DNA of 62,843 nucleotides, from assembly GCA_016218865.1 (NCBI GenBank), contig JACRCU010000311.1, positions 1 through 62,843 of the forward strand. Direction: 5' to 3'. This stretch comes from Deltaproteobacteria bacterium (GTDB taxonomy: Bacteria; Myxococcota_A; UBA9042). This document shows positions 1 through 62,843 of this stretch, one piece after another. A program made the translations under genes and the position numbers. The number at the start of each line of letters is the position of its first letter. The first letter of the stretch is position 1. The notes under the pieces are model-generated. The model saw nothing but the letters and a program-made list of their open reading frames with translations, was not told where the DNA came from and searched no databases.

Positions 1-500
1 CCAAGGTGTCGATGATCGCCGACAAGATCCTGGGCACGGTGGCCAAGAAGCGCAAGGAAGCCAAGGCGGCCGGGGCCACGAGCATGGCGCAGCGCGGCCA
101 AGCGGACGCGGCCAAAGAAGCCGCCGATATCGCCGCCATGGAGCAGAAGCGCATCAAGGACGCCCAGGAGCGCGCTCGTCAAGAGGCGCTCAAGTACGGC
201 GTGGTGGGCAAGCAAGAGCAAGCGGTGGGGGTCACGGGTCCAGAACTCACGCAAAAGGACGTCACCAAGCTCTGTCGCGAAAAAGAAGGTATTTTGCGTG
301 GTTGTGGCAAGAAGTTCGACGCCGAGGCTGGCTTCAAGCTCAAACTCACCTTCGAGACCTCTGGCCGCATCAGCGCCGTGCAGGCGACGGTCGATGGCAA
401 GGCCAACGGCGACCTGGGCAGCTGCATCCGCAGCCAGCTGGCCGGCGTCCGCCTGGACCCGCCCAAGGCCACTACCACCTACGACTGCAAAGTCGACTAG
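1..500 (+). CDS. 5'-truncated CDS; protein ending in a TonB_C-like (AgmX/PglI-type) C-terminal domain
   Basis: The frame of ORF 6..500 stays open to the window edge. A Lys/Ala/Glu-rich linker is followed by a C-terminal ~90 aa (GCGKKFDAEAGFKLKLTFETSGRISAVQATVDG...CIRSQLAGVRLDPP). This resembles the C-terminus of CDS 10072..11868. Confidence 0.5.
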   Translation, partial: KVSMIADKILGTVAKKRKEAKAAGATSMAQRGQADAAKEAADIAAMEQKRIKDAQERARQEALKYGVVGKQEQAVGVTGPELTQKDVTKLCREKEGILRGCGKKFDAEAGFKLKLTFETSGRISAVQATVDGKANGDLGSCIRSQLAGVRLDPPKATTTYDCKVD

Positions 501-566
501 GCTGCGAGCGGGCGTCGAATCGCCGCCGCCGTGCGCGCGTTGCAACCCCATCGGCGGAGGACGATC

Positions 567-1235
567 ATGAACTTCATGTCCGTGCAGCTTTTGCGGTGTC
601 GCCCTGGGTTCCTGGCCGTGCTGGTCACCTTGGCCGGGCTGCTGCTCGCTGGCGTGGCCTTTGGCCAGGAAGTGCGCGTCCATTACAAGATCCGTGGCTT
701 CTCGCCCGACCAGAAGCAGATGCTGGTGCAGATCGACGACATCAACTCGTCGGACCCCTTCCTGCAGGTGTGGGACGTCGACCCACCTGCGCCGGCCAAA
801 AAGGCGCAGAAGACCGCGTTTGTTAAGTCGGAAGGCCCCAAGTTCATTCGCGAAACCCGCAAGAAGCTCAAGATGGCCGACGCGGGCGTCGAAGACTGGC
901 TGTACCCGCTGGACCCCAAGGACGAGACCAAGTCCTTGTCGTTCTTTGGCCTGATGGCGGCCAAGGACCGCTTCGTACTGGCCTGCACCGACAAGCAGAA
1001 GCTGGGTAAAGTCAAGGACATCCCCATCAAGATCGACGAGGAGACCAAGACGCCGGCCAAGGCCAAGCTGGAGGGCATCTTCTGGACGACCGACCGCAAG
1101 CTGCTGATCGCGGTGGTGTCGCAGAAGATCGATACCGGCACGTTCCTGAGTGAGCGCGACGAGTTCCACGTGGTCCGCTTCAACCCGTCCGACATCCTGT
1201 GGGTCGACAACAGCCCCGAACCGCCGGCAAAGTAG
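567..1235 (+). CDS. secreted hypothetical protein
   Basis: ATG 567 is preceded by GGAGG (556-560). There is a signal peptide (FLAVLVTLAGLLLAGVAFG/QE). No family was recognised. I judge the ORF-track start at 531 to be an upstream extension. Confidence 0.6.
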   Translation: MNFMSVQLLRCRPGFLAVLVTLAGLLLAGVAFGQEVRVHYKIRGFSPDQKQMLVQIDDINSSDPFLQVWDVDPPAPAKKAQKTAFVKSEGPKFIRETRKKLKMADAGVEDWLYPLDPKDETKSLSFFGLMAAKDRFVLACTDKQKLGKVKDIPIKIDEETKTPAKAKLEGIFWTTDRKLLIAVVSQKIDTGTFLSERDEFHVVRFNPSDILWVDNSPEPPAK

Positions 1236-1253
1236 GCCGAGATCGGGCCCCGA

Positions 1254-3095
1254 ATGTCGCAATCCGCAACCGGGCAGACCGCCCAACCCCAAGGCAAGCG
1301 CGAGGCGCCGGCCGGCCCTGAGGCTCAGCCGGCGGTGCGTCAGCGGGGCCAGGACTGGACGCTGCTCAAGCGTTTCTGGGCGTTTGCGCGTCAGGATCGG
1401 CGCTGGCTGATCCTGGGCCTGCTGGGCCTGCCGGCGATGACCGGCGCGGGGCTGCTGCAGCCGTGGTTGATCAAGGTCGCCATCGACGGACCGATCGCGG
1501 CGAGCGTCACGGGCGCTGAAGTCGCCGGACCGTGGACGCTGGGCACGGTGGCGGCGGTGTTCCTGGCGGCGGTGGTGGCGGAATACGGCTTTCGCGGCCT
1601 GCAGTTGTATGCCTTGCAGAAGCTGGGGTTCCGCGCCCTGGGCCGGCTGCGGCGCGCCATCTTCGTGCACGTGCTGGGGCAGGGCGGGCGGTTTTTCGAC
1701 ACGCGCACCACCGGCTCGCTGCTGACCCGCACCACCACCGATGTCGAGGCGCTGGGCGAGGTGCTGACCTTCGGCATCGTCGGCATCGTCGGCGACGTCA
1801 TCGACATCGTGGCGATCATCGCGGTCATGGTGGCGCTGGACCTGAAGCTGACCGCCATGAGCATGTTGGTGGCGCCGGTCATCGTGCTGGTGGTCAATTT
1901 CTTTCGCCGGCAGCTGCGCAAATACTCGAACGAAATTCGCCGGTCGATGGCCCAGTCGAGCGGCTACTACCAAGAGGCGCTGTCGGGCGCGCGCATCATC
2001 CAGCTGCACGGCCGCCAGCAGACCACCCAGGACGAGTACCGCGAGCTGAACTACGCGTACCTCCACGCCTATCGCATCTCGAACATCTACGACGCCAGCC
2101 TGTACGCCGTGATGGACGGGGTTGCCTCGCTGTGCATCGCCCTGCTCATCTGGTACGGCGGCGGTCGCGCGCTGCAAGGCGCCGTGACAGTTGGGCTTTT
2201 GGTGGCCTTCATCCAGTACATCCAGCGGCTGTTCATTCCGATCCGCGAGCTGTCGGCCAAGGTGGCGACCATCGAGCGGGCGCTGTCGGCCCTGGAGCGC
2301 ATCTTCGGCCTGCTCGACGTGCACGAAGAAGTGCGCGAGGGCGCGTTTGCCCCCGAGCGGGTGCGCGGCGAGATCGCCTTGGAGGGCGTCGACTTTGCCT
2401 ACGACGGCAAGAACCTGGTGCTGCGCGGCGTGTCGCTGCAGGTGGGGCCGGGGCAGGTGCTGGCGCTGGTGGGGCCCACGGGCTCGGGCAAGACCACGGT
2501 GGCCAAGCTGCTGACCCACATGTACGAACCGCCCGACGGCCGGGTCAAGCTCGACGGCGTGCCGGTGGAGCAATGGCAGGCGGCGGCGCTGCGGCGGGCC
2601 ATCGGCGTGGTCCAGCAAGACGTGATCGAGTTTTCGGGCAGTTTGTACGACAACGTGGACCTGGGCCGCGGTCTGGGTCGCGAGCACGTGGCGCGGGCGC
2701 TGAACGACGCCTGCCTGGGCGATGTGGTCGAGCGCCTGGGCGGCATCGATGCACAACTTGGCGAGGGTATGGCCCTTTCGGCCGGCGAGCGGCAGCTGCT
2801 GAGCGTGGCCCGGATCCTGGCCGCCGACCCGGCAGTGGTGGTGCTGGACGAGGCCACGGCGTCGATCGACTCGCTCACCGAGCAGAAGCTGCAGCAGGCC
2901 ATCGAGCGGGTGCTGGCCGGCCGCACCGCGGTGGTGGTGGCGCACCGCCTGTCGACCATCCGCCGCGCCGACTGCATCGCGGTGTTGCGTCGCGGCGAGC
3001 TGGTCGAGAAGGGCACCCACGACGAGCTGATGCAGAACGGCGGGCTGTACGCCGAGCTGGTGGCGTCCGCCGACCGCCAAGGCCACCTGGCCTGA
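1254..3095 (+). CDS. ABC exporter, fused permease/ATPase (MsbA-like half transporter)
   Basis: N-terminal multi-TM exporter domain. Walker A GPTGSGKTT, signature LSAGERQ, Walker B VVVLDEATASID, H-loop VVAHRL. Confidence 0.9.
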   Translation: MSQSATGQTAQPQGKREAPAGPEAQPAVRQRGQDWTLLKRFWAFARQDRRWLILGLLGLPAMTGAGLLQPWLIKVAIDGPIAASVTGAEVAGPWTLGTVAAVFLAAVVAEYGFRGLQLYALQKLGFRALGRLRRAIFVHVLGQGGRFFDTRTTGSLLTRTTTDVEALGEVLTFGIVGIVGDVIDIVAIIAVMVALDLKLTAMSMLVAPVIVLVVNFFRRQLRKYSNEIRRSMAQSSGYYQEALSGARIIQLHGRQQTTQDEYRELNYAYLHAYRISNIYDASLYAVMDGVASLCIALLIWYGGGRALQGAVTVGLLVAFIQYIQRLFIPIRELSAKVATIERALSALERIFGLLDVHEEVREGAFAPERVRGEIALEGVDFAYDGKNLVLRGVSLQVGPGQVLALVGPTGSGKTTVAKLLTHMYEPPDGRVKLDGVPVEQWQAAALRRAIGVVQQDVIEFSGSLYDNVDLGRGLGREHVARALNDACLGDVVERLGGIDAQLGEGMALSAGERQLLSVARILAADPAVVVLDEATASIDSLTEQKLQQAIERVLAGRTAVVVAHRLSTIRRADCIAVLRRGELVEKGTHDELMQNGGLYAELVASADRQGHLA

Positions 3096-3114
3096 ACTAC
3101 GCAAGGAGCAACAG

Positions 3115-4428
3115 ATGATTCCGCAGACACTCAAAGGTTTTCGCGACTTTCTACCCGACACCATGGCGCCGCGCCAGCAGATGATCCGCACCATCGAAGA
3201 CGCCTTTGCCCGCCACGGCTTCCTGCCGCTGCAGACCCCGGCGCTGGAGTACCTGGAGACGCTGCTGGGCAAGTACGGCGAAGAGGGCGACAAGCTGCTG
3301 TATCGCTTCGAGGACAACGGCGGCCGCAATGTGGCGCTGCGCTACGACCTGACGGTGCCGCTGGCGCGCCTGGTGGCCCAGCATCGCGCCGAGATCGTGT
3401 TGCCGTTCCGCCGCTTTCACATCGCGCCCGTGTGGCGGGCCGAGAAGCCGCAGCGCGGACGCTTTCGCGAATTCCTGCAGTGCGACGCGGACATCTGCGG
3501 TGTCGACTCGCCGATGGCCGACGCCGAGGTGCTGGTGACGGGCCTGGCGACCCTGCGGGCGCTGGGCGTCCACGGCGCGCGCCTGCACCTGAACCACCGC
3601 GACGTGCTGTTCGGCATGCTTGAAGTGCTGGGGATCAGCGAAAAGCCCAAGCAGATCATCTGTATCCGCGCCATCGACAAGCTGGACAAGATCGGCAAAG
3701 ACGGCGTGGTCGCCGAGATCGTGCGCGAGGCGGCGGTCGAGACCGCGCAAGCCGCCGAGATCGTGGCGGCTTTTGACGGCGGCGGCGGGATCGAGCCGAT
3801 CGCCGCGCTGGCGGCGGGCAAGGGGCACACGGCGCTGGACGCGGCCCTGCTGCGCCTGCAGGCGGTGGTCGAGCTGGTGGCGGCGGCCGGCCTGGGCGAG
3901 CAGGTGGTGATCGATCGCTCGATCGCCCGCGGCCTGGACTACTACACGGGCATCATCTACGAGACGCGCCTGACCGACCCCAAGGTGGCGAGCATCGGCG
4001 CGGTGATGTCGGGCGGCCGCTACGACGGCCTGATCGGCCTGTTCGGCAAGGAGCAGATCGCCGCGGTCGGCATCTCGATCGGTCTGGACCGCCTGCTGGC
4101 GGCGCTGCAAGAGTTGGGGCTGCTGGCCCAGGGCCTGGCGCAGGTGCCGATCTACGTCATGCCGCTCGATGCCAGTGTCGCGGGGCCGGCGCTGGCCATG
4201 GCGAGCGAGCTGCGCGCCGCGGGGCTGCGGGTCGAGGTCGACCTGGCCGGCGGGCGCATCGGCAAGCAGTTCGAGCGGGCAGGCAAGCGTGGGGCCCGGC
4301 TGGCGCTGGTGCTGGGCAGCGACGAACTGGCCGCGGGCGAGGTGGTGGTCAAAGACCTGGCCGCTGGCGCCCAGACCAAGGTGGCGCGCGCTGCGTTGGC
4401 GGCGACCTTGCAGCAGCTGTTGGGGTAG
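3115..4428 (+). CDS. hisS: histidine--tRNA ligase
   Basis: Class II HisRS hallmarks: LKGFRDFLP, ALRYDLTVPLAR, FREFLQCDADI, GGRYDGL, plus a C-terminal anticodon-binding domain. It starts 19 nt after the ABC stop. Confidence 0.9.
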   Translation: MIPQTLKGFRDFLPDTMAPRQQMIRTIEDAFARHGFLPLQTPALEYLETLLGKYGEEGDKLLYRFEDNGGRNVALRYDLTVPLARLVAQHRAEIVLPFRRFHIAPVWRAEKPQRGRFREFLQCDADICGVDSPMADAEVLVTGLATLRALGVHGARLHLNHRDVLFGMLEVLGISEKPKQIICIRAIDKLDKIGKDGVVAEIVREAAVETAQAAEIVAAFDGGGGIEPIAALAAGKGHTALDAALLRLQAVVELVAAAGLGEQVVIDRSIARGLDYYTGIIYETRLTDPKVASIGAVMSGGRYDGLIGLFGKEQIAAVGISIGLDRLLAALQELGLLAQGLAQVPIYVMPLDASVAGPALAMASELRAAGLRVEVDLAGGRIGKQFERAGKRGARLALVLGSDELAAGEVVVKDLAAGAQTKVARAALAATLQQLLG

Positions 4429-4475
4429 CGCGCACCCGGCTGACGTTTTTTGTCAGCGCCGTGAGCGCGTTGTGT
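4428..4475 (+). terminator. candidate two-tier hairpin after hisS
   Basis: Inner stem GCTGAC (4439-4444) pairs with GTCAGC (4452-4457), with a GTTTTTT loop. It is nested in an outer GCGCGCAC / GTGAGCGCG helix and followed by TTGTGT. The T-tract is weak. Confidence 0.3.
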
Positions 4476-4551
4476 CACCTCCGGGCTCATACCTGTATGC
4501 CTGTGTATGAAATATGCAGCGATACTAGGTCAATGGCTGCGGCGGCCAACT

Positions 4552-4566
4552 TGGCACAAAAGTTGG
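4552..4566 (+). promoter_or_regulatory. near-match to a sigma54 -24/-12 box
   Basis: TGGCAC-AAAAG-TTGG against consensus TGGCAC-N5-TTGC. The -12 GC is replaced by GG, so this is only a near-match. Confidence 0.2.
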
Positions 4567-4592
4567 ATTGCTACTCGGTGGGGGATCACCTC

Positions 4593-4645
4593 GGACCCTC
4601 CGCTGCGTCGGCACTGGTCGTCGTGGCGGAGGGTTCGGGGTTTTT
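4593..4645 (+). terminator. hairpin plus T-tract in the leader of the TPR lipoprotein gene (terminator or attenuator candidate)
   Basis: An 11-bp stem GGACCCTCCGC (4593-4603) / GCGGAGGGTTC (4626-4636) contains one G-U pair. It is followed by GGGG and TTTTT (4641-4645), 77 nt upstream of ATG 4722. Confidence 0.4.
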
Positions 4646-4721
4646 GGCGACCTGCGCACGCGGTGGGCGGCGCCGCCGCGGTCCGTTGACTTCGGCCCGG
4701 CGTTCCCCGCACCCTGAAGCC

Positions 4722-5912
4722 ATGCTGTCTCGCCTGCCCACTCGCTCGATCGTTCTCGCCTTGGCGGCGCTGGTCGGGCTGGTCGGTTGCGGCGGCGCCA
4801 GCGCGCAGCTGCGCAGCACCCAGGTCATCGCCCTGGACCCGATTGAAATCAAGGCCGATCGCCGCGACGGCAAGGTCGAGAGCTACGTCAAGGACTTCGA
4901 CCAGCTGCACGACAGCGCGATGGCCAGCTTCAAGGCGGGCGAGTGGGCGGCGGCCCTGCGCGACTTCGAGCGCCTGATCCGCGATTTCCCCGACCATACC
5001 CAGCGCTACGCCCTGGAGTTCAACGCCGGCCTGTGCCTGAACCACCTGCGCCGCCACGCCGAAGCCGCGCAGCGGTTTGCCGATGCCCGCACCCACAGCG
5101 CCGGCACCCGCCACGCCCGCGACGCGCTGTTCCTACAGGCCGAGGCCTTGGAGCGCGCCGAGAAGTGGGGCGAGGCCGCGCACCTGTACCGCAGCGCGCT
5201 GGAAGACCCCGCAACCCAGGAGCAGATCGGCGGCAAGCTGGGGCTGTTGGACGAGTTGGAGGCGCAAGCTCGCCGCGGACTGGCGCTGCGGCGCGCGGGG
5301 GATCTGCCTGGGGCGGATAGAGCGCTCCGGCAGGTGGAGCAGCTGTACGACGACCACCGCGACACGCCGCTGGTGGCGCAGTCCGAGTGGGTGGCGCGGG
5401 CGCTGTACGAGCGCGCGCAGATCTTCTACGACTTGTTCGCCTCGATTCGCTTCCGCCTGCCGGTGGAGCGGATGCAGAAGGAGCTGGAAGACAAGTCGAA
5501 CTTGTTCTTGAAGTCCGAGGGTTTGCTGTATCGCTGCGTGCGCCTGCGGGTCAAGCCGTGGTCGCTGGCGGCTGGCCACGCCATCGGCACCCTGTACACG
5601 CGCCTGATCGAGGACATCGACAACGCCGAGGTGCCGCCCGATCTGGACCCGCCGACGATGGAGCTGTACCGCGACGAGCTGTGGAACCACACCGAGCGGC
5701 TGGCCAAGCGCGCCCTGACCATCTTCCAAAAGAACATCGAGCTGGCCCAAACGCTGGGCGACGCCGAGTGGGTCGAAAAGTCGCACCAGGGCTACAAACG
5801 TGTGGAAAAGCTGGTCGAGAGCAACATGGCGCGGCGGATCCGCCTGCTCAAGGGTGCCCAGGTGGCCCCGTCGCGCGATGCGACCCCCAGCGACGAGATC
5901 GATGTGCCGTAA
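4722..5912 (+). CDS. lipoprotein with TPR-like helical repeats
   Basis: ATG 4722. Lipobox LALAALVGLVGC. The body is helical and repeat-like (AALRDFERLIRDFPDH..., AEALERAEKWGEAAHLY...). I judge the 5' part of ORF 4461..5912 to be non-coding. Confidence 0.65.
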   Translation: MLSRLPTRSIVLALAALVGLVGCGGASAQLRSTQVIALDPIEIKADRRDGKVESYVKDFDQLHDSAMASFKAGEWAAALRDFERLIRDFPDHTQRYALEFNAGLCLNHLRRHAEAAQRFADARTHSAGTRHARDALFLQAEALERAEKWGEAAHLYRSALEDPATQEQIGGKLGLLDELEAQARRGLALRRAGDLPGADRALRQVEQLYDDHRDTPLVAQSEWVARALYERAQIFYDLFASIRFRLPVERMQKELEDKSNLFLKSEGLLYRCVRLRVKPWSLAAGHAIGTLYTRLIEDIDNAEVPPDLDPPTMELYRDELWNHTERLAKRALTIFQKNIELAQTLGDAEWVEKSHQGYKRVEKLVESNMARRIRLLKGAQVAPSRDATPSDEIDVP

Positions 5913-5993
5913 CGGCACGGGCTGCAGGTGCACAGCCCGCAGGTTTGACGTACACTGCCGCGACCTTGCGCGTGCGCGAGCCACCGACCTGCG

Positions 5994-6992
5994 ATGAGCG
6001 AAACACTGAAATTCATTCGCGCCGATGCCACGCCCCACGTGGCCGCCACGCGCCTGCGCCGCGACGACCCGCGCATGGGCAGCTGTGCCGTCACGCTCGA
6101 CGCCGGCCCGCCCGAGGAGCGGGTGCGGGCGATCCTACTGGGCGTCGCCGACGAACGCGCCGTGCAACTTGCCGGTGGACGCGCGGGGGCGGTCGACGGC
6201 CCGCACCGCCTGCGCGACTGGTTCTTTCGGCTGCCGGCGCCGCCCGAATTCGGGCCGCTGTCGGTGCTGAACGCCGGCGACCTGCAGGCGGCCGACCACA
6301 CCAGCGAGACCCAAGCGCGTCTGGCCGAGGTGATCGCCGTTTTGCGCGACCGCTTTCCGCGCGCTCGCATCGTGGTGGTGGGCGGCGGACACGACCACTG
6401 CTATGGCGAGGTGCTGGGGCTGGCCCGCAGCGTGGCCCGCGGCGAACCGGCGGCGCGGATGGCGCTGTTGGACGTCAGCCACCGTGCCGGGGTGCGGCCC
6501 AGCGATCACGACCGCCGCGAGGTGGCGGCGGACTCGCAGATGCGGCGTATGCTCATGGAGCCGGCGGCGCGTCTGGATGGCCAGTCGACGCTGCTGTGGG
6601 GCTTGCAGCGCTCGGCAAACTCGGTCGACCGGTTGCAGTTTCTGCACCAGCATGGCGCGCGCACGGTGTTCTGGGAAGACATCGAGGCCGACGAGCGTCG
6701 CGCGGCCGAGGGGCTGATCCGCTGGCAAGACGAGGCGGCCACAGGTCACGCGGCCGTCGCGATGGCGGTCGATCTGGCGGTGTTCGGCCAGGTTGCAGCC
6801 CCCGGGGTCAGCGACCCAGTGGCGATTGGCGTGCCGCCGGGCGCCGTCGTGCGCGCCGCAGCACACCTGACCACCTGCAACCGGCCGTCGTTGCTGGGGT
6901 TGCACGGTCTCAATCCGCGCTTCGACCAAGATGGCGCCACCGCCCGGCTCGCGGCGCGGCTGGCTTGGAGCTACTTGACTGGTTGGGCCTAG
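5994..6992 (+). CDS. arginase/formiminoglutamase-fold (ureohydrolase-like) protein, metal ligands apparently degenerate
   Basis: VVVGGGHDHCYG resembles the GGDHS motif. LLDVSHRAG stands in place of DAHxD. AVDLAVFGQVAAPGVSDP stands in place of S-DxDxxDP...PG. Confidence 0.5.
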   Translation: MSETLKFIRADATPHVAATRLRRDDPRMGSCAVTLDAGPPEERVRAILLGVADERAVQLAGGRAGAVDGPHRLRDWFFRLPAPPEFGPLSVLNAGDLQAADHTSETQARLAEVIAVLRDRFPRARIVVVGGGHDHCYGEVLGLARSVARGEPAARMALLDVSHRAGVRPSDHDRREVAADSQMRRMLMEPAARLDGQSTLLWGLQRSANSVDRLQFLHQHGARTVFWEDIEADERRAAEGLIRWQDEAATGHAAVAMAVDLAVFGQVAAPGVSDPVAIGVPPGAVVRAAAHLTTCNRPSLLGLHGLNPRFDQDGATARLAARLAWSYLTGWA

Positions 6993-7028
6993 TCAGGCCA
7001 AACCGCGCGTTGTCGCAGAGAGGCATCG

Positions 7029-8285
7029 ATGAAGAGCTATCTTGCATGGGTCGCGGCCGTCCTGGCCCTGGCCGCCACCGCCTGCGGCAGCGACAGCGCC
7101 ACCGCGACGGCCAAGACCGACGCGGCCAGCGACACCGCGACCGATGGCGCCGGCAACGCCGACTCGAGCGCCGCTGACGCGGGCAGCGCCGACAGCATCG
7201 CCGCAGACACTACCGTGGACACCACCGCCGACACCGGCGGTGCTGCGCCCTACGGCGTGGGCGTGCTCGACGTCAAGGTCGCCGGCCCCGGCGGTCGCAG
7301 CTTGCCGGCCACCATCTGGTACCCGATTCCGCCCGGCAGCACCGGTACGGTGGTCAAGTACTTGGGCATGATGGCTTCGCCGGGCGGCGCTCTGGAAAAG
7401 GTCGAATCGGCCAAGGGGCCGTTCCCGCTGGTCGCCTTCAGCCACGGCAATCAGGGCATGCGCCAGCAGTCGGTGTTCCTGACCGAGGCGCTGGCCCAGC
7501 ACGGCTACGTGGTGATCGCCCCGGACCACGTGGGCAATACCTATGCGGACTTTGATGCCAAGCTGATCGGCGCGATGGTGGTGTGGCGGCCGCTGGACCT
7601 GCGTGCGGCCATCGACCGCGCCCTCAAGCCCGAGGCCGGCGACCCCGCCTGGCTTACCGGCCTGGTCGACGCGGAGCACATCGCCGTCAGCGGCCACAGT
7701 TTTGGCGGCTACACGGCCCTGGCGGTGGCCGGGGCACCCGTGGACGTGCCCAAGTCCTACCTGCCCGACTGCAGCCTGCCTGGGGCCTCTACCGAGGCGA
7801 CCTGCTCCGCCATGGCCCTGGCGGGCTCCCTGCCGTGGAAGTTCGGCGATCCGCGCGTCAGCTTGACGCTGCCGCTGGCTCACTGTGGCCAGCTGCCGGG
7901 CTTTGGTTTTGTCCTGTCGCTCTTGGGGGACTTGAAGATTCCGGCGATTCTGCAGGCTGCGAGCGGCGATACTACCTGCACCTTGGCGCAGCAGGCGCAG
8001 CCGGCCTACGCCGCGTGGGGCGGCCCCAAGGCGCTCGTCACGATGGACGGCGGCAACCACTTCAGCTACTCGGATCTGTGCAATCTGCCGCTGGCGCAGA
8101 TCCCGCAGTTCGCCGGCTACTGCAAGGACCGGGTGCCCGAGCTCGCCGCCGCCCACGCGTCGGTGATCCACTACACCCTGGCGGCGTGCGATGCTTGGCT
8201 GCGCGGCAAGACCGACCGCATGGCCGAGTTCAAGCCTGGCGCCGCGGGCATCGTCAGCATCCAGTCCAGCGGCATCGTCCAGTAG
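7029..8285 (+). CDS. secreted lipoprotein, alpha/beta hydrolase (PAF-acetylhydrolase/dienelactone hydrolase-like)
   Basis: Lipobox LALAATAC. An acidic D/T/A-rich linker follows. Nucleophile elbow VSGHSFGG. Confidence 0.75.
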   Translation: MKSYLAWVAAVLALAATACGSDSATATAKTDAASDTATDGAGNADSSAADAGSADSIAADTTVDTTADTGGAAPYGVGVLDVKVAGPGGRSLPATIWYPIPPGSTGTVVKYLGMMASPGGALEKVESAKGPFPLVAFSHGNQGMRQQSVFLTEALAQHGYVVIAPDHVGNTYADFDAKLIGAMVVWRPLDLRAAIDRALKPEAGDPAWLTGLVDAEHIAVSGHSFGGYTALAVAGAPVDVPKSYLPDCSLPGASTEATCSAMALAGSLPWKFGDPRVSLTLPLAHCGQLPGFGFVLSLLGDLKIPAILQAASGDTTCTLAQQAQPAYAAWGGPKALVTMDGGNHFSYSDLCNLPLAQIPQFAGYCKDRVPELAAAHASVIHYTLAACDAWLRGKTDRMAEFKPGAAGIVSIQSSGIVQ

Positions 8286-8290
8286 GCGCC

Positions 8291-8314
8291 CAGAACAAAG
8301 CGGCCATTTTCTAC
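8291..8314 (-). repeat. copy C of a 24-nt AT-rich intergenic element (GTAGAAAATGGCCGCTTTGTTCTG on the minus strand)
   Basis: Matches the copy at 47805-47828 at 22/24 positions by direct comparison. It lies in the 50-nt spacer between convergent genes, 5 nt after the TAG at 8283-8285. Confidence 0.7.
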
Positions 8315-8335
8315 CAATCGAAACTACAGCGGTTT

Positions 8336-9907
8336 CTACTTGAAGCAGTCGCTGTCGGGCAGCAGGCAGCTGTCGCAGGTCCCGTCGCCGTACTTGCCGC
8401 CGGCCTCGCAGGCGTCTTGGCAGGTGCCGGTGGTGGCGCCCGAGGTAGCGGGCACGCAGGCCAGGCCGGGCAGACAGGTGGCCGTGCCGATGCCGCAGTC
8501 CTTGCCCATGCCCAGAGCGGGCAAGCACTTGGCCATGCTCTGGCTTTCGTCGATGTAGGCACAACCCAAGAAGGCCGCGCAGAAACCGATGCCGTAGCCG
8601 CACTCCTGGCCGCTGAACTTCGCGTCCATGCAGGTGCCGGTGGCCTGCGGGTCGGCCGAGTCGGGCACGCAGGTCGCAAAGCCGCTGCAGTCGGTCGCCG
8701 TGCCATAGTCGCCGCACTTCTCGCCGGTGCTGGCCAGGGCGTAGCACGACGCCGAGCTTTTGGCGCTGCTGTCCCACACGCAGTCCGCGCCGTCGACGCA
8801 GCCGCCGATGTCGTAGCCGCAGGCGGCGCCGGGCGCGCCGGCGGTCTGGCAGGTGCTGTTGGGGTCGGTGGCCGAGGTGGGGAAGCAGGTCAGGCCGGGC
8901 TTGCAGTCGCCCAAGCCGATGCCCCCGCACTGGGCGCCGGCGCTGCCGTCGGCGTAGCACTTGGCCGAGGTGGCGGACGTGCTGGTCCAGCCGCAGCTGC
9001 TGCCCGCCGCGCACATGCCAAAGCCGTACTTGCCGCAAGCGCCGCCCAGCTTGACGTCGGCGTAGCACTTCATCGTGTTCTTGCTCTTGTCGGTGAAGCT
9101 GCAGACGGCGCCGTCGGCACAGTCGCCCAGGCCGGGGCCGCAGGTCTGGCCGGGGCTGCGCACGATCTGGCAGGTGTAGTCGCCCAGGTCGCCGGTGATG
9201 GCGCACTTGCTGCCGGTCGGGCAGCCGGTGGCGTTGCCAAAGCAGCTGCTGCCCACTTGCAGGCCGCCGCTGCCGCCCGCGCACTGGCCGCTGGCGTTGC
9301 AGGTCTTGCCGCCGGTGCAGGTGCCGCACTGGCCGCCGCAGCCGTCGTCGCCGCACTGCTTGTTCGCGCATTGCTTGGTACAGCTGCTTTTGCAGAGCCC
9401 CTGCACGCAGTTGGGGGCGGCGGTGGGGCACTTGCCGCAGTTGCCGCCGCAGCCGTCGGCGCCGCACTCCTTGCCGTCGCATTGCGGCACACAGCCGCCG
9501 TTGTCGGCCTTGGCGCTGTCCTTGGCGATGATCAGGTCCTGGCCGCTGCTGCTGCCGTCGCCGCCGCTGCTACTGTCGCCGCCGCTGCTGGCGTCCAGTC
9601 CGCCGCCGGTCGAGCTGGCCACGCAAATCGCCAGCTTCTTGATGCCTTGCGGGTCGCTCGCGTCGCCCTGCACGCTGCAGTATTCGCCGGTGCCGCAGGG
9701 GCCCAGGTCCTTCCACACGTTGTTGTCGCACTGCACCCGGTGCGGCGGCGCCACGCCCATGTAGCAGCCCTGGTTGGCATAGTTGCTGTCGCACACGCTG
9801 CCGGGGACGCCGCCGGGGACGACCGCACCGCCGCCGCCACCGCCGCCGCCACCGGCGCCGCACGCCGCCACCATCAGGGTCAAACCAAGAATAGCCAAGT
9901 TTCGCAT
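8336..9907 (-). CDS. Cys-rich tandem-repeat secreted lipoprotein
   Basis: Lipobox LMVAAC followed by a poly-Gly tract. CG(A/D)DGCGGxCGxC motifs are present. About 7 tandem ~40-aa repeats follow the pattern G..CG...G.C..G..C...C. Confidence 0.75.
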   Translation of the reverse strand: MRNLAILGLTLMVAACGAGGGGGGGGGAVVPGGVPGSVCDSNYANQGCYMGVAPPHRVQCDNNVWKDLGPCGTGEYCSVQGDASDPQGIKKLAICVASSTGGGLDASSGGDSSSGGDGSSSGQDLIIAKDSAKADNGGCVPQCDGKECGADGCGGNCGKCPTAAPNCVQGLCKSSCTKQCANKQCGDDGCGGQCGTCTGGKTCNASGQCAGGSGGLQVGSSCFGNATGCPTGSKCAITGDLGDYTCQIVRSPGQTCGPGLGDCADGAVCSFTDKSKNTMKCYADVKLGGACGKYGFGMCAAGSSCGWTSTSATSAKCYADGSAGAQCGGIGLGDCKPGLTCFPTSATDPNSTCQTAGAPGAACGYDIGGCVDGADCVWDSSAKSSASCYALASTGEKCGDYGTATDCSGFATCVPDSADPQATGTCMDAKFSGQECGYGIGFCAAFLGCAYIDESQSMAKCLPALGMGKDCGIGTATCLPGLACVPATSGATTGTCQDACEAGGKYGDGTCDSCLLPDSDCFK

Positions 9908-10009
9908 GATGTCCTTTGGTCCCGGCGGGTCTGCCTGCGGTGCGACCCCGGAGAAAAGCCTAGCGCGCTGGGGTGGCCCACGGCAAGGGGCGCGGGCCGC
10001 TGACCGTCG

Positions 10010-10049
10010 GCAAAAACGCGACAGGGCGCCGAGTTGCCCCAGCGCCCTG
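10010..10049 (-). terminator. candidate intrinsic terminator of CDS 10072..11868
   Basis: On the minus strand, CAGGGCGC (10049-10042) and GCGCCCTG (10029-10022) form an 8-bp stem with a 12-nt loop. This is followed by TCGCG and TTTTT (10016-10012). Confidence 0.45.
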
Positions 10050-10071
10050 CCGAACCTGAGTCACGCGCGCA

Positions 10072-11868
10072 TCAACCCGGGTTGAACACGAACGGCCACT
10101 GGATGACGCACACGCCCGCTTCCGGCTTCATGAACTTGATGCGGCGGATGGTGCGGAGCACGCAGTCGGTGACCGACGAGTTCTTCATGGTGTCGTCGAC
10201 GATCTTGTCGTTCGCCACCGAGCCGTCGCCCGTGATGGTCCACTGTACCGTGACCTTGCCCGCCAGATCAGGCTTGGCCATCAGCTGGGTCTCGTAGCAG
10301 GCGCGCAAGCTGGCGGCGCGGGCGCGCACGTTCTTGCTGATGTCGCCCTTGTCGCAGCCGCCGGTCGAATTGCCCTGGGCGATGTTGATCTTGGCCACCT
10401 TCTTGGCCGACTTGCGGCCGATGCCCATGTCGGCGTTGCGGCCCGTGCCGCCGCCGGTGTCGATGGCGCCCAAGCCGTGCAAACGGCCGTAGCCTTCGCC
10501 GCCGCCGCCCGAGCCGGTGCCGCGGAAGCCCATGCCGCCCGAGCCGTGGCCGATGACGAGCTCGCCGCCTTCGCCCGACATCGCCACCGCCATCTTGCTG
10601 GAGATCGCGCCCGTGTCGCCGGCCATGATGTTGCCCAGCGCGCCGGTCATGGCCTGCGGGCCGCCCAGCACCTTGGCGATACCGATGTTCTTGACGTCGA
10701 CCTTGTCGCGCATCGGCCCGTCCATCTTGGGCACTTTGCTCTGCTTGTTCGGATCCTTGTCGGGATCGCCGAACTTGCCTTCTTCGCCGCCGGCCTTCTT
10801 GCCGGTGGTGTCTTCGTCCTCGCCCTCGGGCTTGATCTCTTCGGGCTTCTCTTCTTCCTTTTCTTCCACGGCCACTTCGATGAGGCCGCGGTTCTTTTGC
10901 GCCAGCGCCTCGCTCTCCAGCCGGTCTTCGTCGCTCTTGGCGACCGAGTTGACGCCGACGAACAGCACGAAGAACACCGACATCACCGTGGCGAACGACA
11001 CGGCTAGCGCGGCGTTGCGGGTGCGGTGGGTGCCGACCAGCGCGCCGGGCTGGGCGCCGGTGAAGTTGAAGTGCAGGTCGATGCCGTTTTCGAACGAGAT
11101 CACGCCCGAGTCGCCGCGGGTGATCGCGTGGCTGCCGCCCGCGTCGACTTCGTTGCCGCCGATGGTCAGGCTGCCCGAGGCGCCGCTGGGCACACTCAGC
11201 TGGTACTGCTCGGCCGCTCCCGGCGTGAACAGCACGTGCGACGAGATGCCGTTGGCGGCCAGCTGCAGCGTGTTCTTGTTGTCTTCGCCGACGGTCACGA
11301 CCGTGGGCACGAAGAACACCTTCTCGGCCACGGTCTGATCGTTCCACGCCAGGGCCACGCGCAAGAAGCGCTGGTCCTTGTGGTACTCGTCGAACGAGGC
11401 CACCGCGGTCAGGCCGCCAAAGAACGCCAGCACCGAGCCGAACACCAGCCAGATCAGGCCGTTGAGGTGCACATACGTCTCTGGAATCAAGCCGCCCGAA
11501 GCGTCGCAGAACGCCAGCTCCATCGCTTTGCAGGGCACGATGGTGTAGACCTGATCGTAGGTCAGCCACGCGAGCACGATCTGGATGAGCCCGGCCACGG
11601 CGATGCCCCAGCCGAACTTGCGCTTGCGCTGCTTGTAGATCAGCGCGCCGAGTGCCACCGAAACCAGCGACAGCAACAGCGAAACTTGACCCGTCCAGAT
11701 CTGGAAGCCGGCGATGCCTTTGTAGCCGAACTCTTCGACGTAGACAGCCGAAAACAGATTGCGCCACCCCGACGGGTCGGATTCGGCTCCGCCGCCGCCC
11801 ATGCCGAGGTTGGTGCCCAGCAGCGCGATCAGGCTGCCGATGATAGCTAAAATGGCTCCGCCGCTCAT
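10072..11868 (-). CDS. polytopic membrane protein with a TonB_C-like AgmX/PglI-type C-terminal domain
   Basis: ATG 11868 is preceded by GGAGAG. The order of regions is: about 4 N-terminal TM helices, a beta-rich segment, another TM, a Glu/Lys-rich linker, a Gly-rich tract, then the C-terminal CDKGDISKNVRARAASLRACYE...VTVQWTITGDGSV...CVLRTIRRIKF. Confidence 0.7.
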   Translation of the reverse strand: MSGGAILAIIGSLIALLGTNLGMGGGGAESDPSGWRNLFSAVYVEEFGYKGIAGFQIWTGQVSLLLSLVSVALGALIYKQRKRKFGWGIAVAGLIQIVLAWLTYDQVYTIVPCKAMELAFCDASGGLIPETYVHLNGLIWLVFGSVLAFFGGLTAVASFDEYHKDQRFLRVALAWNDQTVAEKVFFVPTVVTVGEDNKNTLQLAANGISSHVLFTPGAAEQYQLSVPSGASGSLTIGGNEVDAGGSHAITRGDSGVISFENGIDLHFNFTGAQPGALVGTHRTRNAALAVSFATVMSVFFVLFVGVNSVAKSDEDRLESEALAQKNRGLIEVAVEEKEEEKPEEIKPEGEDEDTTGKKAGGEEGKFGDPDKDPNKQSKVPKMDGPMRDKVDVKNIGIAKVLGGPQAMTGALGNIMAGDTGAISSKMAVAMSGEGGELVIGHGSGGMGFRGTGSGGGGEGYGRLHGLGAIDTGGGTGRNADMGIGRKSAKKVAKINIAQGNSTGGCDKGDISKNVRARAASLRACYETQLMAKPDLAGKVTVQWTITGDGSVANDKIVDDTMKNSSVTDCVLRTIRRIKFMKPEAGVCVIQWPFVFNPG

Positions 11869-12134
11869 GTCTCTCCACGCTCGGCCGACCCTGGATCGGC
11901 TCGGAGGGGCTGGGCCGGGCACGACCAAACGCAGGTCGCACCAAACCGGGCCGCGATGCTAGTTTCGGGGCAACCCCCCGTCAAGCGCCGTTTGCAACTT
12001 GATTCGCCACCCCGGCAATTGAGGGGCGACGCCAGACCCCAGTGCCGGGCGCGGGCTGCGGGGTCACGACTATCGACGCGCCACGCGAGCCGCCGATCTA
12101 CGGCCAACCGCGTGACGACGATCTTTTTTGGTGG

Positions 12135-14327
12135 TCAGCGGCTGGCGCCGGTGGCGGCGTGGGGAAGTGCGGGCGGTTCGCCAAAACGGCCTGAGGTATC
12201 GGCAACTTCGATGGTGTCGCCCCGCTGCACCGCCGCTTCGGGGACGTTCACCTTCGTCAGCACACCGCAGCCTGCCCGCAGCTCGGCCACGCGCACGTCG
12301 CCATGGCGCTGGTCCGTCGACCACGGCACGCGCAGCGACCAGTGCCCGTCTGCGCGCGCTGCACCGAACGCCAACCAGCGGTAGCCCTGATCGCCCACCT
12401 GCAGCAGCACTTCGGCGCGCGGTGTCTGTCCGGCGGCACAGCCGCGCCCCGCGAGCACCGCGCCTTGCACGCGCTCGAACACCTTCGCCCGTTCCCCTGC
12501 GGTCGCGTGGAGCAGCCGCCACTCGGGTCGGGCTGTGCAGCGTCCGTCGGGGCTGGCGCTGCCGTTGGCGTAGAAAAGCACTTGGGCGTTGCTGCACTCC
12601 GCCTCTCCGGTGAGCTTGCGGCTGCCGTCGGCAAGGTCGACCACGTAGCGATCGGCGGGCTGTCCGCGGGCGATACCGTAGGCGCGCAGCGAGGCGCCTG
12701 GAACTTGGGTCGCGATCCAGTAGCGGATGCGGTGCTGCGCGACCAGCTCGGGGCGATCGCCGCCGCCCAGGATCAGATCGGCGCAGGCGTCGAGCCCGGC
12801 CGTCTGTCCCGGGGCAATGAGCGGGCTGCACACGTTGGCCTGGCCGCCCCAAGCCAGCAGATCGTGGCCAAAGCCCCAGCCGGCCAGCACGGCGTAACTA
12901 GGCGTGCTCTGCGGGTTGTCGGCCTCGCCTGCGGCAGGCTCATGGGCGGCGAGCCAGTCCAGCGCCCGCCACACCGGCGCGCGCCGGGCCAATGGCAGCG
13001 GCCGGCTGGCCACATCGGCCAGGCCCGGGAGCAGCGCCAACGCCGCGATCGCGTAGGCGATGCCCGGCCGCCCCCGGCTCTCGGCCAGCTGCACCAGACC
13101 GGCGCCCGCCAGGACGGCCAGCGGCACCGCGGACAGCGTCGCAAACCGCTGCTGCAGCACGCCCAGCAGGACGCCGATCGCCAGCGCCGCCGCCCAGGTC
13201 ACATGCCTAGCCCGCTGCTCCCGCTGGCGCAGCGCCCAAAGCAGCAGCAACGGCGTGGCAAGTGCGGGCCAACTCAGCAGTTTCAGGGTGCCGGACCAGC
13301 CGTTTTCGGCGGCCGAGGTCGACTCGGCGATCAGCGCCACGTAACCCCTGCCCGCCACGAAGTCGCCGCCGCCGAACAGCGCGCGCCGCCCCGGCTCCCA
13401 GATCGCCAGTGCCACCGCCACCCCAGTCAGCCCTTGCGCGACCGCCCGCCAGCGCCCCAGCGGCCCGGTCTGCGCCCCAGCGCCCATCGCCAGCAGCGTC
13501 GCGGCCGCTACCCCCAACAACCCCGGCTGCAGCAGCGACAGGCCCTCGGCCACCACCGCCCCGCCGTGGCCCAGCGGCGAGGCCAGACCCCGCGGCAGGG
13601 CCAGCAGCGCCGCTGCGGCAAACACCAGCGCCAGACGCCGCGAAAATCCGCTTCGCTGCTCGGGTTCACTGGCCAGCAGCGCCAGCCCCGCCAGTCCGGC
13701 CAGCAGCGCCACCGTCATCGCCGACGACGGCCACAGCTCCAATGGCGCCGCGGTCAGAACAACCGCCAGCGCGACCCGCCCGACCCCCGCCGCCCGCTGC
13801 AGTCCCAACAGCGCCGCCAGGGCGGCAAAGGTGACGAGCGGCTCGGCGGCATGGTGGTCGATCTTGCCGACTTGCGTGTAGTTGTGCAGGCCGGGGTGGC
13901 AGGCGACCAGCAGACCTGCGACGACCATCGCCCGCACCCGCTGGGCCGCCGGCGCCAACTGCCCGGCCAGGTGGGCCGCCAGCACGGTGGTCGCCGCCGC
14001 ACAGCCGGTGACGAGCGCATACCCCGCCCATAGCACCGCGTTGCGATCGCCGCCGAGGCCGGCCGCCAGGGTCGCGCCCACCGCATCGAAGCCGTCTGGC
14101 CACACCACGACGTTGCCGGCGGGCACGTGGACCCAAGCGTCGCGGTGCAGCGGTCCGTGCCCCGCGGCTTGCCACAGCATGCGCCGAACGTGGTACCACG
14201 AGTCGCCGCTGACGGCGAACCAGCGGTCACCCCAATGCAAATCGGGCAAATTGCGCAGGCGCAGCGCCGCCGTCAGCCCCGCCAACAGCAGCAGGAGCAG
14301 CCGCGGCGGCACGGTCTTGCCCAGCAT
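12135..14327 (-). CDS. STT3/AglB/PglB-like GT-C membrane protein (oligosaccharyltransferase-like, non-canonical)
   Basis: About 13 TM segments plus a C-terminal soluble domain. GDSWYH (aa 41-46) resembles the first-loop acidic motif. KIDHHAAE is at aa 155-162. LIAE (aa 332-335) sits at the TIXE position. GWGFGH (aa 483-488) sits where WWDYG is expected. Confidence 0.6.
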   Translation of the reverse strand: MLGKTVPPRLLLLLLAGLTAALRLRNLPDLHWGDRWFAVSGDSWYHVRRMLWQAAGHGPLHRDAWVHVPAGNVVVWPDGFDAVGATLAAGLGGDRNAVLWAGYALVTGCAAATTVLAAHLAGQLAPAAQRVRAMVVAGLLVACHPGLHNYTQVGKIDHHAAEPLVTFAALAALLGLQRAAGVGRVALAVVLTAAPLELWPSSAMTVALLAGLAGLALLASEPEQRSGFSRRLALVFAAAALLALPRGLASPLGHGGAVVAEGLSLLQPGLLGVAAATLLAMGAGAQTGPLGRWRAVAQGLTGVAVALAIWEPGRRALFGGGDFVAGRGYVALIAESTSAAENGWSGTLKLLSWPALATPLLLLWALRQREQRARHVTWAAALAIGVLLGVLQQRFATLSAVPLAVLAGAGLVQLAESRGRPGIAYAIAALALLPGLADVASRPLPLARRAPVWRALDWLAAHEPAAGEADNPQSTPSYAVLAGWGFGHDLLAWGGQANVCSPLIAPGQTAGLDACADLILGGGDRPELVAQHRIRYWIATQVPGASLRAYGIARGQPADRYVVDLADGSRKLTGEAECSNAQVLFYANGSASPDGRCTARPEWRLLHATAGERAKVFERVQGAVLAGRGCAAGQTPRAEVLLQVGDQGYRWLAFGAARADGHWSLRVPWSTDQRHGDVRVAELRAGCGVLTKVNVPEAAVQRGDTIEVADTSGRFGEPPALPHAATGASR

Positions 14328-14330
14328 CCG

Positions 14331-15239
14331 CTACTCCGAGACGTCGTACGGCACCAGCAGCACCACGCTGGCCGAGATCATCGCCGCGTGGTCGCCCGCT
14401 GCGTCCATGCCGCCGCCCAGGTCCACGCCGACCTTGGTGGTGCGCCACGACAGGCCGCCGCACACCCAGTGGTGGGTCGCAGCGCCGCGCACGATCTGAT
14501 CGAACTGATAGCCCGCCCGCAGTTGCAGGCCCTCGGTGCCGACCTGGTAGCCCACGCCGGCGCGGTAGCTCTGGCCGTCGGCATCGCCGGCTACGGCTAC
14601 GTCGCGGTTCGCCACGCCCCACGAGCCCGACACTTCGGCGACCACCTGCGAGCCCACGAAGGCCGCACCCACCGCCACTCGCCGCGGCGCTTCGCGCGGG
14701 TCCAGTGCCAGTCCGTTGTGGATGACGGCGCCCAGGCGCACGCTTTGCAGCCCCACCGTCACACCCAAATCGCCGGTCCAGCCGTCCACGTTGCGGCTGC
14801 CCTGGCTCACGTTCAGGTAGCGCGCCGAGGCGCCGAGCAGCAGCCGGCTCGTCTCGCTCTGGCCGCCCATGCTGAGGCCCATGCGGACGTCGTGGCCGCG
14901 CCGGTGCGGAGTGTCGGTCGACCAGCCGAGCTCGCTGGCGTAGCCCACGCCGGCCGCCAGGCCCCAGGCCGAAGTGGAGTCGACGTAGCTGACGAACGGC
15001 GCGCCCGAGCCCGCTTGCCCCGATCGCGCAAACCCTGTTTCGAACCCGGAATGCTGCACTTGGCTCATGCCGGCCGGGTTGCTGTACAGGGCGGCGCCCG
15101 CCACCCCAGAGGCCACCTGCGCATCGGCCGTGCCCAGCGAGGTGGTGCCGGCGCCGGCGGGCCGGTACGGTCCCATGCCGCACAACAGCCACCAAGCGCA
15201 GGCGACAACCAGCGGATTCCAGAAGCGATGCACGTTCAT
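14331..15239 (-). CDS. small outer-membrane beta-barrel, FadL/PorV-like
   Basis: Signal peptide present. The N-terminal GTADAQVASGVAGAALYSNPAGMS matches the NPAG motif typical of FadL/PorV-type barrels. The remainder has an alternating Gly/aromatic beta-strand pattern. Confidence 0.55.
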   Translation of the reverse strand: MNVHRFWNPLVVACAWWLLCGMGPYRPAGAGTTSLGTADAQVASGVAGAALYSNPAGMSQVQHSGFETGFARSGQAGSGAPFVSYVDSTSAWGLAAGVGYASELGWSTDTPHRRGHDVRMGLSMGGQSETSRLLLGASARYLNVSQGSRNVDGWTGDLGVTVGLQSVRLGAVIHNGLALDPREAPRRVAVGAAFVGSQVVAEVSGSWGVANRDVAVAGDADGQSYRAGVGYQVGTEGLQLRAGYQFDQIVRGAATHHWVCGGLSWRTTKVGVDLGGGMDAAGDHAAMISASVVLLVPYDVSE

Positions 15240-15255
15240 GCGGTCCCTGTTGCGG

Positions 15256-15936
15256 TCACGAAGTCTTCTTGTCGGCCGCCTTCTTCATGCGCGCGATCAG
15301 GCCCGACCAGCCCTCTTTGCCCAGGATCTTAGCAAAGTTTTGCCGATAGGACTGCACCTGACTGGCGTCGTCGACCACGATGTCGAACACCCACCAGCGG
15401 CCGTCGCCGGGCAGCAGTTGGTAGTTCACGTCGGCGCTGGTGCTCTTGACCGTGAGCACCGTTTGCACCTCGCTGCGGCCGCCGGGCAGGTTGCGGGTCT
15501 GCTTGTAGGTAATCTCGACCGGCGTCCCCGGCTTGAAGCGCTTGACGTAGGTGTTGATCACCATCCGGGTCAGCAGCTGGGTGAATTCGGTCTTCTGCTC
15601 GGGCTGCAGCCCGTCCCACTGGGTGGGCAGCGTCAGCTTGGCCATTTCGGCAAAGTCGATCACGCCGCGCAGTTCGTCGCCGATGGCCTTGTGCAACGCT
15701 GCGAGATCGCTGGTCGACTTCGCCAGCTGGTCCAGCTTGCCCGACAACCCGGCGATGAATTTCTGCGGGTCGCCAGCCGGCTTCTTGGGGCCGGCGGGTG
15801 CGGTAACGGGCGCAGGTGTCGCCGGGGCTGTTGCCGCCGGGGCCTTGGCGGGCTTGGCGGCCTTGGGCGCTGCGGCGGCGGGCAGGGCGAACGACGCCAC
15901 GACCACGAACGCAGTGAATTTGCAGAAACGGAGCAT
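15256..15936 (-). CDS. MlaC/Ttg2D-family periplasmic lipid-binding protein
   Basis: Signal peptide followed by an Ala/Pro/Lys linker. Family-typical segments are DFAEMAKLTLPTQWDGLQPEQKTEFTQLLTRMVINTYVKRF and WWVFDIVVDDASQVQSYRQNF. Confidence 0.8.
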   Translation of the reverse strand: MLRFCKFTAFVVVASFALPAAAAPKAAKPAKAPAATAPATPAPVTAPAGPKKPAGDPQKFIAGLSGKLDQLAKSTSDLAALHKAIGDELRGVIDFAEMAKLTLPTQWDGLQPEQKTEFTQLLTRMVINTYVKRFKPGTPVEITYKQTRNLPGGRSEVQTVLTVKSTSADVNYQLLPGDGRWWVFDIVVDDASQVQSYRQNFAKILGKEGWSGLIARMKKAADKKTS

Positions 15937-16003
15937 GGTCTTCCTTGGGCACGCTGCGCCGCGCTGGCGCCTGCTACTGCAACGCGGGCGCGCCGGTCGC
16001 GAT

Positions 16004-17389
16004 TCAGTGGCCGGGCTCGGCGAGCTGGGTCAGATCCATGCCCACCGCCCGCGACAGGGCTGCCACCGCCAGGGTGTAGTTGAAGATCGACTCGGCGTAG
16101 GTCATGCGCCGGCGGGTGTAGGCCTCCATGGCGCGCAGCACCTCGGCGAATTCTTGAAAGCCGTCTTCGTACGCCTGGTTTTCGGCCGACAGCCAGCCGC
16201 GGGCCGACTTGAAGGCGCGCTCCTGCACGTCGATCATGGCGCGGGCATCGACCATTTCGCGGTACATCTGCCGCACGTCCATGCGCAGCTTGGCGCGCTC
16301 GCCCTGCTCCAACAGCGCCGCTTGCTTGGCGTCCAGGTCGGCCTGGTCGATCTTTTCGAGCTGGCGCATCGGGTCCAGGCTCCACCGCAGCGCCAGACCC
16401 AAGCCCGAGGTCGCGGAGTTGTTGGGGTTGGTCGCCAGCGAGTCGGGCGTGTCCGCGCGGGTCGGCGCGTAGGTGTAGGCATAGCGGGCCACCAACACCA
16501 GATCCGGCAGGAACTGATTTCGCGCAAGTTGGGCTTGCATCAGGCGGACTTGCACGCCGCCGCGCTGGGCCAGCAGCCGCGGCGAGTTGGCCAGGGCCAG
16601 CGTCTCGATCTGCTGCATGGGCAGCGGCGGCACCACCACTGGCGTCAGCTCGCCCGCGGCCTCGATCGCCAGTTCCGTCGACTCGCCGAGCGCCAGTCGG
16701 ACGCCGTCTTCGGCTTGGCCGCGCGACCGGTCGAATTGCCGCACCTTCTCTTCAATATCGGCGGAAAACACGTTCAGCTTGGCCAGGTCGGCTTGGTTGA
16801 AGCTGGCGTCGCCCTCGTCGCGGGCTTTCTCGATCTTCTCGCGCTGTTCTTGCATCAGCCGCTTGCCGTCGGCGACCAGATCGCGCAGCTCGGCGACCAG
16901 CACCAGGCCCCACCAGGCGCGCGCCAGCTGGAAGCGCATCTCGTCTTCGGCGATGCGGCCGGTGACGCGCGCGATGTCCACGCCCTGGCGGGCCATGTCC
17001 TTCAGGGTCGAGATCTTGCCAAAGGTGAACAACGTCTGCCCCATGCTGACCGAGGTGACCAGCAGCGGGCCGAACTTGGTGAAGTCGTAGTCCTGCAGCG
17101 GCGTGGAGCCGTCGTGGCCGTCTTTCAACTCGGGCAGCGCTGTGCCAAAGGCGCTGATGTCGAACTTGGGATACCAAGCCGACTGGGCTTCGCGCAGCTT
17201 GCTTTCGTACTGGTCCAGGCCCAGCCGGGCGGCGGCAAGCAGGGGCGACTGCTTCTTGGCGCGCGCCAAGCACTGCTCAAAAGTGCAGCGCAATTGCCGC
17301 GGTTCGGCCTCGGCCTGCCCGACCAGGGCCAACGCCGTCACCATCGCCAACGCCCCGGCCACCGATTTGCGCACGTGAGAGTGGTACAT
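16004..17389 (-). CDS. TolC-family outer-membrane factor
   Basis: Signal peptide (ALALVGQAEA). It has the two-repeat helical architecture of the family, with LEQCLARAKKQSPLLAAARLGLDQYESKLREAQSAWYPKF. Confidence 0.8.
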   Translation of the reverse strand: MYHSHVRKSVAGALAMVTALALVGQAEAEPRQLRCTFEQCLARAKKQSPLLAAARLGLDQYESKLREAQSAWYPKFDISAFGTALPELKDGHDGSTPLQDYDFTKFGPLLVTSVSMGQTLFTFGKISTLKDMARQGVDIARVTGRIAEDEMRFQLARAWWGLVLVAELRDLVADGKRLMQEQREKIEKARDEGDASFNQADLAKLNVFSADIEEKVRQFDRSRGQAEDGVRLALGESTELAIEAAGELTPVVVPPLPMQQIETLALANSPRLLAQRGGVQVRLMQAQLARNQFLPDLVLVARYAYTYAPTRADTPDSLATNPNNSATSGLGLALRWSLDPMRQLEKIDQADLDAKQAALLEQGERAKLRMDVRQMYREMVDARAMIDVQERAFKSARGWLSAENQAYEDGFQEFAEVLRAMEAYTRRRMTYAESIFNYTLAVAALSRAVGMDLTQLAEPGH

Positions 17390-17392
17390 GTT

Positions 17393-18886
17393 CTAGAATC
17401 CTGACTTGAGCGGCACGCGGTCGACGGTATGGGCCAGCAAATTCCAGGCCGCCAGATAGGCGCCCTCGGCGCCCAAGCCGCAAAAGCTTGCATCGCCGCC
17501 GATGAGGATGTTCTTGTAGCCCGTGGTGGTGGCCAGCGGGCTGGTGCCGACGGTGTGGGCAATGGCCTCGCCGTAGCCCGGCTGCAGCTCGCCCGGATCG
17601 ATGTCCTCGGCGCCGTCTTCGCCCCGCTGCAGCCACGGCGTGTGGCGGTGCAGCAGGTGCTCGCCCAGGAAGGGCAAGGTGTCCTCGACGCGTTTCTGCA
17701 GGCGGTCGAGGAGCATGCGTGCTGCCGGCGCGCCGCCCGAGGCCACGCTGATCGGCACCCGCATCGCCGCCGAGATCAGCCGCACCTCGCGATCGTCGGC
17801 GCTGGTGCCGATGTCGGCGTCGCGGGCGATGTGGATCAGGTTGTCCTCTTCCAGCGACTGGCTCAGGTCGGCCACCGCGAACACGTGGCGGGCCATCGCC
17901 TCGGGCACGGCGCGGGCGCGCACCACGAAATTGCCCACGAAGGTGTGGCAGATTGGCTGCAACGTGTGCAGAACGTGATGGTATTCTTCGTTCTGTTGCT
18001 CTTGCGGGATGAGCGCGGCAAAGCGCTTGGGGTCCATGTTGCAGACCACCATCTCGCAGCCGATCACCTCGCGGCGGTCGCGCAAGACCACACTCTGTGC
18101 CTTGCCGCGGTGCACCTGGATCGACGACACCATCGCCCGCGGTCGCACGTCGCCCGAGGTCTGGATGATCGACGAGAACAGATCGCGCAGCGCGTTGGGC
18201 CCGCGGTCGAACACGGCCGTGCCGCGCCACAGTTCGGTGACGGCGCGCACGAAGGTGGCCGGGTAGGGCCGTGCCGGCACCATCCCCGACACGAAGCGGA
18301 ACGGCGCCTGCACGAACGCGCGAAACGGGTGGCCGTGGGCAAAGCGCGCCAGCGGGTCTTCCAGCGCCCACTCGTCGTCCAGGATCGGGTACTTCTTGAC
18401 CAGCGAGCGGAAGCGGAAGGTCTCGACCAGACCCGTGGGGGGCAGCACCGGGCGGACCTTCAGCACCTCGTCGACCTGGCCGTCGATCTCGCTGACGCGG
18501 CGGAAGAACACGCCGATCTCGGAGTCCAGACCGGGGAATTCGCGGCGCAGCTCGCGCTCGAGCAGGCGCGGCTCGGTGCCGACGTTGATGCGCGCCTTGG
18601 GCAGCACCACCTGGAAGGCCGGCTCCAGCGGCCGCGGCAGGTTGCGCAGCTCCAGGCCCAGGCTCAGCTCGTCGAACACGCGGCGGGCCGCCAGCGAGCC
18701 CAGGGCGTAGTTCAAGTCCAGGCGCCGGCACAGGGTGTGGCCCTGGTGCTCGTACAGCGCCCCACTGCTGCCGTGCGCCACCACCAGCACGCGGTAACCG
18801 CGCTTGGCGCAAAGCGCACCAAAGATCAGCCCGGCCAGGTCGGTGCCGATGATGACGACGCTGTAGTGGGAAGAGACCTGGCTCAC
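17393..18886 (-). CDS. phytoene-desaturase/amine-oxidase-like FAD/NAD(P) oxidoreductase homologue with atypical dinucleotide motif
   Basis: The N-terminal YSVVIIGTDLAGLIFGALCAKRGYRVLVVAHG is Rossmann-like, but GxGxxG reads GTDLAG. The C-terminal ILIGGDASF is typical of the family. Confidence 0.7.
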   Translation of the reverse strand: MSQVSSHYSVVIIGTDLAGLIFGALCAKRGYRVLVVAHGSSGALYEHQGHTLCRRLDLNYALGSLAARRVFDELSLGLELRNLPRPLEPAFQVVLPKARINVGTEPRLLERELRREFPGLDSEIGVFFRRVSEIDGQVDEVLKVRPVLPPTGLVETFRFRSLVKKYPILDDEWALEDPLARFAHGHPFRAFVQAPFRFVSGMVPARPYPATFVRAVTELWRGTAVFDRGPNALRDLFSSIIQTSGDVRPRAMVSSIQVHRGKAQSVVLRDRREVIGCEMVVCNMDPKRFAALIPQEQQNEEYHHVLHTLQPICHTFVGNFVVRARAVPEAMARHVFAVADLSQSLEEDNLIHIARDADIGTSADDREVRLISAAMRVPISVASGGAPAARMLLDRLQKRVEDTLPFLGEHLLHRHTPWLQRGEDGAEDIDPGELQPGYGEAIAHTVGTSPLATTTGYKNILIGGDASFCGLGAEGAYLAAWNLLAHTVDRVPLKSGF

Positions 18887-19016
18887 GCGACCCGCTTGCC
18901 GCCTCCTCCACCTGGGGCGGCGCGCGCAAGCCTAGCGCAACAGGGCCTGCGGCGCCATTGTCGCCACGGGCTTGCGCTGCGGGTTCGGCAGGGTAGGCTT
19001 GCCGGCGAGGCAGGCG

Positions 19017-20423
19017 ATGGACGGCGGGCAACGACACGCGGGGCGGGCAAGCAAGTGGGCTCCGCCGCTGCTGGTCGCGGCGGCGTGGCTGATCAGCACC
19101 CTGGCGGCGCACCACCTGGGGCTTGCGCTGCAGGCGGATCTGGGTCGCAGCTGGCAAGTGTTGGACCTGGGTGCGCTGCGCGACCACCTGGGCCAGAGTC
19201 TGTGGTACCAGCACAGTCAGCCGCCGCTGTGGAACTTGCTGATCGGTGGGCTGCTCCGCGCTGGTGTGGATCCGGGCGGTGCATTGGTGCACGCCGCGTT
19301 CGACGCGGTCGGCCTTGCCATCGCGCTGCTGACTTGGCGCACCGCGATCGGTCTCGGCGCCGGTCGCTGGTGGGCAGCGCTCGCGGCCTGCCTGTTGCTG
19401 GCGTCGCCGGGCTTTGCCTTGACGATCCACTGGTTGTTCTACGATGCGCCGGTTACGCTGGGGATCCTGGCGCTGCTGCTGAGCTTGGCTGCGGCCGCCG
19501 ACCGGCCGACGCTGCCGCGCCTGGCGGCGCTGACTCTGACGGTCGCGGGGCTGGTCTGGCTGCGAAGCGTCTTTCATTTTGCCTGGTTGCTTGGTCTGCT
19601 CGCCCTGGTGCTGGCCGACCGCGCGCTGCCGCGGCGGCGGCTCCTGGGGGCCTTGGCGGTGGCGCTGCTGCTGGCGACACTGCCGTTTGTCAAGAATGCC
19701 GCGGTGTTCGGAACCTTCTCTTCCAGTTCCTGGGCCGGCATGAGCGTGCAGCGGCTCACCAAGACCATGCTGAGCCCGGCGGAATTGCAGGCTGAGATCG
19801 CCGCCGGCCAGCTGGCGCCCAGCAGCGCCGTCGGGCCGTTCCAGCCGCTCGAACGCTACGGTCCGCTGCCCAAAGTCCCCGCCGATCTGGCGGCGATCGC
19901 CGTGCTCAGCGCTCCGCACAAGGCCACTGGCGAGACCAACTTCAACCACTACGGCTACTTGGAGTTGTCCCGCCAGATGGCCGGCGACGCGGTGCGGCTC
20001 GCGCTGCGCCATCCCGGCGCCTACTTGCGGGCCCACGCCGCGGCGTGGCTGCAGTGGCTGCGGCCGACCGCCCTGGACACCAATTTGGGCGAAGGTCGCA
20101 AGGTGCTCCGTCCGTGGGTCGACGTGTGGGATCACTTGGTTCTGCTCGACGTCGGCCAGGTCTTCGTGCTGCTCGCCCTTGGCGCGCTGCTGGCCCTGGC
20201 TCTGCTTGTCGATCGCCTGCGGCCGCGCACCGTGGCCCAGCTGCCCGCCCCACAGCGCGCGCTTTGGCGGGCTGCGGCCTGGACCGCGCTGTGGATCACC
20301 TTGCTGGGCAATGCGGTAGAGTACGGCGAAAACTATCGCTTTCGCGCCTACATCGACCCGCTGCTGCTGGCGACCTTGGCCGTGGCGGCGACCCAGCTGC
20401 AATCCCGCTTGCGCAGGCCGTGA
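19017..20423 (+). CDS. polytopic GT-C-like (ArnT/PMT-like) membrane protein
   Basis: More than 10 predicted TM helices. The first periplasmic loop reads QSLWYQHSQPPLWNLL. The start is uncertain (the ORF opens at 18972, first ATG at 19017). It is divergent from the 17393..18886 operon. Confidence 0.5.
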   Translation: MDGGQRHAGRASKWAPPLLVAAAWLISTLAAHHLGLALQADLGRSWQVLDLGALRDHLGQSLWYQHSQPPLWNLLIGGLLRAGVDPGGALVHAAFDAVGLAIALLTWRTAIGLGAGRWWAALAACLLLASPGFALTIHWLFYDAPVTLGILALLLSLAAAADRPTLPRLAALTLTVAGLVWLRSVFHFAWLLGLLALVLADRALPRRRLLGALAVALLLATLPFVKNAAVFGTFSSSSWAGMSVQRLTKTMLSPAELQAEIAAGQLAPSSAVGPFQPLERYGPLPKVPADLAAIAVLSAPHKATGETNFNHYGYLELSRQMAGDAVRLALRHPGAYLRAHAAAWLQWLRPTALDTNLGEGRKVLRPWVDVWDHLVLLDVGQVFVLLALGALLALALLVDRLRPRTVAQLPAPQRALWRAAAWTALWITLLGNAVEYGENYRFRAYIDPLLLATLAVAATQLQSRLRRP

Positions 20424-20477
20424 AACTGCCGCACGATTCGCCCCCCGCTGCCGCTCCCTGGCAGCCAAGGTGCCGCG

Positions 20478-21356
20478 ATGGCCGAACCGAGCATGGACCC
20501 TCTGCAGGCCGGTTTCCCGCTGCTGAACAAGCGCGCCCTGCTGACCGTCGCCGGTGTGACCGCCCTGGTGTGGGTGACCGCCGCCATGACGGGCAGCATG
20601 ATAGTCCTCATCGGCGTTGGCATTTTGACCGCTGCGCTGGCCGGCCTGCTGTTCTGGGCGTGGCGCCAGGCGCAGAAGCAGACCAAGATGATGCAGCTCC
20701 TGCAGCAGGCCCAGGGCTCGCCCGAGGCCCGCAAGGCCGCGCTGGAGCAGCTGGCGGCCCAGGATCCCAAGGGGGCCGACGCCATCGGGCAGATCGCCAA
20801 GGCGCAGATCGAGGCCCAAGAGAACCCCGACAAAGCCCTGGAGACCCTGCAAACCATCGACTTGTCTAAGGTTCCGGCCGAGGCGGCCGATCAAGTTCGC
20901 ACCTTCCGCGCCCAACTGCTGCTGCTCAAGAACCGCACCCGCGAAGCCCGCGATCTGGCCGATCAGATCAACGTGCCGGCCAGCGGTCCCAAAGCGGCGC
21001 GGGCGATGATGGCGGCAGTGGTGGCCGAGTCCTATGCCCGCACCGGCAAGGCCGAGGCCGCCCTGACCCTGCTGGAAGAGTGGAAGCTCAGCGACCCCGA
21101 GCTGGAGCAGATGAAGCCGATGCTGCTGTACGCCAGCGTGTTTGCCAACTTTGCCGCGGGCAAGAAAGAGCGCGCCAAGAAAGACATGAAGGCGCTGATG
21201 GAACTGGACATGAACCTGCTCGGCCGCTTCGTCCAGCCCGGCCCCGGCATCCACATCGAGCTGCGGCAGATCGCCGGCGAGGTCCTGCAGGGGCACCCGG
21301 ACATGCGCAAGATGGCGCGCGCTCAGCAGAATATGATGCACAAGCGCATGCGCTGA
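20478..21356 (+). CDS. membrane-anchored helical-repeat protein
   Basis: Two N-terminal TM helices are followed by a TPR-like alpha-helical body. No family was recognised. Confidence 0.6.
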   Translation: MAEPSMDPLQAGFPLLNKRALLTVAGVTALVWVTAAMTGSMIVLIGVGILTAALAGLLFWAWRQAQKQTKMMQLLQQAQGSPEARKAALEQLAAQDPKGADAIGQIAKAQIEAQENPDKALETLQTIDLSKVPAEAADQVRTFRAQLLLLKNRTREARDLADQINVPASGPKAARAMMAAVVAESYARTGKAEAALTLLEEWKLSDPELEQMKPMLLYASVFANFAAGKKERAKKDMKALMELDMNLLGRFVQPGPGIHIELRQIAGEVLQGHPDMRKMARAQQNMMHKRMR

Positions 21357-21451
21357 CCGCCGCCGCAGGTCGAGCACCGCCAGCCGCCAGCAGAAGATCA
21401 GCTCGGATTTTGCCAGGTTGCGCGACCCGTGTGCCGCGCCGCGTCGGCGGC

Positions 21452-22495
21452 CTACGGGGTGAACAAGTACCACCACGCCGGCATCGGCGCGGGATCGCCG
21501 TCGCTGCCCGCCTGCAACTCGGCATCGGCGGCCACCGGACTCTCGCTCACCACGCCGTGGGCACTGCCAAATGCGCCCAGACCGGTGACCGGTGACCACG
21601 AGGTCCCCAGGCCCAGGGCGATCCAATTGGCCGAAATCTTGTTGAAGTCGCCGGCCGTCTTGTCTGCCAGGCCGAACCACGCACTGGCCGGCGTCTGCGC
21701 CGCGCTGGCGATCCACGCCGCCGGGCCCTGTGCCGTGCTGTCCAGCGGGCCCTGCAGCAGCACCACCCGCGCCACCTTGCGCACCTTGCCGATGAATCCG
21801 GCGTGGCCGGCGCCTTCGCCGTGGCCGACGACCACGATGTTCTGCCACAGCGGCGTGCTGCCGGCCACGTAGTTGCCCCAGCCCTGACCGGGGCGGTGCT
21901 TGACCAGCCACTGCAGGGCCAGGGCCAGGCGCTGCTCGATGCAGTTGTTGAAACCGACCTTGATCTTGTCGCTGCGGTCCTGGCCGTCGAGCACTTCGTG
22001 GCGCACGTACTCGTAGCAGGTGCTGTTCTCGCCGCACAGGCTGGCGGCGCTGGGGTTGGCGGGGTAGGCCAGACCCAGTACGCGGTGGCCGCGCTGGGCC
22101 GCCACCCACAGGATCTTTGAATAATCCTTGGGTTGCATGTTGCTGCCCGGCAGCAGCACCACCAGATCGCCGCTGCTCGGCACGGCGGGGTCGAAGATGG
22201 CCAAGTGGTCGCCGAATTCGCCGCTCACGCCCGTCTGGGTGTCGGTGGCGGGGACGAAGCTGTCGAGGGCGTCGGAGTTGGGGGCGGCGGTCGCATCGTC
22301 CGCGGTACCGCCCAGGTCGGCCGCGGCGTCGTTGGTCTTGCCGATGCCGCCGCCCGTGTCGCCCGCGAGCACGGTCGTTCCGCCGCTGCCCGGCGTGGGC
22401 ACAGGGTTCACCACACAGCCGGCCGGAATCAAGACCAGCCACCCGATCAGCCAGACCAAGGCGCGGGCCGTTGGGCGTGCGAGCGGTGCGATCAT
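21452..22495 (-). CDS. lipoprotein, alpha/beta-hydrolase-like with Ser-less nucleophile elbow
   Basis: ATG 22495 overlaps the upstream stop as ATGA (22495-22492). Lipobox LVLIPAGC followed by an acidic linker. IVVVGHGEGAG sits where GxSxG is expected. Confidence 0.65.
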   Translation of the reverse strand: MIAPLARPTARALVWLIGWLVLIPAGCVVNPVPTPGSGGTTVLAGDTGGGIGKTNDAAADLGGTADDATAAPNSDALDSFVPATDTQTGVSGEFGDHLAIFDPAVPSSGDLVVLLPGSNMQPKDYSKILWVAAQRGHRVLGLAYPANPSAASLCGENSTCYEYVRHEVLDGQDRSDKIKVGFNNCIEQRLALALQWLVKHRPGQGWGNYVAGSTPLWQNIVVVGHGEGAGHAGFIGKVRKVARVVLLQGPLDSTAQGPAAWIASAAQTPASAWFGLADKTAGDFNKISANWIALGLGTSWSPVTGLGAFGSAHGVVSESPVAADAELQAGSDGDPAPMPAWWYLFTP

Positions 22496-24396
22496 GGCGA
22501 TTCCTCTTGGGCTGCAGCAGCAACTTCTGGTGATTTTGCCAGTTCCGCCCCCATGTCGCCAGTTGCCTGGGTCGCGGGCAGACCGGCCTTGGCGTCGCTG
22601 ACGCGGTGGATCTGCGAATGCCGGCGGTCGCCGAATAGTGCACCGGGCGGTCGGCGCGGGAATTCCACAACGAAACGGGCGCCGCCCAGACTGGGGCTCC
22701 GCTCGACGCGCACGCGCCCGGCGTGGGCCTTGACGTGGCGCGCCACCGTCGCCAACCCCAGACCGGTGCCCTGCGAGCCCTTGGTGGTGTAGAACGGCTC
22801 GAAGATGCGCTCGCTGTCGGCGGGATCGATGCCGGGGCCGCTGTCGTCGACAGCCAGCTCCAGCCAATCGCCCTCGCTGCGCAGCGAGACGGCGACCTGG
22901 CGCTGTTCGACTTCTTGCACGGCGTGGGTGGCGTTGATGAGCAGGTTCCACAGCACCTGCCGCACCAGGGCGGCGTCGCCGATCAGCGTCCAGCGCTCGC
23001 CTGGGCCGTCGGGCGTGGCTGGCGGCATGAGCTGCACCCCAGTCGCCTGCACCGATGGGCTCTGCAGACACGCCTGCACCGTCTCGCACGCCAGGCTGTA
23101 CAGGTTCACCTCGCCGAACTGCAGCGGACGCGGGCGCGCAAAGTCCAGGAATTCACCGATCCACTCGGACAGCTGACCGGTCTCGCGCACCACGATGCCC
23201 ATCAGCAGCCGCTCGCTCTCGTCCAGCCGGCCCGCGCCTTGCAGCATCTGCACCGCTCCCGAAATCGACGCCAGCGGGTTGCGGATCTCGTGCGCCACCG
23301 CCGAAGCCAGCGAGCCCACCGCCGCCAAGCGCTCGCGGGCGCGATGCTCTTCTTCGCGGGCCCGGACGTCGGTCACGTCGCGCAGCACCAGCACGCGACC
23401 CCACTTGCCGCCGGGATCGCGCAACGGCGCTACGCGCACCGCCAGCATCTGCGGCTTGCCCCCGGCCGACTTGCGGGCGATCTGCTGGGTCGAATGGATG
23501 CTCTGCGGCTCGGGGCGCGCCAGCTCCCACTCGCCCGGCGGTCCGGCCAGGGCCTGCTCGATGTCGGGAACCGTCGCGGCCAGCGGGCGACCCAGCAGCT
23601 GTTGCCGGTCCATGCGCAAAATCATCTCGGCCGCCGGATTGGCCGCGGTCACCAGCCCGTTGGGGCCCACGGTAATCAAGCCGTCGGGCAGGCTGGTCAC
23701 CACATCTTCGTAGTGGACGCGCAGACTTGCCAGCTCACTGCGCTGCTGCTGCGCGCGCCGGCGGGCCCGTTCCAGCTCGCGAACCAGGTGCGAGGTCAGC
23801 ACTGCCGTGGCGTAGGCGGCGGCGACCTGCAGCGCAAGGTTGCTAGCAATCTCGAACGGTGTCGGGCTCTTGACCACCGGGAGCGCCGACAAGTACGCCA
23901 CCCGCAGCCGCGGCAGCGCCAGCCAGCCGATCTCGTCCAGCGACATCGCCACCATGCCGGCCGCCACCACACTGGCCGCCAGCAGCGAACCCAGCCTATT
24001 AAGTAGGATTGCGGCGTTGAGCACGGCCAGCGGCAAGCCGAACAGGAACAAGCTCTGCATGCCGCCGGTGGCGTGCACCAGCACCAGCGCCAGCACCTCG
24101 TCCAGCAGCACCGACGTCCAGGTCAGTCGGACCAAGAATCGGTTGTGATTCTGCCCAATTTGCGCGAGAAGCAGCAGGACGAAACTGACGCCATAGGCGA
24201 CCGCGGCCAGCTGGTACAGCAAGGTCTCGGGCGCGGCAGCGGCCTTCTGCGGCGCCATCCCCAGGTCCACGGCCACGGCAAAGGCCAGGACGCCGGTGAT
24301 GACCAGCACCCGCGCCAGCGTCGTCCACTTCAGGCGATCGACTAGGGTGTCGTCGGCCACGGCCGATTCGCCGACGGCGGGCTCCTGGTTGGGCAT
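22492..24396 (-). CDS. PilS-like sensor histidine kinase
   Basis: About 6 N-terminal TM helices, a PAS-like segment, H-box AHEIRNPLASISG, and the N/G1/G2 boxes of HATPase_c (WNLLINA, DSGPGI, GTGLGLA). It starts 6 nt downstream of pilC. Confidence 0.8.
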   Translation of the reverse strand: MPNQEPAVGESAVADDTLVDRLKWTTLARVLVITGVLAFAVAVDLGMAPQKAAAAPETLLYQLAAVAYGVSFVLLLLAQIGQNHNRFLVRLTWTSVLLDEVLALVLVHATGGMQSLFLFGLPLAVLNAAILLNRLGSLLAASVVAAGMVAMSLDEIGWLALPRLRVAYLSALPVVKSPTPFEIASNLALQVAAAYATAVLTSHLVRELERARRRAQQQRSELASLRVHYEDVVTSLPDGLITVGPNGLVTAANPAAEMILRMDRQQLLGRPLAATVPDIEQALAGPPGEWELARPEPQSIHSTQQIARKSAGGKPQMLAVRVAPLRDPGGKWGRVLVLRDVTDVRAREEEHRARERLAAVGSLASAVAHEIRNPLASISGAVQMLQGAGRLDESERLLMGIVVRETGQLSEWIGEFLDFARPRPLQFGEVNLYSLACETVQACLQSPSVQATGVQLMPPATPDGPGERWTLIGDAALVRQVLWNLLINATHAVQEVEQRQVAVSLRSEGDWLELAVDDSGPGIDPADSERIFEPFYTTKGSQGTGLGLATVARHVKAHAGRVRVERSPSLGGARFVVEFPRRPPGALFGDRRHSQIHRVSDAKAGLPATQATGDMGAELAKSPEVAAAAQEESP

Positions 24397-24402
24397 GGCG
24401 GG

Positions 24403-25611
24403 CTACTTGATGTTGTCGCCCATCGTAAAGATCGGCGCGTAGAGGGCGATCATGATGGTGCCGACGATGCCGCCCAGGACGAGCATGATGAGCGGCTCCA
24501 TCATCGACGTCATGCCATCGATGGCCTCGTCCACTTCCGAGTCGTAGAAGTCGGCGATCTTGCCCAGCATCACGTCCATGGCGCCGGTGGCCTCGCCCAC
24601 CGCGATCATCTGCACCACCATCACTGGAAAGATCTGGGTCTCCATCAGCGGGCCCGTCACGTTGCGGCCTTCCATGATCTTGTTGCGCGTGTAGTCCACG
24701 CCGCGCTCGACCACCAGGTTGCCAGACGTCTTGCCCACGATCGCCAGCGCTTCGATGATCGGCACACCGGCCGCCACCAGCGTGCCCAGGGTGCGGGTGA
24801 ACTTGGCCACCGCGCCTTTTTGCACCACGTTGCCGATGATCGGCCCGTGGAACAGCAGCCAGTCGCGGATGTACGGGCCCTGCTTGGTCTTCATCGCCAG
24901 CTTGTAGGCCACGCCCAGCGCCACCAGGCCCGCGCCCAGGAACGGCGCCTTGGCCAAGAAGCCGTCCGAGATGTCGACCACCGCCTGGGTGATGCCCGGC
25001 AGTTTGGCGCCCATCGACTGGAAGGTCGAAGCGAAACTCGGCACCACCTTCCACAACAGGCCCACGGTAATCGCCAGCGACACGGTGAGCACCGTCAGCG
25101 GGTACTTCATGGCGCCTTTGATCTTCTTCTGCGTTTCCGCGGCCTTTTCGATGTACTCGGCCAGGCGGTTCATGATGGTGTCCAAGATGCCGCCCATCTC
25201 GCCGGCCTGGACCAGGTTGACGTACAACTCTTCGAACACCTTGGGATACCGCTTGAGCGCGTCCGAAAACGACGAGCCGCCTTCCACCGACGCCTTGACG
25301 CCCAGGATGGTCTTCTTCAACTGCGGGTGCGGCTCCGAATTGCCCACCAGATCCAGCGCTTGTACCAGCGGCAGACCGGCGTCGATCATCGTCGCCATCT
25401 GCCTTGTGAAAATCACCATGTTCTTGGTGGGCACGCCGCCGCCCAGGCCGGGGATCGTCAGGTCGAGCTCGAGCTGCTTGCGCTTGAGCTTGATGATGTT
25501 GACGCCCTGCTGCTTGAGCTTGGTCCTGGCCTCGGCCTTGTTGGCGGCATCGACCTCGCCCCGGCGAAAATCACCTTCGGCGCTCGTCCCTTCCCATTGC
25601 CACATCGCCAT
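24403..25611 (-). CDS. pilC: type IV pilus platform protein PilC (GspF family)
   Basis: Two GspF repeats, with typical FTRQMATMIDAGLPLVQAL and FTRTLGTLVAAGVPIIEAL segments. Confidence 0.9.
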   Translation of the reverse strand: MAMWQWEGTSAEGDFRRGEVDAANKAEARTKLKQQGVNIIKLKRKQLELDLTIPGLGGGVPTKNMVIFTRQMATMIDAGLPLVQALDLVGNSEPHPQLKKTILGVKASVEGGSSFSDALKRYPKVFEELYVNLVQAGEMGGILDTIMNRLAEYIEKAAETQKKIKGAMKYPLTVLTVSLAITVGLLWKVVPSFASTFQSMGAKLPGITQAVVDISDGFLAKAPFLGAGLVALGVAYKLAMKTKQGPYIRDWLLFHGPIIGNVVQKGAVAKFTRTLGTLVAAGVPIIEALAIVGKTSGNLVVERGVDYTRNKIMEGRNVTGPLMETQIFPVMVVQMIAVGEATGAMDVMLGKIADFYDSEVDEAIDGMTSMMEPLIMLVLGGIVGTIMIALYAPIFTMGDNIK

Positions 25612-25639
25612 GGTGCACCCCTACCCGTCGGGCCGTTCG

Positions 25640-27379
25640 CTAGTCGTTCCGCGTCACGCGCAGCACTTCTTCCAGGGTGGTCAGGCCTTGGCGCAGCTTG
25701 TTCAGTGCCGACATGCGCAGCGTCTGCAGACCGTCTTCGATGGCCACCCGCTTGAGCTCGCCCGACGAGCTGCCCTGCAGCACCGCCTCGCGCAAGTTGT
25801 CGCTCATCGGCATGATCTCGTAGATAGCGACGCGGCCCTTGTAACCCGACTCGTTGCAGGTCTTGCACCCCACGCCCTTCATGAAACCGCCCTTCTCGTA
25901 GTCTTCTTCCGACATGCCGGCGTCGATGCAGGCGCGCTTGTCGGGCTGGAACGGCGCCTTGCACTCTGGGCAGATGCGGCGCACCAGGCGCTGGGCGGCG
26001 ATGAGGTTGAGCGCGGCCGTCACCATGAACGGTTCCACGCCCATGTTCAGCAGACGCGAAATCGTCGACGGGGCGTCGTTGGTGTGCAGGGTCGACAGCA
26101 CCATGTGGCCGGTGAGCGCGGCCTTGATGCCGATTTCCGCCGTCTCGAAGTCACGAATCTCGCCGACCATCAGCACGTCCGGGTCTTGCCGCAAGAACGA
26201 GCGGAGCACCGAGGCGAAGGTCAGGCCGATCGCGTCGTTCATCTGCACCTGGTTGATGCCTTCCAGGTTGAATTCCACGGGATCTTCGGCGGTCGAGCAG
26301 TTCTCGGACACCTTGTTCAGCTCGGTCAGCGCCGAGTACAGCGTCGTCGTCTTGCCCGAACCCGTGGGCCCCGTCACCAGCACCATGCCGAACGGCTGGT
26401 GGATGGCGTGCTTGAACTTGTCCAGCTCGCTCTGGTCGAAGCCCAGCTTGGTCATGTCGGTCTGCAGATTGGCCTTGTCCAGCAGACGCATGACCACTTT
26501 TTCGCCGAACAAGCAGGGCAACACCGACACGCGGAAGTCGCACTCCTTGCCGTCGGCCAGCTTCAGCTTGATACGGCCGTCTTGCGGCAAGCGGCGCTCG
26601 GCAATGTCGAGCTGGCTCATGATCTTGATACGGCTGACGATGGCGTTGCGCAGCTTGAGCGGCGGCCGCATGATCTCGTGCAGCACGCCGTCCACGCGGT
26701 AGCGCACCCGGAAGGCCTTCTCGTACGACTCGATGTGGATGTCCGAAGCGCGGCGCTTGATCGCGTCGATCAGGATGAGGTTCACCAGCTTGACGACGGG
26801 CGCCTCTTCCGAAGACTGCTTGAGCTCCTCGGTGTTGACGTTGTCTTCGTCCGTCATGATCTCAAGGGTTTCGCTCATCTCCTCGAAGATCTGCAGCTGA
26901 TCGACCGAGCCGTACAGCTTGCCGCGCACCTTGACGATGTCGTCCTCGGGCGCGACCACGATCTCGACGTTCAGGCCCGTCTTGAATTTCAGGTCGTCGA
27001 TGGCGTGGTAGTTGCCCGGGTCCGCCAGCGCCACCACCAGGGTGGTCCCGTGCACCGCAATCGGCAAAAGCTGGTGGCGTTCGCACAGTTCGCGCGGCAC
27101 CAAGCGGGTCACGTCGGGCGCGATCTCTACCTGGGTCAGGTCGATCGACGGCACCTGGTACTGCCGCGACAAGAAGTCGACCATCTGCGATTTGTCGACG
27201 TAGCCCAGCGCCTGCAGGGTCGAGCCCAGGTGCTTGCCGGTCTTGGCCGCCTCGGCCGCCGCATTCTTGAGCTGCTCGACCGACACCACCCGCTCGCGCA
27301 GGAGCATGTCGCCCATGCCCTTGGCGACGGCGGGCAAGTACTGCGAAGGGCGTGAACGGACGGGGGTATCGTCAGACAT
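25640..27379 (-). CDS. pilB: type IV pilus assembly ATPase PilB (GspE family)
   Basis: ATG 27379. N-terminal GSPII_E_N-type domain. Walker A GPTGSGKTT. Asp and His boxes are present. Tetracysteine CPECK...CKTC. Confidence 0.9.
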   Translation of the reverse strand: MSDDTPVRSRPSQYLPAVAKGMGDMLLRERVVSVEQLKNAAAEAAKTGKHLGSTLQALGYVDKSQMVDFLSRQYQVPSIDLTQVEIAPDVTRLVPRELCERHQLLPIAVHGTTLVVALADPGNYHAIDDLKFKTGLNVEIVVAPEDDIVKVRGKLYGSVDQLQIFEEMSETLEIMTDEDNVNTEELKQSSEEAPVVKLVNLILIDAIKRRASDIHIESYEKAFRVRYRVDGVLHEIMRPPLKLRNAIVSRIKIMSQLDIAERRLPQDGRIKLKLADGKECDFRVSVLPCLFGEKVVMRLLDKANLQTDMTKLGFDQSELDKFKHAIHQPFGMVLVTGPTGSGKTTTLYSALTELNKVSENCSTAEDPVEFNLEGINQVQMNDAIGLTFASVLRSFLRQDPDVLMVGEIRDFETAEIGIKAALTGHMVLSTLHTNDAPSTISRLLNMGVEPFMVTAALNLIAAQRLVRRICPECKAPFQPDKRACIDAGMSEEDYEKGGFMKGVGCKTCNESGYKGRVAIYEIMPMSDNLREAVLQGSSSGELKRVAIEDGLQTLRMSALNKLRQGLTTLEEVLRVTRND

Positions 27380-27624
27380 GGAGTTGAACCTCGGCGACAG
27401 CGGCACATCTGGGCACAGCCCCGCGCCAGACGGCTCGGAGCGAATCCGGCAACGGGCAACACAATGAACCATGCCGTCCGGCCTACCGGTCGGGCAGCTT
27501 CATCGCTCACACCGTAGCAGATGATGCGAAATCCGCAATCGCGCGGGCGCCAACCCAACCCCGCCGGCCGAGGCCATGTGCCGCCTCGCCGGGGAGTGAT
27601 GAGCCTGAATGTCCGGGAAAAGTC

Positions 27625-28785
27625 TTAGATGTACCAGACTTTCAGCGACTCGCTTGGGTACCAGTTCGGCGCATCCGACAGGTGAGTGCCGTCGAAGACA
27701 TCGACGTGGCCCGTGCCCGAGAAGCCGAAGATCTTGTCGAACGCCACGATGCCGCGCTTGCCGGCCACCACGGGCTCGATGTCGCGGTCAAACGTGGTCT
27801 GGAACTCGTCCGAGGTCTTGAAGCGCTTGCCGTTTGGCCACTGCTGGTGCGGTTGGCCGGCGTACTTGGTCAGGTACGTCCACATTTCTTTGGCCGACAG
27901 GATGTAGAACCAGCCGGTCTTCTTGCTGTAGGGGATGCGCCCCGGGTCCAGACCGGCCGCCTTGGCCTTCTCCTTGGTGATTTTCAAGTCGCCGCCCAGC
28001 TTGTTCAGCATGATCGACAGGCGGATCGCGCAGGTGTTGCTGTAGGCGTCCGGGCTCCAGCCTTGCTGGACCAGCAGGTCCGAGCTGGCCTGGTTCTGGC
28101 CCGAATCCTCTTGGTAGTTGTGGGGGTGTGCGTCCCACATCTTCTGGAAGTCGTCGGGCAGGCCACCGTTGCGGCTGCCGGGAGCGCCCTGGCGCGCGGC
28201 GTTGCCGCCCTGGGCCTGGGCCTGGGTCTGGCCGCCCGGAGCGGCGACGGTGGCGGCGGGCGTGCGCGGGGTGGTGGCGGCGCGCTCGGTAGCCGGGCGC
28301 GGCGTGGTCGGCGCCGAGGTCACCGCGGGCTCTTGCTCCATCGCTTCCAAGGTGATGCGGCCGAAAACGCCGGTCGCGGGCACACCGTGGGTGGCCTGCC
28401 AAGCTTTGAGCGCCTTGGTCGTGCGCGGACCCCACTGGCCATCGGCGCCGGCGGGACCGACGTCGAGACCTTGGGCCAGCAGAAACTGTTGGATGGCGCG
28501 GATGGCCGGACCCTGCGCCCCCGGGTTCAGGTAGACCTGACCGGTCGCCACGGTTTCCAGCACGTGGTCGCCGCTGAAAAGCGGCTGACGCAGCGCACCA
28601 CCGCCCGGCGCCGCGGGACGCTGCGGCTGCTGCCCTCCGGCTCCCGAAGCTGGTGCGGATCCGGGGGTGCCGCCGCCGGCCTCTTGCGGCCGCTGACGCA
28701 CTCCACTCGACACGTTGGCTTGCTGCACCCGCTGACCGGCGGCCGGCACAGGCGAACTCGACTGGGGTGGGGTGTGAACCGGCAT
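27625..28785 (-). CDS. PG_binding_1 domain fused to a Tae4-family (T6SS amidase effector 4-like) peptidoglycan amidase domain
   Basis: The PG-binding repeat is GAQGPAIRAIQQFLLAQGLDVGPAGADGQWGPRTTKALKAWQATHG. The C-terminal NTCAIRLSIMLN (Cys264, numbered from 28821) and GTGHVDVFDG match the Tae4 Cys/His motifs as I recall them (NACPIRMSYVLN, GHVTLWNG). The start is either 28785 or 28821. Confidence 0.8.
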   Translation of the reverse strand: MPVHTPPQSSSPVPAAGQRVQQANVSSGVRQRPQEAGGGTPGSAPASGAGGQQPQRPAAPGGGALRQPLFSGDHVLETVATGQVYLNPGAQGPAIRAIQQFLLAQGLDVGPAGADGQWGPRTTKALKAWQATHGVPATGVFGRITLEAMEQEPAVTSAPTTPRPATERAATTPRTPAATVAAPGGQTQAQAQGGNAARQGAPGSRNGGLPDDFQKMWDAHPHNYQEDSGQNQASSDLLVQQGWSPDAYSNTCAIRLSIMLNKLGGDLKITKEKAKAAGLDPGRIPYSKKTGWFYILSAKEMWTYLTKYAGQPHQQWPNGKRFKTSDEFQTTFDRDIEPVVAGKRGIVAFDKIFGFSGTGHVDVFDGTHLSDAPNWYPSESLKVWYI

Positions 28786-28913
28786 GGGCTTCTCCACAGC
28801 GTGCGCCGCTGCTCGCCCCAAAGTATGCCACGAATCGAGCGGTGTCGCGCGTCGCCGTCAACCCCCCCGGCACTGACCGGGGTGTCGCCGCCCCAGGGCG
28901 CGATCGACCCAGC

Positions 28914-29981
28914 TCAGGCGTTGGCGGTCAATGCGGCCAGTCGCTCGTACAATTCCTTTTGATCTTTGCTGAGTTGACGTGGAACGACCAGCTTGACGTG
29001 GGCGATCTGATCGCCGCGGCCGCTGCCCGACAAATGCGGGATACCTTTGCCGCGCAGGCGCACCCGCTCCCCAGGCTGCACGCCCGCCGGCAGCTTGACC
29101 TTTTCGCGGCTGCCGTCGATCAGCGGCACCTCGACCAACCCGCCCAGCACCGCGGTGGGCACGTCGACCTCGACCTCGCAGTGCAAGTCGTCGTCCTGGC
29201 GCTGGAAAATCTCGTGCCCGGCCACCTGCAGCACCACGTACAAGTCGCCCGAAGGCTGACCGGGGGCGCCGCGCTCGCCTTCGCCGCCCACGCGCAGACG
29301 CGTGCCGGTGTCGACGCCGGGCGGGACTTTCACGCCCACCTTGCGCTCGACGCGGGTGCTGCCCGAGCCGCCGCAGCTGGTGCAGCGGTTGGCCGGCTTG
29401 ATGGTGGTGCCCTGACCGCCGCAGCTGGGGCACGAAACCGCAAACATGAAGGGACCTTGGCGGGTGCTGACCTGGCCGCGGCCGTGGCACTTGCTGCACT
29501 GCTCGGGCGCGGTGCCGGGCTTGGCGCCGGACCCGTGGCAGGTTTCGCACGGCTCGACCCGCGGGATGGTCAGCTCTTTGCGCACGCCGCTGAAGGCTTC
29601 TTCCAGCGAGATGCCCAGGTCGTACCGCAAGTCCGCGCCGCGACTGGCCCGCTGCCGACCGCCGCGCCCGCCGCCGCCGAAGATGTCGCCAAAGATGTCG
29701 CCAAAGTGCGAGAACAGGTCGTCCATGTTGCCGTACTGGCCGCCGCCCGCCGCGCCCTGTACGCCTTGGTGCCCGTAGCGGTCGTAGCGGGCGCGCTTGT
29801 CGGCGTCCGACAGCACGTCGTAGGCCTCGGCCGCCTCTTTGAACGACTCCTCGGCCACCTTGTCGCCCGGGTTGCGATCGGGGTGGAATTTCATGGCGGC
29901 GGCGCGGAAGGCCTTCTTGATGTCGGCGTCGCCAGCGTCGCGGGCCACGCCCAGCACTTCGTAATAGTCGCGTTTCGACAT
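28914..29981 (-). CDS. dnaJ: molecular chaperone DnaJ
   Basis: ATG 29981 follows GGAG. J domain DYYEVLGV...HPDRN, a G/F region, and four CxxCxGxG zinc-finger motifs. Confidence 0.9.
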   Translation of the reverse strand: MSKRDYYEVLGVARDAGDADIKKAFRAAAMKFHPDRNPGDKVAEESFKEAAEAYDVLSDADKRARYDRYGHQGVQGAAGGGQYGNMDDLFSHFGDIFGDIFGGGGRGGRQRASRGADLRYDLGISLEEAFSGVRKELTIPRVEPCETCHGSGAKPGTAPEQCSKCHGRGQVSTRQGPFMFAVSCPSCGGQGTTIKPANRCTSCGGSGSTRVERKVGVKVPPGVDTGTRLRVGGEGERGAPGQPSGDLYVVLQVAGHEIFQRQDDDLHCEVEVDVPTAVLGGLVEVPLIDGSREKVKLPAGVQPGERVRLRGKGIPHLSGSGRGDQIAHVKLVVPRQLSKDQKELYERLAALTANA

Positions 29982-30204
29982 GGATCTCCGGAGCGAGGGA
30001 ACGAGCGCAAGCCGCGCTGCGAGCATAGAACGACACCTACGCTCGCCACGCAGGCCGCAAGCAAGGTCGCGCGCGCGGTCTGTCAAGCCCCCCCGCGGGA
30101 TCCCTCTGGTCCGTGCCCGCGCTGCGCGCCGCCCCGGTGCGGGCCCAGCCCGTGAATTCGTCGGCCAATGCAGGCCGCATCCGCCATGCAAGCACATGAA
30201 ATGT

Positions 30205-30870
30205 ATGAATGAACCCGATGCGACCCGGGTGCGCGGCCGCAAACTCGGGTTCGACGTCGGCCGACTTGGTGCTATCCTGCGCCGCGGCTCCGGACGGGCA
30301 GCCGGGCAAGGGCGACGCGTGCGAGAAGAGAATCCGGCGAATCAGGGCGGAGTTGGGCTTGGTGCGCCGCCGACGCTCGAGCAGGTGCGGGCCTGGATTG
30401 CCGAGCTCGGCGCCCACCACGTGCAGAGCTTGGGACCCGCGGGGGCGCCCACGGCGGTGATCGCGTGGTACCGCACGCACCTGCAGTCGGTCGAGCTGCG
30501 CGAGGCCCACGGCCTGGTGTGGCTGAACCTGCACAGCACGTTTTGCGTGGCGCCCAAGCGGCCGGCGGCGGTACTGCCCTTGCTGGCCCACGCCAACCTG
30601 CAGATCGAGACTGGTCGCTGGTTTCGCAAGCAGCACCCGCTGCGGCTCGCTTGCAGCTACGACGTGCCGGCGGCGGGCCTGGACCAGGACGGTTTTGCCC
30701 GGCTGTGGCAGCGGTTCCACGACGATGTGCTCAGCCACGGCATCGAGATTACTCTGAAAACTCGCGGCGAGGCCTGGGTCCGCTGGCTGGCCGAGCGCGG
30801 CCGGGCCCCCAAGGGTCTGCTGGCGCGGCGGCGGCGCAAGCCGAGCCGGCCCGCTCCGGAGGCGCCGTGA
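30205..30870 (+). CDS. YbjN-like (T3SS-chaperone-fold) protein, tentative
   Basis: The coding frame is supported by the GTGA junction with the next gene. The start is uncertain (ATG 30196/30205 or further downstream). The fold assignment rests only on pattern similarity. Confidence 0.4.
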   Translation: MNEPDATRVRGRKLGFDVGRLGAILRRGSGRAAGQGRRVREENPANQGGVGLGAPPTLEQVRAWIAELGAHHVQSLGPAGAPTAVIAWYRTHLQSVELREAHGLVWLNLHSTFCVAPKRPAAVLPLLAHANLQIETGRWFRKQHPLRLACSYDVPAAGLDQDGFARLWQRFHDDVLSHGIEITLKTRGEAWVRWLAERGRAPKGLLARRRRKPSRPAPEAP

Positions 30871-31532
30871 TCGACGAACTGAACTACGATCCGCCCTGGG
30901 GCGGCGACTGGCCGGCCGACGGTCAAGCCATCGACGTGCCCAGCCCGGCGCCGTCGGCCGCCTGGGTCGCGCTGCGCCAGCAGCTGCAAGCCATCGGCTT
31001 CGAGGCCGAACCCAACATCCACCCCGAGGTCGGCCTGGTCGGCTACAGCCTGCGCGTGCGCAATGCGAGCGTCGGCGTGGGGGTGGTGCAGCGCGGCGCC
31101 GGTCTGCAACTGGCGGTCACAGCGGTGCTTTGTCGCGGCATGGACCGCGCGCGGCTGGCGCTGGCGGCCATCGACCGCGCCAATCGCGATCTGCGGCTGG
31201 GGCAGATGCTGTTCTATCCCGGGCCGCCGCCCGAGCTGGCCTTCTATTTGTCTTTGCCTTGGGAGCACTTGCGTGGTGGGTTGCTGGCACCGACGCTCAC
31301 GGCGGTGCTGCGCGAGATCGAGCAGGTCGGCTTCCCGGCGGTCGCCCTGGTGCAGGGCTATCATCCCGGCGACTTGGAACAGCTTTTTCGACAGCTGGAG
31401 GAACTGGCCGCCGCGCAACCCGCTCCGGCCGACGCCGAGGCCAGCCCCCCGCCGCTGGCCGAGCCGCCGCCGGCGCCGCGCCCCACCGCGGTGCGCAAGC
31501 GTAAGAAAATCAAGACTTCCGACCCCGACTAG
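30867..31532 (+). CDS. YbjN-like (T3SS-chaperone-fold) protein, tentative
   Basis: GTG 30867 overlaps the upstream TGA (GTGA). The pattern LVGYSLRVRNASVGVGV...LQLAVTAVL...IDRANRDLRLGQMLFY...ELAFYLSLPWE is YbjN-like. The tail is Pro/Ala-rich. Confidence 0.45.
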   Translation: MIDELNYDPPWGGDWPADGQAIDVPSPAPSAAWVALRQQLQAIGFEAEPNIHPEVGLVGYSLRVRNASVGVGVVQRGAGLQLAVTAVLCRGMDRARLALAAIDRANRDLRLGQMLFYPGPPPELAFYLSLPWEHLRGGLLAPTLTAVLREIEQVGFPAVALVQGYHPGDLEQLFRQLEELAAAQPAPADAEASPPPLAEPPPAPRPTAVRKRKKIKTSDPD

Positions 31533-31553
31533 CCCGCCTTTGCCGCCCGACGA

Positions 31554-33527
31554 TTGACGTTGACCACCCCTGGCGCCGTCCCTACACTGAAGGGCTGGGC
31601 AGGGGTTCGCCGGCACGGTCGCCGTTGGCCCGTCGCCGTCTGTCCCGCTGCCTGTGCACCGAAGCCTGGAGGACGATTGCCGCATTCGCGCGAGTCCGAG
31701 CCCGCCGCCGCACCCTTGAACCCGGGACCCGCGGGCGCTGGCCCCGAATTGCCAAACGCCTCGGCGGGTTCGCTGCTGGGCAGTTGGCTGCCTGCGATCC
31801 TGATCGCCACTTGCCTGGGCGCGGTCCTGGCCGTCGGCTGGGCGCAGCTGGGGCCCGGTCCCGGGGATCTGGATCCCCGCGAGCTAGACCTGCAGACCAT
31901 CGATCGCCGCGCTCGCGCGCTGGTCGGCGAACCCGATCAGCTCACGGCGGCCCTGGCCGGGACGGCGCCGGCCGAGGCCTGGGCTGCCCGCAGTACCTTC
32001 GAACTGCCTGAACATCAAACCGAAAACTTCAACGGCGACCTTCAAGCTCGCGGCGACGCCAGCACCGACTATGGCGTGTGGCCGCCTACCGGCGAAGGCA
32101 GCGACCGCGATGGCGAAAGCGCCTTCCCGGCCGGCACCGGTCAGCCCGCCCCGTTCGAGAACGAGACCGGGCGGCCGCGCGCGCCGCTCAAGCGCTACGA
32201 CGGCGATGCGGTGGTGCTGTGGACCGACACCAAGTCCGAGTACGCCAGCGAGTTGTTGGTGCGCCTGGACCGCTTTCTCAGCCAGGCCCACGCCGAGATG
32301 GCGCGGGTGCTGCAGGTCGAGAGCAAGCCCAAGCCAGTCCAGATCTACGTATTCGAGAGCCAGGAGCGCTACCAAGACTACGCGCGCGAGCACGCCCCCG
32401 GGCTGGTGAACAACGGCGGCTTCTACGACGGCGGCCTGCGCACCGTGGTCACCTACCGCTACAACAATTCGATGCAGTTGTACTTCCACGAGCTGGTCCA
32501 CGCCATGATGGGCGAGCTGTTCCAAGACCACCACTTCACGCGGTACACCAAGCGCAACTGGCCGATTTGGTTCGACGAGGGCATCAGCGAGTACTTGGGC
32601 TCCTTCGAGCTGGCGGCTGGTCAGGTGCACATCCCGGCGCTGAACAAGGGCAAGCTGGCCTACCTGGCCAACGCGATGAACAACCGCGTTTTCATCGACA
32701 TCCCAGCCCTGCTCAAGGCTCCGGCCGAGCGGTTCTCGGGCTCGTCGATGAACATCTACTACGCCGAGTCGTGGGGGCTGCTGCAGTTCTTGCTGTCGTC
32801 GCCGACCACCCGGCCCAAGGTGGCGCAGTTCTTTCGGCAGATCCGCAACGGCGACGACGGCTTATTGGCCTTCAAGGCCTGCTTTGGCGAGGACACGGCC
32901 GCGCTCTCCGAGGCGTGGAAGGCCCACATCTACAACCTGACTCGCACCGAACCCGGGGCCCAGGCGCTGTTTTCGGGCGACACCATCGACGACTGGACCA
33001 TCCACGAGGGCGGCCATTGGCGCGCCGGCGGCGGCGAAATCAGCGGGCAGGGCGACCGCAACTACAACTACCTGATCAAAAGCGAGCTGCCGGTCACCGA
33101 TTTTGCCTACGAGTTGGACGTCAAGCTGCAGCGCGGCACGGCGGGTTTGATCCTGGGCAACAATTTCCACGGCGAATACCCGTACTACTACCTCATCGAG
33201 GTGGCCCGCGATGTGGTGATGGTGCGGCGCGCCTGGTCCGCCAGCCAGATCGAGCCCGTGATCCAGGCCTATGCCGACGTCCCGCAGGGCGAGTGGGTGC
33301 ACGTGCGGGTCGCCGTGAGCGATCGGGTGCTGCGGCTGACGGTGGGCGGGCGGCAGGTGCTGCAGACGCGGGTCGATCGCGATCGCTACTCGCTGTTCGG
33401 TTTGTACCTGTACCGGGCCAAAGTGCAGTTCCGCAATATCGTGCTGCTGCGCGACGGGCCGCGCCAATTCTCGGGCACGCCGCCCACACCGGCGGGCGGG
33501 CCGGCCGAGGCCAAGCCAGGTCCTTGA
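31554..33527 (+). CDS. membrane-anchored peptidase-MA-like (DUF1570-type HExxH) protein fused to a DUF1080/LamG-like domain
   Basis: TM segment LLGSWLPAILIATCLGAVLAVGW. FHELVHAM plus WFDEGISEYLG. The C-terminal DDWTIHEGGHWRAGGGEISG...VQFRNIVLL resembles DUF1080. The start is uncertain (TTG 31554, or TTG 31677 after GGAGGA). Confidence 0.65.
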   Translation: MTLTTPGAVPTLKGWAGVRRHGRRWPVAVCPAACAPKPGGRLPHSRESEPAAAPLNPGPAGAGPELPNASAGSLLGSWLPAILIATCLGAVLAVGWAQLGPGPGDLDPRELDLQTIDRRARALVGEPDQLTAALAGTAPAEAWAARSTFELPEHQTENFNGDLQARGDASTDYGVWPPTGEGSDRDGESAFPAGTGQPAPFENETGRPRAPLKRYDGDAVVLWTDTKSEYASELLVRLDRFLSQAHAEMARVLQVESKPKPVQIYVFESQERYQDYAREHAPGLVNNGGFYDGGLRTVVTYRYNNSMQLYFHELVHAMMGELFQDHHFTRYTKRNWPIWFDEGISEYLGSFELAAGQVHIPALNKGKLAYLANAMNNRVFIDIPALLKAPAERFSGSSMNIYYAESWGLLQFLLSSPTTRPKVAQFFRQIRNGDDGLLAFKACFGEDTAALSEAWKAHIYNLTRTEPGAQALFSGDTIDDWTIHEGGHWRAGGGEISGQGDRNYNYLIKSELPVTDFAYELDVKLQRGTAGLILGNNFHGEYPYYYLIEVARDVVMVRRAWSASQIEPVIQAYADVPQGEWVHVRVAVSDRVLRLTVGGRQVLQTRVDRDRYSLFGLYLYRAKVQFRNIVLLRDGPRQFSGTPPTPAGGPAEAKPGP

Positions 33528-33689
33528 ATTAGCGCATGAATTCGGTCCATGCGCCGACTCCGAGCGACCGGGTCCGCGCGTCCGCCACGGCGACCTATCT
33601 TGGTGGGGTGGCCACGGCGCATTTGTCGGCGCGGCCGGTCTAGTTCACAATCGCCGACGGGGCCGTCGCAGGGGCGACGCGAGGCAACC

Positions 33690-34586
33690 ATGGCGCAGCA
33701 ACCGCACGACGAGGCGACCCGTCTGCATCCGGGGTCGGGGTACCCGGGTCAGGGGCACGACGCTTCCGGCATGGCCAGCGACGAGCTGCCGCCCGAGCTG
33801 GAGGCGCCGCCGTTCCAGGCCCAGCGGCCCAGCACCAATACGCAATTCTCGGTGGCGTCGATGGACGATGCGCCACCGCTGCCGCCCGGTCCGCGCCGCA
33901 CCCTGATGCCCGCGCCCGAGCGCCAGCGCCCGTCGCTGTTGCCCCAGGGCTACGAGCAGCCGCCCAAGCTGCCGGGCGCCAGCCGGCAAGCCGATCCCGG
34001 CTTGGTGCGGCCCGTGCGTCCGAACAGCAGCGGTGTCGAGCCCAAGCGCGAAGGCTCCGACGTCATCCAGGTCTACGACACCGGGCAGAGCGGCGAACCC
34101 AAGCGCGCGACCATCCACAACATGGCGCCGCCGCGCACTTCCGCGCCGGCCGCGGTCCCCAGCCCACCCCCGGCCCAGCGCGCGCCGATTCGCAAGGTGG
34201 CGACCGTGCCGCCGGTGGCCCCGCAGCGCCCGTCGACCGTGCTGCCGCCGCCCAGCCCGCTGCCGCTCGACGCCGGCGCCATGGTCGGGTTGATGGCCGC
34301 CCATCGCGCCCAGATGGGGTCGCTCGACACCTATGCGCGCTACCTAGAAGTCGGCGCCAGCATTGTGGGAACCGCCGCGGCGGGCTTCATGATCGCCAGT
34401 CTGGTCGCGCTGCTCGTCACCTCGGGCAACACCCTGCTGGGGGCCGCGGCCGCGCTGGTGACCGAACTGGTGGGGCTCGCGGTGGCGCTGATGATGGTGG
34501 CGCTGGCCACCGCGCTCCGCCATGTGGCCTCGATGGCGTCGCAACTGGCCGCCCTGCTCGAAGCGCTGTCGCAGACGCGTCGCTAG
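33690..34586 (+). CDS. Pro-rich protein with C-terminal TM helices
   Basis: ATG 33690. The N-terminal two thirds are Pro/Ala-rich and low-complexity. There are 2-3 C-terminal TM helices (IVGTAAAGFMIASLVALLV..., LVGLAVALMMVALATAL). Confidence 0.5.
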   Translation: MAQQPHDEATRLHPGSGYPGQGHDASGMASDELPPELEAPPFQAQRPSTNTQFSVASMDDAPPLPPGPRRTLMPAPERQRPSLLPQGYEQPPKLPGASRQADPGLVRPVRPNSSGVEPKREGSDVIQVYDTGQSGEPKRATIHNMAPPRTSAPAAVPSPPPAQRAPIRKVATVPPVAPQRPSTVLPPPSPLPLDAGAMVGLMAAHRAQMGSLDTYARYLEVGASIVGTAAAGFMIASLVALLVTSGNTLLGAAAALVTELVGLAVALMMVALATALRHVASMASQLAALLEALSQTRR

Positions 34587-34796
34587 AGCGCCGATCCGCT
34601 GATGCCTGGCAGCCGCGCACCGGGCTTGGTTATTCTTGGGAGTTGCTGCTGCTGGGTGGGTCGCAAGCTCGCCCTTTGGGACTCGCCGCGGCGCGCAATT
34701 CGGCTGGTGCCTCTTTGGGGGTCGGTGCCCTAGATCGCCCTGGGGGCGGCCGTTGCGATCCTGTGGCAGCCATACGGCGCCCGGCGCCCCGCTTCG

Positions 34797-34825
34797 TTGA
34801 CGCAAACTGGGCGCGAACCTATCCT
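34797..34825 (+). promoter_or_regulatory. candidate sigma70-type promoter upstream of gap
   Basis: TTGACG (34797-34802), 17-nt spacer, TATCCT (34820-34825). It lies about 185 nt upstream of ATG 35009. Confidence 0.3.
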
Positions 34826-35008
34826 TTTGCACCCGGAACGGCCGGCTGCCTCGCTTCCACCGTACCGGCCGACACAAGCCTGCGTAGTTGTGCAGCATCA
34901 GACTCAGCGCGCGCCCAGGTCCCTCGGCATGCCGGGCGCGTCAACGCGGTGGTTTCGGCCTGATGCCGCTGCCTAGCGATTCCTTCCGCCGATAGAACAC
35001 GGAGCTCA

Positions 35009-36037
35009 ATGTCCGCACGTCGTCCCCGCATCGCCATCAACGGCTTTGGCCGCATCGGCCGTGCCGTCGCCCGCATCGCCGCCCTGGACCCCAACTGCCC
35101 GTTCGACCTGGTGGCCGCCAACGATCTGACCGACCCCGGCGCGCTGGCCTACCTGTTGCGCTACGACTCGGCCCACGGCCGCTTCCACGGCGACATCGCC
35201 TCGGACGGCAACACCCTGAAAGCCGGCCATCAGACGATTCAATTCGTCGCCCAGCCCGATCCCGCCAAGCTGCCCTGGGGCGAGCTTGGTGTCGACGTGG
35301 TCATCGAGTCGACGGGCAAGTTCCGCAAGCGCAGCGACGCCCAGAAGCACATCGCCGCCGGCGCCAAAAAGGTCATCCTCTCGGCTCCGGGCGAGACCAA
35401 GGACGAGGCGCCGGACCTGACCGTGATCCGCGGCATCAACTGCAACCTGCTCAAACCCGAGCACACCTTGATCTCGGCCGCATCCTGCACCACCACCTGC
35501 CTGGCGCCGATGGCCAAGGCCCTGCACCGGGCGGTGGGCATCGAGTCGGGCGTGATGTCGACCGTGCACGCCTACACCGCCGATCAGGTCCTGGTCGACA
35601 CACCGCACAAAAAGGAATGGCGCCGCGGCCGCACCGCCGCCGTCAACATCGTGCCGACCACCACCGGTGCCGCCAAGGCGATCGGCCTGGTGGTGCCCGA
35701 GCTGCAGGGCCGCTTGCACGGCGTGTCCCTGCGCGTGCCGGTGCAGGACGTGTCGCTGGTCGATCTGGTTTGCCAGGTCCGCCGCGACACCACCATCGAC
35801 GAAGTCAACCAGATCATGCGCACGGCCGCCGCGGCTTACCTGCCCGGCACCTTCCGCGTCGAGGACCAACTGGTCGTGTCGGGCGACCTGTTGGGCGACG
35901 GCACGGGCTCGGTGTTCGACCCGTCGCTGACCCACGTACAGAATGGCAAGCTGGTCAAGATCGTGGCGTGGTACGACAACGAGTGGGGCTATGCCTCGCG
36001 CCTGTACGCGCTGACCAGCTTCTACGCGTCGCTGTAG
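35009..36037 (+). CDS. gap: type I glyceraldehyde-3-phosphate dehydrogenase
   Basis: INGFGRIGR NAD-binding motif and active-site SAASCTTTCLAPM. Confidence 0.92.
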   Translation: MSARRPRIAINGFGRIGRAVARIAALDPNCPFDLVAANDLTDPGALAYLLRYDSAHGRFHGDIASDGNTLKAGHQTIQFVAQPDPAKLPWGELGVDVVIESTGKFRKRSDAQKHIAAGAKKVILSAPGETKDEAPDLTVIRGINCNLLKPEHTLISAASCTTTCLAPMAKALHRAVGIESGVMSTVHAYTADQVLVDTPHKKEWRRGRTAAVNIVPTTTGAAKAIGLVVPELQGRLHGVSLRVPVQDVSLVDLVCQVRRDTTIDEVNQIMRTAAAAYLPGTFRVEDQLVVSGDLLGDGTGSVFDPSLTHVQNGKLVKIVAWYDNEWGYASRLYALTSFYASL

Positions 36038-36359
36038 GCCGCGCCGGCCCTGGGAGCCTGTCGGGAAAATGCGATCTACGATATGCACTTCGAGTAGTAC
36101 TATATGATCTTATTGCATCCCGCCAGGCGCCTAGCCTGTTTCGTTTGTCCAACTGGCCGAGATTCGCCCGAAGCAAATTCAGGCGATTTCAGCCCGTTGC
36201 CACCGCGCACGGCGCGGCGTTGGGATTGTGCCGGGATTATCCGGACACGCTCCTAGGTGTGCCTGTTAGTTCTAGATTTTGGGGCCTGCGGGCCCTGCTC
36301 GGCGTGTCCCGCCGGCTGACCCTGTCCAGCCACGACGACCGCGCGATCCGCGAGGAGCC

Positions 36360-37604
36360 ATGGAAACTGCAACACTGCTCAAGTCCCTGAACATCATGTC
36401 GGTCCGCGATCTGCACCTGCAAAACAAGCGCGTGCTGCTGCGCGCCGACTTCAACGTGCCGCTCGACGACCAGGGCGTGATCGGCGACGACTCGCGGATT
36501 CGCGCCACCCTGCCGACTATCGAGCTGATCCGCAAGGCCGAAGCCCGCCTGATCCTGTGCTCGCACCTGGGCCGGCCCAAGGGCAAGAAGGGCCTCAAGT
36601 ACTCGCTCGAGGCCGTGGGTCGGCGGCTGGCCGAGCTCCTGAGCTGCGAGGTGATGGTGCCCGACGACTGCATCGGCGATGCGGCCATTCACCTCATCGC
36701 CAACCAGCGGCCGGGCCAGATCGTCCTGCTGGAGAACCTGCGCTACCACGAGGGTGAAGAGGCGAACAGCGAGGACTTTGCCCGTAAACTCGCCGATTTG
36801 TGCGACGTGTACATCTGCGACGCCTTTGGCTGCGTGCACCGCGCCCACGCCTCGGTGTCGGCCCTGCCCAAGCTGGTGCCGGTGCGCGGCGCGGGTCTGT
36901 TGCTGGAAAAAGAACTGGAAGTGCTGGGCAAGCTGATGTCGAGTCCCGAGGCACCCTACGTCGCGCTGCTCGGCGGCGCCAAGGTGTCCGACAAGATCGA
37001 GGTCATCGAGTCGCTGCTGCCGCTGGTGCAGGGCTTGGTGATCGGCGGCGCCATGGCCTACACGTTCCTCACGGCACAGGGCTTCGACATGGGCAAGTCC
37101 CTGGTCGAGAAGGATCACCTGGGTCTGGCCAAGCACCTGCTGGGCCGCTGCGACGAAAAGGGCCTGCCGGTGCTGCTCCCGGTCGACCACGTGGTCGTCA
37201 AGGAGATCAAGCCGGACGCCCCGTGGACGATCAAGAAGAACGGCGAGCTGGAGGCCGACGACATCGCGGTCGACATCGGCCCCGCGACGATCAAGCTGTT
37301 CGAGCAGCTGCTGGCCGGCACTCACCCGGCGCTGCCGCAGCCGCCGCGCACGGTGCTGTGGAACGGGCCGATGGGCGTGTTCGAGATGGACGCCTTTGCT
37401 GCCGGCACCATGGCGGTGGCGCAGGCGGTGGCCCACTCGACCGCCTACAGCGTGGTCGGCGGCGGCGACTCGGTGGCGGCCGTGCAGAAAGCCGGCGTGA
37501 CGCCTATGATTCGCCACATCTCGACCGGTGGCGGCGCCAGCCTGGAGTACCTGTCGGGTCAGCCGATGCCGGGTGTGCAAGCCCTGCGCGGCGGCCGTCG
37601 CTAA
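36360..37604 (+). CDS. pgk: phosphoglycerate kinase
   Basis: ATG 36360 comes directly after GAGGAG. RADFNVPLDD, SHLGRPKG and the C-terminal STGGGASLEYL are present. Confidence 0.92.
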   Translation: METATLLKSLNIMSVRDLHLQNKRVLLRADFNVPLDDQGVIGDDSRIRATLPTIELIRKAEARLILCSHLGRPKGKKGLKYSLEAVGRRLAELLSCEVMVPDDCIGDAAIHLIANQRPGQIVLLENLRYHEGEEANSEDFARKLADLCDVYICDAFGCVHRAHASVSALPKLVPVRGAGLLLEKELEVLGKLMSSPEAPYVALLGGAKVSDKIEVIESLLPLVQGLVIGGAMAYTFLTAQGFDMGKSLVEKDHLGLAKHLLGRCDEKGLPVLLPVDHVVVKEIKPDAPWTIKKNGELEADDIAVDIGPATIKLFEQLLAGTHPALPQPPRTVLWNGPMGVFEMDAFAAGTMAVAQAVAHSTAYSVVGGGDSVAAVQKAGVTPMIRHISTGGGASLEYLSGQPMPGVQALRGGRR

Positions 37605-37631
37605 CTTTGTTTGTCCCCACAAGGAGTTCTC

Positions 37632-38387
37632 ATGTCTCGCACCCCGATCGTCGGCGGCAACTGGAAGATGAACTTGACGCTCGGCGAGGCCGAAGCGCTG
37701 GCCAGCGAAGTCCGCCACCGCCTGGGCAGCTACCCGGGCGCGCAGACCGTGATCTTCCCGCCGTTCCCCTACTTGCAGGCCGCGGCCAGCCGCCTGGGCG
37801 ACAGCCCGATCGGCTTGGGTGCCCAGGACCTGTGGTACGAAGGCAAAGGTGCCTTCACCGGCGCCGTGTCGGCCACCATGCTCACTTCGGTGGGCTGCAA
37901 GTGGGTGCTGATCGGCCACAGCGAGCGGCGCCACGCCTTTGGCGAGAGCGACGAGGTCATCGCCAAGAAGCTGCGGGCGGCGCTGCACGCGGGCCTGAAG
38001 CCGGTGCTGTGCGTGGGCGAGACGCTGCAAGAACGCCAGGCGGGTCAAACGTTTGCGGTGTGCGGCCGGCAGCTGCGCACGGCGCTGTCGGGCCTGCCGC
38101 GCGCCGAGCTCGAGCACCTGGTGGTGGCCTACGAGCCGGTGTGGGCGATCGGCACCGGTCTGGTGGCCACGCCCGAGCAGGCCCAGGAAGTCCACGCCGA
38201 CATCCGCGAGCGGGTGGGCGATCTGCTGGGCATGGACTTTGCCGGCAAGCTGCGCATCCAGTACGGCGGCTCGGTCAAGTCGAGCACCGCGGCCGGCCTG
38301 ATGAGCCAGCCCGACGTCGACGGCTTGCTGGTGGGCGGCGCCTCGCTGCAGGCCGAAGAGTTTGCGGCCATCGTCCGCGCCAAGTAG
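37632..38387 (+). CDS. tpiA: triose-phosphate isomerase
   Basis: ATG 37632 follows AAGGAG. GGNWKMN, IGHSERR, AYEPVWAIGTG and YGGSV are present. Confidence 0.92.
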   Translation: MSRTPIVGGNWKMNLTLGEAEALASEVRHRLGSYPGAQTVIFPPFPYLQAAASRLGDSPIGLGAQDLWYEGKGAFTGAVSATMLTSVGCKWVLIGHSERRHAFGESDEVIAKKLRAALHAGLKPVLCVGETLQERQAGQTFAVCGRQLRTALSGLPRAELEHLVVAYEPVWAIGTGLVATPEQAQEVHADIRERVGDLLGMDFAGKLRIQYGGSVKSSTAAGLMSQPDVDGLLVGGASLQAEEFAAIVRAK

Positions 38388-38504
38388 CGCGGTGTGCCCA
38401 CGGGTGGCGCGACCCTTGAGGTTTTCGCCATAACCCTGTAAGGTTCGGCCCCCCGGGTGTCCGCCCAGCGGCTGCCCCTGGCCGGCAAAATTTGGAGAAT
38501 TCAA

Positions 38505-38978
38505 GTGCTTTACTCGCTCGCCGTCGCTTTGTACGTCATCGTGTGCTTGTTCCTAGTGGTCGTGGTGCTGCTGCAGCCGGGTCAGGTCGGTCGCCGCGGT
38601 GGTGGTGGCGGCGTGTTCGGCGCCGGCTCGTCTACGGGCTCGGTGTTCGGCGGCCGCGGTGCCTCGACGGTGCTGTCCAAGGCGACGACCATCGCCGCAG
38701 CCTCGTTCATGGTGCTGTCGATCGTCCTGGCGCGCGCCGGTTCGGACCGCTCGGCGGTAGAAGGCGCGGCCCAGAGCGTGCTGACCCCCAAGGCGGCCCC
38801 TGCCGGCAAGCCTGCCGAGAAAGCCCCTGAAAAGGCCGGCGACAACGCCGCTCCGGCCCCCGCCGCTCCGGCCCCGGCTCCGGCCGCCCCGGCTCCGGCC
38901 GCTCCGGCTCCGGCCGCTCCGGCTCCGGCCGCTCCGGCTCCCGCGGCTCCGGCTGCGCCCGCCCCGGCTGCTCCCTAA
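38505..38978 (+). CDS. secG: preprotein translocase subunit SecG with a long Ala/Pro-rich C-terminal tail
   Basis: GTG 38505 follows GGAGAA. The SecG-like core is VVVVLLQPG...GGGGVFGAGSSTGSVFGGRGA..LSK.T. It occupies the conserved position after tpiA. The tail is (AAPAP)n. Confidence 0.75.
   Translation: MLYSLAVALYVIVCLFLVVVVLLQPGQVGRRGGGGGVFGAGSSTGSVFGGRGASTVLSKATTIAAASFMVLSIVLARAGSDRSAVEGAAQSVLTPKAAPAGKPAEKAPEKAGDNAAPAPAAPAPAPAAPAPAAPAPAAPAPAAPAPAAPAAPAPAAP
38847..38975 (+). repeat. imperfect 15-bp tandem repeat (gctccggctccggcc) encoding the SecG Ala/Pro tail
   Basis: Identical units lie at 38901-38915 and 38916-38930. Variant units flank them. Confidence 0.8.
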
Positions 38979-39030
38979 GCGGTCTCCCCACTTACGGGCC
39001 GCGCGTGCCCCGGGCGGCCGCAAGGCTGCC

Positions 39031-39885
39031 ATGTCGCACCTTCAGCTTGTCAATTTGGCCCAGCTTGCCCACTTGGTCAGCGAGGCCTTCGCCGACCGCA
39101 ACCTCCTGCACGATCGCCGCCACGCCGACGCCGTCCTTGAGACGATCGGGCTGCTCGACCACGGTCAGCTGCGCGTGGCCGAGCCGATCGCCCAAGACGA
39201 CGGCTCGCTGCAGTGGCAGGTCAACGCCTGGGTCAAAGAGGCGATCCTGCTGTATTTCGCCATCTCGCCGCTGCGCCAGCTGGAGGCGGGTGCGCTGGAA
39301 TTCCACGACAAGATCCCGACCAAGCACAACCTGCTGGCCCAGGGCGTGCGCGTGGTGCCGCCCGGCGTGGCGCGCTACGGCAGCTTCCTGGAGCCCGGTG
39401 CAATCCTGATGCCGGGTTACGTCAACATCGGCGCGTACGTGGGCACCGGCACCATGGTCGACACGTGGGCCACGGTCGGCTCGTGCGCGCAGATCGGCAG
39501 GAACGTGCACTTGGCCGGCGGCGTGGGCATCGGCGGCGTGCTGGAGCCGCCCTCGGCGCGGCCGGTGATCATCGAAGACGGCTGCTTCGTCGGCTCGCGC
39601 GCCATCGTGGTCGAGGGCATGCACATCGAGCGCGAGGCGGTGATCGGCGCCGGCGTGGTCCTGACCTCGTCCACGGCGATCCTGGACGTGACCGGCCCCG
39701 AAGTGGTCGAGTACCGCGGCCGCATTCCGGCCCGCTCGGTGGTCATTCCGGGCACGCGGACCAAGCAATTTCCGGCGGGCGAGTACGGTGTGCCCTGTGC
39801 GCTGATCATCGGCCAGCGCAAGGCCTCGACCGACCTGAAGACCAGCCTCAATCAGGCCTTGCGCGATTACAGCGTCGCCGCCTGA
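39031..39885 (+). CDS. dapD: 2,3,4,5-tetrahydropyridine-2,6-dicarboxylate N-succinyltransferase
   Basis: Hexapeptide-repeat left-handed beta-helix (GAYVGTGTMVDTWATVGSCAQIGRNVHLAGGVGIGGVLEP) with a DapD-type N-terminal domain. Confidence 0.88.
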   Translation: MSHLQLVNLAQLAHLVSEAFADRNLLHDRRHADAVLETIGLLDHGQLRVAEPIAQDDGSLQWQVNAWVKEAILLYFAISPLRQLEAGALEFHDKIPTKHNLLAQGVRVVPPGVARYGSFLEPGAILMPGYVNIGAYVGTGTMVDTWATVGSCAQIGRNVHLAGGVGIGGVLEPPSARPVIIEDGCFVGSRAIVVEGMHIEREAVIGAGVVLTSSTAILDVTGPEVVEYRGRIPARSVVIPGTRTKQFPAGEYGVPCALIIGQRKASTDLKTSLNQALRDYSVAA

Positions 39886-40043
39886 GCCTGGTGAGGGCCC
39901 CGGTAACTACAAGTCGATCGCTGTGCCAATGGAGCGGTGCGACGAACCCGTTAGGGGGCGCGCACCCACGCTTACGTTTGGGTGCGACCCACCTAGCCGC
40001 AGTACAGGCCGGCGACAGAATCGACTTGATTGTGTTGCTGGCC

Positions 40044-41399
40044 TTACTTGGGCAAGATCCGCTCGAACGGCAGGTACGGCAGCAGCGCCTTGGGCATGGT
40101 GATCGAGCCATCGGCCTGCTGGTGGTTCTCGAGCACGGCGATGAGGCCGCGCGACAGGGCGATCGCCGTGCCGTTCAGGGTGTGGGCAAAGCGCGGCTTG
40201 CTGTCGGCGTCGGGCCGGTAGCGGATGTCGAGCCGGCGCGCTTGGAAGTCGGTGCAATTCGAGGTCGAGGTCACCTCGCCGTAGTCGCCGCGGCCGGGCA
40301 TCCAGGCCTCGATGTCGAACTTGCGGTAGGCCGGCGCCCCCAAATCGCCCGAGGCGATGTCGAGCACCCGGTACGGGATCTCCAGCGCCGTGAACAATTC
40401 CTCTTCGATCGCCAGCAGTTCTTCGTGGTGCTGGTTCGACACCGCGGTGTCGCCTTCGCAGAACACGAACATCTCGACCTTGGTGAACTGGTGCACGCGG
40501 TACAGGCCGCGCGACTCGCGACCGGCGGCGCCCGCCTCGGTGCGGAAGCAGTGCGAGATGCCGGCGATCTTGATGGGCAATTGCCCGGGCTCCAGCAGGT
40601 TGCCGGCGAGCATGCCGCCGATGGTGATCTCGGCGGTGCCCACCAGGCACAGGTCGTGGTTGGCCACGCTGTAGACCTGGGTCTCGGCGCCGCGCGGGTT
40701 GAAGCCGATGCCCTCCAGGATCGCCGGCTTGGCCAGGTCCGGCGTTACCACCGGCGAAAAGCCCTTCTTGACCAGCAGATCGATGGCAAAGCGCTGCAGT
40801 GCCAGATCCAGTAGCACCATCTCGTTCTTCAGGAAGTAGAACTTCTGCCCGGCCACCTTGGCGCCGGCCTCGAAATCGACCAGGTTCAGCTTTTCGGCCA
40901 GGACCACGTGGTCCTGCGGCTGGAAGTCGAAGGTGCGCGGCGTGCCGACCTTGCGCAGCACCCGGTGATCGTCGTCGGTGTTGCCGATCGGCACCTCGGG
41001 GTGGGTCAGGTTGGGCAGTTCCTTGGCCAGTCCGTCGAGTTTGCCGTCCAACTCAGCTACTTGCTGCTCCATCTCGGGCGCCAGCGACTTGATGCGGCGG
41101 CCGATGCCCACCAGCCACGGCCGGTCCTTGGCCTGGCAGTCGGTCGGCTCGAACACGCCCAGGGCAGGGCGCAACCACTCGGGGATCAAGGCGAAAAGCT
41201 GCAGATCGTCGATCTCGGGCTTGCCGGTCTGCTTGGCGATCAGGTTGCCGACCATGCGCAGCTCTTCCAGCCGCGTCAGCACCACGTTGCGGGCCTGGTA
41301 CGCCGACACGAGCCCCGGCACGTCGCCCTTGGCGTTGCGATTGACAATGTTTTTGGCGACTTCGTCGGCGTTGGCCACCACGAACTTGATGTCGAGCAT
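40044..41399 (-). CDS. serS: serine--tRNA ligase
   Basis: N-terminal coiled-coil arm. Class II motifs FRTEAG..GRESRGLYRVHQFTKVE and TLNGTAIA.SR. Confidence 0.92.
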   Translation of the reverse strand: MLDIKFVVANADEVAKNIVNRNAKGDVPGLVSAYQARNVVLTRLEELRMVGNLIAKQTGKPEIDDLQLFALIPEWLRPALGVFEPTDCQAKDRPWLVGIGRRIKSLAPEMEQQVAELDGKLDGLAKELPNLTHPEVPIGNTDDDHRVLRKVGTPRTFDFQPQDHVVLAEKLNLVDFEAGAKVAGQKFYFLKNEMVLLDLALQRFAIDLLVKKGFSPVVTPDLAKPAILEGIGFNPRGAETQVYSVANHDLCLVGTAEITIGGMLAGNLLEPGQLPIKIAGISHCFRTEAGAAGRESRGLYRVHQFTKVEMFVFCEGDTAVSNQHHEELLAIEEELFTALEIPYRVLDIASGDLGAPAYRKFDIEAWMPGRGDYGEVTSTSNCTDFQARRLDIRYRPDADSKPRFAHTLNGTAIALSRGLIAVLENHQQADGSITMPKALLPYLPFERILPK

Positions 41400-41532
41400 G
41401 CGGTCCTCGGGCGGGGCGCAGGGTGCGCTGCGGTACGGGCTTGCTGCGCTCCGGGCCGAGCCCAGCGCGCGGGTCGAAAAGTGTAGCAGGGTGTGCGCGG
41501 GCCTGCACCTGCCCGCCGTGGCGGGGCCGAAG

Positions 41533-42321
41533 CTACTGACCGAGCAGCGGCTGCAGCCAGCCCGAGACCTGGGCGCGCTGGTCCCACGAGGTCAGCCAGG
41601 CGGCGCCGCGCTCCGTGCCGCGGATGACCGTGCGCACATGCGCCAGACCGCGCGACAGCTCGTCGATGGCGTTGCCGGCGTCGTCCGGTCCCGCCAGCAG
41701 CACCCACTTCTTGGCGGCGTGGGCCTGCCAGGCGCGGTCGTCGAAGCCGTCGCGCCGGCCCAGCGGATCCAGCGCGACCACCGCCAGGACCCGAGGATCG
41801 GTGCTGACTTGCAGGGCCGCCTCGCCCGCGCGCCCGGCGCCCGCCAGCACCACCGGCCGGCCGTCGGCAGGCAGGGCCGCCAGCACCGCCTGCAGTTTGC
41901 CGTGCATCGCCGCGCGTTGGGCGGTGCGGTCCTGGCCTACCGGCGTGGGATCGGCGGCCAGCAGCACCACGGCGATGTCGCGATGCGTCCACAGGCTTTT
42001 GACCAACGGCCGCCACAGCTCGGGGTCGCCGCCGGCCTCGCTCGCCGCCACCAGCCACGCCGTGCCGCGCCGCTGCGGTTGCCAGACCTCGCCCCGCAGA
42101 GGACCGGCACTCCAGGGCGAACCCTCCACGAAATCCGCGGCTTTGCGCTCGACGAATGGCGGCTCGCCGGTGGGAGTGGCCGGTTCGGGCAGGGTCTCTG
42201 GTGTCAGGATGTGGTGCACCGGTTCGGGCGGCGGCGGCGCCGAGCCCTGCCAGAACCACACCACGGCGCCGACTGCGGCCAGCGCCCCCAAACCAATGCC
42301 TATGCGCTGCAGAGTCGTCAT
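41533..42321 (-). CDS. membrane-anchored hypothetical protein (possible alpha/beta fold)
   Basis: ATG 42321. N-terminal TM helix IGIGLGALAAVGAVVWFW. No catalytic motif was recognised. Confidence 0.5.
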   Translation of the reverse strand: MTTLQRIGIGLGALAAVGAVVWFWQGSAPPPPEPVHHILTPETLPEPATPTGEPPFVERKAADFVEGSPWSAGPLRGEVWQPQRRGTAWLVAASEAGGDPELWRPLVKSLWTHRDIAVVLLAADPTPVGQDRTAQRAAMHGKLQAVLAALPADGRPVVLAGAGRAGEAALQVSTDPRVLAVVALDPLGRRDGFDDRAWQAHAAKKWVLLAGPDDAGNAIDELSRGLAHVRTVIRGTERGAAWLTSWDQRAQVSGWLQPLLGQ

Positions 42322-42451
42322 GGGCACATCTTGGCGCCGAGGAGGTTCGGCATGCAACCGTTGGCCACCTGCAGGCATACGGACGTTTGGCCAAGGCGGC
42401 GGTCTTCTGGCAGACTGCAGAGAGCGCCGCCGCGCCAGACTGTGCAGACCC

Positions 42452-43399
42452 ATGGCCTTGTCCAGCTATGCCGCCCGCCATTTGCTCGTTGCCGCTGCGA
42501 TCGCCGCGGGCGCGGGCTGCGGGGCCGTGCCCGACAAGGCGGTCGCTGCCGACGTGGCAGTCGCCGACGCGTTCCCGGCCGATGCCGCTCCGGATGCGCC
42601 ACTGGCCGACGCCCAGGGCCAGGGCGACTTGGTCGCGGGCGACCTGAACGACCCCGCCGACGCTGCCCCGCTGGCCGACAGTGCCACCCAAGCCAGCGAT
42701 GCGGCCGATGCCACCGCCGATGTCACCGAAGTGTCGGATGCGGGCGCCGATGCGCTGCCCGACAGCGACGCGCCGACCGGCGATGCGGACGCGGCGGGCG
42801 AGACGGTGGATGCCGCGATCGATGCCGGGCCACAGGTCTGTTTTCACGTGGCACCGCCTGGGGCCGATGCTTGGGTGGCCGATGTGCCGGCTCCGGCAGC
42901 GGTTTGCGCTGAAGTCGCACCTCCCGAGTGGTTCGACGGCCAGCCTTTGCCGCCGCCGACCCTTGACCTCAAGGTGGGCTGGCGCGACGCGGCCGGAGCC
43001 TGGCATCCGTACAACAACGGCGATTGGGTGCCGTTGCTGACGGCCAACCAAGGGGGCTTCCATGTGGAGTTGGTGCCCGTAGCGACGGTCCCGGGCCAGA
43101 CCGCCGCCGCCCTGGGCCTGCAGTTGCAGTCGTTCACACTGTTTGGCTGCGAACAGATCGGCAACGCGGCCACCGCCATGAGCACCTTTGTGCAGACCAC
43201 CGGGCCCGAAGGCGAGTACACCCTGGACCCGGCCAAGCAAGTGTTCACCATCTTTGGCACGGGCATTGGAAATATTGATAAGTACTGCGGAATCTGGATT
43301 CACGTCTACTGGCGGGTTCGCGTCAAGGGCTCCAATCAGTGGGGCGAAGCCGTGCGCTTGTTGCGAACCTACAATTCGCTACCTGCGCCCAAGGGTTAG
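42452..43399 (+). CDS. lipoprotein with acidic D/A-rich linker
   Basis: ATG 42452. Lipobox AAGAGC. An ~85-aa Asp/Ala-rich linker is followed by a globular C-terminal domain. Confidence 0.6.
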   Translation: MALSSYAARHLLVAAAIAAGAGCGAVPDKAVAADVAVADAFPADAAPDAPLADAQGQGDLVAGDLNDPADAAPLADSATQASDAADATADVTEVSDAGADALPDSDAPTGDADAAGETVDAAIDAGPQVCFHVAPPGADAWVADVPAPAAVCAEVAPPEWFDGQPLPPPTLDLKVGWRDAAGAWHPYNNGDWVPLLTANQGGFHVELVPVATVPGQTAAALGLQLQSFTLFGCEQIGNAATAMSTFVQTTGPEGEYTLDPAKQVFTIFGTGIGNIDKYCGIWIHVYWRVRVKGSNQWGEAVRLLRTYNSLPAPKG

Positions 43400-43594
43400 T
43401 CCGCTGGCGGCGCTGCGCCGATGTGCGCGACCGGGAGCTGTCTGCGGCCGTGGTCGCCGTGCGCCGGGGCGATGGCAGTCAGGGGGCGGCAGCGTCTAAT
43501 TGCGGCATTCGCGACAGGAATTTGCAGTTGTCTCCCATTTGACACTGCAAGCGAGGGAATGGTACCGTTGCCGGGACCTCTCTGGGAGGAGATC

Positions 43595-45661
43595 ATGGGT
43601 CTTCGTTTGGTGAATCCTTTGTCGGTGCGCGGCTCTATGCCTGGTTTGGCGCGGAGCGGTGAGCGGCTGTCCAACCTGCAATCGGGCCAGAGCCTGTGGC
43701 GCGCGTCTGCGTGGCTGGCGGCGCTGCTGGCCGCCGGGCTGCTGGCTGCGTGTGGCGACGATCCGGTCACGGTTGCCGGGTCCACCGCCGACACCACGGC
43801 GAATCAGGACATCGACACCTCGGTGGGCGGCACCGACATTCAGGCGCCGCCGGACACCGCTGCCGACACCGCCGACACCACTCCGCCCGACGTGGAAGCC
43901 GACGTGCAACCCGACGTGACGCCGGACACCGCCGACACCACGGGGATGTGCCCGGGGGCCGCCGGCTGCACGTGCGCGGACGACAGCAAGTGCGACGGCG
44001 GCAAGTGCATCGACACGCCCGATGGCAAGAAGTGCGCCAAGCCGTGCGTCAAGGTCGAAGACTGCGCCAGTGGCTATGCCTGCGCCTCGCTGGGCAGCAC
44101 CGACGCCACCTCGTTCTGCGTGCCCCAGCATCTGTCGATCTGCGCGCCCTGCAACACCAACGCCGACTGCCAGGTCCAGGGCCTGCAGGACTCGTACTGC
44201 TTGGACTACGGCACGGCCGGCAAGTTCTGCGGCGGCGCCTGCACCGCGGACAGCAACTGCCCGAACGGCTACACTTGCAGCGAAGTCAAAGAGGGCACCG
44301 CCAAGCAGTGCAAGCTGAAGGACACCGCCGCCACCTGCGAGTGCAGCGCCTGGGCCAAGGCCAAGGGCGTCGAGACCACCTGCGCCGTGACCAACGACCA
44401 GGGCTCGTGCACGGCCAAGCGCAAGTGCGGTGACGCCGGCCTGGAAGCCTGCAAGGCCAAGACGCCCGCGGCCGAGACCTGCAACGCCGACGACGACAAC
44501 TGCGACGGCAAGGTCGACAACCTGGCGGCCGACTTCACCTGCTTCAAGAAGGGTTTCTTGGACTCGGGCAGCAAGACCGCCTGCACCAAAGACACCGACT
44601 GCACCACCGCCGGCGAGGCCTGCGATGAGGACGCCAAGGTCTGCAAGGTCCTGATCGGCAAGTGCCAGGGCAAGCCCCAGTGCGGCAGCAGCGGTGCACT
44701 CATTTGCGCGGAAGCGGCCATCCCGACTCAGGAAATCTGCGACGGCAAGGACAACAACTGCGACGGCAACATCGACGAAGGCTTTGCGTGGAAGAGCCCG
44801 GTCGACGGCAGCGACGTCAAGGTCGGCGCGGCTTGCGGCGTGGGCCCCTGCGCCGGCGGCACCGTGCTCTGCAAGGACAACCTGACCGCCGTTTGCACCA
44901 CCTACGCCAACGCCGCCAAGGAAAGCTGCGACGGCGCCGACAACGACTGCAACGGCCAGACCGACGACGCCGCCTGCGACGACAGCGATGCCTGCACGAT
45001 CGACGCCTGCGACGCCGCCGGCAAGAAGTGCAGCAACACCGCCAAGGACTGCGCCGACACCGACCAGTGCACCGAGGACAAGTGCGACAGCAAGACCGGC
45101 GACTGCAGCCACCCGCAGTACAGCGGCTCGTGCAGCGACGGCAATGCCTGCACGCTGGGCGACGCCTGCGGTGCCGGCGCCGGCGGCAGCTGGGTCTGCA
45201 TGTCGGGCGGCACCGCCGACAAGTGCGACGACAACAACACCTGCACCGACGACAGCTGCGACCCCGGCACCGGCTGCGTGCACCAGCCCAATGCCGCCAC
45301 CAGCCCCTGCTACACCGGCAAGGACGGCACGCAGGGCGTCGGCACCTGCAAGGGCGGCAACTACGCCTGCGCCAGCGGCCAGATCGACAAGACCAAGTGC
45401 ATTGGCGAGGTCACGCCGGCGGCCAACGAGGCCTGCGACGGCCTGGACGACAACTGCAACGGCCAGACCGACGAAGGCTGCAAGCCGACCGCCGTCACTG
45501 TGACGTTCTCGTCGGCCTACGTGTCTGGCAACACCGGCACCGACAAGAAGCTGCAGCTGCTGGTCGGCCCGTCGGGCCCGGTGGGCGCGGCGACGGGCAC
45601 CGGCAAGTACAATGTCAACTTTGGATTCCTGGCGTGGCTGATGCAGCTCATGGGCAAGTAG
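43595..45661 (+). CDS. large Cys-rich secreted lipoprotein with MopE-like CxGxDNDC(D/N)GxxDE motifs
   Basis: ATG 43595 follows GGGAGGAG. Lipobox LLAAC followed by a D/T-rich linker. There are four motifs: ETCNADDDNCDGKVDN, EICDGKDNNCDGNIDEG, ESCDGADNDCNGQTDD and EACDGLDDNCNGQTDEG. Several DxCTxDxCD modules are also present. Confidence 0.75.
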   Translation: MGLRLVNPLSVRGSMPGLARSGERLSNLQSGQSLWRASAWLAALLAAGLLAACGDDPVTVAGSTADTTANQDIDTSVGGTDIQAPPDTAADTADTTPPDVEADVQPDVTPDTADTTGMCPGAAGCTCADDSKCDGGKCIDTPDGKKCAKPCVKVEDCASGYACASLGSTDATSFCVPQHLSICAPCNTNADCQVQGLQDSYCLDYGTAGKFCGGACTADSNCPNGYTCSEVKEGTAKQCKLKDTAATCECSAWAKAKGVETTCAVTNDQGSCTAKRKCGDAGLEACKAKTPAAETCNADDDNCDGKVDNLAADFTCFKKGFLDSGSKTACTKDTDCTTAGEACDEDAKVCKVLIGKCQGKPQCGSSGALICAEAAIPTQEICDGKDNNCDGNIDEGFAWKSPVDGSDVKVGAACGVGPCAGGTVLCKDNLTAVCTTYANAAKESCDGADNDCNGQTDDAACDDSDACTIDACDAAGKKCSNTAKDCADTDQCTEDKCDSKTGDCSHPQYSGSCSDGNACTLGDACGAGAGGSWVCMSGGTADKCDDNNTCTDDSCDPGTGCVHQPNAATSPCYTGKDGTQGVGTCKGGNYACASGQIDKTKCIGEVTPAANEACDGLDDNCNGQTDEGCKPTAVTVTFSSAYVSGNTGTDKKLQLLVGPSGPVGAATGTGKYNVNFGFLAWLMQLMGK

Positions 45662-45676
45662 GGACCTGACCATCCT

Positions 45677-45719
45677 GAACGCCGCTGGGACCATCCGCTC
45701 AGCGGCGTTCGGCATTTTT
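45677..45719 (+). terminator. intrinsic terminator after the Cys-rich lipoprotein gene
   Basis: Perfect 11-bp stem GAACGCCGCTG (45677-45687) / CAGCGGCGTTC (45700-45710), followed by GGCA and TTTTT (45715-45719). It starts 16 nt after TAG 45659-45661. Confidence 0.6.
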
Positions 45720-45740
45720 GCACTTTGACGACTTCTTGGT

Positions 45741-47606
45741 GTGACGACGATGCTGACGCGCGAACAATTGCAGGCCAAGCTGGACGAGCGCGTGCTCGTC
45801 TTCGACGGCGCCATGGGCACCGAGCTGTACGAGCACGGCTTCACCTTCGACAAGGCCTTCGAGGGCCTGAACCTGACCCAGCCGGCGGCGGTGCGGCGGA
45901 TCCACCGCGCCTACGTGGACGCGGGCGCGGCGGTGATCACCACCAACAGCTTTGGCGCCAATCGCTTGCGCTTGTTGCGCTCGGGCCTGCAGGAGCAAGT
46001 GACCGAGATCAACCGGGCGGCGGTGGCCCTGGCCCGCGAGGCGGCGTCGGTCCGGCCACCCCACAACCGGCCGCTGGTGGCGGCGTCGATCGGGCCGCTG
46101 GGGCAGCCGCTGGCGCCCGTGGGTCGGCTGCCGCGCGAGGTGGGCAAGTCTGCATTTGCCGAGCAGGTTCGCGCGCTCCTGGGCGCGGACCCGGACCTGT
46201 TCATCTTGGAGACGTTCTCGGACCTGAGCGAGCTGCAGCTGTGTGCCGAGGCCCTGACCGAGCTCGCGCCCGGCTGCGCGTTTGTGGCGCTGGCGACCTT
46301 TACCGACGACGGCAAGACCCTATTTGGCCACAAGCCCGAGGAAGTGGTGCGGACCATGCTGGCGGCGGGCGCGGCGGCCGTGGGGGCCAACTGCTCGACC
46401 GGTCCGCAGGGCCTGGATCCCGTGCTCGAGCGGATGCGCAAGGTGCCGGGGGCGCGGCTGTATGCGGCGCCGAACGCGGGCATGCCGCGGCTGGTCGATG
46501 GCCGTTACGTGTATGTCTCGACGCCGGATTACTTTGGCGAGTGGGCGGTGCGGATGGCCGAGGCCGGGCTGCGCGGCGTGGGCGGTTGCTGCGGCACCAA
46601 GCCGGCGCACATCGCCCGGATGGTCGACGCGGTGGGGGTGCGCGCGCCTGTGCAGCGGGCCAGCGCGTCGGGGGCTTTCGAGGTCCGCGAAAACCCAGAA
46701 GAGAGCGGCATCGTTGTGCCGGTGGAGGCCCTGTCGACCTTTGATGCCAAGCTGGGCGACGGCCGCTTCGTGGTGTCCGTCGAACTCGATCCGCCGCGCG
46801 GCGTGGACGCCGACAAGCTGGTGCACGGCGCGGTGGCGCTCAAGCAGGCGGGAGTCGACGCCATCAACATCGCCGACTCGCCGCTGGCCACGGCCCGCAT
46901 GAGCCCGCTGGCGCTGGCGGTGCTGATTCGGCAACAGGTCGATATCGAAGTGCTTTTGCACGTATCGTGCCGCGACCGCAACCTGCTGGGGCTGCTGAGC
47001 GAGTGCATGGGCGCCCATGCGCTGGGGATGCGCCACATGCTGTGCGTCACCGGCGATCCGCCGTCGCTGGGCGACTATCCGGGTGCCAAGGGCGTGTTCG
47101 AGGTCGACTCGATCGGCCTGGTCGACACCCTGCAGAAGCTCAACCGTGGCCTGGACGCCAACGGCAAGGCGCTGCCGTTTACCGCCAACTTCCGCATCTC
47201 GTGCGCGGTGAACCCGACTGCTGTCGATCTGCCCAAGGAAATCGAGCGCTTCCATCGCAAGGTCGACGCGGGCGCGCAGTACGCCCTGACCCAGCCGCTG
47301 TACAGTCCGGCGGACCTGGAGCGGTTCGTCGAGCTGGCCAAACCGACGATTCCGCTGCTGGTCGGCGTGTTGCCGCTGCGCAATGCCCGCCATGCGCACT
47401 TCATCCACCACGAGGTCCCTGGGATGGCGATTCCGCAGACCATCCGCGACCGCATGGCCCGGGCCGGCGAGCGCGGGCCCGAGGAAGGTGTGGCGATCGC
47501 TCGCGAATTCATCGAGGCGGTGCGCAGCGGCGTGGCCGGCACCTACCTGATGCCTCCCTTCAACAAGTTCGAGATGGCGGTGGACGTGCTGCGGGGCATC
47601 CTGTAG
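45741..47606 (+). CDS. bifunctional homocysteine S-methyltransferase / 5,10-methylenetetrahydrofolate reductase
   Basis: The N-terminal Hcy-binding domain contains FDGAMGTEL, GANCSTGP and GGCCGTKPAHI (Zn-ligand cysteines). The C-terminal half is MTHFR-like. The start is GTG 45741 or ATG 45750. Confidence 0.85.
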   Translation: MTTMLTREQLQAKLDERVLVFDGAMGTELYEHGFTFDKAFEGLNLTQPAAVRRIHRAYVDAGAAVITTNSFGANRLRLLRSGLQEQVTEINRAAVALAREAASVRPPHNRPLVAASIGPLGQPLAPVGRLPREVGKSAFAEQVRALLGADPDLFILETFSDLSELQLCAEALTELAPGCAFVALATFTDDGKTLFGHKPEEVVRTMLAAGAAAVGANCSTGPQGLDPVLERMRKVPGARLYAAPNAGMPRLVDGRYVYVSTPDYFGEWAVRMAEAGLRGVGGCCGTKPAHIARMVDAVGVRAPVQRASASGAFEVRENPEESGIVVPVEALSTFDAKLGDGRFVVSVELDPPRGVDADKLVHGAVALKQAGVDAINIADSPLATARMSPLALAVLIRQQVDIEVLLHVSCRDRNLLGLLSECMGAHALGMRHMLCVTGDPPSLGDYPGAKGVFEVDSIGLVDTLQKLNRGLDANGKALPFTANFRISCAVNPTAVDLPKEIERFHRKVDAGAQYALTQPLYSPADLERFVELAKPTIPLLVGVLPLRNARHAHFIHHEVPGMAIPQTIRDRMARAGERGPEEGVAIAREFIEAVRSGVAGTYLMPPFNKFEMAVDVLRGIL

Positions 47607-47661
47607 CGCGACCAGGGCGTTCGGCAGGGCGAGATCTGCAAATCGTCCATCTATTCAGCAA

Positions 47662-47685
47662 GTAGAAAATGGGTGCAAGGTTCTG
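47662..47685 (+). repeat. copy A of the 24-nt AT-rich intergenic element (GTAGAAAATGGGTGCAAGGTTCTG)
   Basis: Matches copy B at 21/24 positions by direct comparison. It lies in the convergent spacer 47607-47832. Confidence 0.7.
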
Positions 47686-47804
47686 GGCCCCGCCTGCGGC
47701 GGACTGGCGACAAAACTTGTCGCTTCGTCGCCCGTGCGAGCGGCCTGCCGGCCCTCTGCAGCTGAGCCGAAGGGTAGGCAGACGGAATCCAATAATTTCG
47801 CCGA

Positions 47805-47828
47805 GTAGAAAATGGGTGCTTTGTTCTG
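47805..47828 (+). repeat. copy B of the 24-nt AT-rich intergenic element (GTAGAAAATGGGTGCTTTGTTCTG)
   Basis: It lies 143 nt downstream of copy A in the same orientation. On the minus strand it begins 4 nt after the stop (47835-47833) of CDS 47833..48402. Confidence 0.7.
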
Positions 47829-47832
47829 AAGC

Positions 47833-48402
47833 CTACGGTTCGACGCTGTCGCGCTCGGGCTCGGCCGGCTGGTCCGCGCTGGCGGTGGCCGCGCCGGGCA
47901 GGGCATGCCCCGGATCGACCACCGGCCAGCGCAAGTTGACGACCTGGCCGCCGCGATGCACATCGACGGCAATCTCGCTGGCGCCCTTGGCGCGCTGGTA
48001 GACGGTGAGCAAGTCGCCGGGGGTCACGATGCGCTGGTGCTGGACCTGCAGCAACAGGTCGCCGGGGCGGAGGTCGAAGCGGCTGGCCACCGGCGAGCCG
48101 TCGAACACCGACACGATGCGAAAGCCGATGAACTTGCGATCGGTCCCGCGCACTGGCTCCAGCGGCACCTTGGACAGCATCCAGCCCGGCCCGGCGGCGA
48201 GCACCCGGTCGAGGACGGCGCGCGGGATGGCTGGGGCGTTCTGGGTCCAGTCGGCGTGGTCGGCGCGGCCAGCCCGGCCCGAGGTCCGCACAGCACCCGA
48301 CGCGCGGGCTGACCGACGCGGCGGTGGCGAATCCTCTACGTCGGGCGCCGAGCACGCCGCCACGGCGACGGCCAAGCTCAGGTAGACCAAGGGGCGCCTC
48401 AC
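47833..48402 (-). CDS. lipoprotein with a PDZ-like (GspC-type) domain, tentative
   Basis: GTG 48402 overlaps the upstream TGA (GTGA). Lipobox AVAVAAC. The segment [46 protein letters not shown] is PDZ-like. Confidence 0.6.
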
Positions 48403-48758
48403 GGTGCCTTGCCGCAAAAGCTCTGGCCGTCCAGCGTGCACGGCGCCGCGGCCGACGGGTCCGATGTCGCGGCGCACTTGCCGGCGCTGCGGCACGTCAT
48501 GCCACTCCGGCACTCGTTGTCCGGCGAGCACGCGCGCATGCACCAGCGCGTGTCGAAGCCGAAGTCCACGCAGGTGGCCTCGGCCGGGCATTCCCCTTCG
48601 CGGCAGCCGACCTTGAGGCAGTACCCATCCGTGAAGGTCGTGTCGCAGGTCAAGGTGGTGCCGCACTGGCTGTTGTAGGTGCACTTGTCGCCCACGGCTG
48701 GTGTACAGCCAGCACCGAGCGCGACCAGGACGGCGAGCAACGCGAGGCGCAAGCTCAT
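48399..48758 (-). CDS. small Cys-rich lipoprotein (119 aa)
   Basis: ATG 48758 overlaps the upstream TGA (ATGA). Lipobox LVALGAGC. The Cys pattern (C..NSQCG..LTC...) resembles the larger Cys-rich proteins in this window. Confidence 0.6.
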
Positions 48759-49336
48759 TTCGCACTCCCGGAGCCCGAACCGGAGCCCGAACCCGAACCC
48801 GAACCGGAGCCCGAACCGGAGCCCGAACCCGAACCCGAACCCGAACCGGAGCCCGAACCCGAACCCGAACCCGAACCCGAACCCGAACCGGAGCCCGGAG
48901 CCGAACCCGCCCCGGTCGCCGGGCCCGGCTCGGCGCCAGTCGGTGTAGCGGCGGCCGCACCCAGCGCCGGCTTGCCGCCAGGGCACGCTTGCGCATAGGC
49001 GGCCGCCACCGTGGCGCGGGCCCAGTCGCGGTCGAGCTTGGCCGCCGCGGCGAAGGTCTCCGCGAAGTCGCGCGCCGACCGGTAGCCCAGGTCGGTGTAG
49101 ATCTTGGGCAGCGGCGCCGCATAGCCGATGATCTGGCAACGGATCGTCGCAAAATCCTTGGCCAGCTTGACTTTGTCGACGTTCGCCGCCGTCGCCGTGG
49201 CTGGCCCAGGCAGTCCGACGCTGGGCGCACCGGCCTTGTCCGCCGGCAGCGGCGGCTTGGGCGGCTCGGTCTTGCCGCAGGCCACCGCTGCCAACAGCGC
49301 CGCCGCCGTCGCCAACTTCGCAAATTCTCTGATCAT
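48755..49336 (-). CDS. lipoprotein ending in a (Gly-Ser)22 tail
   Basis: ATG 49336 lies 6 nt after the eno stop. Lipobox LLAAVAC. A globular ~100-aa core is followed by an Ala/Pro/Gly linker, then (GS)22-AK-stop. Confidence 0.6.
48764..48895 (-). repeat. hexanucleotide tandem repeat encoding (Gly-Ser)22
   Basis: Plus-strand units ccgaac/ccggag repeat for 132 nt. Decoded codon by codon on the minus strand, this gives 22 GS dipeptides. Confidence 0.9.
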
Positions 49337-49342
49337 TACGCC

Positions 49343-51591
<2,249 letters not shown>

Positions 51592-51708
51592 CCAAAGCCC
51601 AACGGATGGCGTCGCGCGCCAAAAAACGCAGGCGGCGACGCGGGGCCTTTTGATGCGGCGGCTTTTGCGCCATACTCCTGCAATTGAACTGCGCGAGGTC
51701 GTTCCGCC

Positions 51709-53418
51709 GTGCTCACATTTCTGAACCCGAATCTGGCCTTGCTCGCGGCGGGCCGCACGTTCGGTCGCAGCTTGGCGTTGGCCCTGCTGCTGGCCGCCAG
51801 TGCTGTACCGCTGGCCATTGCCCGTCCGGCGGCTGCGGCCACGGCTGGCGACATCGAGGCGGCCAAGACGCTCGTCGAAGACGAGAAGTACTACGACGCC
51901 TTCAGCAAGCTCGACGACATCCTCAACAGTGTCTCGCCCGGCGACCCGGCCCGCAACGCGGCCCAATTGCTGCAGGGCAAGGTCTTGATGGGGCTGGGGC
52001 TGTACCAGTCGGCGCTCCGCAGCTTCGACTCGGTCAGCGTGCCGGCCGATCACCCGTTCTACAAAGAGAAGATTAAGTACTTCCTGCAGATTCAGCGCGC
52101 GGTGCCCGGCGACCTGGCGACCCTGGAGCGTCTGGCCGACGCGCCCGAAGCGGTGCACAACCAAGACGACCTGGACGAGGTGCGCTTCCTGCTCGGCCGG
52201 TACTACTACGGTGTGGGTGAATTCGACAAGGCGATCGCCAAGTTGCAGGTCATCAAGCCCAGCGCCAAGGAGTTCTACCTCAAGGCCCGCCACCTGATCG
52301 GCGTCATCTACATCACCCCCAAGATGCAGAAGTACGACATGGCGGTCGAGGCGTTCAAGGACATCCTGCGCTTTGAAGAAACCATGGGCGCGCCCAGCTA
52401 CTTCGCCCAATACCGCGACATGGCCAACATGAGCCTGGGCCGGCTGTTCTACTCCGCGCGCCAGTTCGAGGCCGCCGGCCGCTACTACGACCGCGTGACC
52501 GAAGGCACTTCGGCCTGGCTCGACTCGCTGTTCGAGCTGGGTTGGACCTACTTCCAGATCGGCCGCATCGACCGCGTGCTGGGCCAGTTGCACACCCTGA
52601 ACTCGCCGTTCTTCGAAGACCGCTACTATCCGGAAGCCCGCGTGCTGGAAGCGCTCATCTTGTTCCGCACCTGCCGCTTCAGCGAGACGCTGGTCACCGT
52701 GCAGAAGTTCTTGCGCGACTACAAGCCGCTCAAGAAGGAGCTGGATGCCCAGCTGTCGGGCCAGCGCACCGACGCCGAGTTCTACGACTACCTGTTCAGC
52801 CTCTCGCGCGACAAGAAGTCGCTGTCCGTGCAGCTGCGCCGCATCTTCAACGTGGCCCTGAGCGACAAGCGCTTGCAGCGCGCCTTTGGCGCCGTGGTCC
52901 AGGCCAACGACGAGTACGCCGGCCTGGAGAAGCTGGAGCGCAACACCAAGGCCACCGCAGCCGCCGCGCAACTCCGCGAAGACATGGGTCGCGTCCGCGC
53001 CGTGATGATCGCCGAAGCCGGCGGTCTGGCCCGCCAGCGGCTGACGCGCGTGCGCGAAGATCTGACCGAAATCATTCGCCAGGGTCTGCGCATCAAGTAC
53101 GAGTCGCTCAAGGCCCGCCGCGGCTCGATCAGCGACGCGGTCCGCGCCGACATGGCCGAAACCGCCAAGGCCACCACCGAGCCGCGCCAAGAGGACGAAG
53201 AGCACATCGTTTGGCCGTTCGACGGCAGCTACTGGCGCGACGAGCTCGGCGGCTACACCTACGAGGCGCAAAGCAAGTGCACCGTCAAGGAACTTGGCCG
53301 CGCGGCAGTTGGCGCCGATGCGCCCAAGGTCGGCGGCAAGGCGGGCACCAAGCTCGACAAGGCGGGAGCGTCCGGCGCCGACAAGGGCGACAGCGACAAG
53401 GCGGAGGGCGGCAAGTGA
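51709..53418 (+). CDS. secreted TPR-like repeat protein (569 aa)
   Basis: GTG 51709 follows GAGG. A signal peptide ends at AIARPAAA. The body is TPR-like and helical. The tail is Lys/Gly/Asp-rich. Confidence 0.7.
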   Translation: MLTFLNPNLALLAAGRTFGRSLALALLLAASAVPLAIARPAAAATAGDIEAAKTLVEDEKYYDAFSKLDDILNSVSPGDPARNAAQLLQGKVLMGLGLYQSALRSFDSVSVPADHPFYKEKIKYFLQIQRAVPGDLATLERLADAPEAVHNQDDLDEVRFLLGRYYYGVGEFDKAIAKLQVIKPSAKEFYLKARHLIGVIYITPKMQKYDMAVEAFKDILRFEETMGAPSYFAQYRDMANMSLGRLFYSARQFEAAGRYYDRVTEGTSAWLDSLFELGWTYFQIGRIDRVLGQLHTLNSPFFEDRYYPEARVLEALILFRTCRFSETLVTVQKFLRDYKPLKKELDAQLSGQRTDAEFYDYLFSLSRDKKSLSVQLRRIFNVALSDKRLQRAFGAVVQANDEYAGLEKLERNTKATAAAAQLREDMGRVRAVMIAEAGGLARQRLTRVREDLTEIIRQGLRIKYESLKARRGSISDAVRADMAETAKATTEPRQEDEEHIVWPFDGSYWRDELGGYTYEAQSKCTVKELGRAAVGADAPKVGGKAGTKLDKAGASGADKGDSDKAEGGK

Positions 53419-56400
53419 TGCGCAGCACCATGCACATTTTCGACACCGCGCGGCGCGGCCGATCCTGGTCGGCGCTGGGGCTGGTCGCCTTGCTCTGCTC
53501 GTCGCTCCTCTGCTCTTCGCTGTTGCTGGGCGGCGGCGCGGCGCTGGCGGCCGGCAAGGGCAAGGACAAAGACGGCGGCGAGCCCAAGCAAAAGGGCGAG
53601 GTCTCGGTCATCAAGCGGCCCAAGGTCAAGCCCGCCGATGGTGCGGCCAAGTCGGGCGATGCAGCGGCCGACAAGGGCGCGGCCGGGGCCAAGAAAGAGG
53701 CCAAGAAGATCGGCCCCGGCGCACCGGAACAGCGCCGCGGCCGCGAGAAGTCCAGCGTCGAAGACATCGACGACGAGCTGGCGATCTTGCGCGAGTTGCT
53801 CGACATCGAGCGCGGCAGCGAGACCGAGGCCGACACCCTGCTGGAAATCAGCTACGTGCTCTGGGACCGCGCGCTCGCCTACGAGCTCGAGGCCCACGAC
53901 GTCAAGCTGGAGACCTGCCTGGCCAGCGACGACAAGGAAGACAAGCACCGCTGCGAGATCGAGCAGCAGAACCTGCTGGAGCAGTCGCGCGCCGCCAAGC
54001 TGGACGTGATCAACCACCTCAAGCGCATTGAACGGGCATTCCCCAAATTCGCCAAGCTAGACGAGGTGTTGTACTCGCTCGCCTACCACCTGGGCGAGAT
54101 CGATCGGCCGGGCGAAGCGGTGGATGCGTACATGCGCCTGGTGCGCAAGACGCCCAAGTCGAGCTACGTGCCCGACGCCTTCCTGGGCATCGGCAACTAC
54201 TACTTCAGCAAGAACAACGGCACCGAAGCCATCAAGTGGTACACCAAAGCCCTTGATTTCCCGGATGCTCCTGTGTTCGGCTGGGCGCTCTATTACATCG
54301 CTTGGGTGCACTACAACACCCAGAACTGGAAGCAGGCCGTCGCGGGCTTCGTCCGGGTGCTCGACTACAGCAAGCGCGAGGCGCGCGGCCGCGTGACCTT
54401 CATCGAGGACGCCGGCAAGTACCTGGTCCGTTCGTGGGCCGAGTTTGGCAACCCCAAGGAAGCGCTGGCCTTCTTCAAGCGCGCCGCCGAGGGCAGCGAG
54501 ATCATGCTGCTCGACATGCTGGCGCAGTACTTCAGCGAGGTCTCGCAGTTTGCCAAGAGCAACGACGTGCTGGATCAGCTCATCGAGTTTGCCAAAGAAG
54601 ATCAAGAGATGCTGCGCTACCTGGTGCTGCGCCTGGACAACAGCTACAAGCTCCACGACCTGAACGAGACGGTCAAGTCGGCGCAGATGGTGTCGAACGC
54701 GCTCAAGCACGGCTTTAAGGTGTCGGCCAAGCGCCTGGATGACCTGGAAATGTTGATGGCCGAGATTGCCACCACCTTCCACGGCGAGTACGAGAACACC
54801 CAGGTCATCACCACCCTGGAAATGGCCGAGAAGATGTATCGCCTGTACGGCGAGCACTTCGAGAAGGGCGCCAACTCCTACGGCATGCTCTACAACCACG
54901 CCCTGGCGTTGTTCCAGCTCAAGCGTTGGACCGAGGCCGCGACGATGTACGAGCGCGTCATCGAAGTGGAGCCCACCGGCAAGTACGCCGAGCCGGCGGC
55001 CCACCGGGCTTTGGTGTGCTACATCAACTTGCAGGACCTGTCGTCGGAGACCAGTGAAAAGGCTCAGGATCTGACCGACACCCGCCCGGTGCCGCTGACC
55101 CCCGAGGAAGAAAAGGTGGCCCGCGCCTGCGAGCGGTACGTCGACACGGCCGAGAAGAACAAGATCGACGACGAAGACGTGCCCAAGGCCATGTTCATCG
55201 CCGGCCGCCTGTACTACCAGCGCAATCAGTTCGACAAGGCCGCGGCGATGCTGGGCAAATTCGTGCAGCGCTACCCGGCGCACGAGTACGCCTACGACGG
55301 CGCGCGCCTGATGGTTTCGGCCCTGTGGCTGGGCCAGGACGGCAAGGGCCTGCGCGAGTGGGTCGACAAGCTGATCCAGGACCCGCGCTTCAACCGCGAC
55401 AGCCTGGGCGTGACCATTACCGAATTCAAGTCGAACGAAGAGTACAACAAGTGCATCGAGCTGCGGGACCAGCCCGTCAAGGCCGCCGAGTGCTTGGTGA
55501 CCTACGCCAACGGCTTCAAGGACAAGAACCCCGAGAAGGCGGCCCAGGCCATGTCCGGCGCGGCGCGCTTCTACCGCACCGCCAAGAAGCGCGACCACAT
55601 CATCGAGACCTATCGCAACCTGGCCGCCACCTTCCCCACCGACAAGCGCGCGCCGCAGTCGCTGTTCGAAATCGGCGAGATCTATCGCGAATCCGCGGAC
55701 TTCCGCCAGGCGGCCGACAGCTACGAAGCGTTCGTCAAGGCCTTCCCCACCCACGAGAAGGTGCCGCAGGCGCTGGCGACGGCGACCCGTTACCGCGAAT
55801 TGCTCGGCGACTTCGACAAGGTGGTCGAGGACGGCGAATTGTTCCTTACGACCTTCAGCAAGGACAAGCGCGCCGCCGAAGTGGCCTACAACGTGTCCGT
55901 GCAGGCCATCAACAAGGGTGACTGGAAGGGCGTCATCAAGGCCTCCGACAAGTTCTTGAAGCGCAGCGACAATATCCCGCTGGAACTGCAGCTGGCCGCC
56001 ATGACCAACACCGGCACGGCGCAGTTCAAGCTGAACATGGGCGACCGCGGTCTGGCGCTATTCAAGAAGGTGTCCGACGCCGCCGAGCAGCTGCAAACCG
56101 CTGGCAAGTTGGCGGAATTGCCGGCCGTGGGCCGCGACGCCATCGTGCAGGCGCTGTTCATGCGCGGCGAACTCGAGTTCGAGAAGGTGCGTGCGCTCAA
56201 GGGCGCGCCCAAGAACCTGGAGGCCGCCACCAAGCTGGTCGCCGAGAAGGCCACCAAGGTTGCCGAAGCCGACAAGGTCTACGCCGAAGCCGAAGCCGCC
56301 AAGAACGCCCAGTGGACGGCCGCCGCTTCGAGCCGCCGTGGTCGCATCTGGCAGGACATCGCGAGCAGCATCAAGAACCTGCCGCCGCCGCCGGCCTTCA

Positions 56401-57383
56401 AGACCGACGAGCTCAAGACCGAGTGGCTGCAGCAGGTGAGCGAGAAGGCCGCGCCGCTGTTCGATCGGGCCAAGGAGCGGTACCGCGAGGCCCTGAAGAA
56501 GGCTGCCGAGATCTTCGCCTTCGACAGCTACTGGGCCGAGGCGCGCGACAACCTGAAGACCCTGGATGGCAAGTTCGCCGAGGCGACGGACATCAAGGAA
56601 TTCATGGTGGAAGAGGGCAGCCTGAAGTACGACGACAGCGCCAAGCCCGCCGACGTGATCAAGGAGACCCGCTACAAGCTGTTCGACCTGTCGACTGGCG
56701 CGGCGGTGGACGAGTCGGCGACGCCGGCGCCGGCCCAGGCCGAGACGACGGTGGCCGCCAACCCCGAGATGGCCAAGGCCTATACCCGTATGGCGTTTGC
56801 CCACTTCGCCCAGGGCCAGTACCGCGAGGCGCTGTTCTCGGCGTCCTACGGTATGCGCAACGCGCCCGAGCTGAAGAAGTCGGCGATGCTGTGGCGGATT
56901 TTGGCGGCGTCCTACAAAGAACTCGGCCAGGTGCGCGAGTCGCTGGTGGCCTACGAAGAGGCGGGCAAGGCCGACGAGAAGCAGGTCGATGCGCTGCTCA
57001 ACGCCGCGGCGGTCACCATGCGCTACCTCGACTTCGAGAACGCGGTGCGGCTGCTCGACGAAGTCCTGAAGCGCGATCCCGAGAACTACTGGGCGGTGGT
57101 CACCAAGCCCGTGGCCATGCGCCGCCTGAGCGACGACCCGGCCAAGGCCAAGGAAGCGCTGGCGGTGTTCGATATCCTGGCCGAGAAAGAGACCCGGCCG
57201 CAGCTGCACTACAACCGCTGCGTGGTGGCCCAGGCCGTCTTGACCGGCGGCAAGCCCGAGCTGCAGAAGGCGCTGGAAATCTGCCAGAAGTCGCTGGAAG
57301 TGGTGGGCACCAAGTTCGCCAAGTACAAAGAACTGGAGACCCGCGTCAAGGGCCTGAAGACCACCATCGAGTTCATGCCGTAG
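53418..57383 (+). CDS. secreted giant TPR repeat protein (1321 aa)
   Basis: ATG 53418 shares one base with the upstream TGA (TGATG). Signal peptide LVALLCSSLLCSSLLLGGGAALA. A Lys-rich linker is followed by many TPR-like repeats. I judge the 5' part of ORF 52542..57383 to be non-coding in that frame. Confidence 0.75.
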   Translation: MRSTMHIFDTARRGRSWSALGLVALLCSSLLCSSLLLGGGAALAAGKGKDKDGGEPKQKGEVSVIKRPKVKPADGAAKSGDAAADKGAAGAKKEAKKIGPGAPEQRRGREKSSVEDIDDELAILRELLDIERGSETEADTLLEISYVLWDRALAYELEAHDVKLETCLASDDKEDKHRCEIEQQNLLEQSRAAKLDVINHLKRIERAFPKFAKLDEVLYSLAYHLGEIDRPGEAVDAYMRLVRKTPKSSYVPDAFLGIGNYYFSKNNGTEAIKWYTKALDFPDAPVFGWALYYIAWVHYNTQNWKQAVAGFVRVLDYSKREARGRVTFIEDAGKYLVRSWAEFGNPKEALAFFKRAAEGSEIMLLDMLAQYFSEVSQFAKSNDVLDQLIEFAKEDQEMLRYLVLRLDNSYKLHDLNETVKSAQMVSNALKHGFKVSAKRLDDLEMLMAEIATTFHGEYENTQVITTLEMAEKMYRLYGEHFEKGANSYGMLYNHALALFQLKRWTEAATMYERVIEVEPTGKYAEPAAHRALVCYINLQDLSSETSEKAQDLTDTRPVPLTPEEEKVARACERYVDTAEKNKIDDEDVPKAMFIAGRLYYQRNQFDKAAAMLGKFVQRYPAHEYAYDGARLMVSALWLGQDGKGLREWVDKLIQDPRFNRDSLGVTITEFKSNEEYNKCIELRDQPVKAAECLVTYANGFKDKNPEKAAQAMSGAARFYRTAKKRDHIIETYRNLAATFPTDKRAPQSLFEIGEIYRESADFRQAADSYEAFVKAFPTHEKVPQALATATRYRELLGDFDKVVEDGELFLTTFSKDKRAAEVAYNVSVQAINKGDWKGVIKASDKFLKRSDNIPLELQLAAMTNTGTAQFKLNMGDRGLALFKKVSDAAEQLQTAGKLAELPAVGRDAIVQALFMRGELEFEKVRALKGAPKNLEAATKLVAEKATKVAEADKVYAEAEAAKNAQWTAAASSRRGRIWQDIASSIKNLPPPPAFKTDELKTEWLQQVSEKAAPLFDRAKERYREALKKAAEIFAFDSYWAEARDNLKTLDGKFAEATDIKEFMVEEGSLKYDDSAKPADVIKETRYKLFDLSTGAAVDESATPAPAQAETTVAANPEMAKAYTRMAFAHFAQGQYREALFSASYGMRNAPELKKSAMLWRILAASYKELGQVRESLVAYEEAGKADEKQVDALLNAAAVTMRYLDFENAVRLLDEVLKRDPENYWAVVTKPVAMRRLSDDPAKAKEALAVFDILAEKETRPQLHYNRCVVAQAVLTGGKPELQKALEICQKSLEVVGTKFAKYKELETRVKGLKTTIEFMP

Positions 57384-57622
57384 AACGTCAATCAGAAACC
57401 TCCGAGGCCCCGAGCAACGGAGACGCGGTCTGACGAAAACTCAATGATGCTGGGTGGGTCGCTAGGGCAAAAACAAGGCGAAGGGGACGCGACCCGCCGC
57501 GACGTGGACCGTTGGATTCGGGCTTCTGATCGGTGCACTAGGCTGGCCCGGATCGCAGCGGCACACACACTTCGGCGCCGCCCGCACTTCCTGGCGTCGC
57601 AGCGCAAGACTCTGCACAAAGT

Positions 57623-58423
57623 CTAGGGATTTTGGCTGTACCACGCCGCTGCTGCGGCGGCCGCCAGATCCAGCGCCGCCAGCGCGCCGTCGGCCTCGCC
57701 TTTTTCGAAGTCGCCGGCGGTCTGCGCCATTGCGTTGGTGACGTGGGCAAAGCACGCCACGGGGTACTGGCGGGCCTGCGAGAAGGCATACAGGGCCGCG
57801 GCTTCCATCTCGACGGCGACGAGGCCCTCGGCGCGGCGGGCGGCGACGGCGGCCTCTGTCTCGCGGTAGGGGGCGTCGGTGGTCCACACAGCCCCGGCGC
57901 GCACTTGTAGGCCCTCGCGCCCGTCCAAGGTCGCCATCGCGGCGGCTACGGCCGGCAGCGGCCCTGCAAACGGCTCTGGCGGCAGGTAGTGGTAGCTGGT
58001 GCCCTCGTCGCGCAGGGCTCGCTCGATGCGCACGAAGCAGGGCAACTCCAGCCCGGGCGCCAGCTGGCCCGCCGAGGTGATGCTCAGCAAGAGCTGACCG
58101 CCGCTGGCGAAAACCTGCTCGGCCACCAGCACCGCGAACGGTGCGCCCACCGCACAGGCTACGATGCCCAGCTCGCGGCCGCGCCAGGCCACCTTCCACA
58201 TCTGGGTGTGGTAGCAGGCCCAGGCGGTCGCGGGCTGACCCAGGCCGACCCGGCGCAGGTAGCGCACGATGTCGCCGTCGGGGTCGAGCAGGCACACCGC
58301 GGGAATGGCCGCGTCGGGGAGACCGCGCTGCCGGCGCGCCTCGCGCAGCAGGTTGGCCGGCTGGAACAGCGACGGCTGCTGCGGATGCTTGTCTTCCAGG
58401 ATCGGGAGGCGCGGCGAGGCCAT
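57623..58423 (-). CDS. nucleoside phosphorylase family (PNP_UDP_1-like) protein
   Basis: VAVEMEAAALY and SITSAGQL resemble uridine/purine phosphorylase motifs. It starts 3 nt after the upstream stop. Confidence 0.65.
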   Translation of the reverse strand: MASPRLPILEDKHPQQPSLFQPANLLREARRQRGLPDAAIPAVCLLDPDGDIVRYLRRVGLGQPATAWACYHTQMWKVAWRGRELGIVACAVGAPFAVLVAEQVFASGGQLLLSITSAGQLAPGLELPCFVRIERALRDEGTSYHYLPPEPFAGPLPAVAAAMATLDGREGLQVRAGAVWTTDAPYRETEAAVAARRAEGLVAVEMEAAALYAFSQARQYPVACFAHVTNAMAQTAGDFEKGEADGALAALDLAAAAAAAWYSQNP

Positions 58424-58426
58424 GGC

Positions 58427-60004
58427 CTACTCAGCTGGCATCGCGCCGGGGGGCATCGCCATCTGGACACCCGGCGGCAGTCCGGCCGGTGCACCAGCGG
58501 GCTTGCTGTCGGCCTTCTCTTCGAAGTCGGCGGCCTTCTTCTTCAGGCGGCCGGCGCTCCAGGTGGCCAGCTTGAACACGTCGCCTTGACCCGCCGCGGC
58601 GCCCGCGCGACCAAAGGAGTTGCTGTCTTTCTCTTTGGTCAGCGCCACAAGCCACGGTCCGTCGGCGAATTGCAGGGTCAGGGTGACTTCGGGCGCATCC
58701 ACACCCGCCGCACCCGGCGTGACGTCGGCGGCGAAGTCGACCTTGATGCTGTCGCGGTCGCCCACGCACGACTCGATGGCGGCGCTGCTGGCCTTGGGGT
58801 TGCCGGCGAGCGCCCACTTGTCGCCCTGTTTGCTGGCCTGCAGGGTGCCGTCGGGGCCGGTCAGGCTGAAGCTGCTGGCCTCCTTGCCCTTGTGCTGGCC
58901 CAGCAGTGCCCGGTTGCGGATCTGGTCCAGCTTCTGCAGCACCTGATCGCGGCTGTAGCTGGCGATCTTGTACAGGTCGTCGCGGCCTTCGATCTTGAGC
59001 CACACGTCCTTTTGCGCCGAGGCCTCGTCAACCTTGCCGAACACCAGCACGGTCTTCTTGGGGCCCTCGCTCAGGGTCAGGCGGGCGGCCTTGGGGTCGT
59101 CTAGGCCGGTATCCAGCTTCTTCTCTGCGACTTCGCTGGCGTCGACGAACTCGTTGGCCGACAGGCGCTCGATGCTTTTGGCCCACTCGCCGACGTCGCC
59201 GGCCTGGTAGCCCTGCGGCGTGGCGATGCTCCAGCCGTCGCCGGCCTCGCGCTTTTGACCCGCGGCCAGTGCAGCGCGGCTGACCACCACGTTCGCGGCG
59301 CGCAAGTCCTGGGGGTTGTTGGTTTCGATGCGATCCAGGGCCGCCAAGTCCAGGGTCAGCAGGCCGCGGTCGCGCAGATCGCTCCAGGCCACGTCGAACG
59401 GCGCGCGCAAGTCGCGGCCGACCACCTGGTAGACCACCTCGGCCTTGCCCGGATCCTGAACCCACGTGGAGGGTTCCGCACCATCCTGCGGCTTGTCGAC
59501 GTTGCCGATGCGCAGCTTGAAGGTGCCCTTGGCGCCGGTCGCCTCGACCTCGATGGCGTGGTCGGCGTCCAGCCCGTACTCCGCCAACTCCGCCGCCTTC
59601 ACTTCCTTGCCGAACGAGGAGTGGATGGCGCGGCCGAACACTTCGGCCATCGCATTGGCGCGGTAGGGCTGGCCCTTGGCGTCGCTCGACTTGCTGCCCT
59701 TCTGCCGCGCTACCGTCCACTTGGCCTCTAGCGGCTTGCTGGTGTCGGGCGTGACGTCTTTGGGCAGCTCCTGTGCCACCTGCGTCAACGTCCAGGTCTC
59801 GCCCTTCTTCTTCAGGGTCAGCTTTTGGATTGCCGGCAGCTTGTCCTTTTGGCTGGTGCGGAAGTCCTGCTCGGACACGTTGCCCGCGTAGCCCTCGATG
59901 GCCAGCGGAGCCGGGCCCTGCGGCGCCGACTTCATGCCCTTGGCCAGCCACGCGACCAGCAGCACGGCAAAGATGCCCAAGACGACCAGCGTCGACCGCT
60001 TCAT
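58427..60004 (-). CDS. DUF4340-like periplasmic protein (GldG-associated)
   Basis: ATG 60004. N-terminal TM anchor LVVLGIFAVLLVAWL. It occupies the position downstream of the GldG-like gene that is typical for DUF4340. Confidence 0.65.
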   Translation of the reverse strand: MKRSTLVVLGIFAVLLVAWLAKGMKSAPQGPAPLAIEGYAGNVSEQDFRTSQKDKLPAIQKLTLKKKGETWTLTQVAQELPKDVTPDTSKPLEAKWTVARQKGSKSSDAKGQPYRANAMAEVFGRAIHSSFGKEVKAAELAEYGLDADHAIEVEATGAKGTFKLRIGNVDKPQDGAEPSTWVQDPGKAEVVYQVVGRDLRAPFDVAWSDLRDRGLLTLDLAALDRIETNNPQDLRAANVVVSRAALAAGQKREAGDGWSIATPQGYQAGDVGEWAKSIERLSANEFVDASEVAEKKLDTGLDDPKAARLTLSEGPKKTVLVFGKVDEASAQKDVWLKIEGRDDLYKIASYSRDQVLQKLDQIRNRALLGQHKGKEASSFSLTGPDGTLQASKQGDKWALAGNPKASSAAIESCVGDRDSIKVDFAADVTPGAAGVDAPEVTLTLQFADGPWLVALTKEKDSNSFGRAGAAAGQGDVFKLATWSAGRLKKKAADFEEKADSKPAGAPAGLPPGVQMAMPPGAMPAE

Positions 60005-60040
60005 ACAAACCTCGCAACAAAGATCAGGTAGGTTGGGTGG

Positions 60041-62557
60041 TTAGACCTTCAGCGACCGATTGCGGGCCCGGCGCATCCGCCAGCGCAGCAGCCCCGCGCC
60101 GATCAGCAGCAGCGGACCGCCCAGCAGGGTGCCCAGGCGCAGGCGCTTGGCCTGCTCGTCGTCGACTTGCTGCATGGGCCGGCGGGTGTCGCCCTTGCTG
60201 CGGATCTCGACCAGCGCTTCGTGCGCGGTGGCCCAGTCCATGACGTTGCTCAGGAACTGCAGATTGCCGCCCAGCAGGTGCGACACCTGGCCGATGCGGA
60301 TCTGCCAGTTCTGGAAGTTGGCGTTCCAAGTCTGGTAGTCCTTGATGATCTCGGCCGAGAACTGCGCCATCTTGCTCAGCTCGAAGCCCTTGAGCACCTG
60401 GCCGCGGTCCAAACCCTCGATACCCAGGTTCGACGCGACCACCAGCAGCTTGCCCACGCCCTCGCCCTTGAAGCTGCGCTTGGCCAGCTCCTGGTCGTTT
60501 TCGCTCGGCTTCTCCTTGGGATGCATCGGGTCGTCCGGCGTCTTCTTGTCCGGGCGCTTGGGCGGCTCCTTGCCGGCAAAGGCGGACTTGAAAGGGCCGC
60601 GCACGTACAGCGCCAGGGTCAGCGGTCCGGTGGGCTTGGACTGCAGCGCCACGTCCTTGACCGCTGGCGGCAGCACCGGCAGGGGCGCGGCTTTGCTCAG
60701 CGACGACTCGGAACTCTGGATGATCTTGGCGATCTCGAAGCGCTTGTCCTGCGCCAACTGGGCGCTGGGCTCCACGCTGGTGGCGTAGGGCAGGGCCAGG
60801 TTGTCCAGCGACTTGCTCAGCGGATGGCTCTGGTCGAAGTGGGTCGCCACCGGGATCAGCGCGTAGGGGAAGTCCTGCTGGGTCTGGAACTGCAGACCGC
60901 CGCGCTGGACCAGCTTCATCACGCGGACCGTCTGCACGTGCTTGCTGTCCAGGGTCAGGTCGCGCTTCAGGTCCACGCCGTAATTCTTCAGCACGTCCTG
61001 CAGGTTGCTGCCCGTGGCGTTGAGCGCCGTGTAGTCCATCTTGATGTCGTTGCCCAGGTCGTCCGGCGGCGCCATGTTCATCAGCGCCACGTCCCACTCC
61101 TGCGCCAGCAGCACCACCGGCCGGCCCGACAGCAGGAACTGGTCCAGCTGGTAGCGGGTGTACTCGCTCAGGGGCGTGCGCGGCGCGTAGACAATCAGCG
61201 CCGACACTTCCGACGGAATCGGCGTGTCGGCGTCGACGCGGCGGATCGAGTAGCCGCGCTTGGTGAACAGGTTGTCGCCGATGCGGCCGTTGGTCTCGTC
61301 GATGCCCTGGGCGATCTGGGTGGCGGCCTGGACGATCTGCTTCATCATCGGGTTGTTCTGCGCCACCATCATCGCCATTTGCTCTTGCACGAACGGCTCG
61401 GACTCGGGGAAGGGGCAGAACTCGCCGTTGCCACACAGGAAGCCCACCAGCTTGCGGCCGGGGCTGTCGCTCAGGTTGGTGTGGTTGCGGTCGACCTCCT
61501 TGGTCAGGTCGGCCAGCATGCCCATGGCCTGGCCCAGGACGGCGCCCACCTGCTTGGGCTTGTCCTTGAATTGCTCGGCCTTGCCGCTCAGCACGTCGTT
61601 CAGCTCGCCGATGACCTGGTCGAACTGGCCGGCCGAGTCGAGCAGCTGGTCGCCGAACTGGCTCTTGCCCTTGAGCGCGGTGGCGGCGGCGATCTTCTGC
61701 TTGATCTCGCCGCAGGTCTTGGCGATCTCGTCCTTGGCGCCGGTCAGGGCGGTGACGCGCTTCTGGGTCGGGTCCGCGCCCGCATTCAGCGATAGCCCAG
61801 CGCCGTCGTCCTTGGCCCCCTCGTCGACCTTGCCCTTCTTTTGGATGAGGTCATTGCAGGCCTTGACCGCCTCGAACACCGCCTTGCCCTGGGCCAGCGG
61901 CTCCTTCTGGATCTGCGCGGCGTCGTACTTCTCTTTCAGGCGCAGCAGGATCTTGGTCATCTCGAATTCGTAGTAACCGGGCTGCAGGGCCTTGGCCAAC
62001 ACCTCGTGCACCGTCTTGTAGTGGAAGGTGGCGCCCATCACGTAGCGCGCAAACTTCAGCTCTTCGCCAGCCAGCTGCGCTTCGTTCGACGAGAAGGTCT
62101 CCAGCTTGGCGGCCTCGGCCTGCTCCTCGATGGTGCCCACGCCCGGGCTGCCATTGTCGGCGTAGACCAGCTTGACCTTGCCGCCCGAGGCCGCCACGTA
62201 CTCCTCCAGCTTGTCGCGGAAGGCGCGCTCGATGCCCTTGAGCGGCATCTTGTCGCCGTTCGGCAGCGGAATGGTTTCGGGCAGTTTCTTGCTGATGTAG
62301 GCGGTGATGACCACGCCGTCCAGGTCCTGGGCCGCCTTCTTGCTGGCGTCGCTCAGGGTGTGGATCTGCTGGCCGGTCAGGTCGACGCGCAGGCTGGTCT
62401 GGGTCAGCAGGGCGTTCAGCAGCACCGCCACGCCCACCGCGGCGAGCAGCATCACCCACGCGTCGGTGCGGCTGCTGGCCTTCTTGGTTGCAGTCTTGCC
62501 ATTGTGGATGGCTTTGTTGGCAGCATCGTTCATCTTGGAACCCATCTGGTCGAGCAA
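60041..62557 (-). CDS. GldG-like ABC-transporter auxiliary component (ABC_transp_aux family)
   Basis: N- and C-terminal TM anchors flank a large periplasmic region. LRVDLTGQQIHTLSDASKKAAQDLDGVVITAYIS is typical of the family. The start is TTG 62557 or ATG 62545/62533. Confidence 0.8.
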   Translation of the reverse strand: MLDQMGSKMNDAANKAIHNGKTATKKASSRTDAWVMLLAAVGVAVLLNALLTQTSLRVDLTGQQIHTLSDASKKAAQDLDGVVITAYISKKLPETIPLPNGDKMPLKGIERAFRDKLEEYVAASGGKVKLVYADNGSPGVGTIEEQAEAAKLETFSSNEAQLAGEELKFARYVMGATFHYKTVHEVLAKALQPGYYEFEMTKILLRLKEKYDAAQIQKEPLAQGKAVFEAVKACNDLIQKKGKVDEGAKDDGAGLSLNAGADPTQKRVTALTGAKDEIAKTCGEIKQKIAAATALKGKSQFGDQLLDSAGQFDQVIGELNDVLSGKAEQFKDKPKQVGAVLGQAMGMLADLTKEVDRNHTNLSDSPGRKLVGFLCGNGEFCPFPESEPFVQEQMAMMVAQNNPMMKQIVQAATQIAQGIDETNGRIGDNLFTKRGYSIRRVDADTPIPSEVSALIVYAPRTPLSEYTRYQLDQFLLSGRPVVLLAQEWDVALMNMAPPDDLGNDIKMDYTALNATGSNLQDVLKNYGVDLKRDLTLDSKHVQTVRVMKLVQRGGLQFQTQQDFPYALIPVATHFDQSHPLSKSLDNLALPYATSVEPSAQLAQDKRFEIAKIIQSSESSLSKAAPLPVLPPAVKDVALQSKPTGPLTLALYVRGPFKSAFAGKEPPKRPDKKTPDDPMHPKEKPSENDQELAKRSFKGEGVGKLLVVASNLGIEGLDRGQVLKGFELSKMAQFSAEIIKDYQTWNANFQNWQIRIGQVSHLLGGNLQFLSNVMDWATAHEALVEIRSKGDTRRPMQQVDDEQAKRLRLGTLLGGPLLLIGAGLLRWRMRRARNRSLKV

Positions 62558-62602
62558 GTTGGTTGCGTTGGTGGTGATGCGGCGCGAGCGGGCGCGGCCG
62601 CG

Positions 62603-62843
62603 CTACTTCCAGTGCCGCGACTGCAGCGAGTAGGTCGAGGCGACCACGGCCACCGCGGAAACACTCAAGAAATAGACCACGTTGCGGATGTCGATCACGC
62701 CCTTGGCAAAGGCCTCGAATTGGGTGCGGAAGCTGAGCAGCTCCAGCGCCACCGGCGGGCGGTCAAAGGCGAGCTTGAGCAGCGCGTCGGTGGCCGTCCA
62801 GAAGAACACGCACAGCAGCAGGCCGACGATGAAGGCGATGATC
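62603..62843 (-). CDS. ABC-2 type permease (GldF-like), 3' end only (gene continues past the window)
   Basis: The frame is open to the window edge. The hydrophobic C-terminal segment VVYFLSVSAVAVVASTYSLQSRHWK lies immediately upstream of the GldG-like gene. Confidence 0.6.
   Translation of the reverse strand, partial: IIAFIVGLLLCVFFWTATDALLKLAFDRPPVALELLSFRTQFEAFAKGVIDIRNVVYFLSVSAVAVVASTYSLQSRHWK

Follow-up and report, generated by a model that had tools for sequence, protein, structure and literature searches.

The described systems closest to the locus reported here are two routes built around a periplasmic MlaC-type carrier. The Mla system (MlaC, MlaA-OmpC/F and MlaFEDB) is generally held to run retrograde (PMC10665443). 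In the HpnM-HpnS-HpnN hopanoid route, which is proposed rather than established and has its HpnM/S proteins described from Alpha- and Gammaproteobacteria, an MlaC paralogue serves its own module outside the canonical Mla operon, a precedent for the MlaC paralogues proposed for isoprenoid lipids (PMC12324291). Our locus resembles the Mla system in encoding a bona fide MlaC-family protein (gene 3) whose signal peptide and operon with outer-membrane proteins imply a periplasmic lipid shuttle. Unlike Mla, it has no linked MlaA, MlaD/MCE, MlaE, MlaF or MlaB; the outer-membrane partners would here be a TolC-family protein and a FadL/PorV-type barrel, and a CrtI-fold cytoplasmic protein and an STT3-like enzyme are co-encoded. 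With the hopanoid route it shares the dedicated paralogue and a co-encoded protein of isoprenoid-enzyme fold. It differs in that gene 3 scores below the HpnM cutoff and the taxon is Myxococcota, and hpnN (RND), hpnS (MlaA-like) and shc were not seen within the annotated parts of the window, the whole 62,843-nt stretch of DNA analysed. A described pathway combining the five gene types was not found in the literature searched, in agreement with the initial annotation of this DNA.

The five-gene operon and its flanks

The operon is conserved and real, and comes from an uncultured freshwater Myxococcota lineage; every carrier of its genes is a metagenome-assembled genome (MAG). Its features are as follows.

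17393-18886, minus strand: gene 1, CrtI/phytoene-desaturase fold, 497 aa, GTG start (ORF list)
16004-17389, minus strand: gene 2, TolC-family outer-membrane factor, 461 aa (ORF list; Pfam OEP)
15256-15936, minus strand: gene 3, MlaC-family lipid-binding protein, 226 aa (ORF list; Pfam MlaC)
14331-15239, minus strand: gene 4, FadL/PorV-type barrel, 302 aa (ORF list; AF2 model)
12135-14327, minus strand: gene 5, AglB-type STT3 (GT-C), 730 aa (ORF list; TIGR04154, PDB profile matches)
18887-19016, no strand: divergent intergenic spacer upstream of gene 1, 130 nt, presumed operon promoter
11929-12134, no strand: operon 3' boundary, gap after the STT3 stop, 206 nt

The locus had been described as a tight operon of five minus-strand coding sequences. 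The ORF coordinates agree exactly with that description, giving gaps from gene 1 to gene 5 of 3 nt (17390-17392), 67 nt, 16 nt and 3 nt (14328-14330), and the same order recurs with short junctions across related MAG loci. All five frames carry a coding signature in which GC3 far exceeds GC2, on a contig of ~69% GC. Profile annotation bore out the absence of an inner-membrane ABC, RND or MlaE partner inside the five-gene unit and also found no MCE gene there.

Ahead of the GTG start of gene 1 lies a Shine-Dalgarno-like run, GGAGGAGG. A simple scan of 18887-19016 found no sigma-70 consensus, and the spacer had no Rfam match. Its reported length of 130 nt is correct if the divergent plus-strand gene begins at ATG 19017. 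The frame is also open from a TTG further upstream, at 18972. That gene (19017-20423), previously taken for a second GT-C-like protein, had no Pfam match at E<=5 and no PDB sequence match, leaving the assignment without support, and is conserved in the three closest relatives only. A sigma-70-like site in the 3' gap (TTGACG-17-TAGCAT, 11984-11956, minus strand) is placed for the next gene downstream, which is GltG/AgmX-like and conserved in loci L001, L007 and L008 only. No lipid-biosynthesis or glycan-donor (LLO) genes adjoin the operon, the flanks of which consist of pil and housekeeping genes.

Family assignments of the gene products

The earlier calls of a TolC-family (OEP) protein, an MlaC protein, a FadL/PorV-type barrel and an AglB-type STT3 were upheld. 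For the putative FAD oxidoreductase only the fold stood. The AF2 model of gene 1 (pLDDT 91) gave as best PDB folds in Foldseek CrtI 4dgk (E 5e-18), CrtD 4rep (TM 0.70) and PDS 5mog, and the overall likeness to these phytoene-desaturase-type flavoproteins spans E values of 5e-18 to 1e-14 and TM scores up to 0.70. Unlike them, all members of the family are without GxGxxG, an acidic residue ending beta2 and the GG(R) motif after it, and gene 1 scores an order of magnitude under the equivalog cutoffs: its best curated sequence model, TIGR02733 CrtD, gave 50 bits against a cutoff of 550, and NAD_binding_8 was sub-threshold (19.4 bits; gathering score 21.9). In the window protein the dinucleotide-binding motif is degenerate, reading G14-T-D-L-A-G with a beta2 end of VLVVAH that has no acidic residue. 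GxDxxG/A was present in 27/27 aligned homologues and the canonical FAD motif GxGxxG in 0/87 Myxococcota relatives, suggesting that the gene 1 protein is probably not a flavoenzyme. Its sole hydrophobic stretch by hydropathy is the Rossmann beta1-alphaA, the product is predicted to be cytoplasmic, and no carotenoid genes adjoin gene 1.

Gene 2 matched Pfam OEP with 138 bits across two stretches and the TolC subfamily model TIGR01844 with 69 bits, under the cutoff of 225; its protein has a signal peptide and no lipobox. The gene 3 protein consists of a signal peptide, an Ala/Pro/Lys-rich linker of ~45 aa and an MlaC domain (residues 72-219) that scored 113 bits with Pfam MlaC against a gathering score of 26. 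Its closest curated model is HpnM TIGR03481 (78 bits, cutoff 160), and its PDB sequence matches are the MlaC-like proteins 11hy, 8dte and 2qgu.

The gene 4 protein had no Pfam match in the window, and one of 25 homologues matched Toluene_X (4.6e-6). Its AF2 model (pLDDT 75) is an outer-membrane beta-barrel of 14 strands with N-terminal hatch helices, for which the top PDB folds were PorV (6h3i_F/8gl6_F), OmpG and TodX (6z37); N54-P55-A56 is invariant or nearly so across 25 homologues. The predicted 14-stranded barrel, the hatch and the NPA motif are thus held in common with FadL/TodX channels and with PorV, the T9SS shuttle. However, gene 4 is far smaller than FadL/TodX, at about 265 mature residues, and, unlike PorV, has no T9SS genes nearby.

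Gene 5 is polytopic to ~residue 440, beyond which lies a Cys-rich periplasmic domain (hydropathy). The window protein had no PF02516 match; it scored 101 bits with TIGR04154 archaeo_STT3 (cutoff 450) and 28.5 bits with AglB_L1, and the family profile matched A. fulgidus AglB-L 5gmy/3waj at E 4e-17 with motifs aligned. The architecture is that of this archaeal GT66 enzyme, with a polytopic N-terminus and a periplasmic domain that contains the AglB_L1 unit, and alignment brings the EL1 Asp, D-x-H and the TIXE-type Glu into register. Gene 5 differs in lacking WWDYG, in scoring under the curated thresholds, in its bacterial host and in lying within a lipid-carrier operon that has no glycan-assembly cluster. 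Two of the enzymes had been credited with non-canonical motifs. This held for the FAD-like GxDxxG and for the missing WWDYG, but the STT3 catalytic residues are canonical and only the sequon-recognition motif is changed: D42, D157-x-H159 and E335 are invariant within the clade and kept in 135-142 of 146 outgroup representatives, while WWDYG is replaced by G-W-G-F-G-H-D (483-489; family form [GS]-W-[GSA]-x-G-H). At the first position of WWD no sequence has W, and the D survives in just 33/146 outgroup representatives. The altered x-W-x-x-G-H motif is common to at least 146 outgroup representative clusters, and the two nearest outgroups looked at are solitary genes, so the pocket change predates, and is independent of, recruitment to the lipid operon.

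Conservation and stepwise growth of the operon

The arrangement is not due to chance: the full quintet occurs in the same order in seven non-identical loci of other MAGs, where STT3 identity falls as low as 41% and the flanking genes differ. A quartet without STT3 was found in ~19 loci, and a trio of the FAD-like gene 1, OEP and MlaC in ~18 loci with FAD-like identity of just 31-41%. These sets are nested. The FAD-like gene stands alone across Myxococcota, OEP and MlaC are added in one lineage set, a single clade gains the barrel and one of its sub-clades STT3, and on the FAD-like tree each gene addition maps to a single clade, with one STT3 loss. L063 differs from L026, L030 and L004 in whether STT3 lies between the barrel and a shared set of convergent genes. 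The STT3 gene is a late accessory of the operon, and the five genes, presented initially as one module, are a conserved unit that arose by nested accretion rather than one ancient module. Junctions stay short while flanking genes vary by lineage: the FAD-like to OEP junction is -4 to +16 nt across most lineages and the barrel to STT3 junction is 3, -4 or 40 nt. Neither the window nor any locus, L006 excepted, has a linked ABC, RND or MCE inner-membrane transporter.

Two further comparisons concerned acceptors. N-X-S/T sequons were not enriched in OEP, MlaC and barrel proteins, nor was any sequon specific to the STT3 clade. A barrel loop-5 insertion bearing an invariant Asn occurs only in the STT3 clade and in the daughter lineage without STT3; it represents a single evolutionary event and is still present in that daughter lineage.

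A proposed lipid route and its alternatives

We give a probability of roughly 0.45 to the reading that the operon encodes a route taking a hydrophobic lipid, possibly an isoprenoid, across the periplasm, extended in one sub-clade by an oligosaccharyltransferase-like enzyme that uses an acceptor other than the classical sequon. The genes would form a co-transcribed envelope operon grown by successive additions at the 3' end. In its conserved core, the CrtI-fold cytoplasmic protein may bind or handle a hydrophobic, possibly isoprenoid, molecule rather than act as a desaturase, and gene 2, starting 3 nt past the gene 1 stop, is suggested by this few-nt separation to be translationally coupled to it. 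The MlaC-like protein would ferry the lipid or other hydrophobic molecule through the periplasm, linking the inner membrane with the outer-membrane proteins, by analogy with MlaC-MlaA or the proposed HpnM-HpnS route. Its partners would be the TolC-like protein and, in the later clade, the FadL/PorV-type barrel as a lateral gate, replacing an MlaA-like lipoprotein. To this the youngest sub-clade, the window included, added the AglB-type STT3 enzyme. As its metal-binding and catalytic residues are intact, the enzyme would most likely still transfer glycan from a polyprenyl-phosphate donor in the periplasm; with the Ser/Thr-recognising WWD pocket gone, the acceptor would not be a classical N-X-S/T sequon. 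The most likely acceptor may be a protein tied to the module, the lead being the Asn-bearing loop-5 insertion in the barrel of the same clade. Gene structure, families and folds, the state of the motifs, the nesting of conservation and the shortness of the junctions come directly from the analyses, whereas we infer what class of substrate is carried and in which direction, that MlaC physically partners the outer-membrane proteins, and the activity and acceptor of STT3.

The same genes could instead serve uptake, the FadL-type barrel admitting an exogenous hydrophobic molecule, such as a prey- or environment-derived isoprenoid or long-chain compound, to the outer membrane or periplasm; the MlaC-like protein would carry it retrograde as far as the inner membrane, and in the cytoplasm the CrtI-fold protein would bind or process it. 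FadL/TodX-family barrels take up hydrophobic substrates, gene 4 has the invariant NPA hatch motif and TodX/PorV fold matches, and Myxococcota are commonly predatory or saprophytic. We nevertheless consider uptake unlikely. The TolC family forms exit ducts, and no partner is coupled more tightly than the TolC-like gene; the barrel was added late to a trio that exists without it, the CrtI-like protein lacks the redox cofactor motif required for catabolic processing, and an inner-membrane importer is not linked. The retrograde direction of Mla (PMC10665443) weighs on the side of uptake.

Still more doubtful is the initial model, in which the STT3-like enzyme adds glycan, on the periplasmic side, to a non-protein acceptor that is lipid-linked or hydrophobic, and the MlaC-like, TolC-like and FadL-like proteins deliver the glycoconjugate outward to the outer membrane or cell surface. 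The STT3-like gene does end a lipid-carrier operon at a 3-nt or overlapping barrel junction, the abolished WWD pocket with catalytic residues kept would fit an acceptor other than a sequon, no sequon signal was seen in the operon proteins, and other GT-C families use lipid acceptors, as ArnT does on lipid A. However, we know of no GT66/STT3 enzyme with a non-protein acceptor, the altered motif is widespread among outgroups of which both looked at are solitary, and the transport quartet exists and persists without STT3. None of our results supported modification of a lipid followed by glycoconjugate delivery, and glycan-donor genes are unlinked.

A minor possibility, somewhat less remote than these two, is that the genes share no pathway and were inserted at a permissive transcribed site behind a resident purM-adjoining CrtI-like gene, OEP-MlaC first, the barrel next and STT3 last, their products serving unconnected envelope processes, namely general phospholipid homeostasis, efflux and general protein N-glycosylation. 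The synteny purM-(purN)-FAD-like spans the phylum Myxococcota, and in a distant clade the FAD-like gene is followed by glpD/pilT/pilC/pilS with no OEP or MlaC. This gene has purM as its ancestral neighbour and often stands alone or adjoining glpD/pilT; its association with the transport genes may be one of position. Four lineages carry 2-5 kb of other genes between FAD-like and OEP-MlaC, a distance also recorded between FAD-like and OEP in L034-L038. The STT3 outgroups are solitary, the quartet outlived the single loss of STT3, and STT3 evolves far faster than its neighbours (in L002, 41% identity, FAD-like 72%). Against this, the few-nt or overlapping junctions of FAD-like with OEP, MlaC with barrel and barrel with STT3 are kept across deep divergence, and every added gene is kept throughout its clade despite turnover of the flanks. 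FAD-like identity also rises from ~30% to 58-97% in clades with transport genes, suggesting added constraint.

The operon, its boundaries and its flanks

The window is a complete contig of 62,843 bp, the one contig covered from a MAG that carries the label 'Deltaproteobacteria bacterium' (locus tag HY902_11260); its annotation reaches ~47 kb. Five ORFs on the minus strand, each with a GC3-rich coding signature, were found at the coordinates reported in the initial annotation, and the gaps between them (3, 67, 16 and 3 nt) were identical to those measured there. The spacer to the divergent plus-strand neighbour is likewise 130 nt, provided that this gene begins at the ATG at 19017. Downstream of the stop codon of the STT3-like gene there is a 206-nt gap containing a sigma-70-like site (TTGACG-17-TAGCAT) that points toward the next gene, and the operon therefore most likely ends at 12135. 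A consensus scan detected neither a sigma-70 promoter in the divergent spacer nor a convincing terminator, and no Rfam match was found in 11000-21000 at E<=0.1.

Features of the operon and of the surrounding window
17393-18886, minus strand: gene 1, CrtI-like ORF, 497 aa
16004-17389, minus strand: gene 2, TolC-family outer-membrane factor (OEP) ORF, 461 aa
15256-15936, minus strand: gene 3, MlaC-family ORF, 226 aa
14331-15239, minus strand: gene 4, FadL/PorV-type barrel ORF, 302 aa
12135-14327, minus strand: gene 5, AglB-type STT3 ORF, 730 aa
1236-3092, plus strand: MsbA/PglK-like ABC half-transporter (ABC_membrane and ABC_tran)
10072-11928, minus strand: GltG/AgmX-like gene, 618 aa, with an AgmX/PglI (TonB-C-like) C-terminal domain
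22495-28857, minus strand: type IV pilus genes for a pilS-like kinase, pilC (T2SSF) and pilB (T2SSE and MshEN)
43400-45658, plus strand: 753-aa protein with Cys-rich MopE-type metal-binding and Dictyostelium CTDC repeats
52377-57383: ORF of ~1,669 aa

The flanks of the window hold pilS/pilC/pilB, hisS, an arginase-family gene, an alpha/beta-hydrolase gene and glycolytic genes. The divergent gene (19017-20423) encodes a polytopic protein of 468 aa. It had been labelled GT-C-like, and this label was dropped as unsupported because the searches came back empty: there was no Pfam (to E<=5) or NCBIfam match, and a PDB sequence search gave nothing better than E 1.2. The divergent gene, the GltG/AgmX-like gene and the remaining immediate flanks were found again only in the three closest relatives among the loci from other genomes (L001, L007 and L008) and are therefore not members of the module. 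The match of the 10072-11928 product to the gliding-motility protein GltG is sub-threshold, and a promoter-like site of its own lies 5' of the gene. After the pil genes on the minus strand of 22495-28857 there is a 410-aa protein with a peptidoglycan-binding domain and a Tae4 T6SS-type amidase domain.

Families and motifs of the five proteins

The five family assignments of the initial annotation were supported by profile-HMM, PDB profile and structure matches. No part falls outside known folds and families; three parts fail defining motifs or curated thresholds.

The gene 3 product matched Pfam MlaC (PF05494) over residues 72-219 (113 bits; gathering score 26), and its PDB relatives are MlaC-like. 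An N-terminal hydrophobic export signal, as expected for an MlaC-type carrier, is followed by a long Ala/Pro/Lys-rich linker. The closest curated model was HpnM (TIGR03481) at 78 bits, with a cutoff of 160, and no RND or squalene-hopene cyclase gene (hpnN/shc) was present among the annotated neighbours. Membership in an HpnM/hopanoid cluster was rejected because the score misses the curated cutoff and the pathway genes are absent; no carotenoid or hopanoid cluster was found in the annotated parts of the window. In contrast to the canonical Mla system, which has MlaFEDB and MlaA, the operon and the annotated window are without MCE, MlaE, MlaF and MlaA. Annotation confirmed that the operon has no inner-membrane ABC, RND or MlaE-type partner. 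Among the 86 related loci examined, no MCE/MlaD, MlaE, ABC or RND partner was seen except in L006, a trio-bearing locus (CrtI-like, OEP and MlaC genes) in which a 533-aa MlaD with Helical_needle and Aq_493_lipo domains and an ABC ATPase (17893-20255, minus strand) lie ~4 kb from the MlaC-like gene. This was the sole such partner near any copy of the cassette. The window's MsbA-like ABC gene (1236-3092) is 9 kb from the operon and syntenic in L001 only; its MsbA/PglK-like product could be a lipid or LLO flippase, and no linkage to the operon was demonstrated.

The gene 2 product has a signal sequence and two repeats of Pfam OEP (PF02321; 138 bits), and its sequence places it clearly in the TolC family. 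A periplasmic adaptor (MFP) and an inner-membrane pump for it were absent from the operon and from the related loci; these partners could be encoded elsewhere in the genome.

The gene 4 product had no Pfam match at E<=5, including PF03349 (Toluene_X), a family reached by only one of 25 barrel homologues (4.6e-6), and it scored 15.7 bits against the PorV2 model, for which the cutoff is 325. In an AF2 model built from the 25 homologues, of moderate confidence (pLDDT 75), 14 strands form a barrel that carries hatch helices at its N terminus; the best PDB structural matches of this model were PorV, OmpG and TodX. N54-P55-A56, which we take to be the NPA signature of FadL-type hatches, is conserved in the homologues.

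Gene 1 yielded a high-scoring model (pLDDT 91) with the overall CrtI/PDS fold: Foldseek matched it to 4dgk (CrtI), 4rep (CrtD, TM 0.70), 5mog (PDS) and 3ka7 at E 5e-18 to 6e-15. Its dinucleotide-binding motif reads G-T-D-L-A-G and its beta2 strand ends VLVVAH. The motif was G-x-[D/E]-L-x-[G/A] in 27/27 aligned CrtI-like homologues. Neither gene 1 nor any of 87 Myxococcota relatives has GxGxxG (the second position is mostly D, E, Q or R) or an acidic residue at the end of beta2 (VLVxGQ/H), and the G-to-D and E/D-to-G replacements are directly visible in alignments with flavoproteins. Since both features are missing family-wide, we infer that classical FAD binding does not occur in this family, and it is probably not a desaturase. 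Membership in a carotenoid cluster was ruled out by the curated cutoffs and by the lack of pathway genes.

GT66 enzymes have a polytopic N-terminal domain of about 13 TM segments followed by a soluble periplasmic or luminal C-terminal domain. The gene 5 product has this layout, with hydrophobic segments to ~residue 440 and a soluble domain at 441-730. A profile of 13 STT3-like homologues aligned to A. fulgidus AglB-L (AfAglB; 5gmy/3waj) over 9-560 and 615-715 (E 4e-17). The protein itself matched AglB_L1 with 28.5 bits, above the gathering score, reached 101 bits against the archaeal STT3 model TIGR04154 (cutoff 450) and gave no match to PF02516 even at E<=5; some homologues bear a precomputed PF02516 annotation. 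D42 (SGDSWYH), D157-H-H159 (GKIDHHAAEP) and E335 (LIAES) are invariant across the 13 homologues and align with the corresponding AfAglB positions (the Asp in EL1, the D-x-H motif and the Glu of the EL5 TIXE motif), suggesting an intact catalytic and metal-binding centre.

The sequon-reading site is different. The WWDYG (WWDxG) motif binds the +2 Ser/Thr of the sequon, and a DK or MI motif completes the pocket. In direct alignment with 'SWWDYGN' (3vu0) and 'WWDYGH' (5gmy), gene 5 has G-W-G-F-G(-H-D) at 483-489 and its clade has [GS]-W-[GSA]-[FYLI]-G-H. In the putative DK-motif stretch that follows, with columns taken from the AfAglB alignment, the clade has Q/P for the AfAglB D and a nearly invariant R548 for the K. 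A search of 1.84 billion representative proteins with the family profile returned 2,335 matches at E<=1e-3, and motif statistics were taken from the best 146 representatives outside the clade. Of these 146, 135-142 keep the catalytic residues, none has Trp as the first residue of WWD and only 33 have the Asp; all the representatives tested scored under the curated archaeal-STT3 cutoff. The altered pocket is thus a trait of a large uncharacterised bacterial STT3 branch rather than an oddity of this operon.

Stepwise assembly of the cassette

On contigs whose STT3 homologues are 72%, 46% and 41% identical, all five genes recur in unchanged order between unrelated flanks. A CrtI-like profile scan of GTDB species representatives gave 157 loci, all from Myxococcota-type MAGs with a few mislabelled, and the best 80 of the 157 were taken forward. 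Annotation of 86 loci with the window's proteins revealed a nested pattern. At <=32% identity the CrtI-like gene stands by itself, in MAGs of Sandaracinaceae and Polyangiales; the trio of CrtI-like, OEP and MlaC genes appears at 31-41% identity to the window's CrtI-like protein; the barrel joins at 58-76% identity, and STT3 joins in seven non-identical loci. Each addition maps to one clade of a simple neighbour-joining tree of the CrtI-like protein. All carriers of the cassette are MAGs. Across this Myxococcota-wide family, the CrtI-like gene is almost always just downstream of purM(-purN). In the distant clades (L005, L049 and L052-L086; Sandaracinaceae/Polyangiales MAGs), where purM(-purN) usually precedes it, it is followed by glpD or pilT/pilC/pilS instead of transport genes.

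STT3 in L063 lies between the barrel gene and a convergent Trm112-like/GT4 pair; these neighbours are also present in L004, L026 and L030, where STT3 is missing. Both of the nearest STT3 outgroups examined, P0117 and P0015, are solitary genes. STT3 was lost once, in L016-L018, and in L018 fpg comes after the barrel gene. With start codons in the related loci chosen heuristically, the CrtI-like gene and OEP are mostly separated by -4 to +16 nt, and barrel and STT3 by 3, -4 or 40 nt. The junctions stay very short across deep divergence; four lineages are exceptional in having 2-5 kb between the CrtI-like gene and OEP-MlaC.

There was no enrichment of N-X-S/T sequons, and no sequon specific to the STT3-bearing clade, in OEP, MlaC or the barrel. 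The predicted extracellular loop 5 of the barrel (residues ~209-222) has an insertion of 8-9 residues with an invariant Asn (A-N-R-D / N-G-D), and the loop-5 peptide contains …GVANRDVAVAGD…. This insertion, which is not an N-X-S/T sequon, was found in the window, L001, L002, L007, L009, L016-L018, L022 and L063, that is, solely in the clade gaining STT3 and in the daughter lineage of this clade that lacks STT3. The insertion represents one evolutionary event and was kept where STT3 was lost. It may be considered the remaining lead to an acceptor.

A putative route across the periplasm

Together, these results tentatively suggest, with a probability of about 45%, that the operon encodes a route by which a hydrophobic molecule crosses the periplasm. 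An MlaC-type protein would shuttle the molecule, with outer-membrane partners of the TolC and FadL types, and a flavin-free CrtI-fold protein would stand at its head. In this sub-clade an oligosaccharyltransferase-like enzyme would extend the route, acting on an acceptor other than the classical sequon. The substrate class, the direction of transport, the partnerships between the proteins and the activity and acceptor of the STT3-like enzyme are all features that we infer. MlaC-MlaA is the nearest functional analogy to such a route, together with the recently proposed HpnM-HpnS-HpnN hopanoid route (PMC12324291).

Other readings of the operon were weighed. The genes may have accreted without sharing a pathway, which we consider unlikely, and a route serving uptake is quite unlikely. 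The initial annotation envisaged that a lipid is glycosylated and then exported. That model now appears improbable, and two points weaken it: the pocket changed before the enzyme was recruited to the operon, and the transport quartet (trio plus barrel) works without STT3. No LLO or glycan-assembly genes were found in the annotated parts of the window. Just as improbable is a bolder version of the periplasmic route, in which the STT3-like enzyme, a member of the WWD-less GT66 branch (at least 146 representative clusters), was recruited in this lineage by a lipid-trafficking machine and glycosylates an acceptor there that is no sequon, either the transported lipid or a surface loop of the barrel. 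The CrtI-fold partner would then supply the route as a chaperone for lipids or isoprenoids that works without flavin. If true, GT66 chemistry and lipid transport would be joined in an envelope pathway not known before.

The initial annotation knew of no described pathway combining these genes, and a full-text literature search likewise found no description of the combination or of the STT3 variant. The chief points of interest are the bacterial STT3 branch that lacks WWD, the CrtI-fold family without flavin and the MlaC module with outer-membrane partners other than MlaA. The passage of specialised and of non-phospholipid lipids to the outer membrane is poorly understood beyond a few model Proteobacteria, and the proposed route would be a compact, conserved MlaC-based module with TolC-like and FadL-like partners in place of MlaA. 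A phylum-wide CrtI-fold family without the flavin motif offers candidate lipid-handling pseudoenzymes, and a large bacterial STT3/AglB branch with a predicted intact catalytic centre and no WWD sequon reader is relevant to glyco-engineering and to the question of how N-glycosylation evolved. The stepwise growth of the operon is a natural experiment, with close relatives that have or lack the barrel and that have or lack STT3.

Six of the related loci (L019, L020, L023, L028, L029 and L030) are titled Klebsiella pneumoniae or 'uncultured Enterobacteriaceae'. Their cassette is clearly of the Myxococcota type, and the bins appear to be mislabelled.

Follow-up and report, generated by a model that had tools for sequence, protein, structure and literature searches.

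To our knowledge, every Tae4 enzyme characterised so far is a small cargo protein of a T6SS and is paired with Tai4. Previous work showed that the characterised Tae4 proteins are all interbacterial toxins (PMC3695027, PMC6277958). The roles of the Tae4 catalytic residues have been assigned, and triads of two types are distinguished, with the Asp at His+2 in the Sm/At type and at His+11 in the Ec/St type (PMC6277958). The leaders of eCIS cargo proteins have been reported to be hydrophilic and disordered, with an aromatic residue typically among the first eight; for the leader of Pdp1 the summed Kyte-Doolittle value is -36.9 (PMC11297309). In myxobacterial contact killing, prey peptidoglycan is degraded locally and no effector is known (PMC8460266, PMC10433427). 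The T6SS effector loci of M. xanthus are scattered around the chromosome (PMC10433427).

Here we describe a tae4 gene found in a 62,843-nt stretch of DNA, the whole of which is called the window below. The original prediction, made from the DNA sequence alone, was of an orphan amidase of the Tae4 family that is joined to a PG-binding domain, lies directly upstream of pilB and has no signal peptide, immunity gene or T6SS context.

A Tae4 domain joined to a peptidoglycan-binding module

The predicted fusion of a Tae4-family amidase to a PG-binding domain was borne out by an HMM search and by structure comparison. In Pfam scans the C-terminal domain scored 54.5 bits for Tae4 (PF14113; cutoff 27; E 1.6e-14), and a profile of the clade matched the Tae4 structure 6ijf (E 6e-11). 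The AF2 model of the domain has pLDDT values of ~80-95, and its top 11 Foldseek matches in the PDB were all Tae4/Ssp1 proteins, with E values of 2.5e-7 to 6e-6 and target-normalised TM scores of 0.63-0.73, the best being 6ijf_C (E 2.5e-7, TM 0.73). The translated ORF contains each of the hallmark strings, NTCAIRLSIMLN, GTGHVDVFDG and WFYILSAKEMWTYLTKYAGQP, and these align with solved Tae4 proteins in the regions of the catalytic Cys and His. The triad match is one of sequence register, made residue by residue against the solved proteins. Cys252 lines up with the catalytic Cys in AtTae4, Ssp1, EcTae4 and StTae4, and GHVD with GHID in AtTae4 and Ssp1. Asp371, aligned to the SD of EcTae4, is kept in at least 90% of orthologues and is Ala in P0038. 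Judged from the profile, fold and triad, the gene encodes a genuine Tae4-family (NlpC/P60, papain-like) peptidoglycan endopeptidase that is predicted to be active. By analogy with the characterised Tae4 enzymes, the bond cut is expected to be gamma-D-Glu-mDAP.

An ORF spanning 27625..28821 on the minus strand had been listed and is present in the window. The true start is very probably an ATG 12 codons inside that ORF, at 28785, because GGAG lies 6 nt upstream of it and because the same start is found in P0001, which is 92% identical, and in the L006 and L007 orthologues; the protein would then be 386 aa long (Table 1). The leader has no hydrophobic core, and its first 34 aa include no acidic residue. 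Leader and linker both differ in length among orthologues, and the linker has a dN/dS of 0.32 and a GC content of 0.85. PG_binding_1 (PF01471) was matched at 49.5 bits against a cutoff of 23. The PG-binding module is modelled at pLDDT ~70-95, has a dN/dS of 0.037, and gave Foldseek matches to phiKZ gp144, SleB and CtpB. Measured against L006, dN/dS is 0.032 for the Tae4 domain and 0.087 for the whole gene. The block PGGGAL..PLFSGDHVLE extends the PG-binding unit at its N-terminus and is assigned to it because the two are duplicated together in P0069; that joint duplication also ruled out PLFSGDHVLE as a separate secretion motif. The disordered N-terminus is accordingly ~62 aa rather than the ~95 aa given originally, the rest being the extension, and in place of a PG_binding_1 repeat we found a single PG_binding_1 domain.

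Table 1. Features of the tae4 locus, in window coordinates
Feature	Position	Strand	Basis
tae4 gene, 386 codons + stop (leader, PG_binding_1 module, linker, Tae4 domain)	27625..28785	-	ORF and orthologue starts
Shine-Dalgarno GGAG, 6 nt upstream of ATG 28785	28792..28795	-	read from sequence
Leader, residues 1-62, hydrophilic, disordered, P/G/Q/A-rich	28600..28785	-	pLDDT <50, dN/dS 0.16
PG-binding module, residues 63-157 (GGAL..PLFSGDHVLE extension + PG_binding_1)	28315..28599	-	Pfam, pLDDT, Foldseek, dN/dS
Linker, residues 158-205 (48 aa), disordered, A/T/P/G-rich	28171..28314	-	pLDDT <50
Tae4 catalytic domain (NlpC/P60 papain-like), residues 206-386 + stop	27625..28170	-	Pfam, Foldseek
Catalytic Cys252 codon (NTCAIR)	28030..28032	-	invariant in both orthologue alignments
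His360-Val361-Asp362 codons (GHVD), catalytic His and His+2 Asp	27700..27708	-	His and Asp invariant
Asp371 codon (LSD), His+11 position of Ec/St-type triad	27673..27675	-	alignment
Non-coding tae4-pilB spacer, 245 nt	27380..27624	-	ORF list, tblastn
Promoter-like 35-nt block, TTGCGG-16 nt-TACGGT	27507..27541	-	100% conserved in window, L006, L007

Absence of an export signal

The protein has no signal peptide, as had been predicted. The highest 15-residue Kyte-Doolittle mean in residues 1-95 is 0.43, and among ~45 full-length orthologues there was no Sec or Tat signal and no hydrophobic N-terminus. The Sec or lipoprotein signal expected of a MepS/Spr-type periplasmic NlpC/P60 endopeptidase is absent from this protein and from the ~45 orthologues. 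A signal peptide masked by a wrongly called start was considered and ruled out, given that the reading frame does not stay open upstream of 28821 and that all orthologues begin with MP.. or MVWGP, followed by Q/P-rich sequence. Over residues 1-35 of the leader the Kyte-Doolittle sum is -31.5 and the mean is -0.90, and the first eight positions hold no aromatic residue. None of the delivery markers MIX, FIX, RIX, PAAR, VgrG and DUF4157 was found on the window protein.

Genomic setting

Pfam scans of ~55 ORFs in the 62.8-kb window gave no match to families of the Hcp, VgrG, PAAR, Tss, eCIS or phage kind, in agreement with the predicted lack of T6SS context, and the window holds no tRNA and no integrase. 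In six annotated relatives there were no injection-system genes within 10 kb. The spacer between tae4 and pilB contains only ORFs of 35 aa or less, so the earlier statement that it holds no credible ORF stands. No small signal-bearing ORF was found in the gaps of the window, and tblastn with partner proteins from relatives (see below) gave no remnant in the window, the best E values being 0.055 and 0.11 for the WG-repeat and sister-clade partners. The window thus has no immunity gene adjacent to tae4, again as predicted.

A 245-nt spacer separates tae4 from pilB downstream, and pilB-pilC-pilS share the strand of tae4; a functional link to pilB had been suggested. Adjacency to pilB was found in 3 of 29 loci, the window, L006 and L007; these two closest relatives are also the only others with the order dnaJ-tae4-pilB. 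Genes for 77% identical proteins are placed elsewhere, e.g., after def or SMC, and no other pil gene recurs as a neighbour among the relatives. Within the spacer, the fully conserved 35-nt block may be a promoter-like element for pilB itself. The pilB neighbourhood is a lineage-specific coincidence, and the suggested link is not upheld.

The original prediction also noted that the domain-coding part is less GC-rich than its flanks. The dip is real: GC is 0.62 in the Tae4-coding part versus 0.69-0.85 in the remainder of the gene. Horizontal transfer is rejected as its cause because the Tae4 part has the same GC3, 0.91, as pilB and pilC. The dip reflects amino-acid composition and is not a signal of foreign DNA.

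Upstream of dnaJ are two ORFs that gave no HMM matches and no PDB sequence matches, with a model pLDDT of 48. A T3SS-chaperone-like reading of the two was tried; the best relevant Foldseek E value was 0.02, an unconfirmed hint.

Relatives and partner genes

The hosts of the tae4 clade are uncultured Myxococcota, mostly from lakes; clade members are carried by ~50 MAGs, e.g., JBBISH01, CAISBR01, SHZF01, CANLIC01 and CAYURO01. An exact look-up of the window protein in the contig index gave no record. Directly downstream of tae4, 15 of 26 assessable loci of the PG-binding type carry a WG_beta_rep gene, which encodes a protein of 305-355 aa and in most of the 15 starts 0-36 nt past the tae4 stop. 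The partner co-diverges with Tae4 (Mantel r 0.79, a value reached in 0 of 5000 permutations) and evolves about twice as fast. The remaining 11 loci, the window and 10 others, have no adjacent partner. The WG-repeat gene is the ancestral linked partner, and the "orphan" state, part of the original prediction, is derived, the partner having been lost in the window lineage. The closest lineage with a partner is L008 or L018. In the partner-less lineage dN/dS is 0.03-0.04 on both folded domains. The WG-repeat partner is a candidate immunity protein or inhibitor. Eleven of the 15 partners have no signal peptide; these would be cytoplasmic, which is atypical of immunity against an enzyme acting in the periplasm. 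A literature search for WG_beta_rep as an immunity family returned one unrelated structural-modelling paper only.

A sister clade has Tae4 domains that are 50-64% identical and that either lie behind the eCIS marker PF13699/DUF4157 or stand alone. PF13699 (eCIS_core) was matched in sister-clade proteins only, with no match on the window protein or its neighbours. Ten sister loci share a small gene that overlaps the tae4 stop or lies just past it, and most copies have a lipoprotein signal; we refer to it as a lipoprotein-type immunity-like gene. The L058 locus is a two-effector array of Tae4 and VanY effectors. All six annotated clade loci, eCIS_core-tagged ones included, are among housekeeping genes. 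With eCIS_core-tagged loci so placed, and with the T6SS effector loci of M. xanthus likewise scattered, such a location is no obstacle to an effector role. In general tae4 is stably placed in core-genome neighbourhoods, with vertical inheritance and conserved synteny within sub-clades. The only phage-borne Tae4 found is in a PAAR-Tae4-small-ORF cassette, at 27% identity.

Interpretation

Three roles had been proposed at the outset: an antibacterial lysin exported by another route, a self-directed autolysin and a wall enzyme for the pilB/pilC machine. The antibacterial lysin fits best, given the missing signal peptide and the toxin-clade relatives. We hold it probable, by a modest measure, that the protein is an antibacterial wall hydrolase exported independently of Sec, by injection or on contact, through a machine whose genes lie elsewhere, and we infer that the clade comprises Myxococcota-specific Sec-independent antibacterial cell-wall toxins. 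Sec-independent export is favoured because no orthologue has a signal peptide despite the periplasmic substrate, and because the leader, hydrophilic and predicted to be disordered, may resemble those of eCIS cargo (PMC11297309), and a toxin role is favoured because the sister clade has eCIS_core tags and lipoprotein immunity-like genes. The protein would be synthesised in the cytoplasm, and through its disordered N-terminus it would be loaded into a machine that injects or works on contact, with its genes at another place in the genome; this may be a T6SS or eCIS, both contractile, or some other apparatus by which myxobacteria kill on contact. Once delivered into the periplasm of other bacteria, it would be anchored to the target sacculus by the PG-binding module, and the Cys252/His360/Asp362 triad would cleave peptide stems, leading to lysis. 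The ancestral gene would have been bicistronic with the WG-repeat (beta-repeat) partner, which may have been lost or relocated when tae4 came between dnaJ and pilB. Against this reading, there is no injection-system gene in the window or within 10 kb of the examined relatives, and the protein bears no delivery marker. Further, the absence of a linked partner in 11 loci would be dangerous for a T6SS effector fired at kin, and the stable core-genome position and vertical inheritance also fit a housekeeping role.

The strongest rival is a self-directed autolysin or cell-wall remodelling enzyme that would act in programmed lysis, in vesicle or particle release or in a differentiation step, getting to the wall with the help of a holin-like protein or of lysis and being restrained by the WG-repeat partner or by other control. 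A gene kept between housekeeping genes with conserved sub-clade synteny, under strong purifying selection even with no adjacent partner, would suit such a role, as would the 11 partner-less loci among the 26. Most WG partners are signal-less and would encounter the enzyme while both are in the cytoplasm, as expected of an inhibitor that acts before release, and a PG_binding_1 module with a catalytic domain and no signal peptide is the layout of a holin-dependent lysin. However, tae4 has no holin-like or lysis-cassette gene as its neighbour, either in the window or at the six annotated loci. The catalytic domain is most closely related to eCIS_core-tagged effectors that have lipoprotein immunity-like genes, a sign of antagonism more than of housekeeping. 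The characterised Tae4 proteins are all interbacterial toxins (PMC3695027, PMC6277958). The autolysin stays live, but is unlikely and is weaker than the antibacterial reading. That layout of PG_binding_1 followed by a catalytic domain, together with the match of the PG-binding module to the modules of phiKZ gp144 and AP3 endolysin, could also suggest a domesticated phage endolysin, the relic of a decayed prophage. Viral contigs, BFVD and phage genomes, searched for a phage origin, were matched only through the PG-binding module and by a single PAAR-linked cassette: a scan of 2.9 million viral contigs gave no relative, the BFVD matches were confined to the 66-residue PG-binding module and never reached the Tae4 domain, and the sole phage Tae4 match was the T6SS cassette noted above. 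With neither phage genes, tRNA nor integrase in the window, and with a GC3 equal to that of host genes, we give the endolysin reading almost no credence.

YkfC-type NlpC/P60 enzymes offer an analogy for a leaderless endopeptidase of muropeptide recycling. A cytoplasmic gamma-D-Glu-mDAP endopeptidase acting on imported muropeptides would account for the lack of an export signal in every orthologue and for the housekeeping neighbours. Such a role is nonetheless very doubtful, since a PG-binding module, a 48-aa flexible linker and a 62-aa disordered leader make up a targeting rather than a metabolic architecture. Also, no permease, LdcA, Mpl or AmpG types are among the conserved neighbours, and the sister clade has a toxin-delivery marker domain and signal-bearing partners. 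As for a PG-remodelling enzyme dedicated to the adjacent type IV pilus machine, opening the wall for its assembly, the shared strand and the 245-nt distance to pilB speak for it, but synteny effectively refutes it: pilB is adjacent in just 3 of the 29 loci, 77% identical orthologues lie elsewhere, and no other pil neighbour recurs. A conserved promoter-like block for pilB, and the want of a signal peptide for export to the periplasmic site of pilus assembly, likewise make it highly improbable. Finally, the PG-binding Tae4 might be the cargo of a non-T6SS machine of myxobacterial contact killing, Kil/Tad-like or a needle-less T3SS*, that is assembled only against prey. Assembly limited to prey would make immunity dispensable and so account for the loss of the partner in the window lineage and in ~40% of loci; the WG partner would be a cytoplasmic inhibitor or loading chaperone of a new class, turned in some lineages into a lipoprotein immunity factor. 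We regard this proposal as distinctly unlikely.

In sum, Myxococcota have put the same Tae4 catalytic module to new use in three architectures (PG-binding, eCIS_core-tagged and bare), and it is accompanied by two partner families that had not been described before, a WG-repeat protein and a lipoprotein outside Pfam. Should their export depend on a contractile or contact-dependent machine, these proteins would be candidate weapons for wall degradation in uncultured predators, many of which live in lakes. That the partner has been lost repeatedly leads to the question of how bacteria tolerate an enzyme that cuts the wall when no immunity gene is linked to it. The Pfam label "T6SS effector" does not by itself establish T6SS delivery.

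Comparison with known systems

The closest systems are the Tae4/Tai4 pairs (S. Typhimurium and E. cloacae Tae4, S. marcescens Ssp1/Rap, A. tumefaciens Tae4-Tai4), which have the same fold and Pfam family, an aligned triad and, like the window protein, no signal peptide. The window protein has the invariant Asp at His+2 (Sm/At) and a second Asp at the His+11 position of Ec/St. Its 386 aa compare with ~160 aa for Tae4, the difference lying in the PG_binding_1 module, disordered leader and linker, and it lacks the disulfide Cys pair near the active site of At and Ec Tae4. Unlike those systems, the locus has no T6SS, PAAR, VgrG or Hcp gene near tae4 and no Tai4-like helical immunity gene, its relatives being paired with WG_beta_rep instead; the hosts are uncultured Myxococcota rather than the species named above.

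The eCIS-associated toxins (Geller 2021; Danov 2024, PMC11297309) are linked to the window protein through the sister clade, in which DUF4157 is joined to this Tae4 domain with immunity-like genes downstream. The N-terminus of the window protein is hydrophilic and predicted to be disordered, and may in this be comparable to eCIS leaders. Unlike those toxins, the window protein has no DUF4157, and the window has no eCIS operon; the aromatic residue typical of eCIS leaders is absent from it and present in the MVWGP and MPTF sub-clades. The modular endolysins phiKZ gp144/KZ144 and Burkholderia AP3 endolysin likewise have an N-terminal PG_binding_1, a C-terminal wall hydrolase and no signal peptide, and their PG-binding modules superpose on that of the window protein at an rmsd of 1-2 A. 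Their catalytic domains are transglycosylases or muramidases rather than Tae4, and they differ from the window protein in its long disordered leader and linker and in its lack of phage context or viral relatives. The T6SS effectors of the V. cholerae VgrG3 type have another catalytic fold and a VgrG spike fusion that the window protein does not have. They too, however, combine a PG-binding module with a wall-degrading effector delivered free of Sec, and PDB 4nso, of this type, was matched through the PG-binding module of the window protein.

Gene start, domains and catalytic residues

The originally predicted open reading frame is real, but translation probably starts at the ATG at 28785, 12 codons inside the listed TTG. 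A GGAG stands 6 nt 5' of this ATG, and P0001, a database relative 92% identical to the window protein, and the orthologues at loci L006 and L007 all begin at the corresponding Met, with the sequence MP(V/A)HTPPQ; because these observations agree, a 386-aa numbering was adopted. The predicted fusion of a PG-binding domain to Tae4 was borne out by Pfam scores well over the gathering values (PG_binding_1, 49.5 vs 23 bits; Tae4, 54.5 vs 27 bits). An AlphaFold2 model, made with an input alignment of 17 family members, has two confident domains, residues 63–157 and 206–386, with pLDDT <50 for residues 1–62 and 158–205. When the model was compared to the PDB with Foldseek, the first 11 matches were Tae4/Ssp1 crystal structures, including 6ijf, 4jur, 4j30, 4hff, 4hfl, 4bi3 and 4hfk (E 2.5e-7 to 6e-6, target-normalised TM 0.63–0.73), followed by the PG-binding modules of phiKZ gp144, SleB, SleC and CtpB. 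The identity of the protein as a Tae4 enzyme is secure.

Previous work showed that the Tae4 catalytic triad has its Asp at His+11 in the Ec/St type (Cys46/His128/Asp139) and at His+2 in the Sm/At type (Cys50/His133/Asp135 and Cys47/His131/Asp133) (PMC6277958). In alignments of the PG-binding Tae4 family, Cys252 (NTCAIR), His360 and Asp362 (GHVD) are invariant, and Asp371 (LSD, His+11) is kept in at least 90% of members. Because HMMER alignments match these conserved residues to the catalytic ones of AtTae4, Ssp1 and EcTae4, the window enzyme looks, from its sequence, catalytically competent. In a comparison with the syntenic orthologue at L006, dN/dS was low in the two folded parts (Tae4 domain 0.032, PG-binding module 0.037) and higher in the leader (0.16) and linker (0.32). 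The low values indicate strong purifying selection on the folded parts in the window lineage. The Tae4-coding part does have a lower GC content, 0.62, as had been noticed, but a foreign origin is unsupported: the dip arises at codon positions 1 and 2, and GC3, at 0.91, equals that of pilB and pilC.

Coordinates of the features discussed (window positions unless a locus is named)
Feature	Location	Strand	Description
Original ORF	27625–28821	-	TTG start
tae4	27625–28785	-	ATG start
tae4-pilB spacer block	27541–27507	-	35 nt, CGATTGCGGATTTCGCATCATCTGCTACGGTGTGA; reads TTGCGG-16 nt-TACGGT
Pilus cluster	21452–27379	-	pilB-pilC-pilS
ORFs divergent from dnaJ	30250–30870, 30873–31532	+	kept in L006 and L007
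730-aa protein	12135–14327	-	C-terminal match to archaeal AglB_L1 oligosaccharyltransferase peripheral domain
746-aa protein	43421–45661	+	MopE metal-binding and Dictyostelium CTDC Cys-rich repeats
WG-repeat partner genes	L001 (11121–12038), L008, L010, L011, L013–L016, L018, L021, L023, L027, L028, L030, L057		follow PG-binding-type tae4
Sister-clade small genes	L041–L043, L046–L049, L051, L052, L058; e.g. L046:10633–11364		180–270 aa
Tandem array (Kofleriaceae MAG)	L058:10001–15538		eCIS_core+Tae4, 157-aa ORF, eCIS_core+VanY (955 aa), 174-aa ORF
Burkholderia phage ST79 cassette	L062, NC_021343.1 32312–33828		PAAR-Tae4-small ORF

Relatives and gene neighbourhood

The protein database holds 118 relatives, about 45 of which share the PG_binding_1 + Tae4 architecture; the remainder, a sister clade, are PF13699 (DUF4157, now eCIS_core) + Tae4 or short leader + Tae4 proteins. 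Scanning species-representative genomes located 52 loci, almost all in Myxococcota MAGs and none in a cultured host, many of them from lakes such as Baikal, Erken, Loclat, Mendota, Zurich and Thun. A few records are labelled generically, e.g., 'uncultured Enterobacteriaceae', and the Tae4 genes there group with Myxococcota ones. The loci so titled (L009, L017, L022, L026 and L029) all have a Myxococcota-type PG-binding Tae4 gene, and the L009 and L022 contigs are identical to Myxococcota-type loci, L001 and the contig of database relative P0024. These labels look generic or wrong.

Pfam searches of about 55 window ORFs found housekeeping and envelope genes only: an ABC exporter, hisS, an arginase-family gene, MlaC, a TolC-like OEP, pilS-pilC-pilB, dnaJ, a peptidase_MA protein, gap-pgk-tpi, dapD, serS, a metH-like gene, eno, a nitrilase-family gene, TPR giants and an ABC auxiliary protein. 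In agreement with the original prediction, T6SS families were absent from these ORFs, as were eCIS and phage families, and the 245 nt from the tae4 stop to pilB hold no ORF >35 aa. There were no tRNA or Rfam matches in the window. The pilus cluster lacks pilT between pilB and pilC, and pilS is followed not by pilR but by an ORF of 362 aa that Pfam does not match and whose N-terminus resembles that of a lipoprotein. The two ORFs divergent from dnaJ had no match in Pfam, NCBIfam or PDB sequence searches; the best biologically relevant Foldseek match of a single-sequence model (pLDDT 48) was the T3SS chaperone pair SycN-YscB (E 0.02), a hint only of such a likeness.

While tae4 does adjoin pilB in the window, the order dnaJ-tae4-pilB-pilC-pilS was found only there and in L006 (Tae4 87%, PilB 98% identical) and L007 (Tae4 74%). 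In L008, L018 and L032 (77% identity) tae4 is already sited elsewhere than pilB, in an SMC sub-clade (L004, L019, L020, L022 and L024) it always comes after SMC, and in L001 it comes after def. A 35-nt block in the tae4-pilB spacer shows 100% identity across the window, L006 and L007, with diverged flanks, and is probably, judging by its promoter-like sequence, a pilB promoter or operator. Given the limited synteny and this block, the tae4-pilB adjacency is a lineage-specific juxtaposition.

Linked partner genes

De novo clustering of neighbour genes around relatives identified a sole recurrent partner, a same-strand gene of 305–355 aa that begins 0–36 nt past the Tae4 stop in most loci and encodes seven WG_beta_rep repeats (PF14903; E 6e-85 in L001 and 1.5e-75 in L023). 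It was present in 15 of the 26 PG-binding-type loci with enough downstream sequence. The orphan state of the window gene is thus a derived one: many relatives carry a linked partner, which the window branch is read as having lost. In a neighbour-joining tree of the Tae4 domain the partner is spread over most sub-branches, including L008 and L018, which group closest to the window's branch, so that by parsimony the partner is ancestral, with losses in the branch of the window and L006, L007, the SMC sub-clade and a few further loci. No homologue or remnant was found in the window (best tblastn E 0.055). Tae4 and partner distances correlate strongly (Mantel r 0.79, reached in 0 of 5000 permutations), and the partner diverges about twice as fast (mean distance 0.62 vs 0.30). 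Four partners (L021, L023, L027 and L028) have a lipoprotein signal and linker, and 11 have no signal. A literature search found no report that gives the family an immunity or accessory role; it is a candidate family, previously undescribed, of immunity proteins, inhibitors or chaperones.

In 10 sister-clade loci, with eCIS_core + Tae4 or short Tae4 genes, a small gene overlaps or closely trails the Tae4 stop. Most copies of its product have a lipoprotein or Sec signal, and Pfam and NCBIfam searches gave no match. These products probably make up a new family of Tae4 immunity proteins with no relation to Tai4, and the sister clade behaves much as a toxin-immunity system would. The hallmark domain of eCIS-associated toxins is DUF4157 (PMC11297309). 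The L058 tandem array is far from any eCIS structural genes, and none of six annotated clade loci, eCIS_core-tagged ones included, had injection-system genes within 10 kb; remote location is therefore the rule in the clade. M. xanthus T6SS effector loci are likewise scattered (PMC10433427).

Export and mode of action

The predicted lack of a signal peptide was upheld, the first 95 residues having no hydrophobic stretch (highest 15-residue Kyte-Doolittle mean, 0.43). An annotation artefact was excluded, since the frame is closed beyond 28821, leaving no possible upstream extension, and orthologue N-termini agree: all full-length ones examined begin with MPTPQ, MPEQQ, MPVPQ or MVWGP, then have a Q/P/G-rich segment of variable length. 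A conserved 'PGGGAL..PLFSGDHVLE' block was considered as a separate signal and rejected; it is part of the PG-binding module, since both are duplicated as one in the database relative P0069. Because a predicted peptidoglycan binder and cutter lacks a Sec/Tat signal in about 45 species, it must exit the cytoplasm by a non-Sec/Tat route. eCIS leaders are hydrophilic, disorder-promoting N-termini (PMC11297309).

As to mode of action, we infer, with somewhat more confidence than doubt, that PG-binding Tae4 is a delivered antibacterial hydrolase. This reading is favoured because the relatives nearest to it in the catalytic domain bear a cargo marker of contractile injection systems and have signal-bearing partners, because the ancestral form was bicistronic with a faster-evolving partner, and because every characterised Tae4 enzyme is an interbacterial toxin delivered by injection (PMC3695027, PMC6277958). 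Delivery might be by a T6SS or an eCIS, or else by a Kil- or T3SS*-type apparatus for contact killing by myxobacteria; the Kil and T3SS* machines have no known effectors and act only on prey (PMC8460266, PMC10433427). A self-directed autolysin would fit the repeated partner loss, window lineage included, the lack of a signal peptide in most partners and the stable seating of tae4 in core-genome positions, and is a lesser possibility. That the enzyme serves recycling within the cytoplasm is unlikely.

Two further readings are very improbable. An enzyme dedicated to the pilus is at odds with a tae4-pilB synteny limited to three loci. Against a domesticated endolysin, a search of 2.9 million viral contigs yielded no relative, and a viral structure library matched only the 66-residue PG-binding module. 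The sole phage-genome match, at 27% identity, is in P2-like phage ST79, where the PAAR-linked cassette lies beside tail genes and is a phage-borne T6SS effector module, not a lysis gene.

PG-binding Tae4 is a solid lead for work on myxobacterial predation or contractile-injection effectors. The architecture has been auto-annotated in databases, e.g., as 'T6SS amidase effector protein 4 / putative peptidoglycan binding domain', and a literature search found no study of it. In sum, the domain architecture, the two undescribed partner families and the repeated partner loss are new, and PG-binding Tae4 belongs to a known effector family rather than being a categorically new system.
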